Of a stretch of DNA of 64,000 nt, positions 1 to 64,000 are shown one piece after another. The notes beneath the pieces are model-generated. The model was given only the letters and a program-made list of their open reading frames with translations, made no database searches and was not told the origin of the DNA. This DNA is from Thermoproteota archaeon (lineage in GTDB: Archaea > Korarchaeota > Korarchaeia > Korarchaeales > Korarchaeaceae): positions 576,001 through 640,000 of the forward strand of contig JAOZGC010000002.1 of the NCBI GenBank assembly GCA_027491915.1, given 5' to 3'. The position numbers and the translations under genes are program-made. The first letter of the stretch is position 1. Every line of letters begins with the position of its first letter.

Positions 1-38
1 AGGTACCGGCAGCCGAAGTCCGGTCGGAGGTAGTCCGG

Positions 39-494
39 ATGACCTACAGGCTACCCAGGACCGTCAGGATCCTGCTCGAGGATTACAGGGCCAGGCTCAG
101 CGAGTGCGAGTCCCGGGCCTCCGAGCTCGCGGAGAGGGTCGCCGAGCTGGAGGCCAGGCTGAGGGACCTGGAGGCGGCGGCCTCCCCGGGGGGCGAGCCC
201 GGCCCGGCGGACCGGGGGGCGGACCTGGTCCGGGACCGAGACCAGGACCGGGACCTGGAGGTGGAGAGGCTCAGGGCCAGGGTCGAGGAGCTGACCAGGA
301 GGCTGGAGGAGCTGGAGTCCCTGGACATGGGCAAGTTGGAGGAGGATCTGCTGAGGCACCTGGCCGCCTCTGGGGGATGGTTCGACCTGCAGAAGGCCAG
401 CGAGGAGCTTGGAGTCTCGCCCAGGGCCGTCATGGCCGCCGCCAGGTCCCTGGCCTCCAAGGGGGCCCTGATCCTGGTGGAGAGGGAGGGCTGA
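39..494 (+). CDS. Coiled-coil protein with C-terminal winged helix-turn-helix
   Basis: Heptad-rich N-terminal two thirds; C-terminus LLRHLAASGGWFDLQKASEELGVSPRAVMAAARSLASKG has a wHTH pattern; stop overlaps the next ATG (TGATG). Confidence 0.7.
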   Translation: MTYRLPRTVRILLEDYRARLSECESRASELAERVAELEARLRDLEAAASPGGEPGPADRGADLVRDRDQDRDLEVERLRARVEELTRRLEELESLDMGKLEEDLLRHLAASGGWFDLQKASEELGVSPRAVMAAARSLASKGALILVEREG

Positions 495-1810
495 TGGACC
501 CGCCGGGGGACCCGCGCGAGTTCGTGAGGAGGCTGCCCCTGATGGCCGGCTGCCCCCCCAGGGTGAGGGCCGGGCTGCTGGCGGAGATGGGGGAAGAGAG
601 GGCCGCCCCCTCCTCGGGCCACGCCCTGCCCCCGGAGGTCGTGCTGACCCCCATGGCCTACTTCCTCTACGAGTTCCTGAAGGAGGCCGCCAGGGTGATC
701 CAGGAGGAGGCCGGGGAGAGCCTGGGCGGCGCCCTGGGGAGGAGGGCCTTCGAGAGGGTGCGCAGGAGGCTGGCGGGCAGGGTGCCCCGGGGGGCGATGC
801 CCACCCAGGAGGAGGCGGTCCAGATAGCCGCCCTCTACCTGAGGCCCGCCTCCGTACCTCCCCCTCCCTCCCCCTCGGCCAGGAGGGTCAGGACCTCGGA
901 CGACCTGGCATCCGGCAGGTGGGCCGTCAGGGTTTTCCGGCCGGGCACCGTCGAGGCGGCCGCGGCCAGGCTCCTGCTGCTGTCCAGGGTGTCCGGCCTC
1001 TCCCGCCGGGAGCTGGGGGAGCTCTCCTCCCTGATCCTGGGGCTGGCCCGGGAGAGGCTGGGCGTGGACCCCGGGGACTACCCGGTCTCCTTCGACCGCC
1101 TCGCCCCCGCGGCCTCCGCCCACCCGTCCGGCGGGGCGGTGATCCCCTACGACCCGGATTCGGCCATCCCGGACGCCGGGAGGCTCGCGGCCCACCTGGC
1201 GCACGAGGCGGCGGGCCACGGCTTCTTCTACAGGAAGACCGCGGCCGGCCGGATCCTGTCCAGGCTCGCCGCGGCCGAGGCCTCCGCCTCCGGGGTGGAG
1301 GCCGCCGAGGCCTCCGACAGGCTCAGGATCTTCGGGTGGACCACCGTGGTGGTGGACGAGGGGTTCGCCCTCTGGGTCGAGCTGGCCGTCCTCAGGGAGC
1401 TGAGGCCGGTGCTGGGGGAGGCCATCCTCGAGGAGGAGATGATGAGGTACCTCCTGCCCGACTCCGATCCCTACGGTCGGACCGACTCGGAGTACTTCGA
1501 GCGGGTCTACGGGAGGGCCGTCAACCCCTACAAGGAGGGGTACTCGGCCCTCTTCGACCTGGAGAGGATCTGGGGGAGGAGGTGCGCCGTGGAGGCCGTC
1601 AGGGTGGCGGCCGGGATCGCGGACTACGGGCCCGAGGGCAGGGGGGTGGCCGATCTGAGGGAGCTGGTGTCTTCCCACCCGGAGTTCTGCCCGGATCAGA
1701 GGCTGATGGCCGTCAGGGCCGCGGCCCTGGACGACCCCGGGGCCGCCAGGCCCAACGGCCCGGGCGCCTTCAGGGAATTCGCCCGGCGGGCCCTGTCCCG
1801 CCTGGGGTAG
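494..1810 (+). CDS. Putative zincin-like metallopeptidase (HExxGH ... EGFA)
   Basis: Start reassigned to ATG 494 inside ORF 104..1810; motifs AHEAAGHGFF and VDEGFALWVE. Confidence 0.6.
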   Translation: MDPPGDPREFVRRLPLMAGCPPRVRAGLLAEMGEERAAPSSGHALPPEVVLTPMAYFLYEFLKEAARVIQEEAGESLGGALGRRAFERVRRRLAGRVPRGAMPTQEEAVQIAALYLRPASVPPPPSPSARRVRTSDDLASGRWAVRVFRPGTVEAAAARLLLLSRVSGLSRRELGELSSLILGLARERLGVDPGDYPVSFDRLAPAASAHPSGGAVIPYDPDSAIPDAGRLAAHLAHEAAGHGFFYRKTAAGRILSRLAAAEASASGVEAAEASDRLRIFGWTTVVVDEGFALWVELAVLRELRPVLGEAILEEEMMRYLLPDSDPYGRTDSEYFERVYGRAVNPYKEGYSALFDLERIWGRRCAVEAVRVAAGIADYGPEGRGVADLRELVSSHPEFCPDQRLMAVRAAALDDPGAARPNGPGAFREFARRALSRLG

Positions 1811-1863
1811 GTCCTCCGGCCCCAGGGCGGCAACTATATTTACCGGGGACGCGGGAGATCTGT

Positions 1864-3252
1864 GTGGCGGGTTCCGGCTCTATAGGAGAGGATGATAGAC
1901 TGCCCGATTTCCTGAGGGAATTCTTCGGCCTCCCCTGGACCAAGGTGGCCGTGATAAGGGGGGGACCCGGAACCGGGAAGACCGCCCTGGCCCTGACCAT
2001 CTCGGAGTGGCTGGTCGAGACCGGCCGTGAGGTGATATACTCCAGCTCCGACGTGTCGGAGGAGAGGCTGGCGGGCCAGTTCCCATGGATACGGGACCTC
2101 CTCGGATCCGGCCTCTCGGTGAGGGCGGGGCCGGTCCGGGCCAGGGAGCCGCGCCACCTTCCACTGATATTCTACGAACACGTCGAGGAGGCCCCGGACG
2201 CCATAGTCATAGACTCCTGGAACTCCTTCACCTACGAGCTGGACGAGAGGGACGCCCTCAGGGCCGCCAGGTCGGTCAGCGAGATGACCAGGAAGTACGG
2301 CGGGAAGGTCGTGCTCATAGAGGAGGGGGACGGCTGGTCCCCCCTGGACTACGTGGCGGACGTCCTGATCGGGCTGGACAGGACCCTCCTGGGCGGGAGG
2401 GTGATGCGGAAGGTGACCCTGGAGAAGGTCAGGGGGCTCGGGGTCTCCTGGGCCAGATCCCCCTTCACCCTGGCCGGGGGGAGGTTCAGGATCCTGAGGC
2501 CCCGGAGCTTCTCCCCGCCCCCCAGGGGGGAGAGGGAGCCCTTCCCCCCGGCCGACCTATCCCGGGATCGCCTGCCGCCCGGGGTCGCCGGGATGGACGA
2601 GATCCTGGGGGGAGGGTGGAGGAGGGGGACGGTCAACCTGATCAAGCTCGGGCCCGGGGCCGGGGTGGCCTACATGCCCCTGCTGGCCAACCCCATAATG
2701 GCCTTCCTCAACGGGGGAGGGGCGTACGTGAGCATCCTCTCTGGCAGGTTCAGCCCAGAGTCGGTGGTGGACGTCCTCCTGGGCGGGTACGTGCCCGACG
2801 TGGAGGACAGGGTGGCCTTCGCCTTCCCGGGGAGGTACCGCTACTCCGGCCGCCTGAGGGTGCTCTCCCCCGAGGGCGAGAGCGCCGAGGAGTTCCTCAT
2901 AGTCCTGGACGAGGCCGAGGAGGCGATGAGGGCCAGGTCCGGCGACGGGAGCATAATCTGGTTCGTGGGGCTGGACAGCCTCGAGTGGTCCCTGGGCATG
3001 GAGGGGGCCCTGAGGGCCTTCCGCGCGATATCCATCAAGACCAGGACCAGGGGGGACCTGTGCTTCGCGGTCTCCAGGGAGGACCAGCTCCTGCCCGGGT
3101 ACGTGGCCGACTCGGCCGACACCCTCTGGGAGATCTCGTCGGAGGAGGGGGTCCCCATACTCTACGGCCTCAACCCCCACACCGGGGCCTTCGGCGTGGA
3201 GGCGGACTACTCCGGCCCGCTGCCCAGGGCCGAGGTGATCCCCATACTCTGA
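1864..3252 (+). CDS. RAD55/KaiC-family (GvpD-like) two-domain P-loop ATPase
   Basis: Walker A GGPGTGKT, Walker B IVIDS, DYVADVLI and LEKVRG motifs; second RecA-like domain (GMDEILGGG) with degenerate P-loop; GTG start after the TATA-like TATATTTA. Confidence 0.75.
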   Translation: MAGSGSIGEDDRLPDFLREFFGLPWTKVAVIRGGPGTGKTALALTISEWLVETGREVIYSSSDVSEERLAGQFPWIRDLLGSGLSVRAGPVRAREPRHLPLIFYEHVEEAPDAIVIDSWNSFTYELDERDALRAARSVSEMTRKYGGKVVLIEEGDGWSPLDYVADVLIGLDRTLLGGRVMRKVTLEKVRGLGVSWARSPFTLAGGRFRILRPRSFSPPPRGEREPFPPADLSRDRLPPGVAGMDEILGGGWRRGTVNLIKLGPGAGVAYMPLLANPIMAFLNGGGAYVSILSGRFSPESVVDVLLGGYVPDVEDRVAFAFPGRYRYSGRLRVLSPEGESAEEFLIVLDEAEEAMRARSGDGSIIWFVGLDSLEWSLGMEGALRAFRAISIKTRTRGDLCFAVSREDQLLPGYVADSADTLWEISSEEGVPILYGLNPHTGAFGVEADYSGPLPRAEVIPIL

Positions 3253-4443
3253 TCACCGGAGGAACCTCTCCCGGGCCTCCGCCGCCAGCCTCCTGCCCAA
3301 CTCCCCGGCCTCCGCCAGCTCCCCCTCCGAGGGGGATCCCCTCACCTCCAGGGAGGCCACCACCGGCAGGCCCGCCGACTCCAGCCTCTCCCTGGCCACC
3401 CTGACCCCGCCGCCGGCCCAGCCGTGGACCCCGACCACGGCGGCCACCTTGTTCTTGGGCCTGTACTCCTCCAGCAGGTCCAGGTAGAAGGTTATCCCCA
3501 GGAAGGGGCGCCCGTTGTGGGTGCTGGTGGCGATCAGCAGGGCCGCGGCGTCCAGGGTCTCGGCCAGGAGGTCGTCCGGATCCCAGGAGGCCGAGTCCGC
3601 GACCGTGACCTCCAGCCCTCCCTCGGCCAGGCCCCCCGCGGCCGCCCGGGCCAGGGCCTCGGTCCTCCCGTACTGGCTGCCAACCACCACCAGGGCCCGG
3701 GCCAGGGGCCTCCAGGAGGCCCACCTCTCGTAGAGGTCCAGGATCTCCCCCACCTCCCTGTGGAGGGCCCCGTGGGACGGGGCCAGGATCCGGGGCCCCA
3801 GCTCCCTGACCCTGGAGACAGCCCGGCCCACCATAGCCGGGTATATGCCGAGTATCGACGCGTAGTAGTCCCTAAGCTCGAAGGACTCGGGATCCTCGTC
3901 GTAGAACTCCGCCTCGGACGCCCCGTGGGACCCGAAGAGGTCGCACGTGAACAGGACTCCCTCCTCCGGCAGGTGGGTCATCATGGTCTCCGGCCAGTGG
4001 ACGAAGGGGGCCGCGACGAACCTGAGGGTCCTCCCGCCCAGGTCCACCGAGTCCCCGTCCCCCACCTCCCTGAACCTGCCGGAGGGGAGACCCGCCAGCT
4101 TCTCCCCTATCTCCAGCGCCCTCTTGGTCCCCAGCAGGGCGGCCCCGGGGGCCCTCTCCAGGACCCTGGCCAGGGTCCCCGAGTGGTCCGGCTCCACGTG
4201 CTGCGCGACCACGTGGGTTATCTCCGCCGGGTCGACCTCGGACTCCAGAGCATCCCAGAACGGGTCCGAGACCCTCTCGTCGGCTCCGTCTATCAGGGCC
4301 GTTCCCTCGGATCCCCTCACCAGGTAGAAGTTGTAGGAGGTCCCCCTGGGGATCGGCCAGAAGTTCTCAAACCTCTCGAAGGCGTCGTTCAGTATCCTGA
4401 ACGCGGTGATCCCCGGGGCCAGCTCGAACTTGACGTACCTCAA
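3253..4443 (-). CDS. fprA: Flavodiiron protein (FprA family, O2/NO reductase)
   Basis: GTSYNFYL, HVEPDH, VHWPET, TCDLFG and APSHG diiron motifs plus C-terminal flavodoxin domain; probable TTG start at 4443. Confidence 0.92.
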   Translation of the reverse strand: MRYVKFELAPGITAFRILNDAFERFENFWPIPRGTSYNFYLVRGSEGTALIDGADERVSDPFWDALESEVDPAEITHVVAQHVEPDHSGTLARVLERAPGAALLGTKRALEIGEKLAGLPSGRFREVGDGDSVDLGGRTLRFVAAPFVHWPETMMTHLPEEGVLFTCDLFGSHGASEAEFYDEDPESFELRDYYASILGIYPAMVGRAVSRVRELGPRILAPSHGALHREVGEILDLYERWASWRPLARALVVVGSQYGRTEALARAAAGGLAEGGLEVTVADSASWDPDDLLAETLDAAALLIATSTHNGRPFLGITFYLDLLEEYRPKNKVAAVVGVHGWAGGGVRVARERLESAGLPVVASLEVRGSPSEGELAEAGELGRRLAAEARERFLR

Positions 4444-4505
4444 CCCGCCGCACCCCGGCCCGCCTCCGGAAAACCTCAAAAAGTTCTCCCTCGCGGACCG
4501 GCGGG

Positions 4506-5195
4506 TTGATCGTCCGGGGCACGCTGAGGTTCGGCCGGTTCAGGGAGAGGCTCAACAGGTTCGCGGTCTCGCTGGACGACCTCTCGGGCCGCAGGAGGAG
4601 GTGCCACCTCAGGGACCCTGGGAGGCTGTCCGAGCTCCTGCTGCCGGGCGCCGGGATCCTCTTCCTGGAGAGGAGGTCCCCGGGCAGGTCCACCGACTGC
4701 GAGGTCCTGGCCGTCTGGGACGGGGTCCTCTGGACGGTGGTGAACTCCGGCCTCCACTCGGGCCTGGCCGAGGAGCTGATATCATCCGGGAGGGCGCGGC
4801 CCATACCGGCGGCCCCCCTGAGGAGAGAGGTCAGGTTCCGGGACAGCCGCCTGGATTTCCTTGTGTCCTCCGACCCGCCGTGGCTCGTGGAGGTGAAGGG
4901 CTGCACCCTGGTCAGGGACGGGCTGGCCCTCTTCCCGGACGCGCCGACCGAGAGGGGGACCAGGCACGTCTCGGCCCTGGAGGCCGCCCTGGGGGAGGGC
5001 TACCGGGCGGCCGTCCTCTTCCTGGTGATGAGGCCCGACGCCCGGGCCCTGGTCCCGAACCGGGAGGCCGACCCGAGGTTCGCCGAGGCCCTGATCTCGG
5101 CGGCCGACGCCGGGGTGGAGACCCTGGCCCACACCTTCAGGCTCTCCGGGAGGGTCGTGGAGCCCGTCGAGCCCATACCCGTGCTGCTGGGGTGA
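4506..5195 (+). CDS. sfsA: SfsA-family DNA/RNA nuclease
   Basis: RLNRF, HLRDPGRLSELL, SRLDF, VEVKGCTL, FPDAPTERGTRH and DPRFAEAL motifs. Confidence 0.93.
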   Translation: MIVRGTLRFGRFRERLNRFAVSLDDLSGRRRRCHLRDPGRLSELLLPGAGILFLERRSPGRSTDCEVLAVWDGVLWTVVNSGLHSGLAEELISSGRARPIPAAPLRREVRFRDSRLDFLVSSDPPWLVEVKGCTLVRDGLALFPDAPTERGTRHVSALEAALGEGYRAAVLFLVMRPDARALVPNREADPRFAEALISAADAGVETLAHTFRLSGRVVEPVEPIPVLLG

Positions 5196-5280
5196 GCCCG
5201 CGCCAGCCCCGAGTGGCCGCGCCTCGGGATCCGGGCCCGAGACCGTCCCCCTTTAAAATACCACGATCCCCGGGGAACCC

Positions 5281-5577
5281 GTGGGCGTCTCCTACCTGGT
5301 CGACCTCTCCGCCGGGCGCGACTGGCTGGACCTGGTCTCCGAGTTCCGCAGGGAGCTGGAGTCCAGGCTCGGCCCCAGGCTCAGGAGGGTGGTCGCCAGG
5401 GGATCCCCGGACGACCTGGTCTACGACAGCAACGTCTTCGTCTTCGTGGACAGGGTGGACGGGGACGTCCTCAGGGCCGTCGCGGCCGCTGCCCTTGAGG
5501 TCCAGGAGAGGCTCGGGGCCGAGGGCCTGAACCCCATGACCGTGGAGGAGGGGGAGGTTGAGCCTCGACAAGGCTAG
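5281..5577 (+). CDS. Small degenerate MNT-like protein, partner of the HEPN gene
   Basis: 98 aa with MNT-like layout (LGPRLRRVVARGS...DSNVFVFVD) but no DxD; overlaps the HEPN gene. Confidence 0.55.
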   Translation: MGVSYLVDLSAGRDWLDLVSEFRRELESRLGPRLRRVVARGSPDDLVYDSNVFVFVDRVDGDVLRAVAAAALEVQERLGAEGLNPMTVEEGEVEPRQG

Positions 5578-5935
5578 GCTCCTCCTGATCCAGGCCGAGA
5601 GGGACCTGGAGATCGGGTGCTTCGACAAGGCCGCCAGCGCGGCCTACATGGCGGCCAGGATGGCCGCCGAGGTCCTCCTCAGGTCCCTGGGTCAGAGGGG
5701 GATCCCGAGGAGGGACGACAAGCTGGCGAGGGCCGTCGCCAACCTTGGGATGAGGCCCGAGGCGGAGGAGCTGATGAGGCTCTACGAGGTCAGGAAGAGG
5801 GCCGACTACTCCAGATACCCCGTGGACGCGGCCTCCGCGTCGGACTGCGTCCGCGCGGCCGGGCGCCTGGTGGAATCCTTCGTCTCCAGGGTGACCCGGG
5901 GCGCCGGCGGTCGACCGGGGGGCGGGAGAACCTGA
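5558..5935 (+). CDS. HEPN domain protein
   Basis: AERDLEIGCFDKAASAAYMAA and LYEVRKRADY match the HEPN RxxADY class. Confidence 0.8.
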   Translation: MSLDKARLLLIQAERDLEIGCFDKAASAAYMAARMAAEVLLRSLGQRGIPRRDDKLARAVANLGMRPEAEELMRLYEVRKRADYSRYPVDAASASDCVRAAGRLVESFVSRVTRGAGGRPGGGRT

Positions 5936-6211
5936 TCGGGCGGATTCCCCTCGGCCAGCCCTCGGCCCGCATCTGGGGGGTCAGCCCGACCCCTCCTCTC
6001 CCCCCTCGGCCCATTCCCCACCCCTGGGGGTCACGGGGTCCCGGAAGCCTCCGCCCCTGATCCGGAGGTCCCCGTCGGCCAGAGGGGGACCACCTGCTCC
6101 CCGACGTGGGCCTCGACGGCCTCGGACCGCACGCGGCCGTGCTGCGTCCCCCACCTGATGGAGACGCACGCGGCCGACAGCGGGTGGCGCCTGAGGGGAT
6201 CAGGAGGGGAT

Positions 6212-6260
6212 CAGAAAGAGAAGGGGGAAGAAGATAAGGGAAGGGAAGGGAAGGAAGGGG
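6212..6260 (-). terminator. Pyrimidine-rich tract downstream of cydA', possible archaeal terminator
   Basis: About 50 nt of nearly pure purine on +, so C/U-rich on the minus transcript, shortly after the stop at 6288. Confidence 0.35.
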
Positions 6261-6287
6261 GCCGGGGGCGGTGCGGCGGCCGGCCGG

Positions 6288-7472
6288 TCAGCCCCCCTCC
6301 CCCTCGCCCTTCACCATGAAGTAGAAGAGGGCGGCCACGGCAGCCAGCAGCGGCACCAGCATGGCGGCGGTGATCCAGTAGAGCTCCGGCAGGTTGGCCA
6401 GGGAGTTCACGTTCTCCGCGGATATGGCCTGCACTATGGGCTCCGGCAGCGCCGCGGCCAGGTCCGGCCTGGCCACGAAGTAGGGGAGCTGGCTGAACAT
6501 GTTGAGGAGCTCCCCGGATACGACCGTTGCCAGGGCCGCCGGCCCAGCCACCTTGGCCCACCTGAGGGCCGACGGGTCCACCGCCCCGCCAGCCAGGAGG
6601 GGCCTCCTCAGCAGGTAGGCGGCGGCCGCCAGCTGGACGGCCACCAGCGCCATCTTGAGTATGAAGAGCCAGCTGTAGTCCGACTGGGCCGCCATCCCCA
6701 TCAGGGAACCGATCACGTTGGCGAACTTGAAGGGGGTCGTCCACCACAGTCCCGCCAGGTACCAGACGCCCAGCGGCACCATGATCACCACGGCGATGGC
6801 GCCGTACTTCGCCGCCGTCGAGGCCAGCTCCGCGTACCTCCTCCTGGCCTCCCCCTCCACCTCGGTCAGGCGCCAGGCGTAGGCAGACGCCAGGACCAGC
6901 GCGCCCACGGCCAGGCCGCCCACGACGCTCTTCAGGTACAGGGGGGCGAAGCTGGGGTTGGCGAGGGCCTCCGCCACGTCCAAGTAGGGCTTGGGCTCCA
7001 GGTGCAGTCCCTCTGGCGAGTTCAAGAAGGCGAAGACCGCCCTGAACCCCAGGGGGACGAGGAACCCCGTGAGGGCCATCGCGGCCCCTATGGCGGCGTG
7101 CAGCCCGGAGGATATCTTGTCCCACAGGTACCAGTAGCCCACTATGGAAAGGAACCTGAGGGCTATGGCCATTATGGCCAGCCCGAACGGCACCCAGGTC
7201 AGGTGCCCCGCCAGTCCTATGAACTGGGGGTAGAAGCTCAGGAGGGCCACCGTGAAGGCGGTGCCGAACACCCCGGCTATGGCGTAGGTCCCGGCGTAGT
7301 ACCTCATCAGGGTCTTGGACCTCTCGACCAGGAACCCGTCCCCCTTCTTCTCCCCGGTCCACTTCATCAGCGGTATGGCGGTGCTGAGCCCTATGTCCAG
7401 GTTGACCAGGGCTATGTGGACCCCGAAGACGAAGGGTATCAGGAACTCCACGGGCAGGGGTATGCCGGGCAT
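6288..7472 (-). CDS. cydA': Cytochrome bd-type oxidase subunit CydA' (short CydA paralogue)
   Basis: Polytopic; HIALVNLDIG, YAIAGVFGT and GELLNMFSQLPY resemble CydA helices; follows cydA in place of a cydB. Confidence 0.8.
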   Translation of the reverse strand: MPGIPLPVEFLIPFVFGVHIALVNLDIGLSTAIPLMKWTGEKKGDGFLVERSKTLMRYYAGTYAIAGVFGTAFTVALLSFYPQFIGLAGHLTWVPFGLAIMAIALRFLSIVGYWYLWDKISSGLHAAIGAAMALTGFLVPLGFRAVFAFLNSPEGLHLEPKPYLDVAEALANPSFAPLYLKSVVGGLAVGALVLASAYAWRLTEVEGEARRRYAELASTAAKYGAIAVVIMVPLGVWYLAGLWWTTPFKFANVIGSLMGMAAQSDYSWLFILKMALVAVQLAAAAYLLRRPLLAGGAVDPSALRWAKVAGPAALATVVSGELLNMFSQLPYFVARPDLAAALPEPIVQAISAENVNSLANLPELYWITAAMLVPLLAAVAALFYFMVKGEGEGG

Positions 7473-7476
7473 GCCA

Positions 7477-9069
7477 TCACCTCCTCCTCCACAGGAACAC
7501 GTAGACGGCGGCCAGCAGCAGGGCCAGCATCAGGGCCAGGTAGAGGGCCACGGCCGCCAGCTGCCAGGCGGGCGGCGGGTTTATCGTCAGCTCCGTCTGG
7601 ACGTCCATTATCCCGTAGATGGCCCAGGGCTTCCTCCCGAGCTCCCTGGTTCCCCACCCGAGGAAGCTCGTCACGTGGGCTATAGCCGGGGAGATCGCGG
7701 TCAGCCAGAGGATCCAATTGGCCTTCGAGCCGCGCCACGCCGAGATCGCCAGGAGCAGTCCTATCAGCCCCAGCAGGACGCCCAGGCCTATCTTCACGTA
7801 GTACATGTAGTGGACCAGCAGGGGTGGCCTGTAGTCCGGGTCTATGTCGTCGTAGTTGGGTATCTTGGCGTCCGGGCTCCCGTACGACAGGGCGGGCATC
7901 ACGCCCCTGATCAGGCCGCCGAGCCCCAGGGAGTCGGGCAGGCTGACTATTTGGGAGCTGGTTCCCTCCATGGCCGCGAACTTCTCCGGGTTGTGCTTGG
8001 CGACGGCGGATCCCATGGCGTGGCCCAGGGCGGTCCCCTGCAGGGCGATGGCCACCAGCGCGAACGTCGACGCGAACTTGAGGGCCTTCCTGAAGTACTC
8101 GGAGTCGGGATCCTCGGCGGAGGACCTCAGGATCCTCAGGGCGTAGGCCCCGGCCACCGTGAAGGAGGACACGGTGACGGCCGCGCCGAGGGCGTGCATC
8201 AGGGTCGCCAGGTATCCCCCGGACATGAAGGTTATCTGGAAGATCCCGGCCCTCTCGATGGTGTGGGCAACTATCTGGTCGAGGACGGCCTTGAGCGGGA
8301 CCGATCCTATGGCCTGGGCGGCCTCGGGGGTGGCCACGGCCGCCAGGGTGCTCTCCGCCACGGTCTTGCCCGAGAAGGCCTCGGCCATCAGGGTCCTCAC
8401 CAGGCCGGACGGTATGGCCACGGTGACGTCCCCTGCCCCGGAGCCCAGGATCCTGATGCCGACGGCCGACAGCTTGTTGGGATCGAGGGCCTGGGCTATC
8501 TGGGTTGGGACGTAGAGCAGGACGTCTGGGGGGGCCCAGGACCCGGTGGACGGGTCGTAGTTGGCCACGACGTTGGCCGGCGACTGCATGAAGGAGTTGA
8601 CGCTCAGGATCATGGAGGCCGAGTACCAGGCGCCCGCCATGGCCAGCAGCCCGACGACCAGGTGGACCTTGGGGGACATCCTCCGCTCCGCGTAGTAGTA
8701 GAGGTAGATGAAGGCCCCCTCCATTATGAAGGCGAAGATCTCCATGTAGAGGGGGAAGTAGATGTACCTGCCCGCGGCCTCGGTCAGGTTCGGCCACAGC
8801 AGCACCAGGCCGAACTCTGAGGCGGTCCCGGTGGCGGCGCCGACGGCGAAGACGGCCACGAATCCCTTGGCCAGGGTTCTGGAGAGCCTCTTCCAGTCTT
8901 CATCCCCGCTCCTCAGCCACAGGGCCTCGGCGACCACGGCCAGCAGCGGGAGGCCCAGGACGTACTGCAGGATGAACCAGTGGACCTCTATCCCGACCAT
9001 GGAGAGGAGCCTCTCGCCGCCGGCCGGGTACCCGGCCAGCCACTGGGAGATCAGATCCAGACCCGGCAA
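7477..9069 (-). CDS. cydA: Cytochrome bd ubiquinol oxidase subunit I
   Basis: EVHW, FAVGAATGTASEF, MEIFAFIME, NSFMQSP, PEKFAAMEG and GWGTRELGRKPW. Confidence 0.92.
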   Translation of the reverse strand: MPGLDLISQWLAGYPAGGERLLSMVGIEVHWFILQYVLGLPLLAVVAEALWLRSGDEDWKRLSRTLAKGFVAVFAVGAATGTASEFGLVLLWPNLTEAAGRYIYFPLYMEIFAFIMEGAFIYLYYYAERRMSPKVHLVVGLLAMAGAWYSASMILSVNSFMQSPANVVANYDPSTGSWAPPDVLLYVPTQIAQALDPNKLSAVGIRILGSGAGDVTVAIPSGLVRTLMAEAFSGKTVAESTLAAVATPEAAQAIGSVPLKAVLDQIVAHTIERAGIFQITFMSGGYLATLMHALGAAVTVSSFTVAGAYALRILRSSAEDPDSEYFRKALKFASTFALVAIALQGTALGHAMGSAVAKHNPEKFAAMEGTSSQIVSLPDSLGLGGLIRGVMPALSYGSPDAKIPNYDDIDPDYRPPLLVHYMYYVKIGLGVLLGLIGLLLAISAWRGSKANWILWLTAISPAIAHVTSFLGWGTRELGRKPWAIYGIMDVQTELTINPPPAWQLAAVALYLALMLALLLAAVYVFLWRRR

Positions 9070-9130
9070 TTTAGGTCTTCGCCCCGACTTCCGGAACTAA
9101 ACTTAAATCTCTCGTTCGGGGATCGAACCT

Positions 9131-9505
9131 ATGCCCGGACCGGGAGGACGGGCGCGCCGCGGGTCCCCCGGCTTCGGTGGGGGGTCACGGCCGGGGACGT
9201 TCCCGATCGATGCGATCCTCAGGGCCGTGGAGAGGTTCAACTCGCTCAGGAGCCCGGAGGCCACGGCCTGGTTGGTCGGGGTTGGCGGGGAGGGGAGGGT
9301 GCTGGTCAGGGTGAGCGGCCCCTTCTGCGCCTCCTGCGGCCTCTACGACTACTTCGACGACCTGGCCCTGGAGATAGAGGACATGCTCGGCGAGGAGGTG
9401 AGGCCCGAGTCGGTCGAGGAGGAGGGGGGCGACTCCTTCCTGGTGACCCTCTCGATAGGCCGCCGGGGTCGGGACCGGGCCGGGGGCGGGGAGGGAGAAG
9501 GGTAG
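9131..9505 (+). CDS. Small hypothetical protein with CxxC (GPFCASCGLYDYFDD)
   Basis: Coding-like composition; divergent from cydA; start uncertain. Confidence 0.6.
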   Translation: MPGPGGRARRGSPGFGGGSRPGTFPIDAILRAVERFNSLRSPEATAWLVGVGGEGRVLVRVSGPFCASCGLYDYFDDLALEIEDMLGEEVRPESVEEEGGDSFLVTLSIGRRGRDRAGGGEGEG

Positions 9506-9575
9506 CTGACCAGCAGGCGCAGGCGCAGGCGACCAACCGGCGTCCTCTCGGGGCCCCGCGCCCCCGAACCGATCT

Positions 9576-10016
9576 TCAGGGTCTTGGTCTCAACCTGAAG
9601 ACGCACGAGTCCCCGCCGTGGGCTATGGTCTGGATCTCCTCGGAGCACCACCTGCCCCCCATGAGGGAGGCCGCGAGGGACTCCAGGAAGCTGGCCGTTA
9701 TCCTGCAGAAGAGGGGGTGCTCCGCGGCCCAGGGCATGAAGTGGCACTCCGATATGCGGACGATCATCCCGTCTCCATCGGGGCTGGCCTTTATCTCGGG
9801 CCCTCCCCTCTCCCTTATGAGCCCCGCCAGGTCACGGAAGGCCTCCCCGGGATCCCTGCCGACCACCTCGGAGGGATCCACCCTGAGGACCGTCATGAGG
9901 TTCCGCGCGGCGTTCCTGCCTATCCCGTAGCTCAAGACCTGCCTAATGAGACCCTCCCCGCCGATCGAGTCCAGGGCGGCGACGATCTCCTTCAGTAGGG
10001 AGGAGCAGTGTTCCAT
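9576..10016 (-). CDS. V4R/HNOB-like ligand-binding domain protein
   Basis: ISECHF...LFCRIT...IAHGGDSCVFRL Cys pattern of V4R-like domains; ATG at 10016. Confidence 0.7.
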   Translation of the reverse strand: MEHCSSLLKEIVAALDSIGGEGLIRQVLSYGIGRNAARNLMTVLRVDPSEVVGRDPGEAFRDLAGLIRERGGPEIKASPDGDGMIVRISECHFMPWAAEHPLFCRITASFLESLAASLMGGRWCSEEIQTIAHGGDSCVFRLRPRP

Positions 10017-10105
10017 GCAGATGGAGTGCTCCCCCTCAGGCCCGACCCCGCCCAATTCACGGGTCGCCCCCACCAGCCGATCGGCGCCACGACTTAACCA
10101 TTAAG

Positions 10106-11602
10106 TTAACCATCTGCACCCTGGCCCTTGAGGTGGGAGGGGGTCCTGACCCACGTCGCCGATCCCCCCGCCGCCGGGGCAACCTCCACCGCGGGGCACC
10201 CGGGATCCGGCCCGAGCACGCTCCCGTGGTAGGCGTAGGCCCTGGCCCTGCACCCGCCGCACACGTACCTGTACGGGCAGGAGGAGCAGGCGTAGTCCGG
10301 GGAATCTCTCCCCCTGAGGACCTCGAGGACGGGGCTCTCCCTCCAGATCCTCTCGAAGCCGTCCCTCAACACGTTGCCGACGACCACCGGGAGGAAGACG
10401 CAGGGTTGGACGTCCCCGTTGTGCTCCACGGAGCAGTAGATCCTCCCGGCGCCGCACCCCCCCAGGAGCTCCGCCAGGGCAACGGCCTGGGAGCCCCCTC
10501 CAGCCGGGACGGGGAGGTCGGCGAAGTGGGTCGGGACCACCCTGTTCCTGCCCCCCATCTCAACCTCGCCGAGGGCTATCACGGCGTAGCTGGGGGAGGT
10601 GGAGAAGACCTGGAGCCCGTTGTCCTCGACCAGCTTCCCGTAGAGGAACTCCAGCAGGTGCCCCCTCTCGGCCGCCGAGAGGTCCGCGTCCGCCATCCCG
10701 GCCCCCCTGCCGGTGGGCACGAAGTTGAACACCACCAGCCTGTCGGCCCCCAGCTCGAGCGCCAGGTCGACCATGTCCCCGATCTCCCTGTAGTTGTGCT
10801 TGGTCGCCGTCGTCGCTATGCCCACCTCCATCCCCGCGGCCTTCGCGTTCCTTATGCCCCTGACCGCGGCCTCCCAGGCTCCGGGGACCCCCCTGAACCT
10901 GTCGTGGGCCTCCGGGTTCGGGGAGTCGAGGCTGACCTCCACGTACCTGACCCCCACCTCCCTCAGCCTGCGGGCCACCGACCGGGTCAGGAGGGTCCCG
11001 TTGGTGGCGACGCTCACGTAGAATCCCCTCCTGGCGGCCTCCGCGGCCACGGGCCAGAAGTCCGGGCTGGCCAGCGGCTCTCCCCCCGAGAAGGCCAGGG
11101 CGGGGACCCCCGCCTCGTCCAGCTGCCTCAGGACCTCCATCTTCTCCCCCAGACTCAGCTCGTCCGGGGCCGGTTCCGGGCCGGCGCCGGCGTAGCAGTG
11201 CTGGCACCTCAGGTTGCACCTCTTTGTGAAGTCCCAGACCACCAGCAGGGGGGCCAGGAATCTCTGGGGCCTCGTCAGCCCGTACTCCGCCAGGCTCCCC
11301 ATCAGGTTGGCCACCCCCCTCCTGACGTAGGGGAGGGAGAGGGCCTCCCTGACGGTCGGCTCCTCCACCCCCAGCTTCGAGGCTGCCCTGTCAATCATCT
11401 TCGAGATCAGCGCGGCCGCCAGGGACTCCCTCACCCCCTCGGGCTCCCTCACCCCGGCGTACACCTCGAGCGCGGCCTCCAATCCCTTCTGAGACGGGAG
11501 CAGCCTCAGCGCGAGCGAGATCAGCCTGGCGTCCAGCGCCCTCCTCAGCCCGGCCACCAGCCCGGCCGGCCCGCCGGAGACTCGGGATCCCGCCGGCATC
11601 AT
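10106..11602 (-). CDS. Radical SAM protein with SPASM domain
   Basis: CNLRCQHC, FSGGEPL, CGAGRIYC...GDVQPC and CSSCPYRYVCGGCRARA...DPGC; start reassigned to ATG 11602/11599. Confidence 0.92.
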   Translation of the reverse strand: MMPAGSRVSGGPAGLVAGLRRALDARLISLALRLLPSQKGLEAALEVYAGVREPEGVRESLAAALISKMIDRAASKLGVEEPTVREALSLPYVRRGVANLMGSLAEYGLTRPQRFLAPLLVVWDFTKRCNLRCQHCYAGAGPEPAPDELSLGEKMEVLRQLDEAGVPALAFSGGEPLASPDFWPVAAEAARRGFYVSVATNGTLLTRSVARRLREVGVRYVEVSLDSPNPEAHDRFRGVPGAWEAAVRGIRNAKAAGMEVGIATTATKHNYREIGDMVDLALELGADRLVVFNFVPTGRGAGMADADLSAAERGHLLEFLYGKLVEDNGLQVFSTSPSYAVIALGEVEMGGRNRVVPTHFADLPVPAGGGSQAVALAELLGGCGAGRIYCSVEHNGDVQPCVFLPVVVGNVLRDGFERIWRESPVLEVLRGRDSPDYACSSCPYRYVCGGCRARAYAYHGSVLGPDPGCPAVEVAPAAGGSATWVRTPSHLKGQGADG

Positions 11603-11641
11603 ACCGGTATGCTTATGTACTGGTATATACCCATATCGGTC

Positions 11642-12088
11642 GTGCTCGAGCGCCTGTCCGACCACCACCTGAGGATACTGGACGCCCTCCTCGCCTCCGA
11701 GTCGGGCCTCTCCTTCAACAGGCTGGTCGACTCGCTCAGGGGGAGAGTTTCCAGGTCCGTGATATCCAGGGAGGTGAGGAGGCTCGTGGAGGAGGGGCTG
11801 ATCAGGACCGAGAGGGACGCGCGCCACAGGCAGAGGATCCTCTACAGGCTGGACGGCCGGATCAGGGAGCTGGCGGTCAGGATCCTGGGGAACGTCGGCC
11901 GCGCCGGCCGGGCCGGGATGGGGGTGGAGGAGGCCGTCGAGAGGATCTCCGGGTTGATCAGGAGGTACGGCGAGGTCTCCAGGGGGCTGCGGGACGGGCT
12001 GATCGCGGCCTACCTGAGGCACCGCGTGCTGGAGGAGGTGAGGGAGATCCTGCTGGCGTGGGGTCCCCTGCCCCCCTCGAATGGGTAA
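11642..12088 (+). CDS. Winged-helix transcriptional regulator (HxlR/ArsR-like)
   Basis: LSFNRLVDSL...SRSVISREVRRLVEEGLI...YRL; divergent from the radical SAM gene across a ~40-bp AT-rich gap; start may be 11609. Confidence 0.75.
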   Translation: MLERLSDHHLRILDALLASESGLSFNRLVDSLRGRVSRSVISREVRRLVEEGLIRTERDARHRQRILYRLDGRIRELAVRILGNVGRAGRAGMGVEEAVERISGLIRRYGEVSRGLRDGLIAAYLRHRVLEEVREILLAWGPLPPSNG

Positions 12089-12171
12089 TATTTGAGGCCC
12101 GCCCGGCCCCGCGGGCGCCGCGCCCGGCGCCGCGCCCGGCGGGCACCCGGTCCGGGGATCGGTGAGGCGGG

Positions 12172-13998
12172 TTGGGGGAGCTGAGGCTGTTCTTCAAGAT
12201 CAAGCACGACGTCCAGAACGACTCCGAGATCCCGCTGGCCAGGGCGGAGCTGGAGTCGATCCTGGGGGAGGGGGTGACCGAGGTCGTCAACCCGGTCGAC
12301 CTCATGGCCGGCGGCGGCCCGCTCGGCCCCCTCCTCACACCGGGGCCGCCCAGGCTCCAGGACTGGATCACCCGGCACGCGTACCCGGGCAGGGTCCAGG
12401 GATTCTACGCCGAGGTGGGGTGGAGAAGAGACCTCTCCGACCTGCTGAGGCTCTCCTACTTCCGGGAGATCTACGCGGCCGCCAGCTCCGACGAGATCCC
12501 CCCAGGCTCCGTCGGCGGGCTCATGCCCGGGATCCTGGCTAGGCCCGATCCCTCCGGCCCCCGAGAGCAGGATCTGGCCCCCTTCGCCAGGATATTCCTC
12601 CTGGACGGGCTCTGGGTCCTCAGGATCGTCCCCTTCCAGGCCATGTACGAGTTCTCTGACTTCGTGATCAGGCTGGCCAACTCCCCCCGGGACGTGGAGA
12701 GGATGTTCGAGGCCGGGATAGAGCACCTCCGGCGCGGGATCTACAGGCCCTACTCCGCCGAGTCATCCCGCCTATTCAAGACCATAGAGGACTTCATGGA
12801 CGACCGCAGGGCCCCCCAGCTCTACCTGACCCACTGGTTCTTTGGGATACACGGGAAATTCTTCCCGCGGATGATCAGGGCCGCCATGAACGCCGTGGGC
12901 CTGAGGGAGGGGGACCTGGTCCTGGACCCCTTCGCCGGATGCGGGACCCTGAACGTGGAGGCGTCCCTGATGGGGATCAGGTCCGTCGGGGTGGAGGTTA
13001 ACCCCCTCCTGGCCGAGGTGAGCAGGGTGAAGGTCCGGGCCCTGTCCATGGATCCGGAGGAGGTCGGGCGGGCGGTGAGGGAGATGGAGTCGGCCCTCTC
13101 CGGGTCGGACTGGTTGAGCTTGGAACTGGCGGCCGAGCTGGGGGCCAGGCTGCCCGAGAAGCTCAGGTCTAGGGTGAGGCCCGACTCTCTGGCCGCCGTG
13201 GCCTCGATACTGGAGGCGGCCGAGGGGGCGGGGGATCCTGACCTCCGGGCCCTCCTCAGGGTCCCCCTCATGTACTGGATGAGGAGCATGCTCACCAAGC
13301 AGGATCCGGACAGGGTTCGCAGGACGTACCTGGACCACCTCCGCCGCATGCACCACGCCCTCCTCTTCCTGGAGCTGTTCAGGGACAGGGTGGCCCCCCT
13401 AGAACCGGCGCCCGCGAAGGTGCTGGTCGGGGACTCCACGGACCTGGCGGGCGCGCTGGGGGCCGGGGCCGCCGGCGAGCTGCGCGAGGGGTTCGACGCG
13501 GCGGTTACCAGCCCGCCCTACATGACCGCCATAGACTACGTCGGGGAGCAGCTATACGCCCTCTACGTCCTCGGGTTCACCAGAGACCACCTGGAGATAG
13601 ACAGGAGGACCTTGGGATCCAAGAGGGCCGTCGACGACGCCCCAGGGCCGGAGGAGGCCGGGCTTCCCGAGTCCGTCGTCCGCCTCGTCGGGGAGATCGC
13701 CTCCAGCAGGAGGAGGCACGCCTCCGCCCTCCTGAAGTACTTCTCCGGGATCCTGAGGTCCATGGAGGGGCTGGCCAGGGTGATGAAGCCCGGGGGTCAC
13801 GTTGTCTGGGTGATAGGGAGGCGGCAGGTCATGAGGATCGGTGGCAGGAGAGTGGAGGTCCCCGTGGCAGAGCTGATGACCGAGCTGGGGTGGCGCGCGG
13901 GGCTGAGGAGGGTCGGGACCGTCCACGTGGAGCTGGCCAAGTCCTCGGAGAGGGGAGCCATCCCGACCGAGAGCCTGATATTCTTCGAGGTACCCTGA
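12172..13998 (+). CDS. Amino-methyltransferase (likely N4-cytosine DNA MTase, alpha order) with long N-terminal extension
   Basis: HGKFFP, motif I DPFAGCGT preceding motif IV VTSPPY; no adjacent endonuclease. Confidence 0.8.
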   Translation: MGELRLFFKIKHDVQNDSEIPLARAELESILGEGVTEVVNPVDLMAGGGPLGPLLTPGPPRLQDWITRHAYPGRVQGFYAEVGWRRDLSDLLRLSYFREIYAAASSDEIPPGSVGGLMPGILARPDPSGPREQDLAPFARIFLLDGLWVLRIVPFQAMYEFSDFVIRLANSPRDVERMFEAGIEHLRRGIYRPYSAESSRLFKTIEDFMDDRRAPQLYLTHWFFGIHGKFFPRMIRAAMNAVGLREGDLVLDPFAGCGTLNVEASLMGIRSVGVEVNPLLAEVSRVKVRALSMDPEEVGRAVREMESALSGSDWLSLELAAELGARLPEKLRSRVRPDSLAAVASILEAAEGAGDPDLRALLRVPLMYWMRSMLTKQDPDRVRRTYLDHLRRMHHALLFLELFRDRVAPLEPAPAKVLVGDSTDLAGALGAGAAGELREGFDAAVTSPPYMTAIDYVGEQLYALYVLGFTRDHLEIDRRTLGSKRAVDDAPGPEEAGLPESVVRLVGEIASSRRRHASALLKYFSGILRSMEGLARVMKPGGHVVWVIGRRQVMRIGGRRVEVPVAELMTELGWRAGLRRVGTVHVELAKSSERGAIPTESLIFFEVP

Positions 13999-14129
13999 TC
14001 CTTTCGGATCCGAACCTGGCCGGGTCGGCCGCGGGAGGCCGCCGGTCGCCTGACCGGTGACGCCCCCAGGACCCGCCGCGGGGACCGGCGGACGCGACTT
14101 TATAACGTCCGCCTCCCGACGTCGCCGGG

Positions 14130-14513
14130 ATGAGGGAGGAGGCCAGGCGACTGTGGCGGCAGGCCCTGGAGGACCTGGAGACGGCCAAGGTCTTGTTGAA
14201 CTCCGGCAGGTACTACGCCGCGGCCTTCTTCTCGCATCAGGCCGCCAAGAAATCTTTGAAGGCCGTCCACGTGGAGCTTAGGCGGGAGATCCCACCCAGG
14301 ACCCACAACCTGGTGGAGCTGGGTAGGGTCCTCGAGGTGGGAGACCTGATGGAGGATCTGATGGAGCTCAACCCGGAATACACGGTCTCCAGGTATCCGG
14401 ACGCCGCCAACGGCGTCCCGGCGGAGATGTACAGCGAGTCCATCGCCCGCAGGCAGGTGGAGAGGGCCGAGAGGGTGGTGAGGAGGTGCGGGGAGATCCT
14501 AAAGGCGTCTTGA
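14130..14513 (+). CDS. HEPN domain protein
   Basis: WRQALEDL...FFSHQAAKKSLKA...THNLVEL...SRYPD. Confidence 0.9.
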   Translation: MREEARRLWRQALEDLETAKVLLNSGRYYAAAFFSHQAAKKSLKAVHVELRREIPPRTHNLVELGRVLEVGDLMEDLMELNPEYTVSRYPDAANGVPAEMYSESIARRQVERAERVVRRCGEILKAS

Positions 14514-14854
14514 GCAGGCTGGCCTCGTCCCTCAGATCTTGGGATCCCTCCGTCCGCCTGATACTATTCGGCTCCCGGGCCCGCGGGGACGAACTGGTGG
14601 ACTCGGACTACGACCTGATCGTGATCTCTGAGAGGTTCTCCGGGATTCCCTTCCCACGGAGGGCGGTCGAGGTATGGAGGGTTCTCCTGAGGTCCGGAGT
14701 CCTCGGCGACTTCGAGTTCCTCTGCTACACCCCGAGGGAGTTCGAGAGGAAGGCCCGCGAGATAGGGGTGGTCTCCCTGGCCGCCCGGGAGGGGGTGAAA
14801 GTCGACCCCCGCCGGCGGGGGGGGACGGGGATCGATCGGGCTGCCGGGCCCTAG
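14486..14854 (+). CDS. Minimal nucleotidyltransferase (MNT) antitoxin
   Basis: LFGSRARGD...SDYDLIVIS; start may be TTG 14510. Confidence 0.9.
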   Translation: MRGDPKGVLSRLASSLRSWDPSVRLILFGSRARGDELVDSDYDLIVISERFSGIPFPRRAVEVWRVLLRSGVLGDFEFLCYTPREFERKAREIGVVSLAAREGVKVDPRRRGGTGIDRAAGP

Positions 14855-14909
14855 TGGGCTCGACCGGAACTGCCGTCCCCGGGATACCCTGACTCGACCC
14901 GAACCGTCC

Positions 14910-15524
14910 CTATCCGCGCCCAACCGGCCACCCCGACCCGCGGGCCGCGCAGGGCGTCTCCCAGTCGTTCAGCCTGCAGACCTCGTCCAGCCCCAGCCTC
15001 GGCCTCTGCCTGCCCTCACCGGCCGGCCTCCCCACCGGCAGCACGACCTGCAGGATCAGGTCGTCAGGCGCGCCCGCGGCCGCCGCCACGGCCGCCGGGT
15101 CCGACGGCGTGTAGGTGACCGTGCCCAGGCCGGCCTCCTCCAGGGCCAGCAGTATGTAGCCCACGGCCAGCCAGGTGGACTGGATCGAGTAGGGGGCGCC
15201 CGACTTTGAGAACACCAGCACCAAGACGGGCGCCTCCTCCAGGAAGGGCTTCTCCGGCCCGAAGCCCATGGACAGGAGCCACTCCCTCAGCCCGCCGGAG
15301 ACCCGGGAGTAGAACCTCCTCTCCCCCTCCTCCGCGGCCCTCCTGATCCTCGCCTTCACCTCGGGATCCGTCACGATCAGGAACCTCCAGGGCTGGGAGT
15401 TGGCCCCGGACGGGGCGTGCCTCGCCGCGTCCAGCGCCTTGAGAACGTCCCCGAGGCTCACCCCCTCTCCCGAGAACTCCCTGACGGTTCTCCTCCTGGC
15501 GGCCAGTTCCAGCACCGAGGGCAT
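14910..15524 (-). CDS. Nitroreductase family, iodotyrosine deiodinase-like
   Basis: RRTVREF, APSGANSQPW, EEGERRFY, EKPFL and TYTP. Confidence 0.85.
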   Translation of the reverse strand: MPSVLELAARRRTVREFSGEGVSLGDVLKALDAARHAPSGANSQPWRFLIVTDPEVKARIRRAAEEGERRFYSRVSGGLREWLLSMGFGPEKPFLEEAPVLVLVFSKSGAPYSIQSTWLAVGYILLALEEAGLGTVTYTPSDPAAVAAAAGAPDDLILQVVLPVGRPAGEGRQRPRLGLDEVCRLNDWETPCAARGSGWPVGRG

Positions 15525-15622
15525 CCCGGGGGGACGCGCCGCCCGCTTTTATAGCCGCCCGGGCCCGGCGGCCGGGCCGCCGGCCGCCCCGATCCCGACT
15601 CCGGGGACCGGGCGCCCTTAAT

Positions 15623-17521
15623 ATGGGGGCCCTCCCCTGGACCCGGATGGTCGGGGAGGAGGGACCAGGGGGGATATCGGAGAACAGGAGACTGGTGCTC
15701 GCGCTGCTCCTGGCGGTCCTGTCCGTCGGGGCGGCCACCGGGGTGCAGAGGACCGTCCTGTCTCTCTACTCCAGCGGCCTGGTGGGGGGTCCAGGCGGCC
15801 CGCTCGCCTACCTCCTGATATACCTCCCCATACTGAGCTTCGGCCTCCTGAAGGGGACCGTGGACCTGGCCGGGGGATGGCTCTCGGACAGGCTCGGCAG
15901 GAGGTGGGCGGCCGTCCTGGGGAGCGGGATCTACCTGGCCGGCGCCGCCGCCGTGGTCTGCGGCCGGGGTCTGGAGACGCTGGTGGCGGCCAACCTGCTG
16001 ATAGGGGGAGGGGAGGGCATGCTCATGGCGGCGGCCATGATAGCCCTCTCGGACGTCGGGACCCCGGGAGAGCAGGCCTTCGGCTTTGGCCTGATGGAGG
16101 GGGCCGTCTACGGGGGGTACGGGGTGGGCTCCGTCCTGGCAGGGTACGTAGCCAGCCTCAGGGGGTACCACGACGCCTTCTGGATCTCCCTCCTGGCGGC
16201 CGCCGCGGCGTTCGCCGCCGCGGCCGGGGCGTCGGACACCAGGTCGGCCGCCTGGAGGAAAAGGGCCGGATCGGGGCCGCGATCGGGATCCGGGGCCGAC
16301 ATGACCACCTTGGAGGTCTACAGGAGGTGCCTGAGGAGTTGGACGCTGAGGGCCGCCTACTTCCTGGGTCACCTGGCCAAGTTCTCCGACGCCCTGATCT
16401 GGGGAGCCTTCCCGCTGTACCTGGCCTCCCTGGGATTCGGGGAGGATACGATAGGGTGGGTTCAGGGGGCGGCAACCTTCTCCTGGGCGGCATCCATGCC
16501 CCTGGCCGGCAGGCTCTCGGACAGGCTGGGCAGGAAGGTCCCGGCGGCCGCCGGCCTGGGACTCAAGGCCCTGGGGATAGCCGGGGTCTACTACGGCGCC
16601 GGCGCCCCGGCGGTCATCGCGTCCGCCGCAGCCATAGGGGTAGGGGTCGGCATGTACTACCCGATAATGCCGGCCATCTCCGCCGACGTGGTCCCCTCCG
16701 GGGTGAGGGGCAGGGCCTTGGGCCTGTACAGGTCCCTGAGGGACTACGGGTACTTCACCGGCGCCCTGGCCCTGGCCCTGATGTCCTCCCTCGGCATGGG
16801 GTACGCCTTCCTCCTGACCGTGGCCCTGCTGGGGGCGGGCGTGCTCGTGGTTGCCCTGGGTGTCAAGGAGACCAGACCCTACTGGCCCGCCTACGAGCAG
16901 GCCGTCAGGCACGCCGAGACGGTCTTCTCCTCCGTCAGGACCCTGAGGAAGATGGTTGAGGCCCACGCCTCCGGGGACAGGGGGGAGGTGGAGAGGCTGG
17001 CCCCCTCTGTCAAGGAGCTGGAGGCCGAGGCCGACGGGATAAGGCTGGTGGTCGACAGGATACTGTGGCTCAGCCCCTTGAAGGGGCAGGATAAGGCCGA
17101 TTTCGCCAGGCTCGTCGCAAGGATGGATAGGATAGCGGCCTACGCCCTCGGTTCGTCCCGGAGGCTCGTCCTCATAGATCCGGCACGCCTGTCGGACGGG
17201 ATCAGGGAGCTCCTAGTGAAATTCGTCAGGGGGCTGGAGCTGGAGGTGGAGACCCTGGTCGGGTCCCTCAGGACCATGGGGGTCGACCTGGAGGGCTCCA
17301 TCGACTCGATAGAGAGGGTTGGGGAGATAGAGAGCGAGCTGGACTCCGTCCACGGGGAGGCCATGGAGGAGCTGGACGAGCACGGGGAGAGGCTGGACGT
17401 CCTTACCCTCCTCAACCTCAGGGACCTGATAGAGTTCATGGAGTACGCCGCCGACGTGGCTGAGGACGCCGCCGACGTCATGAGGGTCATAGTGTTCAAG
17501 CACAGCGCCTGGTCGGCCTAG
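15623..17521 (+). CDS. MFS transporter fused to C-terminal DUF47/PhoU-like domain
   Basis: Two MFS motif-A copies (GWLSDRLGRR, GRLSDRLGRK) followed by a helical KELEAEADGIR...ADVAEDAADV domain; start may be 15647. Confidence 0.85.
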   Translation: MGALPWTRMVGEEGPGGISENRRLVLALLLAVLSVGAATGVQRTVLSLYSSGLVGGPGGPLAYLLIYLPILSFGLLKGTVDLAGGWLSDRLGRRWAAVLGSGIYLAGAAAVVCGRGLETLVAANLLIGGGEGMLMAAAMIALSDVGTPGEQAFGFGLMEGAVYGGYGVGSVLAGYVASLRGYHDAFWISLLAAAAAFAAAAGASDTRSAAWRKRAGSGPRSGSGADMTTLEVYRRCLRSWTLRAAYFLGHLAKFSDALIWGAFPLYLASLGFGEDTIGWVQGAATFSWAASMPLAGRLSDRLGRKVPAAAGLGLKALGIAGVYYGAGAPAVIASAAAIGVGVGMYYPIMPAISADVVPSGVRGRALGLYRSLRDYGYFTGALALALMSSLGMGYAFLLTVALLGAGVLVVALGVKETRPYWPAYEQAVRHAETVFSSVRTLRKMVEAHASGDRGEVERLAPSVKELEAEADGIRLVVDRILWLSPLKGQDKADFARLVARMDRIAAYALGSSRRLVLIDPARLSDGIRELLVKFVRGLELEVETLVGSLRTMGVDLEGSIDSIERVGEIESELDSVHGEAMEELDEHGERLDVLTLLNLRDLIEFMEYAADVAEDAADVMRVIVFKHSAWSA

Positions 17522-18704
17522 ACTCGGGGGGCCGCCGACGTCCGGCGGTCCCGGACGGTCCGGGCGCCTCACCGGCGGGCGGCAGTGAGACCACCCTCCT
17601 CCTGCCGACCCTCTCGGAGACCACCAGGCCGAACCTCTCCAGGAGGTCGACGTTCCTCTTGACGGTCTCCGTCGACAGACCCAGCCTGGAGGCCAGCCCC
17701 CTGATGGAGGCCGGACCCTCCCCGGCCAGGGACTCGAGTATCCTCCTCCTGGTCCTGCTCCTGACGGCAGCCCTTAGCAGGGCCCCCTCCCTCCCCCCGG
17801 GGGGGAAGAACATCTTCTCCCCGACCAGGTCCTCCGAGGATAGGAGGCCCTCTCTCTCCAGCACGGAGAGGTGGTAGGCGAGGGTGGACCTGGGCAGCCC
17901 GAGCCTGGAGCTCAGCTCCCCCAGGCTGGCAGCCCCGGCGTCCCTTATCAGGGCGAAGAGCACGGCGCGCGTGGGGTGGGCCAGGGGGCCTGCCTCCGGT
18001 TCCCGCCCAGCCTCCTCCCCCGGTCCCAGCTCCCCCATCCCGAGGCCGGCGAGCAGCGCGGCGGCCCCTCCCAGCCCCAGCCCGGCCGCCAGGGGGGCCA
18101 TCCCCCCTCCGACCGGGGAGACCGAGTCCAGCACCCCCCTGACCAGGCAGGCCGCGCCGGCCGGATCCTCCGAGAGCCACTCGGTCAGGTTGGCGGCGAT
18201 CAGAACGATCTCAGGCCTTCCGCCCACCGACAGTACCGCGGGAAACCCGTTCTCGTAGACGTAGAGCAGCCTGACCCCGTCCGCCGCCACCTCGTACCTC
18301 TCCACCCCAGCGGGGACCGGCACCTCCATCAGCCTGCCCGGGACCTCCCCCCACGGGATGGCTGTCCCCGGGGCCCGATAGACCCCGAGGACCTCTACGT
18401 GGGATCCGCTCGGGATCAGAACCGTTCCGACCTCGGCCAGGACCATCCTCGCCCCCTCCGGGATTCCGCTCAGGCCGGAGAAGGTGACGACCAGGTCTCC
18501 GCCGGGAGATGCGGTCCAGACCACGCCGCAGGTCCCGTTCGAATATCTCAGGGCCTCCAAGATGCCCCGAGGCGGCGACGCCAGGAGAGCCCTCCTGGTC
18601 CCCCCGCCCGGCGGCCAGGACCGACCGACGGCCGCCGATAAGGCCGCCGCGGCGAGGGCGGTCAGCACCGCGCAGGCGGCGATCCTCCTCCCCCTCCCCC
18701 CCAT
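17496..18704 (-). CDS. Membrane-anchored regulator: signal peptide, extracellular domain, TM helix, tandem ArsR-type wHTH
   Basis: N-terminal hydrophobic leader, second TM (LAAGLGLGGAAALLAGL), HPTR...STLAYHLSVLEREGL and SRTRRRIL...ETVKRNVDLLERFGLV. Confidence 0.8.
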   Translation of the reverse strand: MGGRGRRIAACAVLTALAAAALSAAVGRSWPPGGGTRRALLASPPRGILEALRYSNGTCGVVWTASPGGDLVVTFSGLSGIPEGARMVLAEVGTVLIPSGSHVEVLGVYRAPGTAIPWGEVPGRLMEVPVPAGVERYEVAADGVRLLYVYENGFPAVLSVGGRPEIVLIAANLTEWLSEDPAGAACLVRGVLDSVSPVGGGMAPLAAGLGLGGAAALLAGLGMGELGPGEEAGREPEAGPLAHPTRAVLFALIRDAGAASLGELSSRLGLPRSTLAYHLSVLEREGLLSSEDLVGEKMFFPPGGREGALLRAAVRSRTRRRILESLAGEGPASIRGLASRLGLSTETVKRNVDLLERFGLVVSERVGRRRVVSLPPAGEAPGPSGTAGRRRPPESRPTRRCA

Positions 18705-18762
18705 GCTCGCCGCCGGACGGGCGGGTCATCGATTTACGCTTTCCCGACCGGGCCGGGTCCAC

Positions 18763-19224
18763 TCACTCCCAGGTGATCCCCCGTATGACCACCAGACCCT
18801 CCCTCTCAAGCCTGAGCAGGGCGGCCGTTATCTCGAACACGCTAACCCCCCACTCCTCTGCCAGCTGGGCGGGGGTGAAGACCGCGTGCTCCGCCAGGTA
18901 GCCCAGGAGCCTGAGCTCCAGCTCCCCCAGGTCGCCCGCCTCGGCGGCCGCGGAGGTGACCCCAACCATCAGCCTGTACCTGGTGGGCACCGACGGGAGG
19001 ACCTCGGAGTGGTAGCTCGACAGGCCGGCGAAGACGCCGGCGAGCGCGGCCAGAGCGGCGGAGACGACCACCTGGACCTCGCTCAGCCAGGACGAGAGGA
19101 CCGCCACAACCATGAGGGACAGGGCCGAGACGGCCAGCCCCATCTCCAGCGCCGCGGCCGTCCTCCTCCTCTTCCTCCTCCTGAGGGCCTCGTCCAACCC
19201 CAGGATTCCCCCTCTCCTCATCAA
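18763..19224 (-). CDS. Two-TM membrane protein with C-terminal wHTH
   Basis: Two hydrophobic helices, then FTPAQLAEEWGVSVFEITAALLRLEREGLV; 2 nt after the giant gene. Confidence 0.7.
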   Translation of the reverse strand: MMRRGGILGLDEALRRRKRRRTAAALEMGLAVSALSLMVVAVLSSWLSEVQVVVSAALAALAGVFAGLSSYHSEVLPSVPTRYRLMVGVTSAAAEAGDLGELELRLLGYLAEHAVFTPAQLAEEWGVSVFEITAALLRLEREGLVVIRGITWE

Positions 19225-19226
19225 GG

Positions 19227-22200
19227 CTATCGCCTCCCTCCTCCCGGGAGGAGGGGTATCAGGATCACCTCAAAACCCATGTCCGCGGCGAGGGCGGCCC
19301 CCCTGGCGTCCGACAGGGCCACCCCGCGGACCCCGACCTCTGCGGCGGCCAGCAGGCCGGCCGCCAACTCCAATCCCATGCCCGTCCCCCTCGCGAGCGC
19401 GAGGGCCTCCACGAACCTACCCTCGTCCAAGCCTATCACCTCGACCTCCCCCCCGACGAGGAGTCTCTCCACCATCGGAGCCACGGCCGGGTCTCCCATC
19501 GCCACGGACAGCGTGGCCTCGGACACGGCCGCCCTGAACCCCCCCGTGAGCTCCTCCAGGCCGCCGCCCGAGAGCGCGGCGAACCTCAGGGAGCCGTAGT
19601 CGAGGAGGGTCAGCCTGCCCCCCCTTCTCCTCCTTATGGCCAGCATCAGGAGGGCCGCGGCCGGCAGGGCGAGCGGACCCTCGAACGAGGCCGCCGCCAG
19701 GGAGGACCTGGGTATGGTGACGACGCTGGAGGCCCTCAACCCGTAGGGCGGCAGCTCGGCCACGTTGATCACGTCCCCGGTAAGCCCGGCCGATGCCCTG
19801 GCCCTGAAGGAGACCACCATGACCTCGCCCCCGCCCACGCGGGCCTCCACCCTGACGACCCCGCCGGAGGCCGAGGCCGCCCTGACGAGCGCCCCCTCCA
19901 CCGAGAGCGAGCCCGGCACGACCCTGACACCGCCCGGGAGATTGTCGACCAGGGTCACGTCCGCGGCCCCGTCGCTGCGGACCGTCACGACGTACGATAT
20001 GGCCCCGCCGCCGAGGTAGCTCCCCGCCTTGCTCAGGCTCACGTTGGGTGGCGGGGGGAGGACCCTCAAGGCGCAGTCGGCCGACAGGTTCCCCGCCGTC
20101 ACCGAGTTCACTACCTCCCCGCCCGCCCCCCCGACGACGACGGCCTGGAAGGAGGCCCTGAAGGCCTCTCCCGGGGAGAGCGGCCCCACCCTCCACCTGA
20201 GCGTCCCCGAGGAGTACTCAGCTTCCGGGGAGGCCGTCCCGGCCACGTACCTCAGGTCGGCCGGCAGCCTGTCCTCCACGACGACCTCCCCGGAGGGTCC
20301 GTCCCCGGAGTTCTCCAAGGAGATGGTGAAGGTGACCGCGCTCCCCAGCGCCACACCGCCGGCCGGGCAGGTCTTCCTCAGGGTGAGCCTCGGGGCTGCC
20401 GTGACGTTCGGCCCGCGCGCCGGCCCGGGGGGGTAACCGCCCACTATCCTCACGGCGGCCCTGGCCACCTCTTCCCCGCCGTAAACCACCGTGTTGTAGA
20501 CCACGTCCGTCCCCCTGGGCCTGGCCACCGCCTCGGCCTCGAACTCGACGTCCGCCGCCTCCCCCGGGTCGAGCGGCGGGAGGCTCCAGGTGAGGGAGCC
20601 CCCATCCCGGGCGGGCTCGGCCGGGACGCCGTCGACGGAACCCGACCCCCCGACGTACCTGAGCTCCGGCGGCAGCCTGTCGGTCAGGACGACGCCGGAG
20701 ACCCTGGTCTCCCCGACGTTCTCCACGACTATCCTGAACCCGACCCTATCCCCGACCCCTATAGTCCCGGGACGGGCCTCCTTCGTGAACCTGAGCTCCG
20801 GCGGCCGGGGCCTGACTCCCGGCCGGGGACAGGCCAGGTCCGGCTCCACGACCTCCGCCCCTACCAGCCCTCCTCCCCTCAGCGGGATCTGGGAGCCGGA
20901 AGGGTGGAATGTCACCGTGAAGTTGACCGAGGCGTAGTACCGCGGGAGGTCCGGGGCCGCCGGGTCAGGCCACCAGGATCCCACCCACTCCCCCCCGGGG
21001 GGGACCGGGGCGCCCGGGCTCTCGCACCGGACGAGCCTGGATCCCGCCCCCCCGGGGGGTCCCCCCTCCCAGACGCAGACCCCGTCCAGCTCGTAGTCCA
21101 GCCCGGAGGCCAGGTTCTCGAAGGAGGGCCTGACCAAGTACCCGGACTCGGTTCTGTTCTTCTCCACGCCCGCCGCGGCCGGCCCGACCGCCCTAAGGGA
21201 GGTCACCCTGCCCAGTATGGAGGCCCAGTCCCTCTCGTAGTAGAGGATGGCCGCCGGCAGCCGGGCGGACGCGGTCAGGGTGGCCCTCCCCCTCAGGGTC
21301 GCCGAGCAGGACTGCCCCGCCGAGACCGAACCGATCGTCCAGTTGAGGACCCCGCCGTCGATCGATACGGATCCGCAGCTGGCCGACGCCGACGTCGGCC
21401 TCAGCCAGCCCGGGATCTCCTTGGTGAGGCGGACCCCCCGGAGGTCGCGTGAGAAGTCCAGCCTTATCTCCACCCTGACCACCCCGGGGGACCCGCAGGC
21501 GGCGGAGTAGGACGTCGACTCTGAGGCGGACGCCGGGAAGTCCGCCAGCGACGGGTCCGCCTCGTACCTCCACCTCACCCTCCCCCCGGGCGGGAGCTGC
21601 GGGACGTGCAGCGGGGGGGCGGCGGTCGAGTTCGAGGGGATCGGGTAGTCCGGGTAGATCGAGTAGCCCGACGGGTCCAGGTCCACCCACACGTCGTAAA
21701 CCGGATCCGGGCTCGGGTTGGAGACCGTCAGGAGACCCCAGAGCCTCGACACCTCCGCGGTGCCGTTGGGATAGAGAGTGGCCTCGACGAACTCCCGGGC
21801 CGACAGGTTGATCCCGCCCGGCGGGTCCAGGCCAACCTCGAGCGCCTCCGACAGCTCGTAGTCGGAGGAGCCGCAGGCGGCCGACCCCATCGTGTACCTG
21901 ACCAGCGCGCTGTCGTCCGCCGATCCGGCCGGGCCCAGGTCCACCCTCCACCAGTAGACTCCCCCCGAGCTGCCGGCGTGCGGGGGGTCCTCCCAGGTGA
22001 GGCCCATCCCGTCGGGGATCTCGTCGTAAACCAGGATCCCGACGGCCGGATTATAGGCCCAGTTCGTCACGTTCAGGGTCACGTTGTACTCGCAGGGGGA
22101 CGCCGGCTCGATGGACTTCCTCACCGTCAGGTTGAGGGAGAGCCTCCCCACCCTGACGTCGGGGCCGAACTCCGAGGTCCCGTTGCCCGGGAGGCTGGCC

Positions 22201-25200
22201 GTGGCCGTGACCAGGTCCCCCTCCTCCACCGTCACCGCCGCCCCGGACAGGTTTATCCACCCGGAGAAGTTGCCCGCGGGATCGACCGTCAGGTTCCCCA
22301 GGTAGATCCACCCCTCGCCGTAGAGCTCGCCCGTCCCCGGGTAGTAGTTGCCGGCCAGGTCGTCCCCGCCGACCGACGAGTTAACCAGGAAGACCTCCAC
22401 CCTGGCGCCCGCGAAGTTCGGGGATCCCGCGCCGGCCCCCTCCGAGTTCAGGAACCCCCTCACGTAGAGCAGGTCCCCCTCCAGGCCGGCCACCGATATG
22501 ACCGGGTAGTCCACCCCCCAGTCGGCCGCCGAGGAGTTGAGGAGCCCGTCGTTCTCGGTGACCCCGTCCCCGTCCCCGTCCGAGTTCGGGTCGGCCGACC
22601 CGGCGTCCAGGTCTATCCCGAGGCCCGAGTTGTTGTAGAAAGAGTTCTCCGATATCGTCACGTTCGCCGCGGGGGACTTCACCGTCAGACCGGAGCCGGC
22701 GTTGCCGGCGATCACGTTCCCGCGGACGATCACCCCACCCGAGAAGTTGGGGAAGAAGACGACGCCCACGTCCTCCGGGCTCGGGGCGCCGCCGGAGAAG
22801 CCGTTGTGCCTGACCGTGTTCTCCTCCAGGGAGCCGCCCACCCTGCCCAGCACCTCCATCCCCGCGCCCACCTGGTCCTCGACCAGGTTCCACCTGACCG
22901 TCAGGTTCCTTATCTCCCCGCCGTAGGCTATGGCCAGGATCCCGTCGTAGGTGCTGGTCTGCCCGCTCGTCGGGGCGCCCACGACGTTCTCCTCTATCGT
23001 CACGTCCGAGGCCAGCTGCGCGGACGAGGTCTCCACCCTTATCCCCGAGTTGTCGACCCTGACGTAGTTGTGTCTCACCATCGCCCCGCTGGTGGACCCC
23101 AGGATCCCTATACCGTAGTACGCCCCGGTCGGGGTCGGATCCGAGCCGTTGGCCATCATCCCCACCAGGTTGTCCTGGACCGCCAGGTTGTCCGCCCCGA
23201 CCCCCCTCACGGTCCCCCCGTAGAGGGCCAGCCGGGATATCCCGCAGCGCGCGCCGGTCACCTCCAGGGCGACCGAGTTCCACCCGTCCACCTCGACCTC
23301 CGGCCTGTCGAACGGCCGCACGTGGTGGCCCCAGACGCCCACGTCCCACCCTGAACCCATCCAACCCGGGTTCGAGTCCCTGACCGTTCCGTTCGGCCAG
23401 AACACCGTCCCGTTCAGGGAGGTGTCGTCGTCCGATATCTGTGGGAGCGGTCCCATCGTGGAATTCAGGGCGATGTTCCACCACGCGCCCGAGGCGTCTC
23501 CGGAGTTGGGAGGAGTCGCCATGACGAACCAGCTCCTGTCCGCCCCCGATATGGCATTTGCGTTTTGGAGGAACTGCCTCAGGGTTCCCTGGGCTGTCCT
23601 CGGCGCCGACGGATCCTGATCGGAGTCCGCCGGGTTGACCACCAGGTCGAAGCTGAACCCGAAGTCCAGGCTCTCCCCCCGGTACTTCCCGGCTTCCACC
23701 CGGGAGAAGTGCTCGCACGGGCTTCCGGGCCTCCAGAGCATTAGGTCGTCCACGTAGTACTCCCATCCGCCGTGGACGACCACCCGGTCGAACTCCCCGT
23801 AGGCGGAGTCCGTCGCCCTCACCTCGGCCAGCACGTGGCCTGACTGGTCGAGGACCTGAAAGGCCAGGGTGTGGTTCTCGAAGAAGATCATCCTCCAGAA
23901 GTACCAGGAGTCCTCCGGGGGATCCCAGCTGACCGTGGCCGATATCCTGGTCGGGGAGCCGTCGGTCCTCCTGTCTATCCAGATCTTCCCGGTGTTGTGG
24001 TTCACGGCGAAGGTGTAGCCGTCGAAAGACCCGTTTTCGAGCCCTATCCTGTCTATCGGTCCTCCAGACCAACCGCTCGGCCTGTACACGTATCCCTGGA
24101 GTATGTAGCCCCAGCCCACCGTCTCCCCGAGGAGCTTATATCCGCCGTTGGGGTCGTTGTGCAGGGTCTTCTTCAGGCTGTACCTGCCCCCGTGGGCCTG
24201 CTCGGAGGATCGCACCACCACGCCGGAGAGGTAGTTGTTCCACCCTGACCAGACCTCGAAGTCGTCCCTGAAGGGGACGGTCAGGCTGCAGGCGTCGCTG
24301 ACGGTCGGATCGGCGCCCCCGAACTTCTCCTCCCCGGAGTGGGCCGTCCCGTTCCAGCCGACCTGATAGGTCTGCTCCGCCCAAGTCTCATCCCATGATC
24401 TGCCGGGGTTCAGCCCCCTGGGCGACGTGAGGCTCCTGGAATCCACGGCCACCAGGTAGGTGCGGTTCCCGGCCAGGAAGGAGTATCTCCCGGAGGCTGA
24501 CGTGGACGTCACGTCCACCAGCGCGTCCATGTAGGGGTCGAGCTCCCCGTCCCCGTCGTCCAGGAAGAGGCCGACCCTGGCCCCGCCTATGGGGGAGTCG
24601 GCGGGCCCGTACCCCGACGCGAGGGGCCAGGAGTCCTCGAACACGACGCCCGTCAGGTTGGCCCTGACCTCGAAGGGGGCCTCGCCGACGTTGAAGAAGT
24701 CCGTGTAGTTCACCCCGGTCGGCCTCCCGGGGATGTGTATCAGGCCGTCGTACCTCGGCCCCAGGAGAGAGGAGGTGGAGTCGTTGGCCAGCACCACGAC
24801 CCTCCACACCCCGAGGGGGGCCCCGGGCGGTATGTCGTAGACGTCCGAGTTCGTGAACTCCCCGTCGTTCGCGGCCGGGTCCCCGTGGGTTCCGTCGTCG
24901 TACAGGGGGGCCGAGGCCACGAGGTTACCGGACGGGTCGTAGACCCTGCAGACCACCGACTCCGGGGCGGCGTCCACGGCCGCCCTGACCTCCAGGGGGC
25001 CGTAGGTCTCCACCCCCCGGGGCGCGGTCACGTTGACCCCGAACCCCTCCACCATATCCGCCTCGACCACCGCCGTCGAGTTCGCCCAGGTCAGGTTGTC
25101 CACGTAGGCCCACGTCTTGTAGAGGTCGTCGGAGAAGGTGTGGACGGTGAAGTTGATCCTGACCAGCTCCCCCTCGTAGGCGGAGAGGTCGTACGAGGCG

Positions 25201-28200
25201 GACAGCCACCCGGAATCGTTGAACCTCCCGTAGCCGTTCCCGGGATTCGGGTTGTACGGCGCCAGGATGGTGTCCAGCAGGCTGTTGTCCGTGGCGTTCC
25301 TCAGGGTGACGGTCAGGTAGTCGTAGTTCTCCGAGTCCCACGACTCCACCCTGTACCAGAAGTGGATCTCGCCCCCCCCTTTGGGGACCATGATGTCGTA
25401 GGAGGCCCACGTGTCCTCGCCCGCCGAGGTGTAATCCTCGGTCGCGTTCACCCTGTACCCCACCACCACCGAGTACCCCCCGAACAGGGGCAGCCCGTCG
25501 TCCGCGACCTGAGACGGGGTCCCGTAGGAAGAGTTGGCCAACACCAGGTAGGGGCCGGGCGGGCTCGCCTCCACGATGGACTCTATCCCGGCGGGGCTCT
25601 CGCCCCAGGACCACCCGGTCAGGGTGCCCGAGTCGGCCCCGCTGTTCAGGGTGTTCAGCTGGGACTTGGCCCCGTTCTCGAGCACGTCGAAGTAGACGTA
25701 GAAGGTGGATGTGGACGGGAGATCTTTCGGCAGGAGGAACTTCACCAGCCCGGAGCTTGGGCCCGTCGGGATGTACTCCTGTCGGGGGACCAGCGCCCCG
25801 CTCGGGTCCACCACCCTGACCGAGTTGTTGTCGAAGGTCCCCGAAACGTTGAGCCTGGACAGAAGGGACCCAAAGTCGACCGAGGCCAGGACGGTGTGCC
25901 ACGCCGTCAGGGCGGGGACCTTCAGCGGCACCCTGTAGTGCCAGTCCTCCCCCCGATCCGGTCCGTCGGGATCCCACCACGGGGGGACCCCGTACAGGAC
26001 GTAGTAGTACTGGTTGGGATCGTCGTAGAACACGACCTCGTCTCCCGCCTGATACCACTCGTCCACCCGGCGCGTCGAGTTGTTCCCCACCGCCAGGACC
26101 CCGCGGCATTCGGCCCCGGGGGGGAGGCGGACCTCGACCCTGCGCCAGGCTGCGGCCGACTTCCCCCCAACCTCAACCAGCAGCCTCCCGGCGCCGGCCG
26201 ATCTCACCCTCGGCGCCGGGGCCGGCTCCGGGAGGGGGGAGGAGGGCCTCTCGATGAAGACGGTGCCGCTCGAGTTGATGAGGACCTCCCCCCGCCCGAT
26301 CTCGATTTCCCTCCCGCCCGAGATGAGGCGGCCGCCGACCCACTCCCCCCCCAGGCGGAGGACGCCGGGCTCCTCCACCTCCAGCACCTTGACCGACCAG
26401 AGCGACTCCGTCCCCTCGGCCTCCAGCCCCGCGATCTCGTTTACCCTCGCCTCCCCCCAGCCCCCGCGGGTTGGGGCGGCCCCCGGGGTTCCGACCCGGG
26501 CCGGACCGGGCGCCGCCAGGACGAGTTCCACCCTACCGTCGGCCGACCCGTCCGGATCGGAGGGGCCCCCGTCCTCCACGGCGATGGAGACCGTATCCCC
26601 CGCCGGCCCGACGGCGGCCCTGACGGCCGGGAGGAGGGTGCGGGGGTCCAGCGCCGCGAGGCCGGCGGGCGCCGACAGGTTTGCGGAGAAGCCCGGGTCC
26701 CCCTCCAGGGAGACCCTCACCAGGGTCCACCCCTCCCACCTCCCCTCGCCGGGGGACAACCCCCCAGGCGAGAGGCACGCCCCGGCCGCCTCGACCGTCA
26801 GGTTCCCCACAGAAACCTCTGATCCGCACCCGGCCGTCACGTGCACCTCCACCACCTTGGAGGCCGTCAGGTTCCCGCGGGCCGCGCGGATCTCCAGCTC
26901 GTAGTCCCCGGGGTCTAGCCTCCCGAGGTCTATCCGGACCGACCCCTCCGCCTTGACGGAGCCCTCCCTCACCGGCCCGCCGCCCCCCCGGAGAGTGAAG
27001 TTCAGGGTGGCGTTCGCCGGCCGCCCGTCCTCCAGTACCCCTATCTCGACCTCGACCTCGCCGGCCGGCAGCCAGAGCTCCCCCCCGACCTGGAGGCTCA
27101 GGCCCCCCTCCGGGGCGCCGCCGGGGATCGAGACGGGGACCTCCTCCTCGGCCCCGAGCCCCATCCACTCGGCGGAAGCGACGACCACGTAGTCGCCCGG
27201 GGGGAGGTCGGGCAGCCTCACCAGGGCCTCTCCCCCCTCGGTCTCCGACGAGAGGGACAGGTTCTCCCCCCCGACCCCGGGGACAGTCACGGTCACGTTG
27301 GCCCCGTCCAGCGGGCCGGAGGCGACGCCGGCGACCGATATCCTCAGGGCGCCGTCGACCGCCGTCGCGTTGAGCGAGATCACGTCCACGAGGAATTCCG
27401 CCGACGCCTCCTCCTCCACCCCGGAGACGTTGGCCCTAACCTCCACCGAGTACAGGCCCAGCTCCACGGACGAGTTCAGAGGCACCTCGCACGCCCACCC
27501 TCGCCCCATGGGTCTAGGCCTCAGGGTTCTCTCCAATCCCCCCGGCAGCCTGAGAGTCACCTCGGGCGCCCCCGAAATCTCGCCCGACGATCCCACCGTG
27601 ATGCTGACGGTGTCCCCCGGAGAGTAGGCCCCCCTATCGGTCTCAACCCACACCAGGCCCGACGGGGCGGTGAGGCTAACCGAGACCTCCCCGTATACCC
27701 CGGCGGTGCTCGAGATTCGGATCGAGACGCTGTACTCCCCGGGAGACCAGGGCTCGAAGTTCAGGTGGCACGACCCCCCGGAAACCTCCCCCCGGACGGA
27801 CGAGTTCCTCCCGTCCGGCCCTCTTATCAGGGCTGTGGCGTTCCCGTCGACCGGGGACCCGTTCACCCCGTCCGAGACCGTCAGGTTCACCAGGCAGACT
27901 CCCGCCCGGCACCCAGCCCTTGCCCTCACGTCCAGGACGTCCACCTCGAACGCGGCCGACGCCTCCAATCCGCCGGCCTCGGCCGTCGCCCGGTACTCCC
28001 CCAGCGGGGTGGGGGTGCCCGGGAGGAAGATCCCGCGCCACCAGGTCTCGTTGATGGCCTCCACCTCCACCCGGAGGGTGGTCCCGGTCGGATCTGTCAC
28101 CTCCAGGGACGGCTCCCCCCTCCCGTTCCAGGCCACCCAGATGGTCACCCCCTCCCCCGGTCGGTGGACCCCCCCTCCCTCCACCCGGAGCCAGAGCGCC

Positions 28201-28841
28201 TGGGGGAGGTCCGCCGAGGCCGCCCCCTCCAGGGGCCCCGACTCGGCCCTGACCTCCACGGCCGACGATCCCGGGGGTATGGAGAACTCTGCCTTTCCCT
28301 CAGAGGCAGCGGCGATCTCCAGTCCGGCCGGGAGGACCACCAGGGTCAGGTTGGCCGGGATCTCCCGGCCGGAGACAGCCGAGGTCGTCCTGATCCTGAT
28401 CGTGAGGTTCTCGGCGTAGGGCGAGGGATCCACATCTACCTCGACCGCGTCGAGCGTGAGCTCGGTCGAGGCCAGGACGCCCCCCCCGGGGGACCTGACC
28501 TCCAGCCGGTAGGGGCCGGGGTCGAGCCCGGAGGTGTCAATCTCGAACTCCACCCCGGAAGGGGTCCGCCTCACCCCGGAGACCGGGGACCCCGGGAAAG
28601 CCTCGATCCTTCCACCGGGGTCGGCCCCGACCAGGGGCTCCGTCCACCCGGTCGGGGCGATCAGGAGCACCTCCCACGGTCCGGGGACTGTGCACTCCAC
28701 CCGCACCTCCTCCCCGAGGCCGTGCAGCCCCCCGCCCTCGACCCTTACGCCGGGCCCGCCGGGCAGCCCGGAGGCCCGGCCCGAGGCGCCAACCGCAAGG
28801 AAGATCAGGGCGAGCGGGATCACGGGGGAGGTCCTGGACAC
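19227..28841 (-). CDS. Giant (3204 aa) cell-surface protein: Ig-like repeats, DUF2341-like region, lectin-like insert, beta-helix, DUF11 repeats, TM, PIN-like tail
   Basis: Signal peptide; many NxS/T sequons; WWD...WHYRVP; LYDDGTHGD...NDG; GTLRQFLQNAN followed by parallel beta-helix repeats; three K...D.LP...N DUF11 units; ALLMLAIRRRR anchor. Confidence 0.88.
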   Translation of the reverse strand: MSRTSPVIPLALIFLAVGASGRASGLPGGPGVRVEGGGLHGLGEEVRVECTVPGPWEVLLIAPTGWTEPLVGADPGGRIEAFPGSPVSGVRRTPSGVEFEIDTSGLDPGPYRLEVRSPGGGVLASTELTLDAVEVDVDPSPYAENLTIRIRTTSAVSGREIPANLTLVVLPAGLEIAAASEGKAEFSIPPGSSAVEVRAESGPLEGAASADLPQALWLRVEGGGVHRPGEGVTIWVAWNGRGEPSLEVTDPTGTTLRVEVEAINETWWRGIFLPGTPTPLGEYRATAEAGGLEASAAFEVDVLDVRARAGCRAGVCLVNLTVSDGVNGSPVDGNATALIRGPDGRNSSVRGEVSGGSCHLNFEPWSPGEYSVSIRISSTAGVYGEVSVSLTAPSGLVWVETDRGAYSPGDTVSITVGSSGEISGAPEVTLRLPGGLERTLRPRPMGRGWACEVPLNSSVELGLYSVEVRANVSGVEEEASAEFLVDVISLNATAVDGALRISVAGVASGPLDGANVTVTVPGVGGENLSLSSETEGGEALVRLPDLPPGDYVVVASAEWMGLGAEEEVPVSIPGGAPEGGLSLQVGGELWLPAGEVEVEIGVLEDGRPANATLNFTLRGGGGPVREGSVKAEGSVRIDLGRLDPGDYELEIRAARGNLTASKVVEVHVTAGCGSEVSVGNLTVEAAGACLSPGGLSPGEGRWEGWTLVRVSLEGDPGFSANLSAPAGLAALDPRTLLPAVRAAVGPAGDTVSIAVEDGGPSDPDGSADGRVELVLAAPGPARVGTPGAAPTRGGWGEARVNEIAGLEAEGTESLWSVKVLEVEEPGVLRLGGEWVGGRLISGGREIEIGRGEVLINSSGTVFIERPSSPLPEPAPAPRVRSAGAGRLLVEVGGKSAAAWRRVEVRLPPGAECRGVLAVGNNSTRRVDEWYQAGDEVVFYDDPNQYYYVLYGVPPWWDPDGPDRGEDWHYRVPLKVPALTAWHTVLASVDFGSLLSRLNVSGTFDNNSVRVVDPSGALVPRQEYIPTGPSSGLVKFLLPKDLPSTSTFYVYFDVLENGAKSQLNTLNSGADSGTLTGWSWGESPAGIESIVEASPPGPYLVLANSSYGTPSQVADDGLPLFGGYSVVVGYRVNATEDYTSAGEDTWASYDIMVPKGGGEIHFWYRVESWDSENYDYLTVTLRNATDNSLLDTILAPYNPNPGNGYGRFNDSGWLSASYDLSAYEGELVRINFTVHTFSDDLYKTWAYVDNLTWANSTAVVEADMVEGFGVNVTAPRGVETYGPLEVRAAVDAAPESVVCRVYDPSGNLVASAPLYDDGTHGDPAANDGEFTNSDVYDIPPGAPLGVWRVVVLANDSTSSLLGPRYDGLIHIPGRPTGVNYTDFFNVGEAPFEVRANLTGVVFEDSWPLASGYGPADSPIGGARVGLFLDDGDGELDPYMDALVDVTSTSASGRYSFLAGNRTYLVAVDSRSLTSPRGLNPGRSWDETWAEQTYQVGWNGTAHSGEEKFGGADPTVSDACSLTVPFRDDFEVWSGWNNYLSGVVVRSSEQAHGGRYSLKKTLHNDPNGGYKLLGETVGWGYILQGYVYRPSGWSGGPIDRIGLENGSFDGYTFAVNHNTGKIWIDRRTDGSPTRISATVSWDPPEDSWYFWRMIFFENHTLAFQVLDQSGHVLAEVRATDSAYGEFDRVVVHGGWEYYVDDLMLWRPGSPCEHFSRVEAGKYRGESLDFGFSFDLVVNPADSDQDPSAPRTAQGTLRQFLQNANAISGADRSWFVMATPPNSGDASGAWWNIALNSTMGPLPQISDDDTSLNGTVFWPNGTVRDSNPGWMGSGWDVGVWGHHVRPFDRPEVEVDGWNSVALEVTGARCGISRLALYGGTVRGVGADNLAVQDNLVGMMANGSDPTPTGAYYGIGILGSTSGAMVRHNYVRVDNSGIRVETSSAQLASDVTIEENVVGAPTSGQTSTYDGILAIAYGGEIRNLTVRWNLVEDQVGAGMEVLGRVGGSLEENTVRHNGFSGGAPSPEDVGVVFFPNFSGGVIVRGNVIAGNAGSGLTVKSPAANVTISENSFYNNSGLGIDLDAGSADPNSDGDGDGVTENDGLLNSSAADWGVDYPVISVAGLEGDLLYVRGFLNSEGAGAGSPNFAGARVEVFLVNSSVGGDDLAGNYYPGTGELYGEGWIYLGNLTVDPAGNFSGWINLSGAAVTVEEGDLVTATASLPGNGTSEFGPDVRVGRLSLNLTVRKSIEPASPCEYNVTLNVTNWAYNPAVGILVYDEIPDGMGLTWEDPPHAGSSGGVYWWRVDLGPAGSADDSALVRYTMGSAACGSSDYELSEALEVGLDPPGGINLSAREFVEATLYPNGTAEVSRLWGLLTVSNPSPDPVYDVWVDLDPSGYSIYPDYPIPSNSTAAPPLHVPQLPPGGRVRWRYEADPSLADFPASASESTSYSAACGSPGVVRVEIRLDFSRDLRGVRLTKEIPGWLRPTSASASCGSVSIDGGVLNWTIGSVSAGQSCSATLRGRATLTASARLPAAILYYERDWASILGRVTSLRAVGPAAAGVEKNRTESGYLVRPSFENLASGLDYELDGVCVWEGGPPGGAGSRLVRCESPGAPVPPGGEWVGSWWPDPAAPDLPRYYASVNFTVTFHPSGSQIPLRGGGLVGAEVVEPDLACPRPGVRPRPPELRFTKEARPGTIGVGDRVGFRIVVENVGETRVSGVVLTDRLPPELRYVGGSGSVDGVPAEPARDGGSLTWSLPPLDPGEAADVEFEAEAVARPRGTDVVYNTVVYGGEEVARAAVRIVGGYPPGPARGPNVTAAPRLTLRKTCPAGGVALGSAVTFTISLENSGDGPSGEVVVEDRLPADLRYVAGTASPEAEYSSGTLRWRVGPLSPGEAFRASFQAVVVGGAGGEVVNSVTAGNLSADCALRVLPPPPNVSLSKAGSYLGGGAISYVVTVRSDGAADVTLVDNLPGGVRVVPGSLSVEGALVRAASASGGVVRVEARVGGGEVMVVSFRARASAGLTGDVINVAELPPYGLRASSVVTIPRSSLAAASFEGPLALPAAALLMLAIRRRRGGRLTLLDYGSLRFAALSGGGLEELTGGFRAAVSEATLSVAMGDPAVAPMVERLLVGGEVEVIGLDEGRFVEALALARGTGMGLELAAGLLAAAEVGVRGVALSDARGAALAADMGFEVILIPLLPGGGRR

Positions 28842-28847
28842 CGGGGC

Positions 28848-29642
28848 TCACCCAACCCCCCGGGAGGGGCCGCCGCGACCGGTCCTAGACCTGAGGATGG
28901 TCGCGATCCCCGCCGCCGCGACCGCCGCGGCCGCGGATCCCCAGAGCGCGGCGTAACCGGGCACCGGAAGCCTCGGCAGCGGGAGCCTGCTGGTCTCCAC
29001 CCGGACGTCCAGGGTCCGCCCCGGCCCCAGGCCGGAGAGGGGCCAGCCGTCCCCCTCGGGTGGGGGATCGGCGTAGGTTATGACCTCGCCCTCGGGTGGG
29101 GTGATCAGGAGGCGACCCCCCTCCACCTCGGAGGACAGGGGGCCCAGGGTCAGCCGCGACTCCTCGAACAGCACCCCCCTGGTCGAGACGCCCCCCACCT
29201 CGAACCGGATCTCGAACCGCTCGCTCTCCCCGGGCCTGAGGGGCTGCCACATGGAGCACCTGATGATCAGTGTGTCCCCCTCCCTCATGGCCACCACCTC
29301 GAGCTCGGCGCCCCTGGTTGGGTCCCTCCCCTCCAGTCCCTCCACCGAGAGGTTCCCTCCGCCCCTGGGGGCCAGCCTAAGGATCACATATCCGGGGACC
29401 ACCGGCACCTCCCCGTCGTTCCTCAGGACTCCGGCCACCCTGAACCCGGCCGAGCCCGAGTCGCTCAGGCTGACGTCAACGTCCAGCCTCTCGAAGACTA
29501 TCGGGTTCTCGGCCTGGGCCGCCGCGCCGCGGACCCCGGGGGACGCGAGGGCCAGGGCGATCGCGAGGATGAGAAAGAGACCGGGCGGCGGGATCGGTCC
29601 GACCCGGATCCCCCGCCCGAGCGGGCGCGTATGGACCCTCAC
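28848..29642 (-). CDS. Membrane-anchored single beta-sandwich surface protein
   Basis: GTG start overlapping the upstream stop; signal peptide LFLILAIALALAS; C-terminal TM followed by RSR. Confidence 0.75.
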   Translation of the reverse strand: MRVHTRPLGRGIRVGPIPPPGLFLILAIALALASPGVRGAAAQAENPIVFERLDVDVSLSDSGSAGFRVAGVLRNDGEVPVVPGYVILRLAPRGGGNLSVEGLEGRDPTRGAELEVVAMREGDTLIIRCSMWQPLRPGESERFEIRFEVGGVSTRGVLFEESRLTLGPLSSEVEGGRLLITPPEGEVITYADPPPEGDGWPLSGLGPGRTLDVRVETSRLPLPRLPVPGYAALWGSAAAAVAAAGIATILRSRTGRGGPSRGVG

Positions 29643-31825
29643 CCTCGGCGCGACCTCCACCGCAGAAGGAGCGCCTCCAGCGCGGCCGCCGCCAGGACCA
29701 CCGCCGCCACCAGCGGCTCCGGCGTGGACGCCCCCAGCGCCACGCCGGCGCTCGGGGTGATCACGGCCGAGGCGTCGAGGGTGTTCCTGGGGTCGACGCC
29801 GACCACGTAGACGTCGGACACGTTGTAGTCTCCCGACCCCTGGAGGCAGTAGTGGACCACCACCGGGTTGTAGATCGGCATGTTGAGGTTGGGGTACAGG
29901 CCCTGGGCGGATATCACCACCTTTCCGCCCCCGGATATCCCGTCCTGGACCCAGGAGACCGTGAAGTTGGTCTCGCCCGGCTGGCCGTCGTAGACCGTGA
30001 AGGTGGACCCCTCCGCCCTGTCGGTCCCGTTGACGTTGACCGTTGAGTCGTCCACGGGGTACACGTGCAGGTGGACCGTCGTCCCGTTGGCCAGCACCAC
30101 CGGCTCGTCCCTGGCGTTCCCGCTCCCGGTGCCGGCGAACCAGTCGGAGAATCCCCTCTGGGGCGCCGGTATCGGGTAGCTCTTCCAGACGTACCCGGAG
30201 GAGTAGCCGGTCGGGTTGGTCTTCAGGCTGTAGTCCGGCGGGCTGCCGCCCGGATCGGCGTCCTGGGCCAGCATCGAGAGGGGCCTGAATATCATGTTCC
30301 CCTCGGTGGCCGCCGGGTTGGCGGCGAATCCGGCGGGCACGAGGTCGTAGAACTCCACGTAGGGGGTCGGCCACTCGCCCACGTTGTGGAGCTCCACCGT
30401 CACGCACACCACGTTGCTGGTGCCGTTCCCCCTGACCTCCTTCCTGGCCTTGACCAGGTATCCCCTGACTGCCCAGATCTTCTCCCTGACCACGTAGACC
30501 GAGTAACCGGACGAGTTCTCCCCGTTGATCGATCCAGTGTAGTTCCACCAGCCGTTGACCTCATCCCTCTGTATCCTGAACCTGAAGCTGGCCCACACCT
30601 TGGGCACCCCGGAGTAGGTGAAGTTATAGGGGGAGGAGGGGTGCCGGTAGGATGTGGAGGCCTCGCCCGGGCCCACCGAGGCCAGCGGGGAGCCGCTGGA
30701 GGTCTGGTTGGTCCCTGATATGAGCCCGGTCCCCGGATCCCTGCCGGTGGTGGCCCAGACGCTGGCCCTGACCACCTCGTAGTCGAAGGTCCCGCTCGTG
30801 TCGTAGAACACGGCGGCCTCGGTCCAGCTGTCAGCCTTCTTGGTCCCCTGCTCCTTCTGCGTCTCCAGATCAGCCCTGCCGACGGAGTACACGTAGCCGA
30901 CGTAGTTCCCGGTCAGGGTCCCCCCGTAGTGGAACTGGACGAAGATGGTGCCCATCCCTATCTTCTGGGTGCTCCCGCCCACCTCGGACAGGTCAGGCGT
31001 CCCCTGGATCTTGGCGTTCCTCAGGTGTACCGGGCTGCCCGCCGTCACGGTGAACCAGTTGTCCGGCCAGCTCCCATCCCCCGTCCAGTACAGCGACTTG
31101 CCGTCCGCCGAGAGCGACGTCCCCCCCGCGTCCGGGGTCCCGCCGTCCGTGAACACGGGGTTGTTGGCGGCGTTGGCCCACCCGTCGCCGGCCTTGTTGT
31201 CCGCCGGGAGGACCTTCCTGACCCTGACGCTGACCGAGGGCAGCGTGGTGTCGATGGTCAGATTGAGGCTTATCTGCTGGCTCTGCCCGTCCACTATCTT
31301 CTCCGGGTAGATGGACTCGCTGACCTCTATGGGGGGGCAGGCGGACATCCTCGACCCGTTGACCACGTACCGCAGGACCACCCTGTCCCCGGGGCGGAGC
31401 TCCGTTATGTGCACCCAGGTCATGGCGGCAGGGTCACCGTATCCGGCGGCCGGGTAGGTGTTGATCACCCAGTTGGGCGCCGACTCCTGGGTCACCGAGG
31501 CGTAGGAGGGGCTCTCCTCCACAGTCAGGGCGGTTATGTAGTAGCCAGAGGGCACCCCGCCCAGGTAGAGCGGCACCCACAGGTCGGACGCGACCTCCGG
31601 CGCGCCGTTCTTTATGGTCACGTTCCCGGTCACGTTCCACGGACCGCAGAGGGAGTGCACCCCGTCCGTCTCGACGGTCGCGTTGACGGACTCCGTCAGG
31701 TATATGCTCAGGGGGGCGTCCGGGTTTGCCGCGACCCTCAGGACGTAGGCCGAGGAGGAGAGGAGGAGGGACAGGACGGCGAATCCCAGGATTCGCATCC
31801 CTCGCAATCCTACCACCTTATTCAA
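29639..31825 (-). CDS. 728-aa secreted, C-terminally anchored beta-rich glycoprotein
   Basis: Signal peptide, NxS/T-rich, ends YVVGVDP-linker-TM-RWRSRR; start may be ATG 31798. Confidence 0.85.
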   Translation of the reverse strand: MNKVVGLRGMRILGFAVLSLLLSSSAYVLRVAANPDAPLSIYLTESVNATVETDGVHSLCGPWNVTGNVTIKNGAPEVASDLWVPLYLGGVPSGYYITALTVEESPSYASVTQESAPNWVINTYPAAGYGDPAAMTWVHITELRPGDRVVLRYVVNGSRMSACPPIEVSESIYPEKIVDGQSQQISLNLTIDTTLPSVSVRVRKVLPADNKAGDGWANAANNPVFTDGGTPDAGGTSLSADGKSLYWTGDGSWPDNWFTVTAGSPVHLRNAKIQGTPDLSEVGGSTQKIGMGTIFVQFHYGGTLTGNYVGYVYSVGRADLETQKEQGTKKADSWTEAAVFYDTSGTFDYEVVRASVWATTGRDPGTGLISGTNQTSSGSPLASVGPGEASTSYRHPSSPYNFTYSGVPKVWASFRFRIQRDEVNGWWNYTGSINGENSSGYSVYVVREKIWAVRGYLVKARKEVRGNGTSNVVCVTVELHNVGEWPTPYVEFYDLVPAGFAANPAATEGNMIFRPLSMLAQDADPGGSPPDYSLKTNPTGYSSGYVWKSYPIPAPQRGFSDWFAGTGSGNARDEPVVLANGTTVHLHVYPVDDSTVNVNGTDRAEGSTFTVYDGQPGETNFTVSWVQDGISGGGKVVISAQGLYPNLNMPIYNPVVVHYCLQGSGDYNVSDVYVVGVDPRNTLDASAVITPSAGVALGASTPEPLVAAVVLAAAALEALLLRWRSRRG

Positions 31826-31918
31826 GCTTTAGATTTGACTTTCTCGCCGATACGGCCACGGTCAAGCGAGTTTGAGATCCTAATAAACCCTGTAGCCGCG
31901 GATCCAAACGCCGGGACC

Positions 31919-32815
31919 TCACCTGCTCACGAAGCGGACCCGCGCGGCCGGCACCCCCGCGGCGGCCAGCCTCTCCCCTATCACCCACCTCAGCCGGTCG
32001 TCTATCTCGTAGCCGACCGAGTTCCGGCCCAGCTCGGCCGCGACGGCGGAGGTGGTCCCGGTCCCCAGGAACGGGTCGGGCACCGTGTGCCCCAGCACGG
32101 AGAACATCCTTATGAGCCTCCTGGGGATCTCGGCCGGGAAGGCCGCCGTCCCCCTTCCCAGGTCCGGGCGCGCCTGCCTCTCCCCCCTGACCTCCCATAT
32201 CTGGGAGAACCACTCGTCCCTCTCACTCCTGGTGTAGGAGCTGGCGAGCCGCCTCCCGTCTCCCCGGGGGAACCTCCTGGGGCCGCCCTTCCTGAACACC
32301 AGGATGAACTCCACGTCCAGCGTCACGTACGCTTTTGGGGGTAGGAACCCGGAGCCCAGGAAGGCGTTGGGCCTGTTGGTCGGCTTCTTCCAGAGGATGT
32401 AGGGGAGGGGGGTCAGCCCGACGCCCCCCAGGTCCTCGGCGACCCTGGCGTGGTTGAGGAATATCCTGAAGGACCCCCCATCCTGCGGGCCGCGTCCCCC
32501 ACGTTGACGCAGGCTATCCCCCCGGGGACCAGCACCCTGGCCACCTCCTCCCACACCGGGAGCAGGGTCCTGTGCATCTCGTCGTAGGCCCTCCTAACCA
32601 ACTCGCCGGTCACTCCCCCGGCCGACTCGCCCTCCAGCTTGCCCAGGATGCAATCGACCTCCGGATTGAGCCCGCGGATACAGGTCGTCCCACATCTCCA
32701 CCATGGGGTAGGGCGGCGAGGTCACCACCAGGTGGACCGTCTCGTCCCCCAGCTCCGGCATCCTCCGGGAGTCGCCGAACACCACCAGGTGCGAGGTCTC
32801 CAGGTCCACCGCCAC
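31919..32815 (-). pseudogene. Frameshifted beta-class N4-C/N6-A DNA methyltransferase
   Basis: VTSPPYPM (fragment 1), YDEMH...VLVPGGIACVNVGD (fragment 2), WKKPTN...DPFLGTGTT (fragment 3); +1 shift near 32679 and -1 shift in a G6 run near 32476. Confidence 0.85.
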
Positions 32816-32989
32816 CCTCCTTCCCTCCCCTCACCCCCGGTCCGGGCCGGGTCTGGTCTGGTCACCCCCCGAACGATCCGGCGAGCCCTCGCCCCCGCCC
32901 GGATCGGCGCGCCGGGATCCCCGGTCGGGCCGCCCCACCCGGGTCGGGGACAACGGATATTTAGTTTAGGCCCGCCCCCCGCCGCCCGG

Positions 32990-33658
32990 ATGAGGCTGGT
33001 CATACTGGACCTGGACCAGACCATCCTGGACACCCTCCCCAGGTTCCACAGCGTGTTCAACGAGGTTCTCGAGGAGGTGGGCGGGCGGCCCCTGCCGTGG
33101 GGGGATTTCCTAGGGCTCTACTCGGCCGACGACCTGGACTCCGCCATCCCGGGCGGCGTGGACCCGGCCTTCTTCTGGAGGGAGTTCGCCTCCAGGTACT
33201 CCTCCAGGAGGCACCCCGGCGACGCCCCCATCGCGGGGGCCCGGGAGGCCATAGCCTCGCTGGCCTCCATGGGGATCTCCCTGGCCGTCGCCACCGGGAG
33301 GAGGTGCGACCCGGAGGAAGTCCGCGGGGAGCTGGAGGAGTTCGGCCTGGCGGACGGGATATCCGCCTTCTACTCCCTGGGTCAGCTGGAGCCCGAGTCC
33401 GGGATATGGGACAGGGACCGCCTGATATCCGCGGCCCTGGCCGACTTCGGGGTGCCGCCGCGGGAGGCCGCCTTCGTCGGGGACTACTGGGTCGACGTCA
33501 GGTCGGCCAAGAGGGCCGGGGTCACGGCGATAGCTGTGCTCACCGGACTGGAACCGGAGGAGAGGCTCAGGGCGGCCGGGGCCGATCACATCATAGGCGG
33601 GATATGGGAGCTCCCGGACTTGATCCGGGAACTGGCGGGCCGCCCGCCCCGGACCTGA
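32990..33658 (+). CDS. HAD-family hydrolase (phosphoglycolate phosphatase-like)
   Basis: DLDQT motif I, VATGR, FVGDYWVDV. Confidence 0.88.
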   Translation: MRLVILDLDQTILDTLPRFHSVFNEVLEEVGGRPLPWGDFLGLYSADDLDSAIPGGVDPAFFWREFASRYSSRRHPGDAPIAGAREAIASLASMGISLAVATGRRCDPEEVRGELEEFGLADGISAFYSLGQLEPESGIWDRDRLISAALADFGVPPREAAFVGDYWVDVRSAKRAGVTAIAVLTGLEPEERLRAAGADHIIGGIWELPDLIRELAGRPPRT

Positions 33659-33706
33659 TTTAACATCGTTATATCTTTTTATAAGGGTCGGCCGGGCGGG
33701 GGCCCG

Positions 33707-34468
33707 ATGCTGGAGGTAAGCGGCCTGAGAGCTGAGGTGGACGGCAGGGAGGTGGTCCGCGGCGCCAGCCTCACCCTGGGGGAGGGGGAGGTGGCCCTCC
33801 TGCTGGGCCCCAACGGGTCCGGGAAGTCCTCCCTCATACAGACGCTGCTGGGCAATCCCAGGTACGAGGTGACCGGCGGGAGAATATCCCTGGACGGGAG
33901 GGACCTGACCGGTGCCCCGCCCGACGAGAGGGCGGCCGCCGGGCTGGGGGCGGTCTTCCAGATGCCTCCGAGTATAAGGGGGATCACCCTGAGGTCCCTC
34001 CTCAGGAAGCTGGCCGAGAGGTTCGGCTCGGACTACGGGGAGCTGGAGGATCTGGCCGGGGAGATGGGGGCGGCCCACCTCCTGGACCGGGACCTGCACG
34101 TCGGGTTCAGCGGGGGGGAGATGAAGAGGGCGGAGGTCCTCCTGCTCATGGCGCAGAGACCCAAGGTGTCCCTCCTGGACGAGCCGGACTCGGGGGTCGA
34201 CCTGGAGAGCCTGCCGGTGATCGGGAGGGCGATAGCCGCGTTCCTGGAGGGGGACGGCCCGAAGGCGTTCCAGAGGAGGTCCGCCCTGGTGGTGACCCAC
34301 ACCGGCCACATAGCCAGGTACCTGAGGGCCTCCAGGGCGTTCGTCATGATCGACGGGACGATAAGGTGCTTTGGCGACGCGACCGCGGTCCTGGAGGACG
34401 TGGAGAGACTGGGCTTCGAGGGGTGCGCCAGGTGCCTGAGGGGGGAGCTGGTGGAGGATGGATGCTGA
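33707..34468 (+). CDS. sufC: Fe-S assembly ABC ATPase SufC/SmsC
   Basis: GPNGSGKS, GFSGGEMKRAE, LDEPDSGVD; C-terminal CxxC (CARC). Confidence 0.92.
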   Translation: MLEVSGLRAEVDGREVVRGASLTLGEGEVALLLGPNGSGKSSLIQTLLGNPRYEVTGGRISLDGRDLTGAPPDERAAAGLGAVFQMPPSIRGITLRSLLRKLAERFGSDYGELEDLAGEMGAAHLLDRDLHVGFSGGEMKRAEVLLLMAQRPKVSLLDEPDSGVDLESLPVIGRAIAAFLEGDGPKAFQRRSALVVTHTGHIARYLRASRAFVMIDGTIRCFGDATAVLEDVERLGFEGCARCLRGELVEDGC

Positions 34469-35669
34469 GATCTCGGCCGACATCAGGAGGAGGGCCGAGG
34501 AGGCCCTGGACAGGCCGTCCCCCAGGGGACCAGACCTGGACGTGAGGTCGTTCCCCCCGGCCAGCCCGGCCGTGCCCCTGGAGGAGCTGATATCGCGCGG
34601 GAGCCTCCTGAGGAGGGTCGGCATAGACCCCCTGGGGGCCTCCAGGTCCGGCTCCTACCTCCAGGCCGACGAGGGCCAGGCCATCGCCTCCTCGGGGACC
34701 CCGGGCCTGAGGGTCTCGACTCTCTCCCAGGCCCTGGAGTCGGGTGAGGCCGATCCGTACTACTGGAGGGCCGTCCCGGTGGACAGGGACAAGTACACGG
34801 CCGCGGCCGAGCTATTCGGCGGGAGGGTGGGGTACTTCTTCGTCGCGGAGGCGGGGGCCAGGATAGAGAGGCCGGTCCAGTCCTGCTTCCTCATGACCAC
34901 CCCCGGGTCGCTGCAGGCTCCCCACAACATAATAGTGGTCGAGGAGGGGGCGGAGCTCCACGTCGTGGCCGGCTGCCTGACCATGATGGGGAGGCCCGGG
35001 CTCCACGCGGGGGTCTCAGAGTTCTACGTCAAGAGGGGCGGCAGGCTCACCTACACCATGATACACTCCTGGTCGGAGGAGACCCACGTCAGGCCCAGGA
35101 CCGGGGTGATCGTGGAGGAGGGCGGGGAGTACGTCAGCCACTACGTCAACATGACGCCGGTGGCCAGCCTCCAGACCGACCCGGTCGTCAGGCTGGTGGG
35201 GGAGGGTGCCAGGGCCCACCTGTCCTCCGTGATAGTGGCCCCCGGGAGGTCGGTCATGGACGTCGGCGGGACCGCCGTCCTGGGGGCCCCGGGGACCTCG
35301 GCGGAGATAGTCTCCAGGATAGTCGCCAAGGACGGGGCGGACGTCGCCAACAGGGCCCTCATAAGGGCGGAGGCGCCCGGCTCCAGGGGGCACGTGGAGT
35401 GCAACGGGCTCCTACTCTCGGACGACTCCAGGATCGCGACGATTCCCGTGCTGGACGCCGCCGTCAGGGACGTGGAGCTGACCCACGAGGCGGCCGTCGG
35501 GAAGCTGGACGAGGAGCAGATCTTCTACCTCATGTCCCGCGGGTTCCACGAGGAGGAGGCCGTCGGCATGCTGGTGAGGGGGTTCATGAGCGTCAGGCTG
35601 GAGGGCCTGCCCGAGGAACTCAGTAGGCAGATAGAGTCGGCCATATCCATGGCCGCGGCCGGGCTGTGA
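34458..35669 (+). CDS. sufB: SufB/SufD-family scaffold (SmsB)
   Basis: HNIIVVEEGAELH, GHVECNGL, THEAAVGK, YLMSRG. Confidence 0.92.
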   Translation: MDAEISADIRRRAEEALDRPSPRGPDLDVRSFPPASPAVPLEELISRGSLLRRVGIDPLGASRSGSYLQADEGQAIASSGTPGLRVSTLSQALESGEADPYYWRAVPVDRDKYTAAAELFGGRVGYFFVAEAGARIERPVQSCFLMTTPGSLQAPHNIIVVEEGAELHVVAGCLTMMGRPGLHAGVSEFYVKRGGRLTYTMIHSWSEETHVRPRTGVIVEEGGEYVSHYVNMTPVASLQTDPVVRLVGEGARAHLSSVIVAPGRSVMDVGGTAVLGAPGTSAEIVSRIVAKDGADVANRALIRAEAPGSRGHVECNGLLLSDDSRIATIPVLDAAVRDVELTHEAAVGKLDEEQIFYLMSRGFHEEEAVGMLVRGFMSVRLEGLPEELSRQIESAISMAAAGL

Positions 35670-35685
35670 GGTCCCTCCTCGCCGC

Positions 35686-36075
35686 TCACCGCTTCCCCCG
35701 GCCGCCCGTCCTCCCCCGGGCCGCCTCGACGACCCCGAGGTCGTCCACCAGCGCCACCCCCCTGGCCACCTCCTCGGCGAACCTGGGGGCCTTCTCCAGC
35801 AGCCGCGCGAGGTCCCCGGGCCTGAGGGGCATGGGCTCTATCCCCGGCCTCAGCTCGGCGGAGATCAGGTCGAACCTCCTCAGGGGATTCTCCGGCAGCC
35901 TGGGGGACACTATCAGAACGTCTATGTCGCTCCACTCGTTGAAGTCGCCCCTGGCCGTGGACCCTATGACTATCACGGAGGCCGGCCTGATCGAGGGGTA
36001 CACGGCCTCGGCGAACTCCCTGGCCAGCCTCAGCCTGAGCTCCCTCTCCCTCCTCCTCCTCTCAAGGATCTCCAC
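35686..36075 (-). CDS. MNT antitoxin
   Basis: IGSTARGDFNEWSDIDVLIVS. Confidence 0.9.
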   Translation of the reverse strand: MEILERRRRERELRLRLAREFAEAVYPSIRPASVIVIGSTARGDFNEWSDIDVLIVSPRLPENPLRRFDLISAELRPGIEPMPLRPGDLARLLEKAPRFAEEVARGVALVDDLGVVEAARGRTGGRGKR

Positions 36076-36451
36076 AGGGACTCCACGTAACCCATCACGG
36101 CCCTCGCATAAAAGATGGACTCCTCCGCCTCGGACCTGGTGTAGTACTCGTGGGGGCCCCCTCGCTCCACATGTCGGCGTACCTCGGGGCGGTGTAGAAC
36201 TTGTCCAGCCTGGCGCAGGCCTCCCTTATCTCCGGCGGCGGGTCGCCCACCTCGGCCAGGAGGCGGGTCAGGCTGTGGCCGAAAGCCGGCCGTCCCACTC
36301 CCCACAGGTAGGCCTTCAGGGCGAACTCGGCCGCCTGCTGGGCCTTGAAGCAGGCCCAGTTGTAGTAGCCAGCCTCCAGGTCTCCCTCGGCCGACCTGAG
36401 GGTGTGCCTCGCGCTGGACATCCAGCGCTCGAACTCGCCGGAGTCGAGCAT
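36030..36451 (-). pseudogene. HEPN domain gene with -1 frameshift
   Basis: WACFKAQQAAEFALKA...GHSL...APRYAD continues in another frame as HEYYTRSEAEE; one C missing in a C run near 36154. Confidence 0.8.
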
Positions 36452-36509
36452 CCGCCCCGCGCCCGCCGGGTCGGGAACCTATATTTACCCCGCGCCCGGG
36501 CGGCCCGCG

Positions 36510-38216
36510 ATGGTGGTCGGGGGGGCGGGTTTCTCGGTCGACCTCGGGACCGTGGCCTTCCTGGCAGTGGCGGCCGGGTTGGCGGCAGTCTACGGGCTGA
36601 GGAAGGCGATCGTCGTCCTGCCGGGCCTCATGCTCGCGGCCCTGCTCGCCAGGACGGCCGGCCTCCCGGGTTTCCAGCCCCTCTTCGCCTTCTCGTCCCT
36701 GGCCACCGCCCTCCTGGTCTTCATAGCCGGGCTGGAGCTCGACGTCCGCCTCCTGGGGAAGGAGAAGGAGAGGGTCCTCCTCCTGTTCTTCTTCGAGATG
36801 CTGATCCTGCTCAGCATGCTCAACGTCCTCAGGGCCCTGCTGGACCTCCCCCTGGCCCTGGCGCTGACCGCCGTCATGCTCGCCTCCAACGAGGCCTTCG
36901 TCCTGGAGGCGGCCAGGGGCAGCGCCGAGCTGGGCCAGTTCGGGATAACCATATCCGTGCTGGAGGACTCGGCCGCCGTCTTCCTACTCTCCGTGGGGTT
37001 CTTCACCTCCAAGGGGGCCGTCCTCTCTGGTCCTGAGCTGTACGACCTGCTCGTGAGGGCAATGCTCCTGCTGGGCCTGGCCCTGGCCCTCGGGGGGGCC
37101 TTCAACGGGGTCCTCAGGAGGACCGACTCGGTGGACGCCGGGGTCCTGGTGATGCTGGTCTACGTGCTGCTCATGTCCTCCGCCGCCGGGCTGGCCGGCC
37201 TGCCGGAGGCCCTGGTCCTCTTCCTGGGCGGGGTCGGGCTCGCCGTCCGCGGCGTCCCCGAGCGGACCGCCGAGGCCATGAGGGGCTACATGACCCTCGC
37301 CCTCATGGGGTTCGTCCTCTACCTCCCCTACAGGCTCCCTCCCCCCTCGCCGGGCGAGGCCCTGGGGGCCGCGGCCCTGGGGGCCGCCATGGCCCTGGCG
37401 GCCTTCGCCCTGAGGGGGACGGTGCTCTGGGTCTCCTCGCTGCTGGCCGGGCTGGACCTCAGGTCCTCGACAACCCTGGCCCTCAGCCTGGCCAACACCG
37501 GGGAGTTCGGCCTGCTGGTGGTCTCCACCCTGGCCGAGGAGGGAATGATAGGGACCCAGGTTGCCCTGGCGGCCATGTTCGCCTACGCCATCAACTTGAC
37601 GCTGGTTTCGGCCGTGGTCAGGAGGATAGACGCGGCCAGGAACCTGGTGCTGGCCGCCATACCCGACCCCCTGGAGGAGAGGATCGACGACCTGACCCGG
37701 GACATAGACAGGTTCGTGGTCTCCGCCCTCAAGGACGAGAAGTTCAAGGGCCACCTCTACGAGATGGCCGCCGTGGCCGCGGTGGTCTACCTCATAACGG
37801 CCGCCATGGAGGCCCTCCAAAACCCCATCACCAACTACGCCTTCTCCGTGGTCCTCCTGGGGGCCTTCGTCCTGACCGTCTACACCGCCCTGGAGAGGAT
37901 GAGCAGGGACCTGGAGGTGGTCGGCTCCTCCCCCTACTCCCTGATCTCGATGGCCATCAGGTTCTCCGTCCTCTACGTCGTCATGGCCCCGCTGCTCCAC
38001 TCCCTGCAGAGGGCCCTGTCGGGAGGCCTCCTGGTCAGCATGTCCCACCCCATGACCCTGTTCCTGGTGTTCGCCACGGCCGCTGGGCTGGACAGGGGGC
38101 TGGATCGCCTGTCGGCCCTGGCGGCCTCCAGGGGGAGGACCCAGGCCGGCCGCGCCGGGCCGGGGGAGGCGCGCCCCGGGGTCCGCGCCGACCGGCTTGG
38201 GGGACCGCCAAGTTAA
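36510..38216 (+). CDS. Cation:proton antiporter (CPA2/Kef-like) with extra C-terminal TM domain
   Basis: FIAGLELD, SVLED and GEFGLLV motifs; more than 12 TM helices. Confidence 0.8.
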   Translation: MVVGGAGFSVDLGTVAFLAVAAGLAAVYGLRKAIVVLPGLMLAALLARTAGLPGFQPLFAFSSLATALLVFIAGLELDVRLLGKEKERVLLLFFFEMLILLSMLNVLRALLDLPLALALTAVMLASNEAFVLEAARGSAELGQFGITISVLEDSAAVFLLSVGFFTSKGAVLSGPELYDLLVRAMLLLGLALALGGAFNGVLRRTDSVDAGVLVMLVYVLLMSSAAGLAGLPEALVLFLGGVGLAVRGVPERTAEAMRGYMTLALMGFVLYLPYRLPPPSPGEALGAAALGAAMALAAFALRGTVLWVSSLLAGLDLRSSTTLALSLANTGEFGLLVVSTLAEEGMIGTQVALAAMFAYAINLTLVSAVVRRIDAARNLVLAAIPDPLEERIDDLTRDIDRFVVSALKDEKFKGHLYEMAAVAAVVYLITAAMEALQNPITNYAFSVVLLGAFVLTVYTALERMSRDLEVVGSSPYSLISMAIRFSVLYVVMAPLLHSLQRALSGGLLVSMSHPMTLFLVFATAAGLDRGLDRLSALAASRGRTQAGRAGPGEARPGVRADRLGGPPS

Positions 38217-38243
38217 TATCCCCGGGTCGCCCCAACCACCCGG

Positions 38244-38645
38244 GTGAACTGGTTGACCCTGGTGGTCAAGAGGGTGAGCGAGGCCAAGCTGAGGGAGCTC
38301 AGGGCGGAGGCCGCGAGACGCGGCATAACCCTGTCCAAGGCGGTCGAGGAGGCCATAGACCTATGGCTCACCCTGTCTCGGAGATCTCGACTTGACGAGG
38401 AGGAGGCCGCAAACAACAAGGAGTACGAGAGGCTCAGGAGCTCCGGGGAGCTGGACCGCGCCCGGGGGAGGTACGTGGTCATAGCAGGGGGCAGGCTGCT
38501 GGGGTACTTCGACACCCTGGAGGGGGCCTCCAGGGCGATCGCCGAGTCGGGCGCCAGGAAGGCGCTCGTCTTCAGGCCCGGGGTCGACGACCGGGAGGCG
38601 GATCTGGAGTGGGCGGGAGGATCTATGAGGCGACTGAGTGCCTGA
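38244..38645 (+). CDS. Ribbon-helix-helix plus DUF5678-like protein
   Basis: TLVVKRVSE...LRAEAARRGITLSKAVEEAI, then GRYVVIAGGRLLG. Confidence 0.65.
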   Translation: MNWLTLVVKRVSEAKLRELRAEAARRGITLSKAVEEAIDLWLTLSRRSRLDEEEAANNKEYERLRSSGELDRARGRYVVIAGGRLLGYFDTLEGASRAIAESGARKALVFRPGVDDREADLEWAGGSMRRLSA

Positions 38646-39073
38646 GGTACTCCCCATCCGCCGTCCCGGCCCCGACCATCGGGTTGACCCTGAGGGACCT
38701 GTCGGGGCGGTCGGCCGTCGGCGGGGAGTTCCAGGTGGACACAGGGTTCGAGGGGGACGTTCTGGTCCCCTGGGACGAGTACGTCCACTTTCAGACGGCC
38801 GAACTTCCGGAAGATCTCTGGAGGAGGTACAGGACGGTCTCCGGGATCGTCGTGGGCATGAGGTGCGCCAGGGCCCTGGCCGAGGTGGGGGGAGGGGTCC
38901 ACGAGGTCCTGGTGGAGACCCCCCTGCTGGGGGAGGGGAGGAGGCTCGTCGGGAGGGGGCTGCTCCGCAGGCTGAGGCTGGCCCTGGACGGGCCGGACCT
39001 GACCTCCTGTCTGCTCTCGAGGAGGACCCCGGCCGGCCGCGCCGGATCGGTCGGGGGACCGCCCCGGGGGTGA
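38609..39073 (+). CDS. Clan AA (retropepsin-like) aspartic protease
   Basis: VDTGFEG catalytic motif and LVGRGLL flap motif. Confidence 0.8.
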   Translation: MGGRIYEATECLRYSPSAVPAPTIGLTLRDLSGRSAVGGEFQVDTGFEGDVLVPWDEYVHFQTAELPEDLWRRYRTVSGIVVGMRCARALAEVGGGVHEVLVETPLLGEGRRLVGRGLLRRLRLALDGPDLTSCLLSRRTPAGRAGSVGGPPRG

Positions 39074-39161
39074 CGCCGCCCCCCGGGGTCTCGATCGCGG
39101 GGCCCGACCCCCCGGCCCGGCGGGGGGCGGCCGACCCGCGGTTCCGGGCGTCGCGGTCCGT

Positions 39162-39968
39162 CTAGTCGGCGGCCGGGGATTCGGACGTCCCCCACCTCCC
39201 CCGGATCCCCCCGCGCCTCCGCCACCCCCGGGACGAGAACCCGACGACCATGCCCACGTGCCCGTCCCCGTAGACCCCCGGTAGCCTCCTCGCCAGGACC
39301 GACCTGGCCCGATCCCCCGAGCAGTGCACGGGGAACACCGCCCCCAGGCCCAGCCTCTCCACGGCGGCGGCCACCCCCTCCAGCCTGCCCGCGCCGGCGG
39401 ACGCCAGGTGGAACCCGCCCACGGCGGCGTAGACCCTCCCGGCGAGGTCGGCGGCCCTCTCCATCATCTCCTCGATCCCCGGGTGGGCGCACCCCGTCAG
39501 CAGCACGGACCCCAGCCCCCCCGCCGAGACGACGAGCCCGTGCTCGCTGGGCGGGCCCCGCATGCTCCCGGTGGTCGTCACCCCCGGGGCCAGCGCCGTC
39601 GGGTCCCCCAGGGTGATGGGCTCCAGCCCGAGTCCCTCGATCCACCTGACCACGCCCGGGCTGATCCCGCCCGGCAGGTATACCTTAGTCCCCGGGGCGA
39701 CCTCGGCGACGCGGGGCAGGCCGCCCGCGTGGTCCCAGTGTCCGTGGGAGACGACCGCGAAGTCGACGTCCGAGAGGTCCGCGCCGAGGGCTCCCGCGTT
39801 GCGCCCCAGGATCCGGGGATCGGGCCCCGAGTCGAAGAGGATCTTCAGGCTCCCGACCTTCACCAGAGCGGAGAATCCCCAGGCGGCCTTCAGGCCCCTC
39901 CCTCCCGGGTTGTTGTCCACGAGTATCGCGACCACGACCTCGTCCCCGGACCCGATCTCCCCGGACAA
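39162..39968 (-). CDS. MBL-fold metallo-hydrolase
   Basis: SHGHWDHAGG, GCAHPG, GGFHL, PVHCSG. Confidence 0.9.
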   Translation of the reverse strand: MSGEIGSGDEVVVAILVDNNPGGRGLKAAWGFSALVKVGSLKILFDSGPDPRILGRNAGALGADLSDVDFAVVSHGHWDHAGGLPRVAEVAPGTKVYLPGGISPGVVRWIEGLGLEPITLGDPTALAPGVTTTGSMRGPPSEHGLVVSAGGLGSVLLTGCAHPGIEEMMERAADLAGRVYAAVGGFHLASAGAGRLEGVAAAVERLGLGAVFPVHCSGDRARSVLARRLPGVYGDGHVGMVVGFSSRGWRRRGGIRGRWGTSESPAAD

Positions 39969-40290
39969 CGCCTTCCCTTCCCCCGGCCGGGACGCCGCCG
40001 CGGCCGGCGCGGCCCGGGTAAAAAGGTTCCCGCCGCGCCCGTGGGACCGGGCCCGCGGGGGCGCGCCCGACCGCCATCCCCGGGAGGATCGACCGGCCCA
40101 CGGGGAGTTTCCTCCGGGGAAAACGCACGCCCGGGCTGAGCCTTTCGGGCGACCCCCCGCGTCGCGGCCTTTGGGAACGTCGGCGGGGGTGCCGGCGATC
40201 AGGCCCCACCTACCCGCGCCTCGCCTCGCGGAGGCGGCGGCCGCGGCCTACCTGATATACGCCGGGGGGAAGGTCCGGTCCCGGTTCCGG

Positions 40291-40399
40291 GTCGGGGGAT
40301 GAGTCGAAGTCCGAGTCCGACTCAAGCTCATCCTCGGTATCGGGCTGGGCCTCTCAGCAACCGTCGGGGGATGAATCGAAGTCCGAGTCCGACTCAAGC
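40291..40399. CRISPR. Orphan repeat-spacer-repeat unit (37 bp + 35 bp + 37 bp), CRISPR-like
   Basis: GTCGGGGGATGA(G/A)TCGAAGTCCGAGTCCGACTCAAGC at 40291-40327 and 40363-40399 (1 mismatch); internal inverted repeat TGAGTCG/CGACTCA; no cas genes in window. Confidence 0.55.
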
Positions 40400-40410
40400 C
40401 CCCACCCGCC

Positions 40411-41389
40411 CTAGCCTCCCCGATCTGGCGGTGGATTTACCTCTCTGGTGTCACTCGACGTGTCCCAGTCCGTCCAGTAGCCCAGCGGCACGTACCTCTC
40501 CACCTCCCGCATCCACGCCTTGTAGCGGCCGCCCAGAGACGTCATGTTGAGCGTCTCGACCCTGGTCCCCCCGCCGCCGTACCACCCGGACTCCGGCCAC
40601 CTTCTCCAAAGTATCGGCTGCTCGGGATGGTCGATCGACTTCAGCCTACCCTCGAACCACACCTCGCAGTGGGGATCCACCTTCGCCTCGTACCTGCCCA
40701 CCGCATAGGGCCGGTCGTTCAACACCGTGGCATTCGGCTCCACCGGCGCAGGCCAGACCGTGAACCCCCTCGTCTCCCAACCTTGGGGGGAGACCCCGGC
40801 CAACCACCTCCCGGGTGGGTCCCCCCATCCCTATGTGATGGGTGAGGACGTAGTGGGCGAACTCGTACTCGCGGCCCCGTACTCGAAGGTGAGGGTCCCT
40901 GCCCTGCGTACCGCTTCCCGCTGACCTCGGCGGCGCCCCCCTCGGTCCCTATGATCAGGGTCCAGTCCGCCCCCTCCACGGCCGAGGCGCACTCGTCGCA
41001 CAATCCCGGCTCCGCGCAGTAGGCGAAGTGGAAGGTCACGTCGTCCCCTTGGTCACGCCCCCGGCCGGCGTCACCCAGCTCCTGGTGCAGCTGAAACCGC
41101 CGCCCCCGCACGGGCGCAGGTAGACGTCCTCCCAGGTCCCCTCGGGTACGTCAACCCGGGCGTGGTCGGAGCCGCAGTCCGCGTCGGCCTCCACCTCGTG
41201 TTGCCCGGGCTCGGTCGGTATCCGCAGGTCCGATCCCCTTCCCACCTGGGAGCCGTCCAGCAGTATGAGGGCGTCCTCGGGGCCGCCTCCGCTCTCCCTG
41301 ACGTGGACCACCACTCCCTGGTCCCCCTCCCCCTCCCCCGCCTTCCCCCGCCGCGGCCCAGGCAGGCGGGTGGGACGGCCACCCCCCAA
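40411..41389 (-). pseudogene. Fragmented gene for an extracellular-type beta-rich/Cys-containing protein
   Basis: Protein-like segments in successive frames (PEGA-like LILLDGSQVG...PGQHEVEA; DVTFHFAYC; RGFTVWP...). Confidence 0.45.
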
Positions 41390-41883
41390 ACCCGATCGGA
41401 CCGATCGGCCAACTCCTCCGCGGCGACCCGACGGGCGGAGGGGAGGAGGTCAGACCGCCGCCGGGGACGGCGCGCGAGTTGGAGGGCGTCGCCCGACGAG
41501 AATCCCTTGTAGCCCCCCTTCCGGGGGCAATCCCCCCAATTTGGCCAATAACTCCACCGGAGTTTCCTCCTAGGATTCGAAATCATCTCCGCATTCCTTG
41601 GGCAGGGGGACCTCCGCGGAGTCCTCCTCCCGACGACCCCCCCGTACCGCCCCACCCTCGCGTCGGCACGCGGATCTCGGAGGGGGTGAGAGTTCCCAGG
41701 AGTTCCCCGACCATCGACCCGGACCTCTCCCCGGTCCGGTTCCAATATCTGGTGGTCGGTCGGGAATCCGGGGACGGGACGGGTCGGGACGGGTCGGGTC
41801 GGGAGGGGGGTCCGCCGACCCGACGGCCGGCCCCGGTCCCCCGCTGGGGTTTTATCCTGCTGGCCCCCCGGGTCGGGGGCCCC

Positions 41884-43350
41884 ATGTCTGTTGATCCGAG
41901 GGAGTACTACTCGAGGCCCGAGGTGGCCTCCGAGGCCGCCGAGTACCTCAGGGGAAGGTGGGTGGCCCTGGAGGGACCGCCGAGGGGGAAGGGGAGGGCC
42001 TTCTTCAGGTACTCCGGGGGCGCCCCTCTCAGGGTCGACTCCCCGGAAGACCTCGGGAGGCTGGTGGCCAGGTTCTCGTTTGCCCGGGTCCGATCGATCT
42101 ACGGGACGGCCAACGTCTACCGGAGGCTGGAGTCCAGGGGAGATCCGGACGATCCGTCCAACGTCGCGGCCTCCACCCCGGTGTGGGACGTGGACAACGA
42201 GCCGGAGAGGTGGGGGCAGACCCTGGAGGCCGCCAGGGTCCTGGTGGACGAGCTGGAGAGGGCCGGGGTGACCAAGTCCGTCTACCTGATCTGGTCCGGC
42301 AGGGGGTGTCACGTCAGGGTGAGCGAGCGGGCCTTCTCCCCTGAGCTCCTGTCCGAGGTGAACCCCCTGGACGCCTCATACGCCGTGGTGGCCCTGGTGC
42401 TGAGGAGGGCCTCGGAGAGGATAGCAGAGGTGGCCAGGTCGGTCCCGGCCTCGGCCGGGAGGGCGCTGGCGGTCGAGAACGAGATGGACGCCAAGAGGGT
42501 CTTCACGGCCCCGCTGTCCCTGCACAGGGAGCTGGACAGGGCGGCCGTCTGCTTCGGCCCCGACGAGATCGACTCCTTCGACCCGACGTGGGCCGACCCC
42601 CACGACCCGGTCCACTCCCCGCGCTGGAGGAGCTTCGAGAGGGGGGAGGCGGACCACCTGGCCAGGGAGGCCCTGGCGGAGGTGGGGGGATACTGGGGGA
42701 GGACCGGCGGGGTGAGGGCGAGGGTCGGGTCCGGGGCGGGCGCGGCCCGGGAGGCAGGGTCGGGGGTCGGGAGGGGGGCGGCCCCCGCGCGGAGGCCCGC
42801 CGGACGCGGGAGGGTCGGGAGGTTCCAGGTCATGGCCCTCCTCCAGGCCGCCAGGTTCTTCGTCCTGAGGGGGGACCTGGAGAGGGCCAAGTCCTTCGGC
42901 CTCAACAGGGCCATATTCTACGCCTGGGCCAAGAGGAGGGGGGTCAGGGCTAGGGCCGGCGCCGGCCGGGCGGCCGTCACCGGCCGGGCGGCCGTCAGGG
43001 GGGCTGGCGGGAGGCAGGCCGCCCTCCCGCTGGCTGAAGGGGGTCGTGGGGCGGAGGGGGAGGGGAGGGAGAGGACCCCCCGGGCGGAGAGCCTGGGAGA
43101 CGAGGTGGCCTACGTGGGGGAGGGCGGCCTCTTCACGATAGGGGGAGACGTCCAGAGGCCGGAGGACTTCGACAGGCAAGTGGCCAGGAGGATAGAATCC
43201 CTCATCCCGTTCGATAGGGCGTGGGAGGCCGCCGTCTCCTACGTCTCGCGATTCCCCAGGGAGGTGCTGGAGAGCCAGAGGGCCTTCTACGAGATGGTCT
43301 ACAAGCCGGTCAGGGACTCCTTCCTCCGGGAGCTGGTGGGGCGCGGGTAG
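41884..43350 (+). CDS. AEP/PriS-like primase domain fused to an uncharacterised C-terminal domain
   Basis: PVWDVDN (DxD), WSGRGCHV, APLSLH; G/A/R linker; then FQVMALLQAAR...AKSFGLNRAIFYAWAK. Confidence 0.75.
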   Translation: MSVDPREYYSRPEVASEAAEYLRGRWVALEGPPRGKGRAFFRYSGGAPLRVDSPEDLGRLVARFSFARVRSIYGTANVYRRLESRGDPDDPSNVAASTPVWDVDNEPERWGQTLEAARVLVDELERAGVTKSVYLIWSGRGCHVRVSERAFSPELLSEVNPLDASYAVVALVLRRASERIAEVARSVPASAGRALAVENEMDAKRVFTAPLSLHRELDRAAVCFGPDEIDSFDPTWADPHDPVHSPRWRSFERGEADHLAREALAEVGGYWGRTGGVRARVGSGAGAAREAGSGVGRGAAPARRPAGRGRVGRFQVMALLQAARFFVLRGDLERAKSFGLNRAIFYAWAKRRGVRARAGAGRAAVTGRAAVRGAGGRQAALPLAEGGRGAEGEGRERTPRAESLGDEVAYVGEGGLFTIGGDVQRPEDFDRQVARRIESLIPFDRAWEAAVSYVSRFPREVLESQRAFYEMVYKPVRDSFLRELVGRG

Positions 43351-43727
43351 GGGCGGGCTCCCAACCTCGCCAGCCCCTCCAGCTCCTCGAGGGCCGCCTT
43401 TATCAGGTCGGACCTGGCGATCCCCCTCTGGACGAGCAAGAGCCCGTCATACAGGGCGACCAGCCTGACCTCGGGCGCGGCCCGCTCCAGGGGGGTGAGG
43501 TCCACCGGGACCCCAACGGCCCCCTCCAGCCCCCCCTCCAGCTCGAGGATCTCGGGCAGGTCGAGCCTGGGGGCGGCGTACACAGCGACGTCCACGTCCC
43601 TCACGAACCTCCTCCGCAGGATGGAACCGAAGAGCACGGCCAACCTGATCCTCTCGCGGGACTCGAGCTCCTCCCTGATCTCGCCAGCCACCTCACGGAC
43701 GTCGACCTCGTAGTACCTCGGGGCCAA
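43299..43727 (-). CDS. MntA-like nucleotidyltransferase antitoxin
   Basis: LFGSILRRRFVRDVDVAVY, VPVDLTPL; probable TTG start. Confidence 0.8.
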   Translation of the reverse strand: MAPRYYEVDVREVAGEIREELESRERIRLAVLFGSILRRRFVRDVDVAVYAAPRLDLPEILELEGGLEGAVGVPVDLTPLERAAPEVRLVALYDGLLLVQRGIARSDLIKAALEELEGLARLGARPYPRPTSSRRKESLTGL

Positions 43728-44114
43728 CCCGCGTACTCCTCCCCGACCCTGCTCAGGAACTTTCTGAGGCACTTAAAGTCCTTCCTCACGCTCTCGTAGA
43801 TCTCCGAGTCAGACACGTCCCAGTACCCGTGGACCAAGATGTTCCTGAGCCCGACCAACGCCTCCAGATCCGCCGAGCACTCGGCCGCGATCCGATCGGC
43901 GACTAATCTCACAGCCTCCCTGTAGGTTCTCGGCCGCCTCCCGAGCGCCTCCACCGACAGGTGGGCGCAGAGCCCGATCAGGGACTCCGCGAGGACTATG
44001 AGCTGGTACCTGATCGCAGCCCTGTCCACGGCATTTAGTTCGGCGTACGGCCTGGAGGAGATCTTCTCTACCTCGGCGGCCGCCTCCAGGGCGTCGGGAT
44101 ATCTTGGAGAGCAC
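43601..44114 (-). pseudogene. HepT-like (DUF86) RNase toxin with 5' frameshift
   Basis: GLRNILVHGY active-site motif; N-terminus VLSKIS joins DALEAAAEV only if one C near 44097 is removed. Confidence 0.75.
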
Positions 44115-44254
44115 GGCTTCCCTATCTACCGGCGCCTCCCCTCGGAGGGAGGGGACCGCCTTGATGCTTCCGGGGTCCCCGCGGAGGGCCGCCCCGGCCG
44201 GAACCGCCCCACGCCCCCAGCCCTTAAAATGTCCCGCCCCGCTTCGAACCCGCC

Positions 44255-44839
44255 ATGGATCTCCGCCGACGCCTCCAAGGGGGGCTGGCCTTCCTCCGAC
44301 CCAACCCGGTCAAGCTCGCCCTGTTCCTGTTCCTAGCCTTCGTCTGCGTCGCCGGGGCGGTGGAGAGCTACGCCTTCGTGGACGGCGAGGATCTGGGGAT
44401 ACCCCCGCCTCCCCTGTACGAGGAGCTCAGGGGGACCGGCTTCTGGGTCCCGTGGGTCCTGCTCTCCGCCCCGGTCTGGGTGCTGGGCGCCGCGGTCTGC
44501 TCCCCCCTGGGCGACCTCTGCGGCGCCCTCTCCCCCCTCCTACCGTCCCTGGGCCCGGTCAGATTCCCACTGGCCTCCGTCCTCTACTCCTACGCGCTGG
44601 CGGCGTGGGCGGTTCACTCCGCGTCCGAGTTCTCCCCCCCGAGGGGGTTCTGGTCGATCGCCGGGCTGGCCTCGGCCCTGGCCGCGGCCCTGGTGTCCGG
44701 CCTCCCCGCCGTCCCCGCCTACCCGGAGATACTCCCCATGGCCGCCTCGGGGTGGGCCTCAGCCACCGTCGTGTTCGCCACCTACTGCGTCGCCGGATAC
44801 GGCCTCTGGGAGGCCCTCCTCCGGGGGCGAAGGGGGTAG
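44255..44839 (+). CDS. Hypothetical membrane protein
   Basis: About 5 hydrophobic segments; TTAAAAT upstream. Confidence 0.65.
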   Translation: MDLRRRLQGGLAFLRPNPVKLALFLFLAFVCVAGAVESYAFVDGEDLGIPPPPLYEELRGTGFWVPWVLLSAPVWVLGAAVCSPLGDLCGALSPLLPSLGPVRFPLASVLYSYALAAWAVHSASEFSPPRGFWSIAGLASALAAALVSGLPAVPAYPEILPMAASGWASATVVFATYCVAGYGLWEALLRGRRG

Positions 44840-44899
44840 GACGGGGTCGGGGAACCCAAAGGTTAATATCTTGCACCGGGAGGTTCCCGGGGGGATCGC

Positions 44900-45283
44900 T
44901 TGGCGGAGAGGTTCGGGGAACTGATAAGGCCCCCCGAGGCCGAGGAGGGGAGGGAGAAGCACGTCCCGGTCGTGGAGGCCCCAGCCAGGGTCCGGGCCGG
45001 GGAGGAGTTCGAGGTCAGGGTGGCGGTCGGGACCGAGGTGCCCCACCCCAACACGGTGGAGCACCACATAAAGTGGATCCAGGTCTTCGTCGAGGAGGAG
45101 GGCAGGCCCTACAACCCGATCCACGTGGCCACCTTCGACCTGGGACCGTCCTACGGGGAGCCGAAGGTCTCCTTCAGGCTGAAGCTGAAGAAGAGCTCCA
45201 AGATCTGGGCCCTGAGCTACTGCAACCTGCACGGCCTCTGGGAGGGGTCGAGGCGGGTGGAGGTGGAGGAGGCCTCCCCCTGA
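44900..45283 (+). CDS. sor: Superoxide reductase (neelaredoxin, class II SORL)
   Basis: [24 protein letters not shown]. Confidence 0.95.
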
Positions 45284-45335
45284 CCCCGCGGGGCGGGGTC
45301 ATTCCCGGGGCGGCGGGATGGAGGGGGTGACGCCG

Positions 45336-45497
45336 TTGGCGAGGTGGAGGTGCCAGGTCTGCGGCTACGTCCTCGACGAGGAGAGGGGGGACCCGGCCCA
45401 CGGGATACCCCCGGGTACGAGGTTCGAGGACCTGCCCGAAGACTGGGTCTGCCCCATATGCGGGGCCTCCAAGGACCTGTTCGAGAGGATAGGGTGA
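45336..45497 (+). CDS. Rubredoxin (absent from the ORF track)
   Basis: Manual translation [53 protein letters not shown]; TTG start after a purine-rich GGAGGGGGTGA site. Confidence 0.95.
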
Positions 45498-45545
45498 CCC
45501 GACCCGGGGCGGCCACTTTTTAAGCGGTCCCCCGGGTGGGGCGCG

Positions 45546-46004
45546 ATGAGGGTAGCGACCTCCCTGAGGGAGGTTCTGGACGAGAAGGACGTCCGGATAC
45601 TGGAGATCCTGGTGCGGGACGGGAGGGCCTCGCTCAGGGAGATAGCCAAGAGGTTGGGGATAAGCGACGTGGCCGTCAGGAAGAGGATAAGGAAGCTCGA
45701 GTCGGCCGGGGTGATAATGGGCTACACCGCCGTGGTGGACCCGTCCCACCTGGGGTACCCGGTCGTGTCCCTCACCGGGGTGGACGCCGAGCCCGGGGAC
45801 CTCCTCAGGCTGGCCATGGAGCTCTCCCACCGGGATTACGTCAGGGCCGCCTGGATCACGGCCGGGGACCACGCCCTCATGCTGGAGATATGGGCCAGGG
45901 ACGAGGCGGAGATGGAGAGGATAGTGGCCGAGATCTCCGCCATGAGGGGTGTGAGCAGGGTCTGCCCCGCGGTGGTGACCAAGACCCTGAAGATCAGGTG
46001 CTGA
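45546..46004 (+). CDS. Lrp/AsnC-family regulator
   Basis: LDEKDVRIL...DGRASLREIAKRLGIS...RIRKLESAGVIMGYT. Confidence 0.93.
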   Translation: MRVATSLREVLDEKDVRILEILVRDGRASLREIAKRLGISDVAVRKRIRKLESAGVIMGYTAVVDPSHLGYPVVSLTGVDAEPGDLLRLAMELSHRDYVRAAWITAGDHALMLEIWARDEAEMERIVAEISAMRGVSRVCPAVVTKTLKIRC

Positions 46005-46017
46005 GCCGGCCCCCGGC

Positions 46018-49000
46018 TCAGGGAGGGGGTCGGGCCAGGACGACCTCCACCTCCCCGGGGTCGACCGACCCGTCGCCGTCCGAGTCCTCCCATCCCAGCA
46101 GGGTGAGCCCGGGCGGGAGCCCGCCTCCCCCGGACAGTCGGCCCAGCGCCCAGAGCAGCCCGGCCCTGGTGCCGTACCTGGTCACCCCTGCCACCCTGGC
46201 CAGGGTCAGGTTGCCGCACCCCTGGACCCAGACCGCGGCGTAGTCCTCCCGGCCGAAGCGGGCCCAGAGGGTCTCGTTCCCGAACCTGAGCCCCGAGTAG
46301 GTCCCGCCGGCCCCGGCCCGGACGAACTCCACGTCAGCCCCCTCCCAGGCCGCCGGGTTCACCTCGGGGCCGCCCACCGCCACGACGGTCCCGGCGAGGC
46401 CGGGTTCCGTCCCACCCTCGCCCGATATCTCCGGGTTCATCTCCAGGTCCACCAGGGACGGCGCCCAGAAGTAGGCGCCGCCGGCGGTGCCCCCCGGGGC
46501 CGGCCCCGGGGAGGTTATCACCAGGTAGAAGGTTCTCGGGACCTCCTCCTCCCCCGGAGAGGGGCGCAGGGACTGGGAGTCGAAGTCCAGCACCCAGGAT
46601 CCCGGGGGGATCGACACGGTACCCCCGGCGGCCCCGACGTCCACCACCGAGTAGAACCGGCACGCCCCGGCCGACCCTCCCTCGACGAGAGTCCCCCCGG
46701 GGGCGGAGATCTCGCCGGCGCTGCCGGCCAGGATCCCTGCCAGGTCCCCCGCCGAGACCCTCTCCCCGGCCTCCAGGGGGTCAGTCTCCCACCCCCCCTC
46801 GTCCAAGACCCCGAGGGACCCCACCACCAGCAGCGTCCCGCCGAACTCCGAGAGGGCGAACCTGGCCTCCCTGTCCAGGACCTCCACGTCGGGCGCCACC
46901 AGCACGTCGTACTCGGCCAGGTCCCCCGGAGAGGCGTAGTCCAGCGGGACGACGTCGAACTGGACGCCGGATGAGGCCAGCTCCCTGACGACGTCCCTGA
47001 AGGCCCTCAGGTGCCTGGACTCCCCCGGGTCGTAGGGCCCCCAGGCCTCGCCGGTCAGGTCCAGGCTCCTGGACGAGAACAGGACCCCGACGTCCGCCTC
47101 GTCCTCCCCGACCGCGTCCAGGGCCGAGACCAGGCGGAAGGCCCTCTCCCTGAACCCGGCCCCCACCGTGCCGGTCATGAGGCCGTCGTTGTTGGTCTCG
47201 AAGAAGCTGCCCGAGGTGGCCAGTATCAGCCCCAGCTGCCTGGCCGCCTCCCCCTCCGAGGTCCCGTAGTTCAGGAACCACAGGGGCTTCCCCCGGCTGG
47301 CGGCCTCCGAGTACTTCAGCATGGCCAGGAAGTGGGACCAGTTCTCCAGGTCCCCGAACCCCAGCCCCGACTCCCCCGGGGGGGAGACCTCCGCCACCTG
47401 GAGGACCCTGGGATCCCCACCGAAGAGGGCCGGGTCGTATCCCAGCTCGGTTATCTCGTGGTCGCAGGCGGAGCTCTCCACCACCAGGACCCCGCCCGCC
47501 TCCCAGACCGAGTCGGCCACGGCCGACACGAAGTCGGCCACGGCCCACCTCCTCCACTCGAGCCAGTCCCTGAAGGCCGGGTCCGACAGGTTGGCCTCGG
47601 GGGGCGGGTCCTCCCAGTACCTCTCCTCGAAGTCCCGGGCCCCCCACCTGGAGGCGTCGGGCCAGAGATCCGACATCTCCTCGGTCATCCAGGTGGGCAT
47701 GTGGGGGACGTCCAGCCAGACGCCGTCGGCCCCGCCCTCGGACACCAGCCTGGCGGCCCTGTCGGTCACGAACCCGCGGTGCGGGGAGAAGGGGGACATC
47801 TCGGCCACGGTCTCCTCCGGGGACAGCCACGGGACGTCTATGTTCTCCCCGCTGACCACCAGGGGCCTCCCGTCCAGGGACACCTGGAACCACCCCCTGG
47901 CCTCCGCCGGCGGGGGTTCCCCGGGTCCCCAGTCCACCTCCAGGGCCGGGACGTAGACGACGACCCTCCCCCCCAGCGAGTGGACCAGGGAGGTGACGTT
48001 CCGCACGAACCCCAGGGTCTCCTCGAACTCCCTCTCGTCGTACATCCTGCGGGCCGACCCGATCCCGACGTCCAGCTCTATCACGCTGGCCCCCTCTTCC
48101 AGCGCCTCCCCTATCCGGGAGGCGACCCCGGCCCATTCCTCCCCCGGCTCCGCGTAGACCGACACCACGGTCGCCCCGGTGAGCCAGCCCGGGTACCCCC
48201 CGTACCTCCTGAGCCTCCACGCCCGCTCGAACTCTGCCAGGGCCGACCTGACCTCGTCCCACAGGCCCATCTCCTCCATCAGCTCGTAGTTGAAGATGTA
48301 GAGGCCGTCGGCCCCGGCCGAGGCGAGCCACCTGGCCCTCCTCCTGACGAAGAGGCCCGGGTCGTCCGACTCGTTGGCCCCGAACAGGTAGGTGGACGCC
48401 ACCACCCTCTCGGCCCCCGCCCTTATGGCCGCCATGACGGCCCTCTTGTGGACCCTCCAGTCCCAGTGCGAGGAGACCATGACGTACAGGGTCCCGGCTA
48501 CGTCGGCCAGCGCGTGGTAGTCCTCCCCGTAGGTCTCCAGCGGCCACCATATCAGCAGGTGGGGCCTCACCTCCAGCCCCGGGTTCACCTCCCTGCCGGC
48601 CTCGGCCACCAGCCTGACCAGCTCGGTGACCTGCTCGGCCCTCCAATCCACCCACCTCTCCCAGAGGTCAGGGTCGGACTCTATGGCCTCGGCCCACTCC
48701 CTGGGACCCGATCCCGGCACCTCAACCCCGGTGTCGCTCTCGAATGCCGACACCGTGAACTCGTCGTAGCTGGTGTAGAGGGTCCTGTCCTCGCCCTCGT
48801 CGTAGTAGTCGCTGAACTGGAAGTTGTCGTTCAGGTCTATCCCGTCGAACCCCATCTCGGCCAGCTCCCTGGCGATCCCCCTGAGGGCCCGGACGCACTC
48901 GCCCTCCCTGACGACCCTGGCCGGGGAAACTATGGAGTGGAAGTAGTCGTCGGAGTAGTAGTCGGCCGGGCGGCCGTCCGAGTAGACGGCGATCCAGTCC

Positions 49001-49395
49001 GGGTGCTCGGAGAGCCACACCCCGTGGGGCAGGTTCACCCAGGCGTAGATCCTCATGCCCAGGGACTTGGCCTCCCTCACCATGCCCCGCAGGTACCCCT
49101 CCGGCGGCCAGCCCTCCTCCTCCCTCGGGATGTAGTCCGAGTCGTAGAGGGCGCCGTCGTCGTCCACCGCCGTCACCAGCACCGAGTTGAACCCCATATC
49201 CCTGAGCCTAGAGAGGACTGCCCTGGGGTCGCAGTCCCCGGGCTCCGGGCAGGGCTCGTACACGCCGAGCTCCGGCTCCGATCCTCCCCCCGAACCGGCG
49301 TCCGCCCGGCCGGCGGCCCCGGTGAGGAGGACCGGGACCAGGATCAGCGCGGCCAGGGCGGCCGCCGGCAGTGCGGCCGACACCCGCGCGGGCAC
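46018..49395 (-). CDS. Secreted multi-domain glycoside hydrolase-like protein (two TIM barrels, GH42-trimerisation-like domain, S-layer-type C-terminus)
   Basis: Signal peptide; MGFNSV...IYAWV...GFDGIDLND; GADGVWLD; YDVLVAP; VGGPEVNP...TRYGTRA. Confidence 0.75.
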   Translation of the reverse strand: MPARVSAALPAAALAALILVPVLLTGAAGRADAGSGGGSEPELGVYEPCPEPGDCDPRAVLSRLRDMGFNSVLVTAVDDDGALYDSDYIPREEEGWPPEGYLRGMVREAKSLGMRIYAWVNLPHGVWLSEHPDWIAVYSDGRPADYYSDDYFHSIVSPARVVREGECVRALRGIARELAEMGFDGIDLNDNFQFSDYYDEGEDRTLYTSYDEFTVSAFESDTGVEVPGSGPREWAEAIESDPDLWERWVDWRAEQVTELVRLVAEAGREVNPGLEVRPHLLIWWPLETYGEDYHALADVAGTLYVMVSSHWDWRVHKRAVMAAIRAGAERVVASTYLFGANESDDPGLFVRRRARWLASAGADGLYIFNYELMEEMGLWDEVRSALAEFERAWRLRRYGGYPGWLTGATVVSVYAEPGEEWAGVASRIGEALEEGASVIELDVGIGSARRMYDEREFEETLGFVRNVTSLVHSLGGRVVVYVPALEVDWGPGEPPPAEARGWFQVSLDGRPLVVSGENIDVPWLSPEETVAEMSPFSPHRGFVTDRAARLVSEGGADGVWLDVPHMPTWMTEEMSDLWPDASRWGARDFEERYWEDPPPEANLSDPAFRDWLEWRRWAVADFVSAVADSVWEAGGVLVVESSACDHEITELGYDPALFGGDPRVLQVAEVSPPGESGLGFGDLENWSHFLAMLKYSEAASRGKPLWFLNYGTSEGEAARQLGLILATSGSFFETNNDGLMTGTVGAGFRERAFRLVSALDAVGEDEADVGVLFSSRSLDLTGEAWGPYDPGESRHLRAFRDVVRELASSGVQFDVVPLDYASPGDLAEYDVLVAPDVEVLDREARFALSEFGGTLLVVGSLGVLDEGGWETDPLEAGERVSAGDLAGILAGSAGEISAPGGTLVEGGSAGACRFYSVVDVGAAGGTVSIPPGSWVLDFDSQSLRPSPGEEEVPRTFYLVITSPGPAPGGTAGGAYFWAPSLVDLEMNPEISGEGGTEPGLAGTVVAVGGPEVNPAAWEGADVEFVRAGAGGTYSGLRFGNETLWARFGREDYAAVWVQGCGNLTLARVAGVTRYGTRAGLLWALGRLSGGGGLPPGLTLLGWEDSDGDGSVDPGEVEVVLARPPP

Positions 49396-49437
49396 GGCGG
49401 CCCGGCCCGGCCCTACCTTTTAACCCCCCGGCGCGAG

Positions 49438-49451
49438 TTAGGTCAACCTAA
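49438..49451. promoter_or_regulatory. Palindromic operator TTAGGT-CA-ACCTAA (DtxR-family-like)
   Basis: Perfect 6-bp inverted repeat directly before AAAGAATATAA in the divergent intergenic region. Confidence 0.5.
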
Positions 49452-49487
49452 AAGAATATAACGGGGTGATCCGCCCGGCCGGTCGGG

Positions 49488-49871
49488 GTGGTCGCGGCGC
49501 CGCTCTCCGAGGCGGAGAGGGAGGAGTTGAGGAGGAGGGTGGTGGGGGCCCTCAGGGAGACCTACGACCCGGAGATCCCGGTCAACGTGTACGACCTGGG
49601 CCTGGTCTACGGGCTGGAGGTGGATCTCGAGGGGAACGTCCGGGTCGACATGACCCTGACCTCCCCCACCTGCCCGGTGGCCGAGACCGTGGCGGCGGCC
49701 GCCAGGGCGGCCATCATGGAGGCGGTGGGCCCTGGGAGGAGGGTGGAGGTCAACCTGGTCTGGGACCCGCCGTGGACCCCCGAGAGGGTCACCCCGGAGG
49801 GGAGGGATAGGCTCCGGGAGATATACGGGTACGACTTCGTCGGGGAGTGGCTCAGGAGGGTCAGGAGATAG
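49488..49871 (+). CDS. DUF59/MIP18 (SufT-like) Fe-S assembly factor
   Basis: YDPEIPVNVYDLGLVY, MTLTSPTCP, WDPPWTP. Confidence 0.93.
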   Translation: MVAAPLSEAEREELRRRVVGALRETYDPEIPVNVYDLGLVYGLEVDLEGNVRVDMTLTSPTCPVAETVAAAARAAIMEAVGPGRRVEVNLVWDPPWTPERVTPEGRDRLREIYGYDFVGEWLRRVRR

Positions 49872-49903
49872 TAGGTAGTGAGGTTGAGGAGGGGGGAACC
49901 GAC

Positions 49904-50320
49904 TTGGGTGTGTCGAAGCGGGATCGGGACGTCGTCGCCCGCTTGATCTGGAGGCTCGGGTGCGCCAGCCCGTTCAGGATATCCAGGATCCTCCTGCTGG
50001 CCGAGTGGGCCGCGGAGGAGAGGACCGGCCGTCGCCTGACGGGGCTGACCTACGCCGGGGCCAGCTTCGGCTTCTACGTGGAGGAGCTCCCGTCCATCGC
50101 GGAGTCGCTGGAGGCCGAGGGGTGCCTGAAGAGGGACGAGGAGCGCAGGTGTCTCAGGTACTCCTGCGATCCGCCGGAGCTCCCGCCCGACGTCGCGGAC
50201 CTGCTGGAGGAGGTCTCGAGGGGGGCGGAGCGGCTGGACGACCTGAGCCTGAACAGGGCCGTGATAGGGGACCCGAGGTACCCCAGGTGGGTCGCGGGCG
50301 CGGGGGGAGGCGGGCGTTGA
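49904..50320 (+). CDS. Hypothetical protein, SocA/Panacea (DUF4065)-like
   Basis: RISRILLLAEW...TGRRLTGLTY...FGFYVEEL resembles the Panacea N-terminal pattern. Confidence 0.5.
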   Translation: MGVSKRDRDVVARLIWRLGCASPFRISRILLLAEWAAEERTGRRLTGLTYAGASFGFYVEELPSIAESLEAEGCLKRDEERRCLRYSCDPPELPPDVADLLEEVSRGAERLDDLSLNRAVIGDPRYPRWVAGAGGGGR

Positions 50321-51189
50321 TAGTCTCGGTCTCCGGCGGGAAGGGCGGGACCGGGAAGTCCACGGTGGCCGTGAACCTGGCGGCCCTCCTGTCCAGGGGG
50401 AGGAGGCTGGTGCTGGCCGACCTGGACGTCGAGGACCCCAACGATCACATCCTCCTGGGCGTGGGCCTGGAGAGGGAGGAGCCCGTGAACGTCATGCTGC
50501 CCTTCGTCGACTACCGGAGGTGCACCAAGTGCGGGGTCTGCGGGAAGGTCTGCGACACCGGGGCCATGCTGATCTCCCCGCAGGGCGTCCCCTTCCTGAT
50601 ACCCAGGCTGTGCAGCGGGTGCAGGGCCTGCTACTTCGCCTGCCCCGAGGGGGCGATAGTCGAGGGTGGGCGGACCATAGCCTACACCTACCTGACGGAC
50701 GTCTCCCTGGACGGCGCCGAGTTCGAGCTGGTGACCGGCTCCCTCAGGGAGGGGGAGGAGCACACCCCTCCCGCGGTCCTGGCGGCCAAGGAGAGGGCCC
50801 TCTCGCTGGACGCCGACGTCCACCTGATCGACACCTCCGCCGGGACCGGGAACTCCGTGGCGACCGCCGTGGACGGGTCGGACCTCCTGATAGCCGTGAC
50901 CGAGCCCACCCCCCTGGGCCTCCACGACCTGGGGCTGATCCTCAGGGTGGCCGAGGAGCTGGGGATCGAGAGCTGGGTGGTCATCAACAGGGCCGGCCTG
51001 GGCCCCGAGGACGGGCACGTCAGGCTGGCCGAGGAGCGCGGGGCCAGGGTGGCCGCCAGGATCCCCTACTCCAGGGAGGTGGTGGAGTCCTACGTCGGGG
51101 GGTCCCCGATAGTGCTCAGCAGGCCCGGGTCGGAGGCGGCCAGGGCCCTGGCCGGGCTGGCCGCCATGGTCGAGGAGGTGATGGGATGA
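50317..51189 (+). CDS. MinD-superfamily ATPase with inserted ferredoxin (COG1149-like)
   Basis: SGGKGGTGKST, two CxxCxxCxxxC clusters, VTEPTPLGLHD. Confidence 0.9.
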   Translation: MIVSVSGGKGGTGKSTVAVNLAALLSRGRRLVLADLDVEDPNDHILLGVGLEREEPVNVMLPFVDYRRCTKCGVCGKVCDTGAMLISPQGVPFLIPRLCSGCRACYFACPEGAIVEGGRTIAYTYLTDVSLDGAEFELVTGSLREGEEHTPPAVLAAKERALSLDADVHLIDTSAGTGNSVATAVDGSDLLIAVTEPTPLGLHDLGLILRVAEELGIESWVVINRAGLGPEDGHVRLAEERGARVAARIPYSREVVESYVGGSPIVLSRPGSEAARALAGLAAMVEEVMG

Positions 51190-52157
51190 TGATAGAGGTG
51201 GCAGTGGCCAGCGGGAAGGGGGGGGTCGGCAAGTCGACCTTCGCGGCCGCCCTGGCGGTGACCCTGGCCCGCAGGGGGAGGAGGATCGTGGCCGTGGACG
51301 CCGACGCGGACGCGCCCAACCTGCACCTCGTCCTCGGGACCGGGGAGAGGTGGGACTGGGAGGAGCCCTACTCCGACGCCATGGTGGCGGAGATAGTCCC
51401 GGAGAGGTGCACCGGCTGCGGCGTCTGCCGCGAGGTCTGCCCCTACGGGGCGGTCTACGTGGAGGACGGGAGTTACCGCATAAACCGGGTGATATGCGAG
51501 GGCTGCCTCACGTGCACGCTGGCCTGCCCGGAGAAGGGGGCCATAAGGAGGAGGAGGGTGGAGTCGGGCAGGATAATGGGGGTCTCCACGCCCTACGGTT
51601 TCCCCCTGGTGTCGGCCAGCCTCAACCCCGGGAGGCCGAACTCCGGCAAGCTGGTCACCGAGGAGAAGGCCAGGGCCCGGAGGATGGGGCCCGAGATCGT
51701 GGTGGTCGACTCGGCCGCCGGGATAGGGTGCCAGGTGGTGTCCAGCCTGGCCGGGGCCGACGCCGCCTTCCTGGTGGTGGAGCCGACGCCCGCCAGCTTC
51801 GGCGCGCTGAGGAGGGTGCTCAAGCTCACCAGGCACTTCTCCCAGCCGGCCGGCGTCCTGATAAACAAGGTCGACATGAACCCCGGCTTCGCCGACGAGA
51901 TAAGGGAGTTCGCCCGGGGGGAGAACCTGGACCTGGTGGGCGAGGTCCCCTACGACGACGCCGTCCCCAGGAGCATGGCCCTGATGAGGCCCGTCTTCGA
52001 GGTCTTCCCGGACAGCCCCGCCTCCAAGGCCCTGATCGAGGCGGCCGAGAGGGTCGCCGACATCCTGGAGGACTGGGAGGGGTGGTACGCGCGGTTCAGG
52101 CCCAGGAGGCCGGAGCACTACGTCCCCATCATCATAAAGCCCGAGGGGTTCGGGTGA
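51186..52157 (+). CDS. Second MinD-superfamily ATPase with inserted ferredoxin
   Basis: SGKGGVGKST, CTGCGVCREVC, CEGCLTCTLAC, NSGKLV. Confidence 0.9.
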   Translation: MMIEVAVASGKGGVGKSTFAAALAVTLARRGRRIVAVDADADAPNLHLVLGTGERWDWEEPYSDAMVAEIVPERCTGCGVCREVCPYGAVYVEDGSYRINRVICEGCLTCTLACPEKGAIRRRRVESGRIMGVSTPYGFPLVSASLNPGRPNSGKLVTEEKARARRMGPEIVVVDSAAGIGCQVVSSLAGADAAFLVVEPTPASFGALRRVLKLTRHFSQPAGVLINKVDMNPGFADEIREFARGENLDLVGEVPYDDAVPRSMALMRPVFEVFPDSPASKALIEAAERVADILEDWEGWYARFRPRRPEHYVPIIIKPEGFG

Positions 52158-52203
52158 GGCGCAGGTTTTTAACGGCGTTAACTCCGGGCGGGGCGGCGGG
52201 ACC

Positions 52204-52521
52204 ATGAGGGCGGCCTTCATGGTGGAGGAGGACAGGGGGCTCGACTCCGTCGTCAGCTCCAGGTTCGGCAGGGCCCCCCTAATCGTGATAGTGGACCTGG
52301 AGGGGTCCGAGGTCAGGGGGATCAGGACCGTGGAGAACCCAGGGGCCAGGGCCGGCTCCGGGGCGGCCATAAGGGCGGTCCAGAAGTTGGTGGACGAGGG
52401 GGTCCAAGCGGTGGCGGCCGGCGCCTTCGGGCCCAACGCCATGACCGCCCTGGAGGAGGTCGGCATAAGGAGGATCCAGGTCTCCGGCGTGCCCGTGTCG
52501 GAGGCCCTGAGGTCCCTGTGA
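52204..52521 (+). CDS. NifB/NifX-family metal-cluster binding protein
   Basis: SSRFGRAP, ENP...GSGA, GAFGPNA. Confidence 0.88.
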   Translation: MRAAFMVEEDRGLDSVVSSRFGRAPLIVIVDLEGSEVRGIRTVENPGARAGSGAAIRAVQKLVDEGVQAVAAGAFGPNAMTALEEVGIRRIQVSGVPVSEALRSL

Positions 52522-52641
52522 CCGGCCGCGCCCCCGCCCGCCGAGCACCGACCTCACCCCGTCGACGGCCGGGCCCTTGGGTGGGAGGCCTCGGCCCAGA
52601 GCATCCGACTGGGGGAAGGTCCCCCTAAGAGAGGTCTAACC

Positions 52642-54027
52642 TCACCTCCCCGGCCCGCCCCCGGCGGGGGGGCCATGCTCGAAAACCCCGATCTGCCCCG
52701 CCAGCCAGCGGCCCTCCCCGCCGAGGACCTCCTCCCCGTCGTACACCACGGTCCCGCGGAGGACGGTGGCCCTCACCCTCCCCCTGAGCCTCCTCCCCAG
52801 GAAGGGTCCCTCCGAGTTCCTCGCCAGGAGCCAGTCCGGGTCGACGGCCGTCTCCCCCCTGGGATCCACCAGCACCAGGTCCCCGTCCGACCCGGGCGCC
52901 AGGGCCCCCTTCCTGGGGTAGAGGCCGAAGACCCGGGCCGGGTTCTCCGCCAGCAGCTCCACTACCCTGATCAACCCCAGGGAGCCCCTTAGGGCCGCGT
53001 CCACCGCCAGGGGGAGCAGGGTCTGGACCCCGGCGAAGCCGGCGGCGGCCTCCCAGACGTCGCCCTCCCTCTCCTCGGGGGCGTGGGGGGCGTGGTCAGA
53101 CCCCAGGGTGTCCACGGTCCCGTCGGCGATCCCCCTCCAGAGGGCGGCCCGGTGTCTCCCTCCCCTGATCGGCGGGTTCACCTTCATCAGGTTCCCCAGC
53201 CTCCCGTAGTCCTTCAGGTCCAGGAGGAGGTAGTGGGGGCAGGTCTCGGCCGTCATCTTCGCCCCCCGGGACCTCGCCCACCTGACGGCCTCCAGGCCCT
53301 CCTCCGAGCTCAGGTGGGCCACGTGGACCCTCCCCCCCGTGGCGGCCGCCAGCAGCCCGACCCTGCGGACCGCCTCCTCCTCGCACAGGGGGGGCCTGGA
53401 GTCCGGGTAGTCTGAGGGATCTCGCCTCCCGGCGGACCTGATCCTCCCGGTGAACAGCTCAACCAACTCCCCGTTCTCCGCGTGGAAGACCACGGGGAAG
53501 CCAGACCGGGCCGACTCCTCCAGGATCCGGTAGAGGTCGGCGTCCCCCGGGGCCGGCAGGCCCCCGGTCGTGGGACCCAGGAAGACCTTGAACCCCAGGA
53601 CCCCGGCCCCCAGCATCTCCCCGATCCGGCCGACGTTCCCCCCGTGGAGCACCCCCAGGAGTCCGAAGTCGACGGAGGCCCTGCCGGAGAGCAGGGAGGC
53701 CTTCTCCCGGACGGCCTCCCCGGAGTCGACCGGCGGCACGGTGTTTGGCATCTCCACCACCGTGGTGACCCCGCCCGCCGCGGCCGCCGCGGTCCCCGTT
53801 GAGAAGTCCCCCTCCCTCTCCAGCCCCGGCTCCCTCATGTGGACGTGGCCGTCGACGGCCCCCGGCATCACCAGGAGGCCGGCGGCGTCCAGCCTCTCCG
53901 CGGGGAGGTCCGACAGCCCCCTCCCGACGGCCGCCACCGACCCCTCCTCTATCAGCACGTCGGCCTCCAGGACGCCCCACGGCAGGACCACCCTGCCGCC
54001 CCTGACGACCAGGCTCCCCCCCGGCAT
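52642..54027 (-). CDS. Cyclic amidohydrolase (allantoinase/dihydroorotase family)
   Basis: DGHVHMREPG, EMPNT, FHAE, AHLS, ETCPHYL, KVNPPIR, SDHAPH. Confidence 0.9.
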   Translation of the reverse strand: MPGGSLVVRGGRVVLPWGVLEADVLIEEGSVAAVGRGLSDLPAERLDAAGLLVMPGAVDGHVHMREPGLEREGDFSTGTAAAAAGGVTTVVEMPNTVPPVDSGEAVREKASLLSGRASVDFGLLGVLHGGNVGRIGEMLGAGVLGFKVFLGPTTGGLPAPGDADLYRILEESARSGFPVVFHAENGELVELFTGRIRSAGRRDPSDYPDSRPPLCEEEAVRRVGLLAAATGGRVHVAHLSSEEGLEAVRWARSRGAKMTAETCPHYLLLDLKDYGRLGNLMKVNPPIRGGRHRAALWRGIADGTVDTLGSDHAPHAPEEREGDVWEAAAGFAGVQTLLPLAVDAALRGSLGLIRVVELLAENPARVFGLYPRKGALAPGSDGDLVLVDPRGETAVDPDWLLARNSEGPFLGRRLRGRVRATVLRGTVVYDGEEVLGGEGRWLAGQIGVFEHGPPAGGGPGR

Positions 54028-54079
54028 GATCCCGGCCGCGGCCGGTCGGGACCGACCCCATTAAAAGGCCCCCCGGGGG

Positions 54080-54379
54080 GTGGCCGCGGTGGGAGCCCTG
54101 ACCCTCCTCCTGAGGAGGACCGGGTGGACGAGGGAGGCCCTCTCCTTCGCCTCCAAGCTCAGCGAGGTCCTGGGGGACGACCTGGTCGCCGTCTACGTGG
54201 CCCCCTCCCCGGACTCCGCGGTGGACGGGGTCAACGCCCTGGTGGTGGTCAGGGACCCCGGGAGGGTCGAGCGGAGGGTGGTGGAGGTGGCCTCCGAGTT
54301 CGGCGTCTCGCCGGCGGTGGCGGCCGAGGGCGACCCGGAGGCGAGGTCCCTTGGGGAGGCCTTCAGGCGCGTCTTCTGA
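54080..54379 (+). CDS. Degenerate MNT-like protein (similar to 5281..5577)
   Basis: LGDDLVAVYV...GVNALVVV layout; overlaps the HEPN gene. Confidence 0.55.
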   Translation: MAAVGALTLLLRRTGWTREALSFASKLSEVLGDDLVAVYVAPSPDSAVDGVNALVVVRDPGRVERRVVEVASEFGVSPAVAAEGDPEARSLGEAFRRVF

Positions 54380-54731
54380 GTACGCCGAGAAGGCCGTCAG
54401 GATGCTAGAGGCGGCCAGGTTCGATCTGGAGAGTGAGATGTTCGACAAGGCCGTCAGCGCCGCCTACTTCGCCGTCGAGGCGGCCCTGAACTCCCTGTCC
54501 GTCTCGAGGCAGGGGACCGTCCCTTCCGGGTTCAGGAGCAGGCTGAGGCTCGTGGAGAGGTGGTTCGGAGAGGAGTTCAGGAGGGAGTACGCCCTGCTCC
54601 ACCACGCCAGGGTCAAGGCGGATCACGGGAGGAGCCTGACCTCCAGGGAGGCGGCCGAGGACGCCCTGAGGGTCGCGGAGGGGCTGGTGTCCTCCCTGCT
54701 GCGGGCCCCCGGGGGCCCGGGGTCCGGCTGA
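54351..54731 (+). CDS. HEPN domain protein (paralogue of 5558..5935)
   Basis: FDKAVSAAYFAVE, RVKADH. Confidence 0.8.
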   Translation: MGRPSGASSEYAEKAVRMLEAARFDLESEMFDKAVSAAYFAVEAALNSLSVSRQGTVPSGFRSRLRLVERWFGEEFRREYALLHHARVKADHGRSLTSREAAEDALRVAEGLVSSLLRAPGGPGSG

Positions 54732-54806
54732 ACGGATCGTAAAATATTTTTTCTCTATATGTGCTCACCTTTTTATCCTGCCGCCTTCTCCTAGCCGAAG
54801 ATCTGA

Positions 54807-56900
54807 ATGAATGTCTCAATCAGGCAGGTCGCAGTAGTCTCCGCCCTGGCGGTCCTCTCCCTGCCGGGACCGGCGGCCGCGCTCTCGGATGGCGGGACTG
54901 GGGAGTGGGCAGTGGAGGCCTCCACCCCTCCCCTGGTCCGGATAGACATGGACGGGGGATCCTGGTGCGCCCTGACCGCCGACGGGAGGATCCTTTGGGG
55001 GGACGCCTCGGGGTTCTCCGAGGTGGACGGGTCGGGCCTCCCGGCGGGGGCCGAGGTGAGGGACGTGGCCTGCTCCGGCGGGGCCATATTCGCCGCCGGG
55101 AGGTACCCCCTCCCCGGGGGAGGTTGGGCCCCCCTCCTGGCGGCCAGGTCGGGGGGGTCGTGGCAGATAGTCCTGGGCCACGACAACCTGCTCGACGTGG
55201 TCGGCTCGTGCTGGGGCTCCCTCGGGAGCGGCGTCCTGGAGTCGGTCGACGACGGACCCAGCGGTCAGTTCTACGCCGTGGGGTGGGTGGAGGACTGCGG
55301 GAACGGGCAGCCCTGCCCCCTCCTGGTGCTGGCCAGGCCGACCGGCAGCTGGACCCCCTGCGGAAACCTGCAGGGGTGTCAGGCGGGGGTCCTCCCCAGG
55401 GACGTGGACTGCGACCAGAGCGGGTTCTGCCTAGTCCTGGCCGAGAAGTCCGCGTCCGGTCCGATGCATGGCCTGGGGGTCTACGCCCTACTGACCGGGA
55501 CGCAGGGCGGCAGGACTTACCTGATCATCGCCCCCTCCGGGGCCTCCGGGGCCCACGCCGCGGTGGACGCCGTGGCCGGCCGGGTCGGGATAGGCCTGAT
55601 CCGGAGGGGGGGATCCACGCTCGCGAAGACCGAGAACGGGGGGACCGTGTGGACGATTAGGTCCCTCCCGGGCGGTAGGGTCGACTGGTCGGCCGTGGCC
55701 TGCCCCGCCGCGGACTCCTGCTGGGCGGCGGGCTCCGGGGGGACCTCGGCCATGTACCTGATCACCATGCCGTCGGGCTCCGTCCACGTCTCCCCCGTCG
55801 ACACTCCGATCTCGCGCTCGACCGCCCAGGTGACAGACATAGACTGCGCCGGCGCAGAGTGCGTGGCGTCGGCCCGCGGGACCGCGCCGGGGAACTCGTC
55901 CTCGGGGTGGGTCCTCCGCTTCACCCCGTCCTCCGGCGGTGGAGGGGGCGGCGGTGGAGGTGGAGGTGGAGGGGGCGGGATCCCGCGGATCGTCCCCGGA
56001 ATGGGTCCGTCCCTGCCGCCGGGGCTGTCCCTTCCGACCTTCATAGATCCGGCCATACTGGGGGTCATGAGCAACCTGACCTCGGTCCCCTCCAAGATGG
56101 ACCTCTCGCCCGACTCCCCGGAGGTCCAGGTGGGCGAGGCGGTCACCGTCTACGGCAGGATAGAGGTTCAGGACAACAGGCCGGTCTCCGGAGAGGTCAA
56201 CCTCACGATAATCGGCCCGACCGGTACCTGGACCGGCCAGGCCCCCATAGGGGAGAACAACTCCTTCGGGGTCAGGTTCTCCCCCACCGCGGCCGGGATC
56301 TGGACCGTGACCGCTTCTTGGGGGGGAACCGAGGACGGGTCGGTCGACGGGTGCTCCGCCAGCGTGAACGTCACGGCCACGGAGCCAGAGGAGGTAGAGC
56401 CAATCATGGGATCCTTCGGCCTCCTGGGCAACCTCACCCCGGTGGCCCCGGCCGACCCGGACTCCGAATCGGCCGCCGACGTGCTGGGGGAGGAGCCCGC
56501 CGGGGCGCCGCCGGCCGAGGGGCACATCCTGGTGGTGGGGGGTCCGGAGGCCAACCCCCTGGCCGCCCAGCTGAACGGGCTCCTCGGGATATCCCTGGAG
56601 TTCACCAACGAGCAGAAGACGGCCGGCAGGATAGAGGTGTCCGGGGAGGTCTTCGAGTTTGACGACCTGCAGTTCGGCAGGGCCGACTACGGCGTGGTGG
56701 CGGTCGCCGAGTACGAGGGGAGGCTCGTCTTCTTCGCCGAGGGGTTCACCAGGTACGGGACCAGGGCGGCCCTGATGTACCTCGCGTCGTCGTGGATGTG
56801 GCACCCCAACTCGTCCTACGTGATAATCAAGTGGTCCGACGCGGACGGGAACGGCCGGATATCTCAGGGGGACGTCTTCAGGGTCCTGGCCTCGGGGTGA
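54807..56900 (+). CDS. Secreted protein: Cys-rich beta-propeller-like domain, poly-Gly linker, Ig-like domain, S-layer-type C-terminus
   Basis: Signal peptide; VAC..CWAAG and DIDC..CVA blades; about 15 Gly; VGGPEANP...TRYGTRAA...WSDADGNG. Confidence 0.8.
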   Translation: MNVSIRQVAVVSALAVLSLPGPAAALSDGGTGEWAVEASTPPLVRIDMDGGSWCALTADGRILWGDASGFSEVDGSGLPAGAEVRDVACSGGAIFAAGRYPLPGGGWAPLLAARSGGSWQIVLGHDNLLDVVGSCWGSLGSGVLESVDDGPSGQFYAVGWVEDCGNGQPCPLLVLARPTGSWTPCGNLQGCQAGVLPRDVDCDQSGFCLVLAEKSASGPMHGLGVYALLTGTQGGRTYLIIAPSGASGAHAAVDAVAGRVGIGLIRRGGSTLAKTENGGTVWTIRSLPGGRVDWSAVACPAADSCWAAGSGGTSAMYLITMPSGSVHVSPVDTPISRSTAQVTDIDCAGAECVASARGTAPGNSSSGWVLRFTPSSGGGGGGGGGGGGGGGIPRIVPGMGPSLPPGLSLPTFIDPAILGVMSNLTSVPSKMDLSPDSPEVQVGEAVTVYGRIEVQDNRPVSGEVNLTIIGPTGTWTGQAPIGENNSFGVRFSPTAAGIWTVTASWGGTEDGSVDGCSASVNVTATEPEEVEPIMGSFGLLGNLTPVAPADPDSESAADVLGEEPAGAPPAEGHILVVGGPEANPLAAQLNGLLGISLEFTNEQKTAGRIEVSGEVFEFDDLQFGRADYGVVAVAEYEGRLVFFAEGFTRYGTRAALMYLASSWMWHPNSSYVIIKWSDADGNGRISQGDVFRVLASG

Positions 56901-56969
56901 CGGGCGACGCGGCCGGCCGCCCGCCCACCCACCCCCCTCATTTTTCTCCTCGCGGCCCCCCGTCCACCA

Positions 56970-58490
56970 ATGCGCCCGCTGAGGTTGAGGGTGGCCGGGC
57001 CCGCCCTCCCGTCCGGGGCCAGGCTCCTAGTGGTCGACCCGGGGGAGGCGGCCGCCGCCGGGCTCAGGTCCTACGATAGGGTCAGGGTCAGACTCGGGGG
57101 GAGGTCGGCCGCCGCCCTCCTGGCCGCCGTGGGCGGGATCGTGGGGCCGGGGGAGGCGGCCGCCTCCCTGGAGCTGGCCGAGGCCCTCGGGCTCCGGGGC
57201 GGGGAGGAAGTGGAGGTCACGCTGGCAGGCGTTCCCCCCTCCTACGGGGCCATAAGGAGGAAGATGAGGGGCGAGAGCCTCTCCCCCGATGAGATAAGGT
57301 CGGTGGTCGAGGACGTCGCGGGGTACTCCCTGGGGGAGCTCGAGGTGGCGGCCTTCCTCCTGGCCCAGGAGATGAGGGGGATGACGCCGGAGGAGGTGAG
57401 GGCCCTGACGGCGGCCATGGTCGAGGTCGGCGGCAGGATAGACTTCGGCAGGCCCGTTTACGAGAAGCACTCGATAGGCGGGGTGCCGGGGAACAAGGTC
57501 AGCCTGCTGGTAGTGCCCATAGTGGCCTCCGCCGGGGTCTTCATACCGAAGACCAGCAGCCGGGCCATAACCAGCCCCTCGGGGACTGCCGACACCATGG
57601 AGGTCCTCGCCCCCGTCGAGTTCTCCCCGGAGGAGTTCAGGGAGGTCGCCCTGAGGGCGGGCGGGGCTATAGTGTGGAACGGCGGCCTGCGCCTCTCCCC
57701 GGTGAGCGAGGTATTCGCCAGGGTGGGGCGCAGGCTTGAGATAGATCCGCCCAGCCAGATGATGGCCAGCATCCTGTCGGAGAAGCTGGCCGTCGGGACG
57801 CACGGGATGGTGCTGGACATACCGGTCGGCAGGGGGGCGAAGGTGGAGACCCTGGCCGAGGCCGAGTCCCTGGCCTCCAGGTTCCTGGAGCTGGGGAGGG
57901 CCTTCGGCGTCAGGATCCAGTGCGCCGTCACCTACGGGGGACAGCCGGTGGGCCACGCCGTGGGCCCGGCCCTGGAGGCCAGAGAGGCCCTGGAGGCCCT
58001 GTCCGGCAGGGGGCCGGCCAGCCTCACGGAGAAGTCCACCGGCCTGGCAGGGATGCTGCTGGAGCTGGCTGGGGCGGCCCCCAGGGGCGGAGGGAAGGCG
58101 GCGGCAGAGGCCGCCCTTGAGTCCGGGAGGGCCGAGAGGAAGCTCAGGGAGATCGTGGACGCCCAGGGCGGCGACCCCTCCGTCGGGCCCGAGGACGTCC
58201 CCGTGGGGGAGAAGTCGACCGAGGTCAGGTCCACCGCTGACGGCTACGTCACCAGGGTCTACAACTCAGCCGTCGCGGCCGTGGCCAGGGCGGCCGGGGC
58301 CCCGGAGGAGAAGGGGGCCGGCGTCCTGCTGCACGCCAAGCAGGGGTACAAGGTCAGGAGGGGGGACGTCCTCTTCGAGATCTACGCAGAGAGGGAGTCC
58401 AGGCTCACCGAGGCCCTGGCCCTCGCCTCCGAGCTGAGGCCCGTGATGGTGGAGGGGATGCTCCTCAGGAGGATCCCGGACTACGCCTGA
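56970..58490 (+). CDS. deoA: AMP phosphorylase (archaeal thymidine phosphorylase family)
   Basis: N-terminal double-psi-barrel extension; KHSIGGVPGNK, PKTSSRAITSPSGTADTMEVLA, DIPVGRGAK. Confidence 0.93.
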   Translation: MRPLRLRVAGPALPSGARLLVVDPGEAAAAGLRSYDRVRVRLGGRSAAALLAAVGGIVGPGEAAASLELAEALGLRGGEEVEVTLAGVPPSYGAIRRKMRGESLSPDEIRSVVEDVAGYSLGELEVAAFLLAQEMRGMTPEEVRALTAAMVEVGGRIDFGRPVYEKHSIGGVPGNKVSLLVVPIVASAGVFIPKTSSRAITSPSGTADTMEVLAPVEFSPEEFREVALRAGGAIVWNGGLRLSPVSEVFARVGRRLEIDPPSQMMASILSEKLAVGTHGMVLDIPVGRGAKVETLAEAESLASRFLELGRAFGVRIQCAVTYGGQPVGHAVGPALEAREALEALSGRGPASLTEKSTGLAGMLLELAGAAPRGGGKAAAEAALESGRAERKLREIVDAQGGDPSVGPEDVPVGEKSTEVRSTADGYVTRVYNSAVAAVARAAGAPEEKGAGVLLHAKQGYKVRRGDVLFEIYAERESRLTEALALASELRPVMVEGMLLRRIPDYA

Positions 58491-59245
58491 CGGGGAGGCC
58501 GGACCTCCCAGGGCGGGACCTCCCCCCTCCTGAGCAGGTGCTCCAGGGCGGCCTCGGCCCACCCCTCCAGCCCCAGGGACCTTACCCTCCCGACCGCCGC
58601 CTCCACATCGTACCGCACCCGGCCCAGCCTGATCCCCCCTCCCTCCTCCAGCACGGCGTAGGAGGCCCGCGGGTCGCCGTCCCTGGGCTGCCCGACCGAC
58701 CCAGGGTTCACGACCCGGGTCCCGCCGACCTCCCTGTCCATCGGGCGGTGGGTGTGGCCCAGCAGGACCAGGTCCGCCGACACCCTCCTGGGCCCGGAGA
58801 TCCCCGCCTCAACGAGCTCGGCCTCCAGCTCGGACTCGGACGCGGCTGGCATGACGTAGCCGTGGAGCGGATCCCGGGGGGAGGCGTGCACGGCGTACGC
58901 GGCCGCGCCTCCCAGGTCCAGCTCCGCCCTCCTGGGCAGGGAGCCCAGCCAGTCCAGGTCCCCCCTCGAGAGGGCGGGCAGGGTGATCTCCCGCCTCGTG
59001 TACTCGCTCAGAGGCCTGAGCTCCTCGGCGCACCCGCACCCCACCCCGAAGGCCGCCGCGGCGTCGTGGTTCCCCATTACGGCCACGTCGGCCGAGGACC
59101 TGAGCGCGTCGACCGCCTCCCCCGGGTCTGGACCGTAGTCCACCGCGTCCCCCAGGAAGACGACCAGGTCTGCCTCCGCCGAGTTGAGCACGGCCCTCAG
59201 GGCCTCCGCGTTGGCGTGGACGTCGGACAGCACCAGGACCCTCAC
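58481..59245 (-). CDS. Calcineurin-like metallophosphoesterase
   Basis: SDVHAN, LGDAVDYG, GNHD, GHTH, NPGSVGQPRDGD. Confidence 0.92.
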   Translation of the reverse strand: MRVLVLSDVHANAEALRAVLNSAEADLVVFLGDAVDYGPDPGEAVDALRSSADVAVMGNHDAAAAFGVGCGCAEELRPLSEYTRREITLPALSRGDLDWLGSLPRRAELDLGGAAAYAVHASPRDPLHGYVMPAASESELEAELVEAGISGPRRVSADLVLLGHTHRPMDREVGGTRVVNPGSVGQPRDGDPRASYAVLEEGGGIRLGRVRYDVEAAVGRVRSLGLEGWAEAALEHLLRRGEVPPWEVRPPRQA

Positions 59246-59383
59246 GCGCCCGCCGGGACCCCTGCCCGTATAAGAGGCCGCCCGGCCGGGGCGCCCCGAG
59301 ACCCCGGCCCCCGGCCGCGCCGGCGGGTCGACCCCCGTCGACCCTTTTATAGCCCGGGACCCTCCCAATCTTTGGTGGGAACC

Positions 59384-59620
59384 ATGGAGGTCGTGGGAAG
59401 GTTGGACGCGCGGGGCAGGCTGACCATACCCAAGGAGATTAGGGAGGAGGCCAGGCTCGGAGACCTGGTCAGGATCAGGCTGGAGGGCGGCAGGGTGGTG
59501 ATAGAGCCCCTGGAGGCCAGGCCGATCAGGAGGGCCAGGTTCAAGGTCACCTCCCTGGACCTACCCAGGGTGAGGCGGGAGCTGACGGAACTTGCCGAGG
59601 ACCTCGCCGGCTCTGGCTGA
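59384..59620 (+). CDS. AbrB/MazE-fold antitoxin (VapB-like)
   Basis: LDARGRLTIPKEIRE. Confidence 0.88.
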   Translation: MEVVGRLDARGRLTIPKEIREEARLGDLVRIRLEGGRVVIEPLEARPIRRARFKVTSLDLPRVRRELTELAEDLAGSG

Positions 59621-60008
59621 GACGGACTTCCTTATAGCCCTCCTGAACGAGGCGGATCCGCTGCACGGGGCCGCGCTCAGGGCCTGCGGCAGGTTCCGCC
59701 TGATCCTCTCCCCCTACAGCCTGGTCGAGCTGGACCTGCTGGTCCTGTCCGGGAGGATAGAGGTGGACGACCCGGCCGAGTTCTCGCGAGACGTGATCCG
59801 CGAGCTCCGGGTGAGGAGGATCTCCACCGCCCCGGCGAGGCCGGAGGTCCACGCCAGGGCCTGGGAGCTGAGGGAGGGCGGGGGAGGCGCCGGGTACTTC
59901 GACAGCCTGCACAGGGCGCTGGCCGAGGTCGAGGGCCTGCCCCTGCTCAGCGCGGACGGGGCTCACTCGGGCTGCGGGGCGGGCTGGATAGACCTGCGCT
60001 CCGTCTGA
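59592..60008 (+). CDS. PIN-domain toxin (VapC-like)
   Basis: ETDFLIA, LVE, FDSLH and SAD acidic residues. Confidence 0.88.
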   Translation: MPRTSPALAETDFLIALLNEADPLHGAALRACGRFRLILSPYSLVELDLLVLSGRIEVDDPAEFSRDVIRELRVRRISTAPARPEVHARAWELREGGGGAGYFDSLHRALAEVEGLPLLSADGAHSGCGAGWIDLRSV

Positions 60009-60514
60009 TCACGCCCGGTGGCCCGCGCCCGAACCGTGGGATCGGCGCCCGGCCCGGCCTAGGCGGGGCCGGGAGGAACCTCCCCCTGGTTCGCATGAAC
60101 TCCTCGTACTCGCCTCCCCAGTACCCGAGGAGCCCTTCCTCCTCCAGCTCGGCCAACCTGTTCCAGAGGGGCAGCATCGACAAGTTCAGGATGATCCCCG
60201 GGATGCTCTCGAACAGGAGGGCCGCCCCGAACCCGATCATGATGAAGGCCGGGTAGAAGGGGTGCCTCACGTACCCGTAGGGTCCTCGGGTGAGGGGGCG
60301 GTCGAAGTCCTCCGGCCTGTCGTGCCTCTCCGGATAGAGGGAGTGGACGCGGAAGGCCAGGCAGGGCGGATCCGGCCGCCGCGAGGACGAGGACCGCGCG
60401 GGACGAGATCCCCGCGACCGTCCCCCCCACGGGGCTGAGCAGGATCGCGCAGGCCGGGATCAGCAGGCCGAAGAATATGGCGAACACCGCCCTCCGGAGC
60501 CCGGCCGACTCCAC
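59947..60514 (-). pseudogene. Frameshifted ICMT/PEMT-family membrane methyltransferase
   Basis: TM N-terminus joins GPYGYVRHPFY...EEEGLL...YEEF in another frame at about 60361; true 3' end uncertain. Confidence 0.7.
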
Positions 60515-60645
60515 CGACGGGGGGTGGGTTAGCCGCGGCCCTTAAACCCTAACTCCCCCTCCCCACCCCCGGCGCCGGGCGCGGACCCCGGGTCTCCACC
60601 ATTGGTCCCCAACCTCCATATACCCCCGGGCCCCCCACCGGCTCG

Positions 60646-63291
60646 ATGTGGGACCTCCGGGCGCTGGCGGCCGCGGCCGCGGCGATCCTCATCCTGTCGG
60701 CGTCCGCCGCCCCCCCGGAGCCCGCCCGCGGATCTCCCCCGCTCTCCCCGGTTCCGGACGGCGGGGCCCCGGGGGGCGGCCCGACCCGGGCGAGCCGGGG
60801 GCTGGTACCGATCCGGGTCAGGAACTGGCTCGACTTCGACAGGGTCGACGAGCCGGTCACCTCGGGGATCGCCCTCCCGGCGGGCGCCGCCTCGGACGAG
60901 GGGGAGATGAGGCTGCTCGACGGTTCCATGTCTGAGGTCCCGGCCCAGTTCAGGGTCCTGGCGAGGTGGCCCGACGGGAGCGTCAGGTGGGTCCTGGCGG
61001 ACTTCCAGTGCAGCGTGGGGGCCGGGTCCGAGGTCACCTACTACCTGGAGCTCGGGAGGGCCCCCTCAGGGTTCGACTCGCCCCTGCGGGTCGAGGATCG
61101 CGGGGACCGCCTGTGGGTCCACACCGGCCCCCTGTCCTTCGGGATCTCGAGGGGAGGCTTCCCACTGCTGGGTCCCTTCTACATGGACCTGGACGGGGAC
61201 GGATCCCCGGAGACCCTGGTCTCCGAGGGGGGAGACTTCGAGGTCACCGGGATCGACGGGGACAGGTTCCTGGCCGGCCCCGGGGTCGAGGAAGTCGGGG
61301 TGGAGGAGGCCGGTGGACTGAGGCTCTCCGTCGTGGTCCGGGGAACCCACGCGGGCCCTACCGGTCGGCTCCTGAACTACACCCTCAGGATAAACGCGTA
61401 CGCCCGTAAGAGCTACCTCAGGATCTACTACACCGAGGGAAACGACCTCCCCTGCCTGAACGACGGATCCGGTCAGCCGGACTGCCTGAAGCTCGGGTCC
61501 CCCAACGGGATCAGGTTCGAGGATCTCTCCCTGGAGCTCAACCTGACCTCGGCCGGCGGGGAACCGACCTTCTCCATCCCGGTGGAGGGGGGAGGGACGA
61601 TCTCCGGGCCGCTGCGGGGTTCGGCCCTCGTCTACCAGGACTCCAGCGGCGGCCGGGAGTGGGACAGGTGGCCCGGGGTAGCCTTCAGGGGGTACGAGGT
61701 GGTCGTCGACGGGAGGAGGCTGGGCGGCGGCTCGAGGGCGGAGGGGTGGGCCGACCTCTCCCTCCGGGACTTCGGCCTCACGGTCGGGGAGAGGTACTTC
61801 TGGGAGAACTTCCCGGGGGCCATCGAGTTGACCGGGGACGGGACCGTCCGCCTGGGGCTGATGCCGGGCCACTTCTCGCTGCCGTTCGAGCACAGGGCCG
61901 GCGAGCGCAAGACCCACGAGATCTTCCTCTACTTCCACGGGGGGCCCTTCGACGGGTCCGACGCCGAGGTGGCCAGGGCCCTCTCGGACCCCCTGCAGGC
62001 CCGGGGGCCGGCCGACCTGTACCTGCGGTTCGGCCTCTACGAGAGGTGGTTCCCGGCGGACCCGTCCAACCCGAGGCTCCTCGACTACGAGCTCAACAAC
62101 CTGGCCGCCGTGGCCGGATCCTCGGGCCCCTACGCGGCCAACCTCTTCGACGCCAGGGAGAGGGCCGACTTCTACGGGTGGATGAACTTCGGGGACGTGC
62201 CGATCCTGGACGAGGACGGGGGGACGGGCCAGATGAACCTGCAGTACGACTTCGAGTACGGGATGCTGGTCCAGAGCCTCAGGCTCCTCGGGGTGGACGA
62301 CCAGAACTCCAGGAGGTGGTGGCTCCTGGGGGAGCAGGCGGCCAGGCACACGGCCGACCTGGACGTGCTCCACGTCCACCGGGGCGACCCCTCCCAGCCC
62401 TCTTCCTACTGGATCAGGTGGTGCTGGGGGGGCATGTTCTGGCACACCCCCCACGGGGAGGACGGGCTGGACAGGCCCCACAGGGGGGCTTCTCCGAGCC
62501 TGGAGTTCCAGTTCGTCAGGGGGCTCTTCCTCTACTACTACCTGTCCGGGTACCGGCCGGCGTGGGACGCCGCCATCGAGGTCTCGGAGAACACCTACTG
62601 GAGGGTGGTCAACGGTCCCGGGGAGCCCGGGTACAGCGGGACCGAGGGGGACGAGGCGCGCGCCCCGGCCAACGCCCTGCGGATACTCCTGGCGGCCTAC
62701 CAGGCGACCTGGGATGGGAGGTTCCTGGAGGCCGCGAGGAGGGTGGTGCGGGAGTCCGACTTCCGCCGGAGGTGGTACCGGAGGGGGCCCTCGCCCGACC
62801 GCGCCGGCAGGTCCGTCGCCCCGTGGCAGCAGGCCATGCTCATGGTGTCCCTGGGGGAGTACCTGGACCTGATCCGGGAGGTCGGGGGCGAGGTGGACGG
62901 GGAGGCCAGGTCCTCCCTCCTGGGCTACGCGGACTGGATGCTCAGGTACGCCTACCACCCCTCGGGGGACGACGCCTTCTCCGGGCCACACTTCGTCTAC
63001 AGGTGGTGGGGAGACGGCAGGGTCAGCGACTGGTCCCCCGGGGGAGGGGCCAACGCCTGGATGCTCGTCATCAGCGACGCCTTCGCCTACGCCTGGAGGT
63101 ACTCCGGCAACCTGACATACCTGAGGGTCGCGGCCCAGCAGTTCAGGGACGGCTCCCGGTGGTTCTGGTACGAGGGGAACCCGGTGGGGGAGTTCGCCAC
63201 CGGGAAGCAGCACGCGATACTCTCGACCAGCGGCTTCATGTTCGGGCGCATGGTGGCCTCGACCCCGGCCCCGGGGGCCCGGGGCCGGTGA
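60646..63291 (+). CDS. Secreted YetA/PcRGLX-like (exo-rhamnogalacturonan lyase-like) protein
   Basis: Signal peptide; EPVTSGIALP...PAQFRVLARWPDGSVRW N-terminal barrel; YGWMNFGD; aromatic-rich alpha/alpha barrel. Confidence 0.75.
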   Translation: MWDLRALAAAAAAILILSASAAPPEPARGSPPLSPVPDGGAPGGGPTRASRGLVPIRVRNWLDFDRVDEPVTSGIALPAGAASDEGEMRLLDGSMSEVPAQFRVLARWPDGSVRWVLADFQCSVGAGSEVTYYLELGRAPSGFDSPLRVEDRGDRLWVHTGPLSFGISRGGFPLLGPFYMDLDGDGSPETLVSEGGDFEVTGIDGDRFLAGPGVEEVGVEEAGGLRLSVVVRGTHAGPTGRLLNYTLRINAYARKSYLRIYYTEGNDLPCLNDGSGQPDCLKLGSPNGIRFEDLSLELNLTSAGGEPTFSIPVEGGGTISGPLRGSALVYQDSSGGREWDRWPGVAFRGYEVVVDGRRLGGGSRAEGWADLSLRDFGLTVGERYFWENFPGAIELTGDGTVRLGLMPGHFSLPFEHRAGERKTHEIFLYFHGGPFDGSDAEVARALSDPLQARGPADLYLRFGLYERWFPADPSNPRLLDYELNNLAAVAGSSGPYAANLFDARERADFYGWMNFGDVPILDEDGGTGQMNLQYDFEYGMLVQSLRLLGVDDQNSRRWWLLGEQAARHTADLDVLHVHRGDPSQPSSYWIRWCWGGMFWHTPHGEDGLDRPHRGASPSLEFQFVRGLFLYYYLSGYRPAWDAAIEVSENTYWRVVNGPGEPGYSGTEGDEARAPANALRILLAAYQATWDGRFLEAARRVVRESDFRRRWYRRGPSPDRAGRSVAPWQQAMLMVSLGEYLDLIREVGGEVDGEARSSLLGYADWMLRYAYHPSGDDAFSGPHFVYRWWGDGRVSDWSPGGGANAWMLVISDAFAYAWRYSGNLTYLRVAAQQFRDGSRWFWYEGNPVGEFATGKQHAILSTSGFMFGRMVASTPAPGARGR

Positions 63292-63497
63292 GGGGCCCGA
63301 CCGCCCGCGCCGGGAGGGTGGCGGCCCCGATCCCGCGGTCGGCGGGGGGAGGAGCCCGGGGGATCGCCGCGGCCGTCCGCACCGGGACTCGGGCCGGGGC
63401 CGGCCGGGCGCGAGGCGGGGAGGTGGGCTGGGAGCCGGGGAAGGGGCTCGGGGAGGGCCCGACCCCGGGGCCCCCTCGACCGCCGCCCCGCGAGTTC

Positions 63498-63791
63498 TCA
63501 GCCTGGTCGGGGCCGCCGGGTCCAGACCGTCGACCCCCTGACCCTGATCTCCACGATCCTGTGCATGGGGATCACCGTGCCCCCCGGCAGGAGGATCCTG
63601 TCAGCCGCGACCCTCACCTCGTCCCCCCTGATGGTCTCCAGGCCCGTCTCGGTCCCCCTGGACTCGAACACTATCTCGTAGTCCCCGGGTCTCTCTCCGG
63701 GCTTCCAGAGCATGGCGCTCAGGATCTCCCTTATCTCCCCCTTGCCCTTTCCCCTCCCCCCGGCCCCACCCCTCCTCCGGACCATCCCCAT
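63498..63791 (-). CDS. DUF504/MJ1316-family RNA repair domain protein
   Basis: IREILSAMLW...IPMHRIVEI...TVW. Confidence 0.8.
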   Translation of the reverse strand: MGMVRRRGGAGGRGKGKGEIREILSAMLWKPGERPGDYEIVFESRGTETGLETIRGDEVRVAADRILLPGGTVIPMHRIVEIRVRGSTVWTRRPRPG

Positions 63792-64000
63792 CCACCTCAG
63801 GCCGCCGGTCACCCGGCCCTGAGCCCGACCAACGCCCCGGCCAGGACCCCCCCGACCAGGGGGATGCCGGACGAGCTCAGCGCGGACCAGACGTCGCCTC
63901 CTCTCCCGGAGAGCCACCCCACCAGCTCCCCCAACCCGGAGGCAGCCCCCTCCGCGAGGGACTCCAGGGCGCCCGGCCTGAACTCGATCAGGCCCGCCCA

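Follow-up and report, generated by a model that had tools for sequence, protein, structure and literature searches.

Genes and features at the locus

The window, by which we mean the whole stretch of 64,000 nt that was analysed, contains a korarchaeal locus where the genes for a 728-aa protein (P0002), a small membrane protein and a giant surface protein all lie on the minus strand. Their features are as follows:

29639..31825, minus strand: P0002, 728 aa, with signal peptide, module A, module B, tail and C-terminal membrane helix (open reading frame and translation)
30545..31720, minus strand: P0002 module A (residues about 36-427), with a mu-homology-domain-like fold
29789..30496, minus strand: P0002 module B (residues about 444-679), a beta sandwich of DUF11-like type that carries some 150 inserted residues and closes with VGVDP
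29789-29803, minus strand: VGVDP of P0002, residues 675-679
29720..29788, minus strand: conserved tail (RNTLDA.AV..P) behind VGVDP of P0002, modelled as disordered
29648..29719, minus strand: C-terminal membrane helix of P0002 with basic residues behind it (helix 703-726 in the model; sequence)
28848..29642, minus strand: small membrane protein, 264 aa, with signal peptide, beta-rich domain, LPLP..P.Y motif and membrane helix
19227..28841, minus strand: giant surface protein, 3204 aa (open reading frame; Pfam and NCBIfam)
21822..22136, minus strand: giant B' domain (residues 2236-2340), which closes with VGLDP (family profiles)
21822-21836, minus strand: VGLDP of the giant, residues 2336-2340
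20844..21812, minus strand: giant A' module (residues 2344-2666), of mu-homology-domain-like fold; residues 2438-2534 form an internal DUF11-like subdomain
19752..20804, minus strand: three DUF11 repeats of the giant, residues 2680-3030 (Pfam, 126.1 bits; jackhmmer coordinates)
19230..19679, minus strand: C-terminal part of the giant, a membrane helix at 3055-3069 followed by RRRR and a domain of some 129 residues

P0002 has 43 homologues of about 690-735 aa, and those with names belong to Korarchaeota. It had no Pfam or NCBIfam match with a Pfam copy that does not include PF27408 and PF27409, the precomputed family labels on its homologues. Its AF2 model has a mean pLDDT of 82. We considered whether P0002 is a universal S-layer protein and dropped this idea, as it was found in only 20 of 40 Korarchaeia genomes. 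The start of the small membrane protein overlaps the P0002 stop (GTGA). Pfam and NCBIfam scans of this protein were empty; it matches a homologue in G020 (BLASTP E 1e-36), an ORF in a Methanosarcinales MAG locus, L038 (BLASTP E 3.6e-16), and a counterpart in G200 (phmmer E 1.3e-14).

The giant matches Beta_helix and DUF11 above the Pfam cut-off, with MG2 falling under its own (30.6 bits, cut-off 32.8), and the NCBIfam scan returned TIGR01451 (102 bits, 3 stretches) and choice-of-anchor X. At 126.1 bits against a gathering cut-off of 24.6, its C-terminal repeats (PF01345) are members of DUF11, and the first of them superposes on CLIPPER and pilin domains with Z 11-12. The domain of about 129 residues beyond the membrane helix is presumably cytoplasmic; this tail has no Pfam or NCBIfam match and is kept in other korarchaeal giants (BLASTP E 2e-20 to 4e-4). 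A separate in-frame gene for this C-terminal extension was considered and dropped, since the extension is conserved behind the membrane helix in those giants.

Modules A and B in the two proteins

A preliminary description of positions 20,900-22,140 of the window (giant residues 2234-2647) claimed from a by-eye alignment that the giant contains the two halves of P0002 in swapped order, with the junction at VGxDP. Profile alignments bear this out, matching giant residues 2344-2666 to P0002 module A and residues 2236-2340 to module B, and the junction lies where it had been placed, as A' starts 3 residues after VGLDP. A' is a remote homologue of module A (hhalign E 1e-10). BLASTP aligns P0002 29-418 with giant 2334-2643 at 36.6 bits (E 2e-5, 23% identity), and the 38-sequence P0002 family aligns with the giant over 270 columns by hhalign (probability 95.9-96.9, E 6e-9 to 1e-10). 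The P0002 family HMM recovers only 50 residues of the giant at 5.6 bits in hmmsearch, so the relation requires profile-profile methods. The internal subdomain of A' is DUF11-like (jackhmmer E 1.3e-17).

For module B the pairwise evidence is weak (BLASTP E 0.098 over the last 25 residues; hhalign against the single sequence E 1e-3), whereas the family profiles of P0002 B and giant B' align with a probability of 97.8 and E 6.8e-13. As a control, P0002 B was aligned with the three ordinary DUF11 repeats downstream in the giant family and gave E 0.15, 4.5e-4 and 0.13. The compact P0002-like protein of G200 has a B module that aligns end to end with the B' HMM (positions 14-113, E 1.8e-16). P0002 B had no Pfam DUF11 match and B' reaches 16.2 bits, below the 24.6 cut-off, while B' aligns with DUF11 repeat 1 of the giant family at a probability of 95 (hhalign E 3.4e-8); judged by these scores, B' is a remote relative of DUF11 below Pfam-level membership. 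In the model, P0002 residues 456-678 match MG and pilin-type sandwiches with Z 8-9.5. ESM Atlas offered DUF11-type leads only, at 0.77-0.80 and so under the useful range, and a profile search of PDB sequences returned nothing relevant.

The AF2 models of A and A' were made separately and match the same PDB fold. In structure searches over 48,161 chains, the best 10-11 rows are all mu-homology domains, and across both paralogues these alignments have Z 14.9-17.3 and rmsd 2.9-4.0 over 214-244 residues. Module A of P0002, modelled with pLDDT mostly 80-95, aligns by VIA-align with AP2 mu2 170-435 at Z 15.7 and rmsd 3.6 over 237 of 250 residues, and scores Z 14.9 in the search without Foldseek; A' reaches Z 17.3 (VIA-align wide; rmsd 3.0-3.7, 214-235 aligned residues). 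The A-type modules cover about 90-95% of solved mu-homology domains with both beta-sandwich subdomains present, and the eukaryotic mu-homology fold is complete in module A as modelled. No adaptor family is among the Pfam matches of A or A' (E up to 0.1-1), and a profile search of PDB sequences found no mu subunit (E up to 10). The likeness may reflect homology or convergence, as both are compatible with it. From its signal peptide, its sequons and its C-terminal anchor, the A-type module is predicted to be extracellular. We found no paper joining mu-homology or adaptor terms with archaea or prokaryotes in a literature search in which the Greek letter was not searchable. If the resemblance is homology, it would bear on the origin of a eukaryotic vesicle-coat building block.

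Separate and fused forms of the junction

In the Methanosarcinales-type order the two halves are separate genes. The A-type anchor protein occurs in 14 of the 201 genomes of this order (that of G040), and the same 14 have a P0002-like protein. Upstream sequence is available at 13 loci, and at all of them the ORF in front stops 1-4 residues past its B-type domain. In the 12 loci parsed by script the ATG of the next gene, encoding a signal peptide and then A, overlaps the upstream stop codon with an offset of -1 in 9 and +2 in 3. The whole cluster is present on the complete chromosome of G200, where genes for the P0002-like and small membrane proteins are joined by those for a 1180-aa protein that ends in VGVDPQ and a 645-aa protein in which A follows a signal peptide. 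The P0002-like protein and the small membrane protein thus belong to the same cluster in both lineages, and these two lineages are the only carriers within HMMER's reach. Four database proteins stop one residue after VGVDP. As the upstream proteins stop where the B domain ends, VGxDP is the end of B: its last strand and cap, and the natural C-terminus of the upstream protein.

Among Korarchaeia, A' is present in 20 of 40 genomes, and in 18 of these 20, B' ends 1-5 residues before A' within one ORF. G033 has 51 residues between B' and A', comprising an anchor helix, RRKK and a signal peptide. The genes are unlinked in G020, where one contig has a 2681-aa ORF ending in VGVDPPGYCPLWWQEGGK directly before its stop codon and another has an 862-aa ORF that encodes a signal peptide and A'. 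G033 is nested among fused forms in the A' tree (100/100), so its separation is secondary; G020 sits on a long branch (1.5) and its place is unsure. Both P0002 and A' proteins occur in 18 Korarchaeia genomes, the 4 discordant genomes being 63-86% complete, and in 12 genomes the two share a contig, with the P0002 homologue 7-10 kb upstream of the junction. The check proposed in the preliminary description, whether homologues end or are split at VGxDP, was thus positive for the 13 of 13 upstream ORFs, the four database proteins, and G033 and G020.

Both B copies end in VG[VL]DP. Taken alone, the pentamer VG[VLI]DP is found 20 times among the six-frame ORFs of this genome (1.3 million residues), and the longer end motif [GS].Y.L..[AV]F.VG[VLI]DP does not occur in the ordinary DUF11 repeat proteins matched in the HMMER search. 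G676, V677, D678 and P679 of P0002 are invariant in 38 of 38 sequences, and G[VLI]DP is invariant in all 71 sequences whose chain continues past the motif (38 korarchaeal P0002, 20 korarchaeal B' ends and 13 Methanosarcinales-type P0002-like proteins). At true C-termini of B, DP is found in 6 of the 13 Methanosarcinales-type upstream proteins, a difference that a purely structural role does not obviously predict. In the P0002 tail, R680 and P691 are invariant and N681, T682, L683, D684 and V688 are kept at 90% or more, and the Methanosarcinales-type counterpart reads GIDPxY[ST]LxMQ.TP in 13 of 13. The fusion of genes described below does not explain why this tail is so strongly conserved in both lineages of P0002-type proteins.

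We conclude that the giant very probably arose by the in-frame joining of two genes from a conserved cluster for archaeal surface proteins. The first (gene 1) encodes a large secreted protein that has a DUF11-like B-type sandwich, with the ending ...F.VG[VLI]DP, as its final domain. The second (gene 2) encodes a membrane-anchored protein with A at its mature N-terminus, and behind A come DUF11 repeats, a membrane helix and a far-side tail. In the Methanosarcinales-type order the two are separate, with overlapping stop and start codons; in Korarchaeia gene 2 lacks its signal peptide and B is joined to A by a Pro/Gly-rich linker of 3-9 residues. The 728-aa protein, present in both lineages, is a third member of the cluster, with A, B and an anchor in a single chain. 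The apparent swap comes from the C-terminus of one protein meeting the N-terminus of its neighbour, and is in itself an ordinary outcome of genes being joined between two domains. The change that sets the two lineages apart may have been fusion or fission, both directions being compatible with the data. The preliminary description had named fusion of two adjacent paralogous genes as an alternative; the fusion is strongly supported by the separate, coupled genes elsewhere, but the fused genes are not paralogues of each other, each instead carrying one module that is also present in the 728-aa protein.

The reading preferred in the preliminary description was a head-to-tail polymer junction with VGxDP as a processing, ligation or strand-donation signal, which found no direct support, the P0002 modules modelling as confident domains and DP being dispensable where B is the true C-terminus. 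The invariant G[VLI]DP of continuing chains and the conserved tail behind it in P0002-type proteins keep this reading from being refuted. A cut at Asp-Pro would regenerate the two Methanosarcinales proteins and could leave a new C-terminal Asp free to join another molecule, as in mucin and inter-alpha-inhibitor heavy chains, where Asp-Pro autocleavage at GDPH is followed by ester formation. The invariance of G[VLI]DP where the polypeptide continues (38/38, 20/20 and 13/13), its dispensable DP at true C-termini and the exactly one residue kept after DP in six large proteins and the four database proteins would all fit such a cut. However, the motif is not GDPH, the residue behind DP being P, R, T, L, S or A and never H, and the korarchaeal giants have variable Pro/Gly linkers there. 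Asp-Pro is also a common strand ending, there is no experimental or computed sign of a cut, and exosortase/archaeosortase (PF09721) has 0 matches in this genome, which is 91% complete, while the control matches in M. jannaschii. We therefore regard processing or ligation at VGxDP as very improbable. It is hardly credible that the whole pattern is generic likeness among Ig-like DUF11 repeats, with A' simply followed by such repeats in the giant and nothing swapped. The remote kinship of B' to DUF11 repeat 1, the three DUF11 repeats behind A' and the weak pairwise B evidence taken by itself would suit this, but it is contradicted by the far better alignment of P0002 B to B' than to the downstream repeats, by the end motif missing from ordinary DUF11 repeat proteins and by the full-length match of the compact G200 B to B'.

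Strand donation concerns function and could hold together with a fusion origin. Here B, or the stretch after VGxDP, would pair head-to-tail with the first A strand of another molecule, which we consider unlikely; that the giant B'-A' junction is a covalent copy of such a contact, between P0002 subunits or between large protein and anchor, seems to us similarly doubtful. Donor strands are used by archaeal threads and bundling pili, and mu2 binds YxxPhi peptides through beta augmentation. By eye, the mature N-terminus of A-type proteins is the first strand, directly behind an AxA-type cleavage site, and the P0002-type tail (TLDASA / SLNMQST), conserved after G[VI]DP in both lineages, resembles this strand ([SP]L[NED][LM][QE]). 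A tail-like strand ranks 1-3 among 411-585 scanned segments in 4 of 4 anchor proteins, but the likeness spans 5-7 residues of alternating beta pattern and the scanned sequences are kin, which makes this a weak test. In the giant model, four mu-subunit chains that include their first strand (159-169) align it to B' 72-83, beside the first A' strand, although this placement is read from residue ranges and is thus indirect. Against donation, the last B strand of P0002 (673-677) lies inside the B sandwich of a confident model, B 456-678 superposes on complete MG and pilin sandwiches, and the P0002 tail is modelled as disordered (pLDDT about 27). For the giant, the end of B' is modelled at pLDDT below 50, so this strand can be placed in P0002 alone.

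Possible docking of B on A and comparison with known systems

Returning to the fusion, overlapping stop and start codons, strict co-occurrence and fusion are together the classical signs of a complex, and this genomic pattern suggests that modules B and A dock on each other. In genomes that encode the two proteins separately, such docking would hold the anchor-less large protein on the cell through its anchored partner, and fusion would hard-wire the docked pair. In the giant model the B'-A' junction has pLDDT under 50 (model residues 105-123), and a complex prediction of P0002 36-700 with a second 441-700 gave 0.00 and 0.00 (mark 0.32), which speaks neither for nor against binding. More tentatively, and with a rather modest chance of being right, A could be an extracellular prokaryotic relative of the mu-homology domain that acts as a receptor, its own N-terminal strand extending a beta sheet to capture the C-terminal B of its partner and so tether anchor-less adhesins. 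If so, a two-partner docking system would hold giant adhesins on the archaeal cell, hard-wired by fusion in Korarchaeia, and the 728-aa protein, with both modules and a strand-like tail, could chain itself or cap the system. What this study describes is an uncharacterised surface-protein cluster of three to four genes common to Korarchaeia and the Methanosarcinales-type order, in which the same two modules are connected in three natural ways: separate, through an anchor and signal-peptide hairpin, or fused. With it we offer the hypothesis that B docking on A tethers giant archaeal adhesins.

The closest parallel is with Rosetta-stone fusions, where neighbouring genes with overlapping stop and start in one lineage form a single ORF in another and the parts always co-occur; here the halves are separate genes in 13 of 13 Methanosarcinales-type loci and in the G200 cluster. 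Unlike in those cases, the partners are extracellular and one signal peptide is lost upon fusion, a third cluster member carries both modules in the opposite order, and there are two secondary separations at the same boundary (G033, G020). Circular permutation by duplication similarly leaves modules A-B in one protein and B-A in another, but the modules here are separate domains of different genes, and B-A would come from joining two proteins, with no reshuffling inside a single fold.

Among the DUF11/TIGR01451, pilin or CnaB-type Ig-like adhesin domains, the giant contributes three genuine DUF11 repeats near its C-terminus, whereas the B type is a distinct subtype with its own terminal motif, always the last extracellular domain, and korarchaeal P0002 B carries an insertion of about 150 residues. 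With the mu-homology domains of clathrin-adaptor mu, COPI delta and muniscins, the A-type module shares a whole two-subdomain fold that superposes; it differs in having no sequence-level match, in an inner subdomain that scores as DUF11-like, and in being, by its predicted features, extracellular and rich in N-glycosylation sequons instead of part of a cytosolic coat. In donor-strand pili and archaeal threads, as may be the case here, the terminal Ig-like domain of one molecule meets the N-terminal strand of another. Finally, as in SlaA/SlaB S-layers and cohesin-dockerin pairs, an anchor-less large protein is encoded beside a membrane-anchored partner, to which in this cluster it may bind.

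The locus and the modules shared by its proteins

The 3204-aa giant is encoded on the minus strand with the 728-aa protein P0002, which carries an N-terminal module A and a C-terminal module B, and with a small membrane protein; the ends of the three genes overlap or nearly abut.

29639-31825, minus: P0002, 728 aa
28848-29642, minus: small membrane protein, flanked by P0002 and the giant; its GTG start overlaps the P0002 stop
19227-28841, minus: giant, 3204 aa

Membrane helices and signal-peptide sites were assigned by eye. The small membrane protein belongs to no Pfam family, has a homologue in the Methanosarcinales-type clusters considered below (BLASTP 3.6e-16, phmmer 1.3e-14) and shares with that small ORF the motif LPLP..P.[YW] ahead of the membrane helix. 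Past its own membrane helix and an RRRR stretch, the giant has a tail of ~129 residues (19230-19616, minus). Other Korarchaeal giants share this tail (BLASTP 2e-20 to 4e-4), for which Pfam gave no match; a conserved tail on the far, presumably cytoplasmic, side of the helix is unusual for an extracellular adhesin. By eye, the surroundings hold a DNA-methyltransferase-like ORF with a DPF.G.GTT motif just upstream of P0002 (31919-32554, minus), a SufC/SufBD-like pair downstream on the opposite strand (33707-35669, plus), and two small adjacent ORFs (35686-36451, minus) resembling a nucleotidyltransferase, with the motif GS.ARGD...D.D, and a HEPN-like partner upstream of it.

The preliminary description had proposed that the giant contains the two halves of P0002 in swapped order, and the region it pointed to corresponds to giant residues 2234-2647. 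Both halves were recovered there, as A' (residues 2344-2666) and B' (residues 2236-2340). For A, P0002 29-418 aligns with giant 2334-2643 (BLASTP E 2e-5, 23% identity), and the alignment of the 38-member P0002 family matches the giant over ~270 columns with hhalign (probability 96-97, E 6e-9 to 1e-10). Module B is weak in pairwise comparison (BLASTP E 0.098 over the last 25 residues only; hhalign E 1e-3), but with family profiles on both sides B matches B' at probability 97.8 and E 6.8e-13, against 0.15, 4.5e-4 and 0.13 for the three ordinary DUF11 repeats located downstream of A' in the giant family. A compact P0002-like protein from another lineage also aligns with the B' HMM along its whole length (E 1.8e-16). 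The two B copies share the ending [GS].Y.L...VG[VL]DP; across 1.3 million residues of six-frame ORFs in this genome, the bare pentamer VG[VLI]DP is seen 20 times. With the homology of both modules confirmed, the giant has the order B'-A' where P0002 has A-B; its junction is found 3 residues past VGLDP, where it had been placed by eye.

AF2 models P0002 (mean pLDDT 82) as A (39-418), a low-confidence linker, B (444-677), a disordered tail (678-704) and the membrane helix. The last strand of B is YVVGV, and residues 456-678 superpose on MG and pilin-type sandwiches (Z 8-9.5). In Korarchaeal P0002, B has an insertion of ~150 residues, at about 500-650 (29876-30328, minus), which is lacking from the compact B of the Methanosarcinales-type P0002-like protein (G200). 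B' is a remote DUF11 relative by profile comparison (probability 95), yet below the Pfam cut-off. Module A matches the mu-homology domain (MHD) of adaptor mu subunits in its entirety, at Foldseek E 1e-8, with Z 15.7 and rmsd 3.6 over 237/250 residues in VIA-align, and Z 14.9 when 48,161 chains were searched without Foldseek. In giant segment 2220-2800, modelled independently (mean pLDDT 77), A' reaches Z 17.3; its ten top rows are all MHDs (AP1-4, COPI delta, Syp1, SGIP1), and the matches below these are to single domains and cover no more than 132 residues. Both A-type modules (30545-31720 and 20844-21812, minus) are predicted to adopt the complete MHD fold (Z 14.9-17.3). No sequence-level match of these modules to adaptors was found, and the inner subdomain of A scores as DUF11-like.

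Fused and separate forms in two lineages

P0002 homologues are Korarchaeota proteins by their source names and occur in 20/40 genomes of the class Korarchaeia; A' is likewise found in 20/40, and 18 genomes have both, the four discordant ones being 63-86% complete. Twelve genomes carry the P0002 homologue 7-10 kb upstream of the junction on the same contig. B' ends 1-5 residues ahead of A' in a single ORF in 18 of the 20 A' genomes. These counts are not independent events, the genomes of each lineage being related. Irregular P0002 matches come from G008 (split in two pieces), G010, G014, G030, G033 and G034; matches with one in-frame stop occur in five genomes, TGA in four and TAA in one. G034 has two copies of the giant's B'-A' region (C78 and C94).

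An exhaustive search by HMMER, with giant 2225-2680 as query, found other giants with the same junction, and homologues that end or are split at VGxDP as well. Four proteins terminate one residue past VGVDP and another 13 residues past it, while P0052 runs from B' through VGVDPR, a linker, a membrane helix, RRKK and a signal peptide into A'. The modules are separated at this point in two Korarchaeal genomes. G033 has the hairpin form, and because it is nested among fused forms in the A' tree with full support, its hairpin is secondary. In G020, a 2681-aa ORF terminates just past VGVDP on one contig, and on another an 862-aa ORF (signal peptide, A', DUF11, helix, tail) lies directly behind the P0002 and small-protein genes; its A' forms a long branch of unsure placement.

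The only distant match to A' alone, P0084, pointed to two MAGs, one of Methanosarcinales and one of ANME-2. At the linked locus, a 2091-aa ORF that has a B-type domain last is followed by an ORF starting with a signal peptide and an A-type module. This A-type anchor protein occurs in 14/201 genomes of the Methanosarcinales-type order, and a P0002-like protein in the identical 14, on the same contig within ~9 kb in at least 11. At all 13 loci with upstream sequence, the ORF preceding the A-type gene stops 1-4 residues past the B-type domain, with tails VGVDPQ or VGVDPV (six), VGLF (two), and VGVAPQ, VGMFS, VGVF, TGVANS and TGAGHS (one each). With G080 left out, the ATG of the A-type gene overlaps the preceding stop at the 12 loci parsed, at offset -1 in nine and +2 in three. 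The complete chromosome of G200 holds the whole cluster: a P0002-like protein (A, compact B, tail, helix), a small membrane protein homologous to that of the window, a large protein of 1180 aa ending in VGVDPQ*, and a 645-aa protein with a signal peptide then A.

Origin of the swapped order

Fusion of two adjacent genes had been offered as the alternative to a processing or strand-donation signal at VGxDP, and it is the reading that the separate, coupled genes of the Methanosarcinales-type loci bear out. The giant corresponds to two adjacent and translationally coupled genes in fused form; VGxDP marks where the B domain ends, and P0002 is a third, old member of the cluster that has both modules in one chain. 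The order appears swapped because the upstream protein's last domain abuts the first one of its neighbour. In Korarchaeia, the fused arrangement predates both separations; between the lineages, either the fused or the separate state could be older. Wherever the large protein is encoded as a separate gene lacking the hairpin it has no anchor, and this, together with the coupling, the strict co-occurrence and the fusion itself, suggests that B docks on A.

A plain domain boundary does not account for everything at this site. The 71 sequences whose chain continues (38 P0002, 20 Korarchaeal B' ends, 13 P0002-like) have G[VLI]DP without exception, as opposed to DP in only 6/13 at true C-termini. 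Right after VGVDP, the 38 Korarchaeal P0002 homologues share a nearly invariant tail, RNTLDA.AV..P (29720-29788, minus), whose counterpart in the other order, xY[ST]LxMQ.TP, is present in 13/13 P0002-like proteins. The P0002 tail, which AF2 leaves disordered, bears a loose resemblance to the strand with which A-type modules open. In the giant model, four mu chains that include their own first strand have that strand aligned, by alignment ranges only, to B' residues 72-83, next to where A' has its first strand. For these reasons we keep strand donation between modules and Asp-Pro processing as minority readings, the latter the less likely of the two; there are precedents for each. Against these readings, the two P0002 modules are both predicted as complete domains, the giants vary in the linker that follows DP, the His of a GDPH-type site is lacking, and no exosortase family member was found in this genome (91% complete).

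As far as our literature searches reach (the Greek-letter spelling being unsearchable), the cluster, its three natural topologies and an extracellular MHD-like module are undescribed. Gene fusions that fall on a domain boundary are already known, and in contrast to adaptor mu subunits, the A-type modules described here are extracellular and archaeal.
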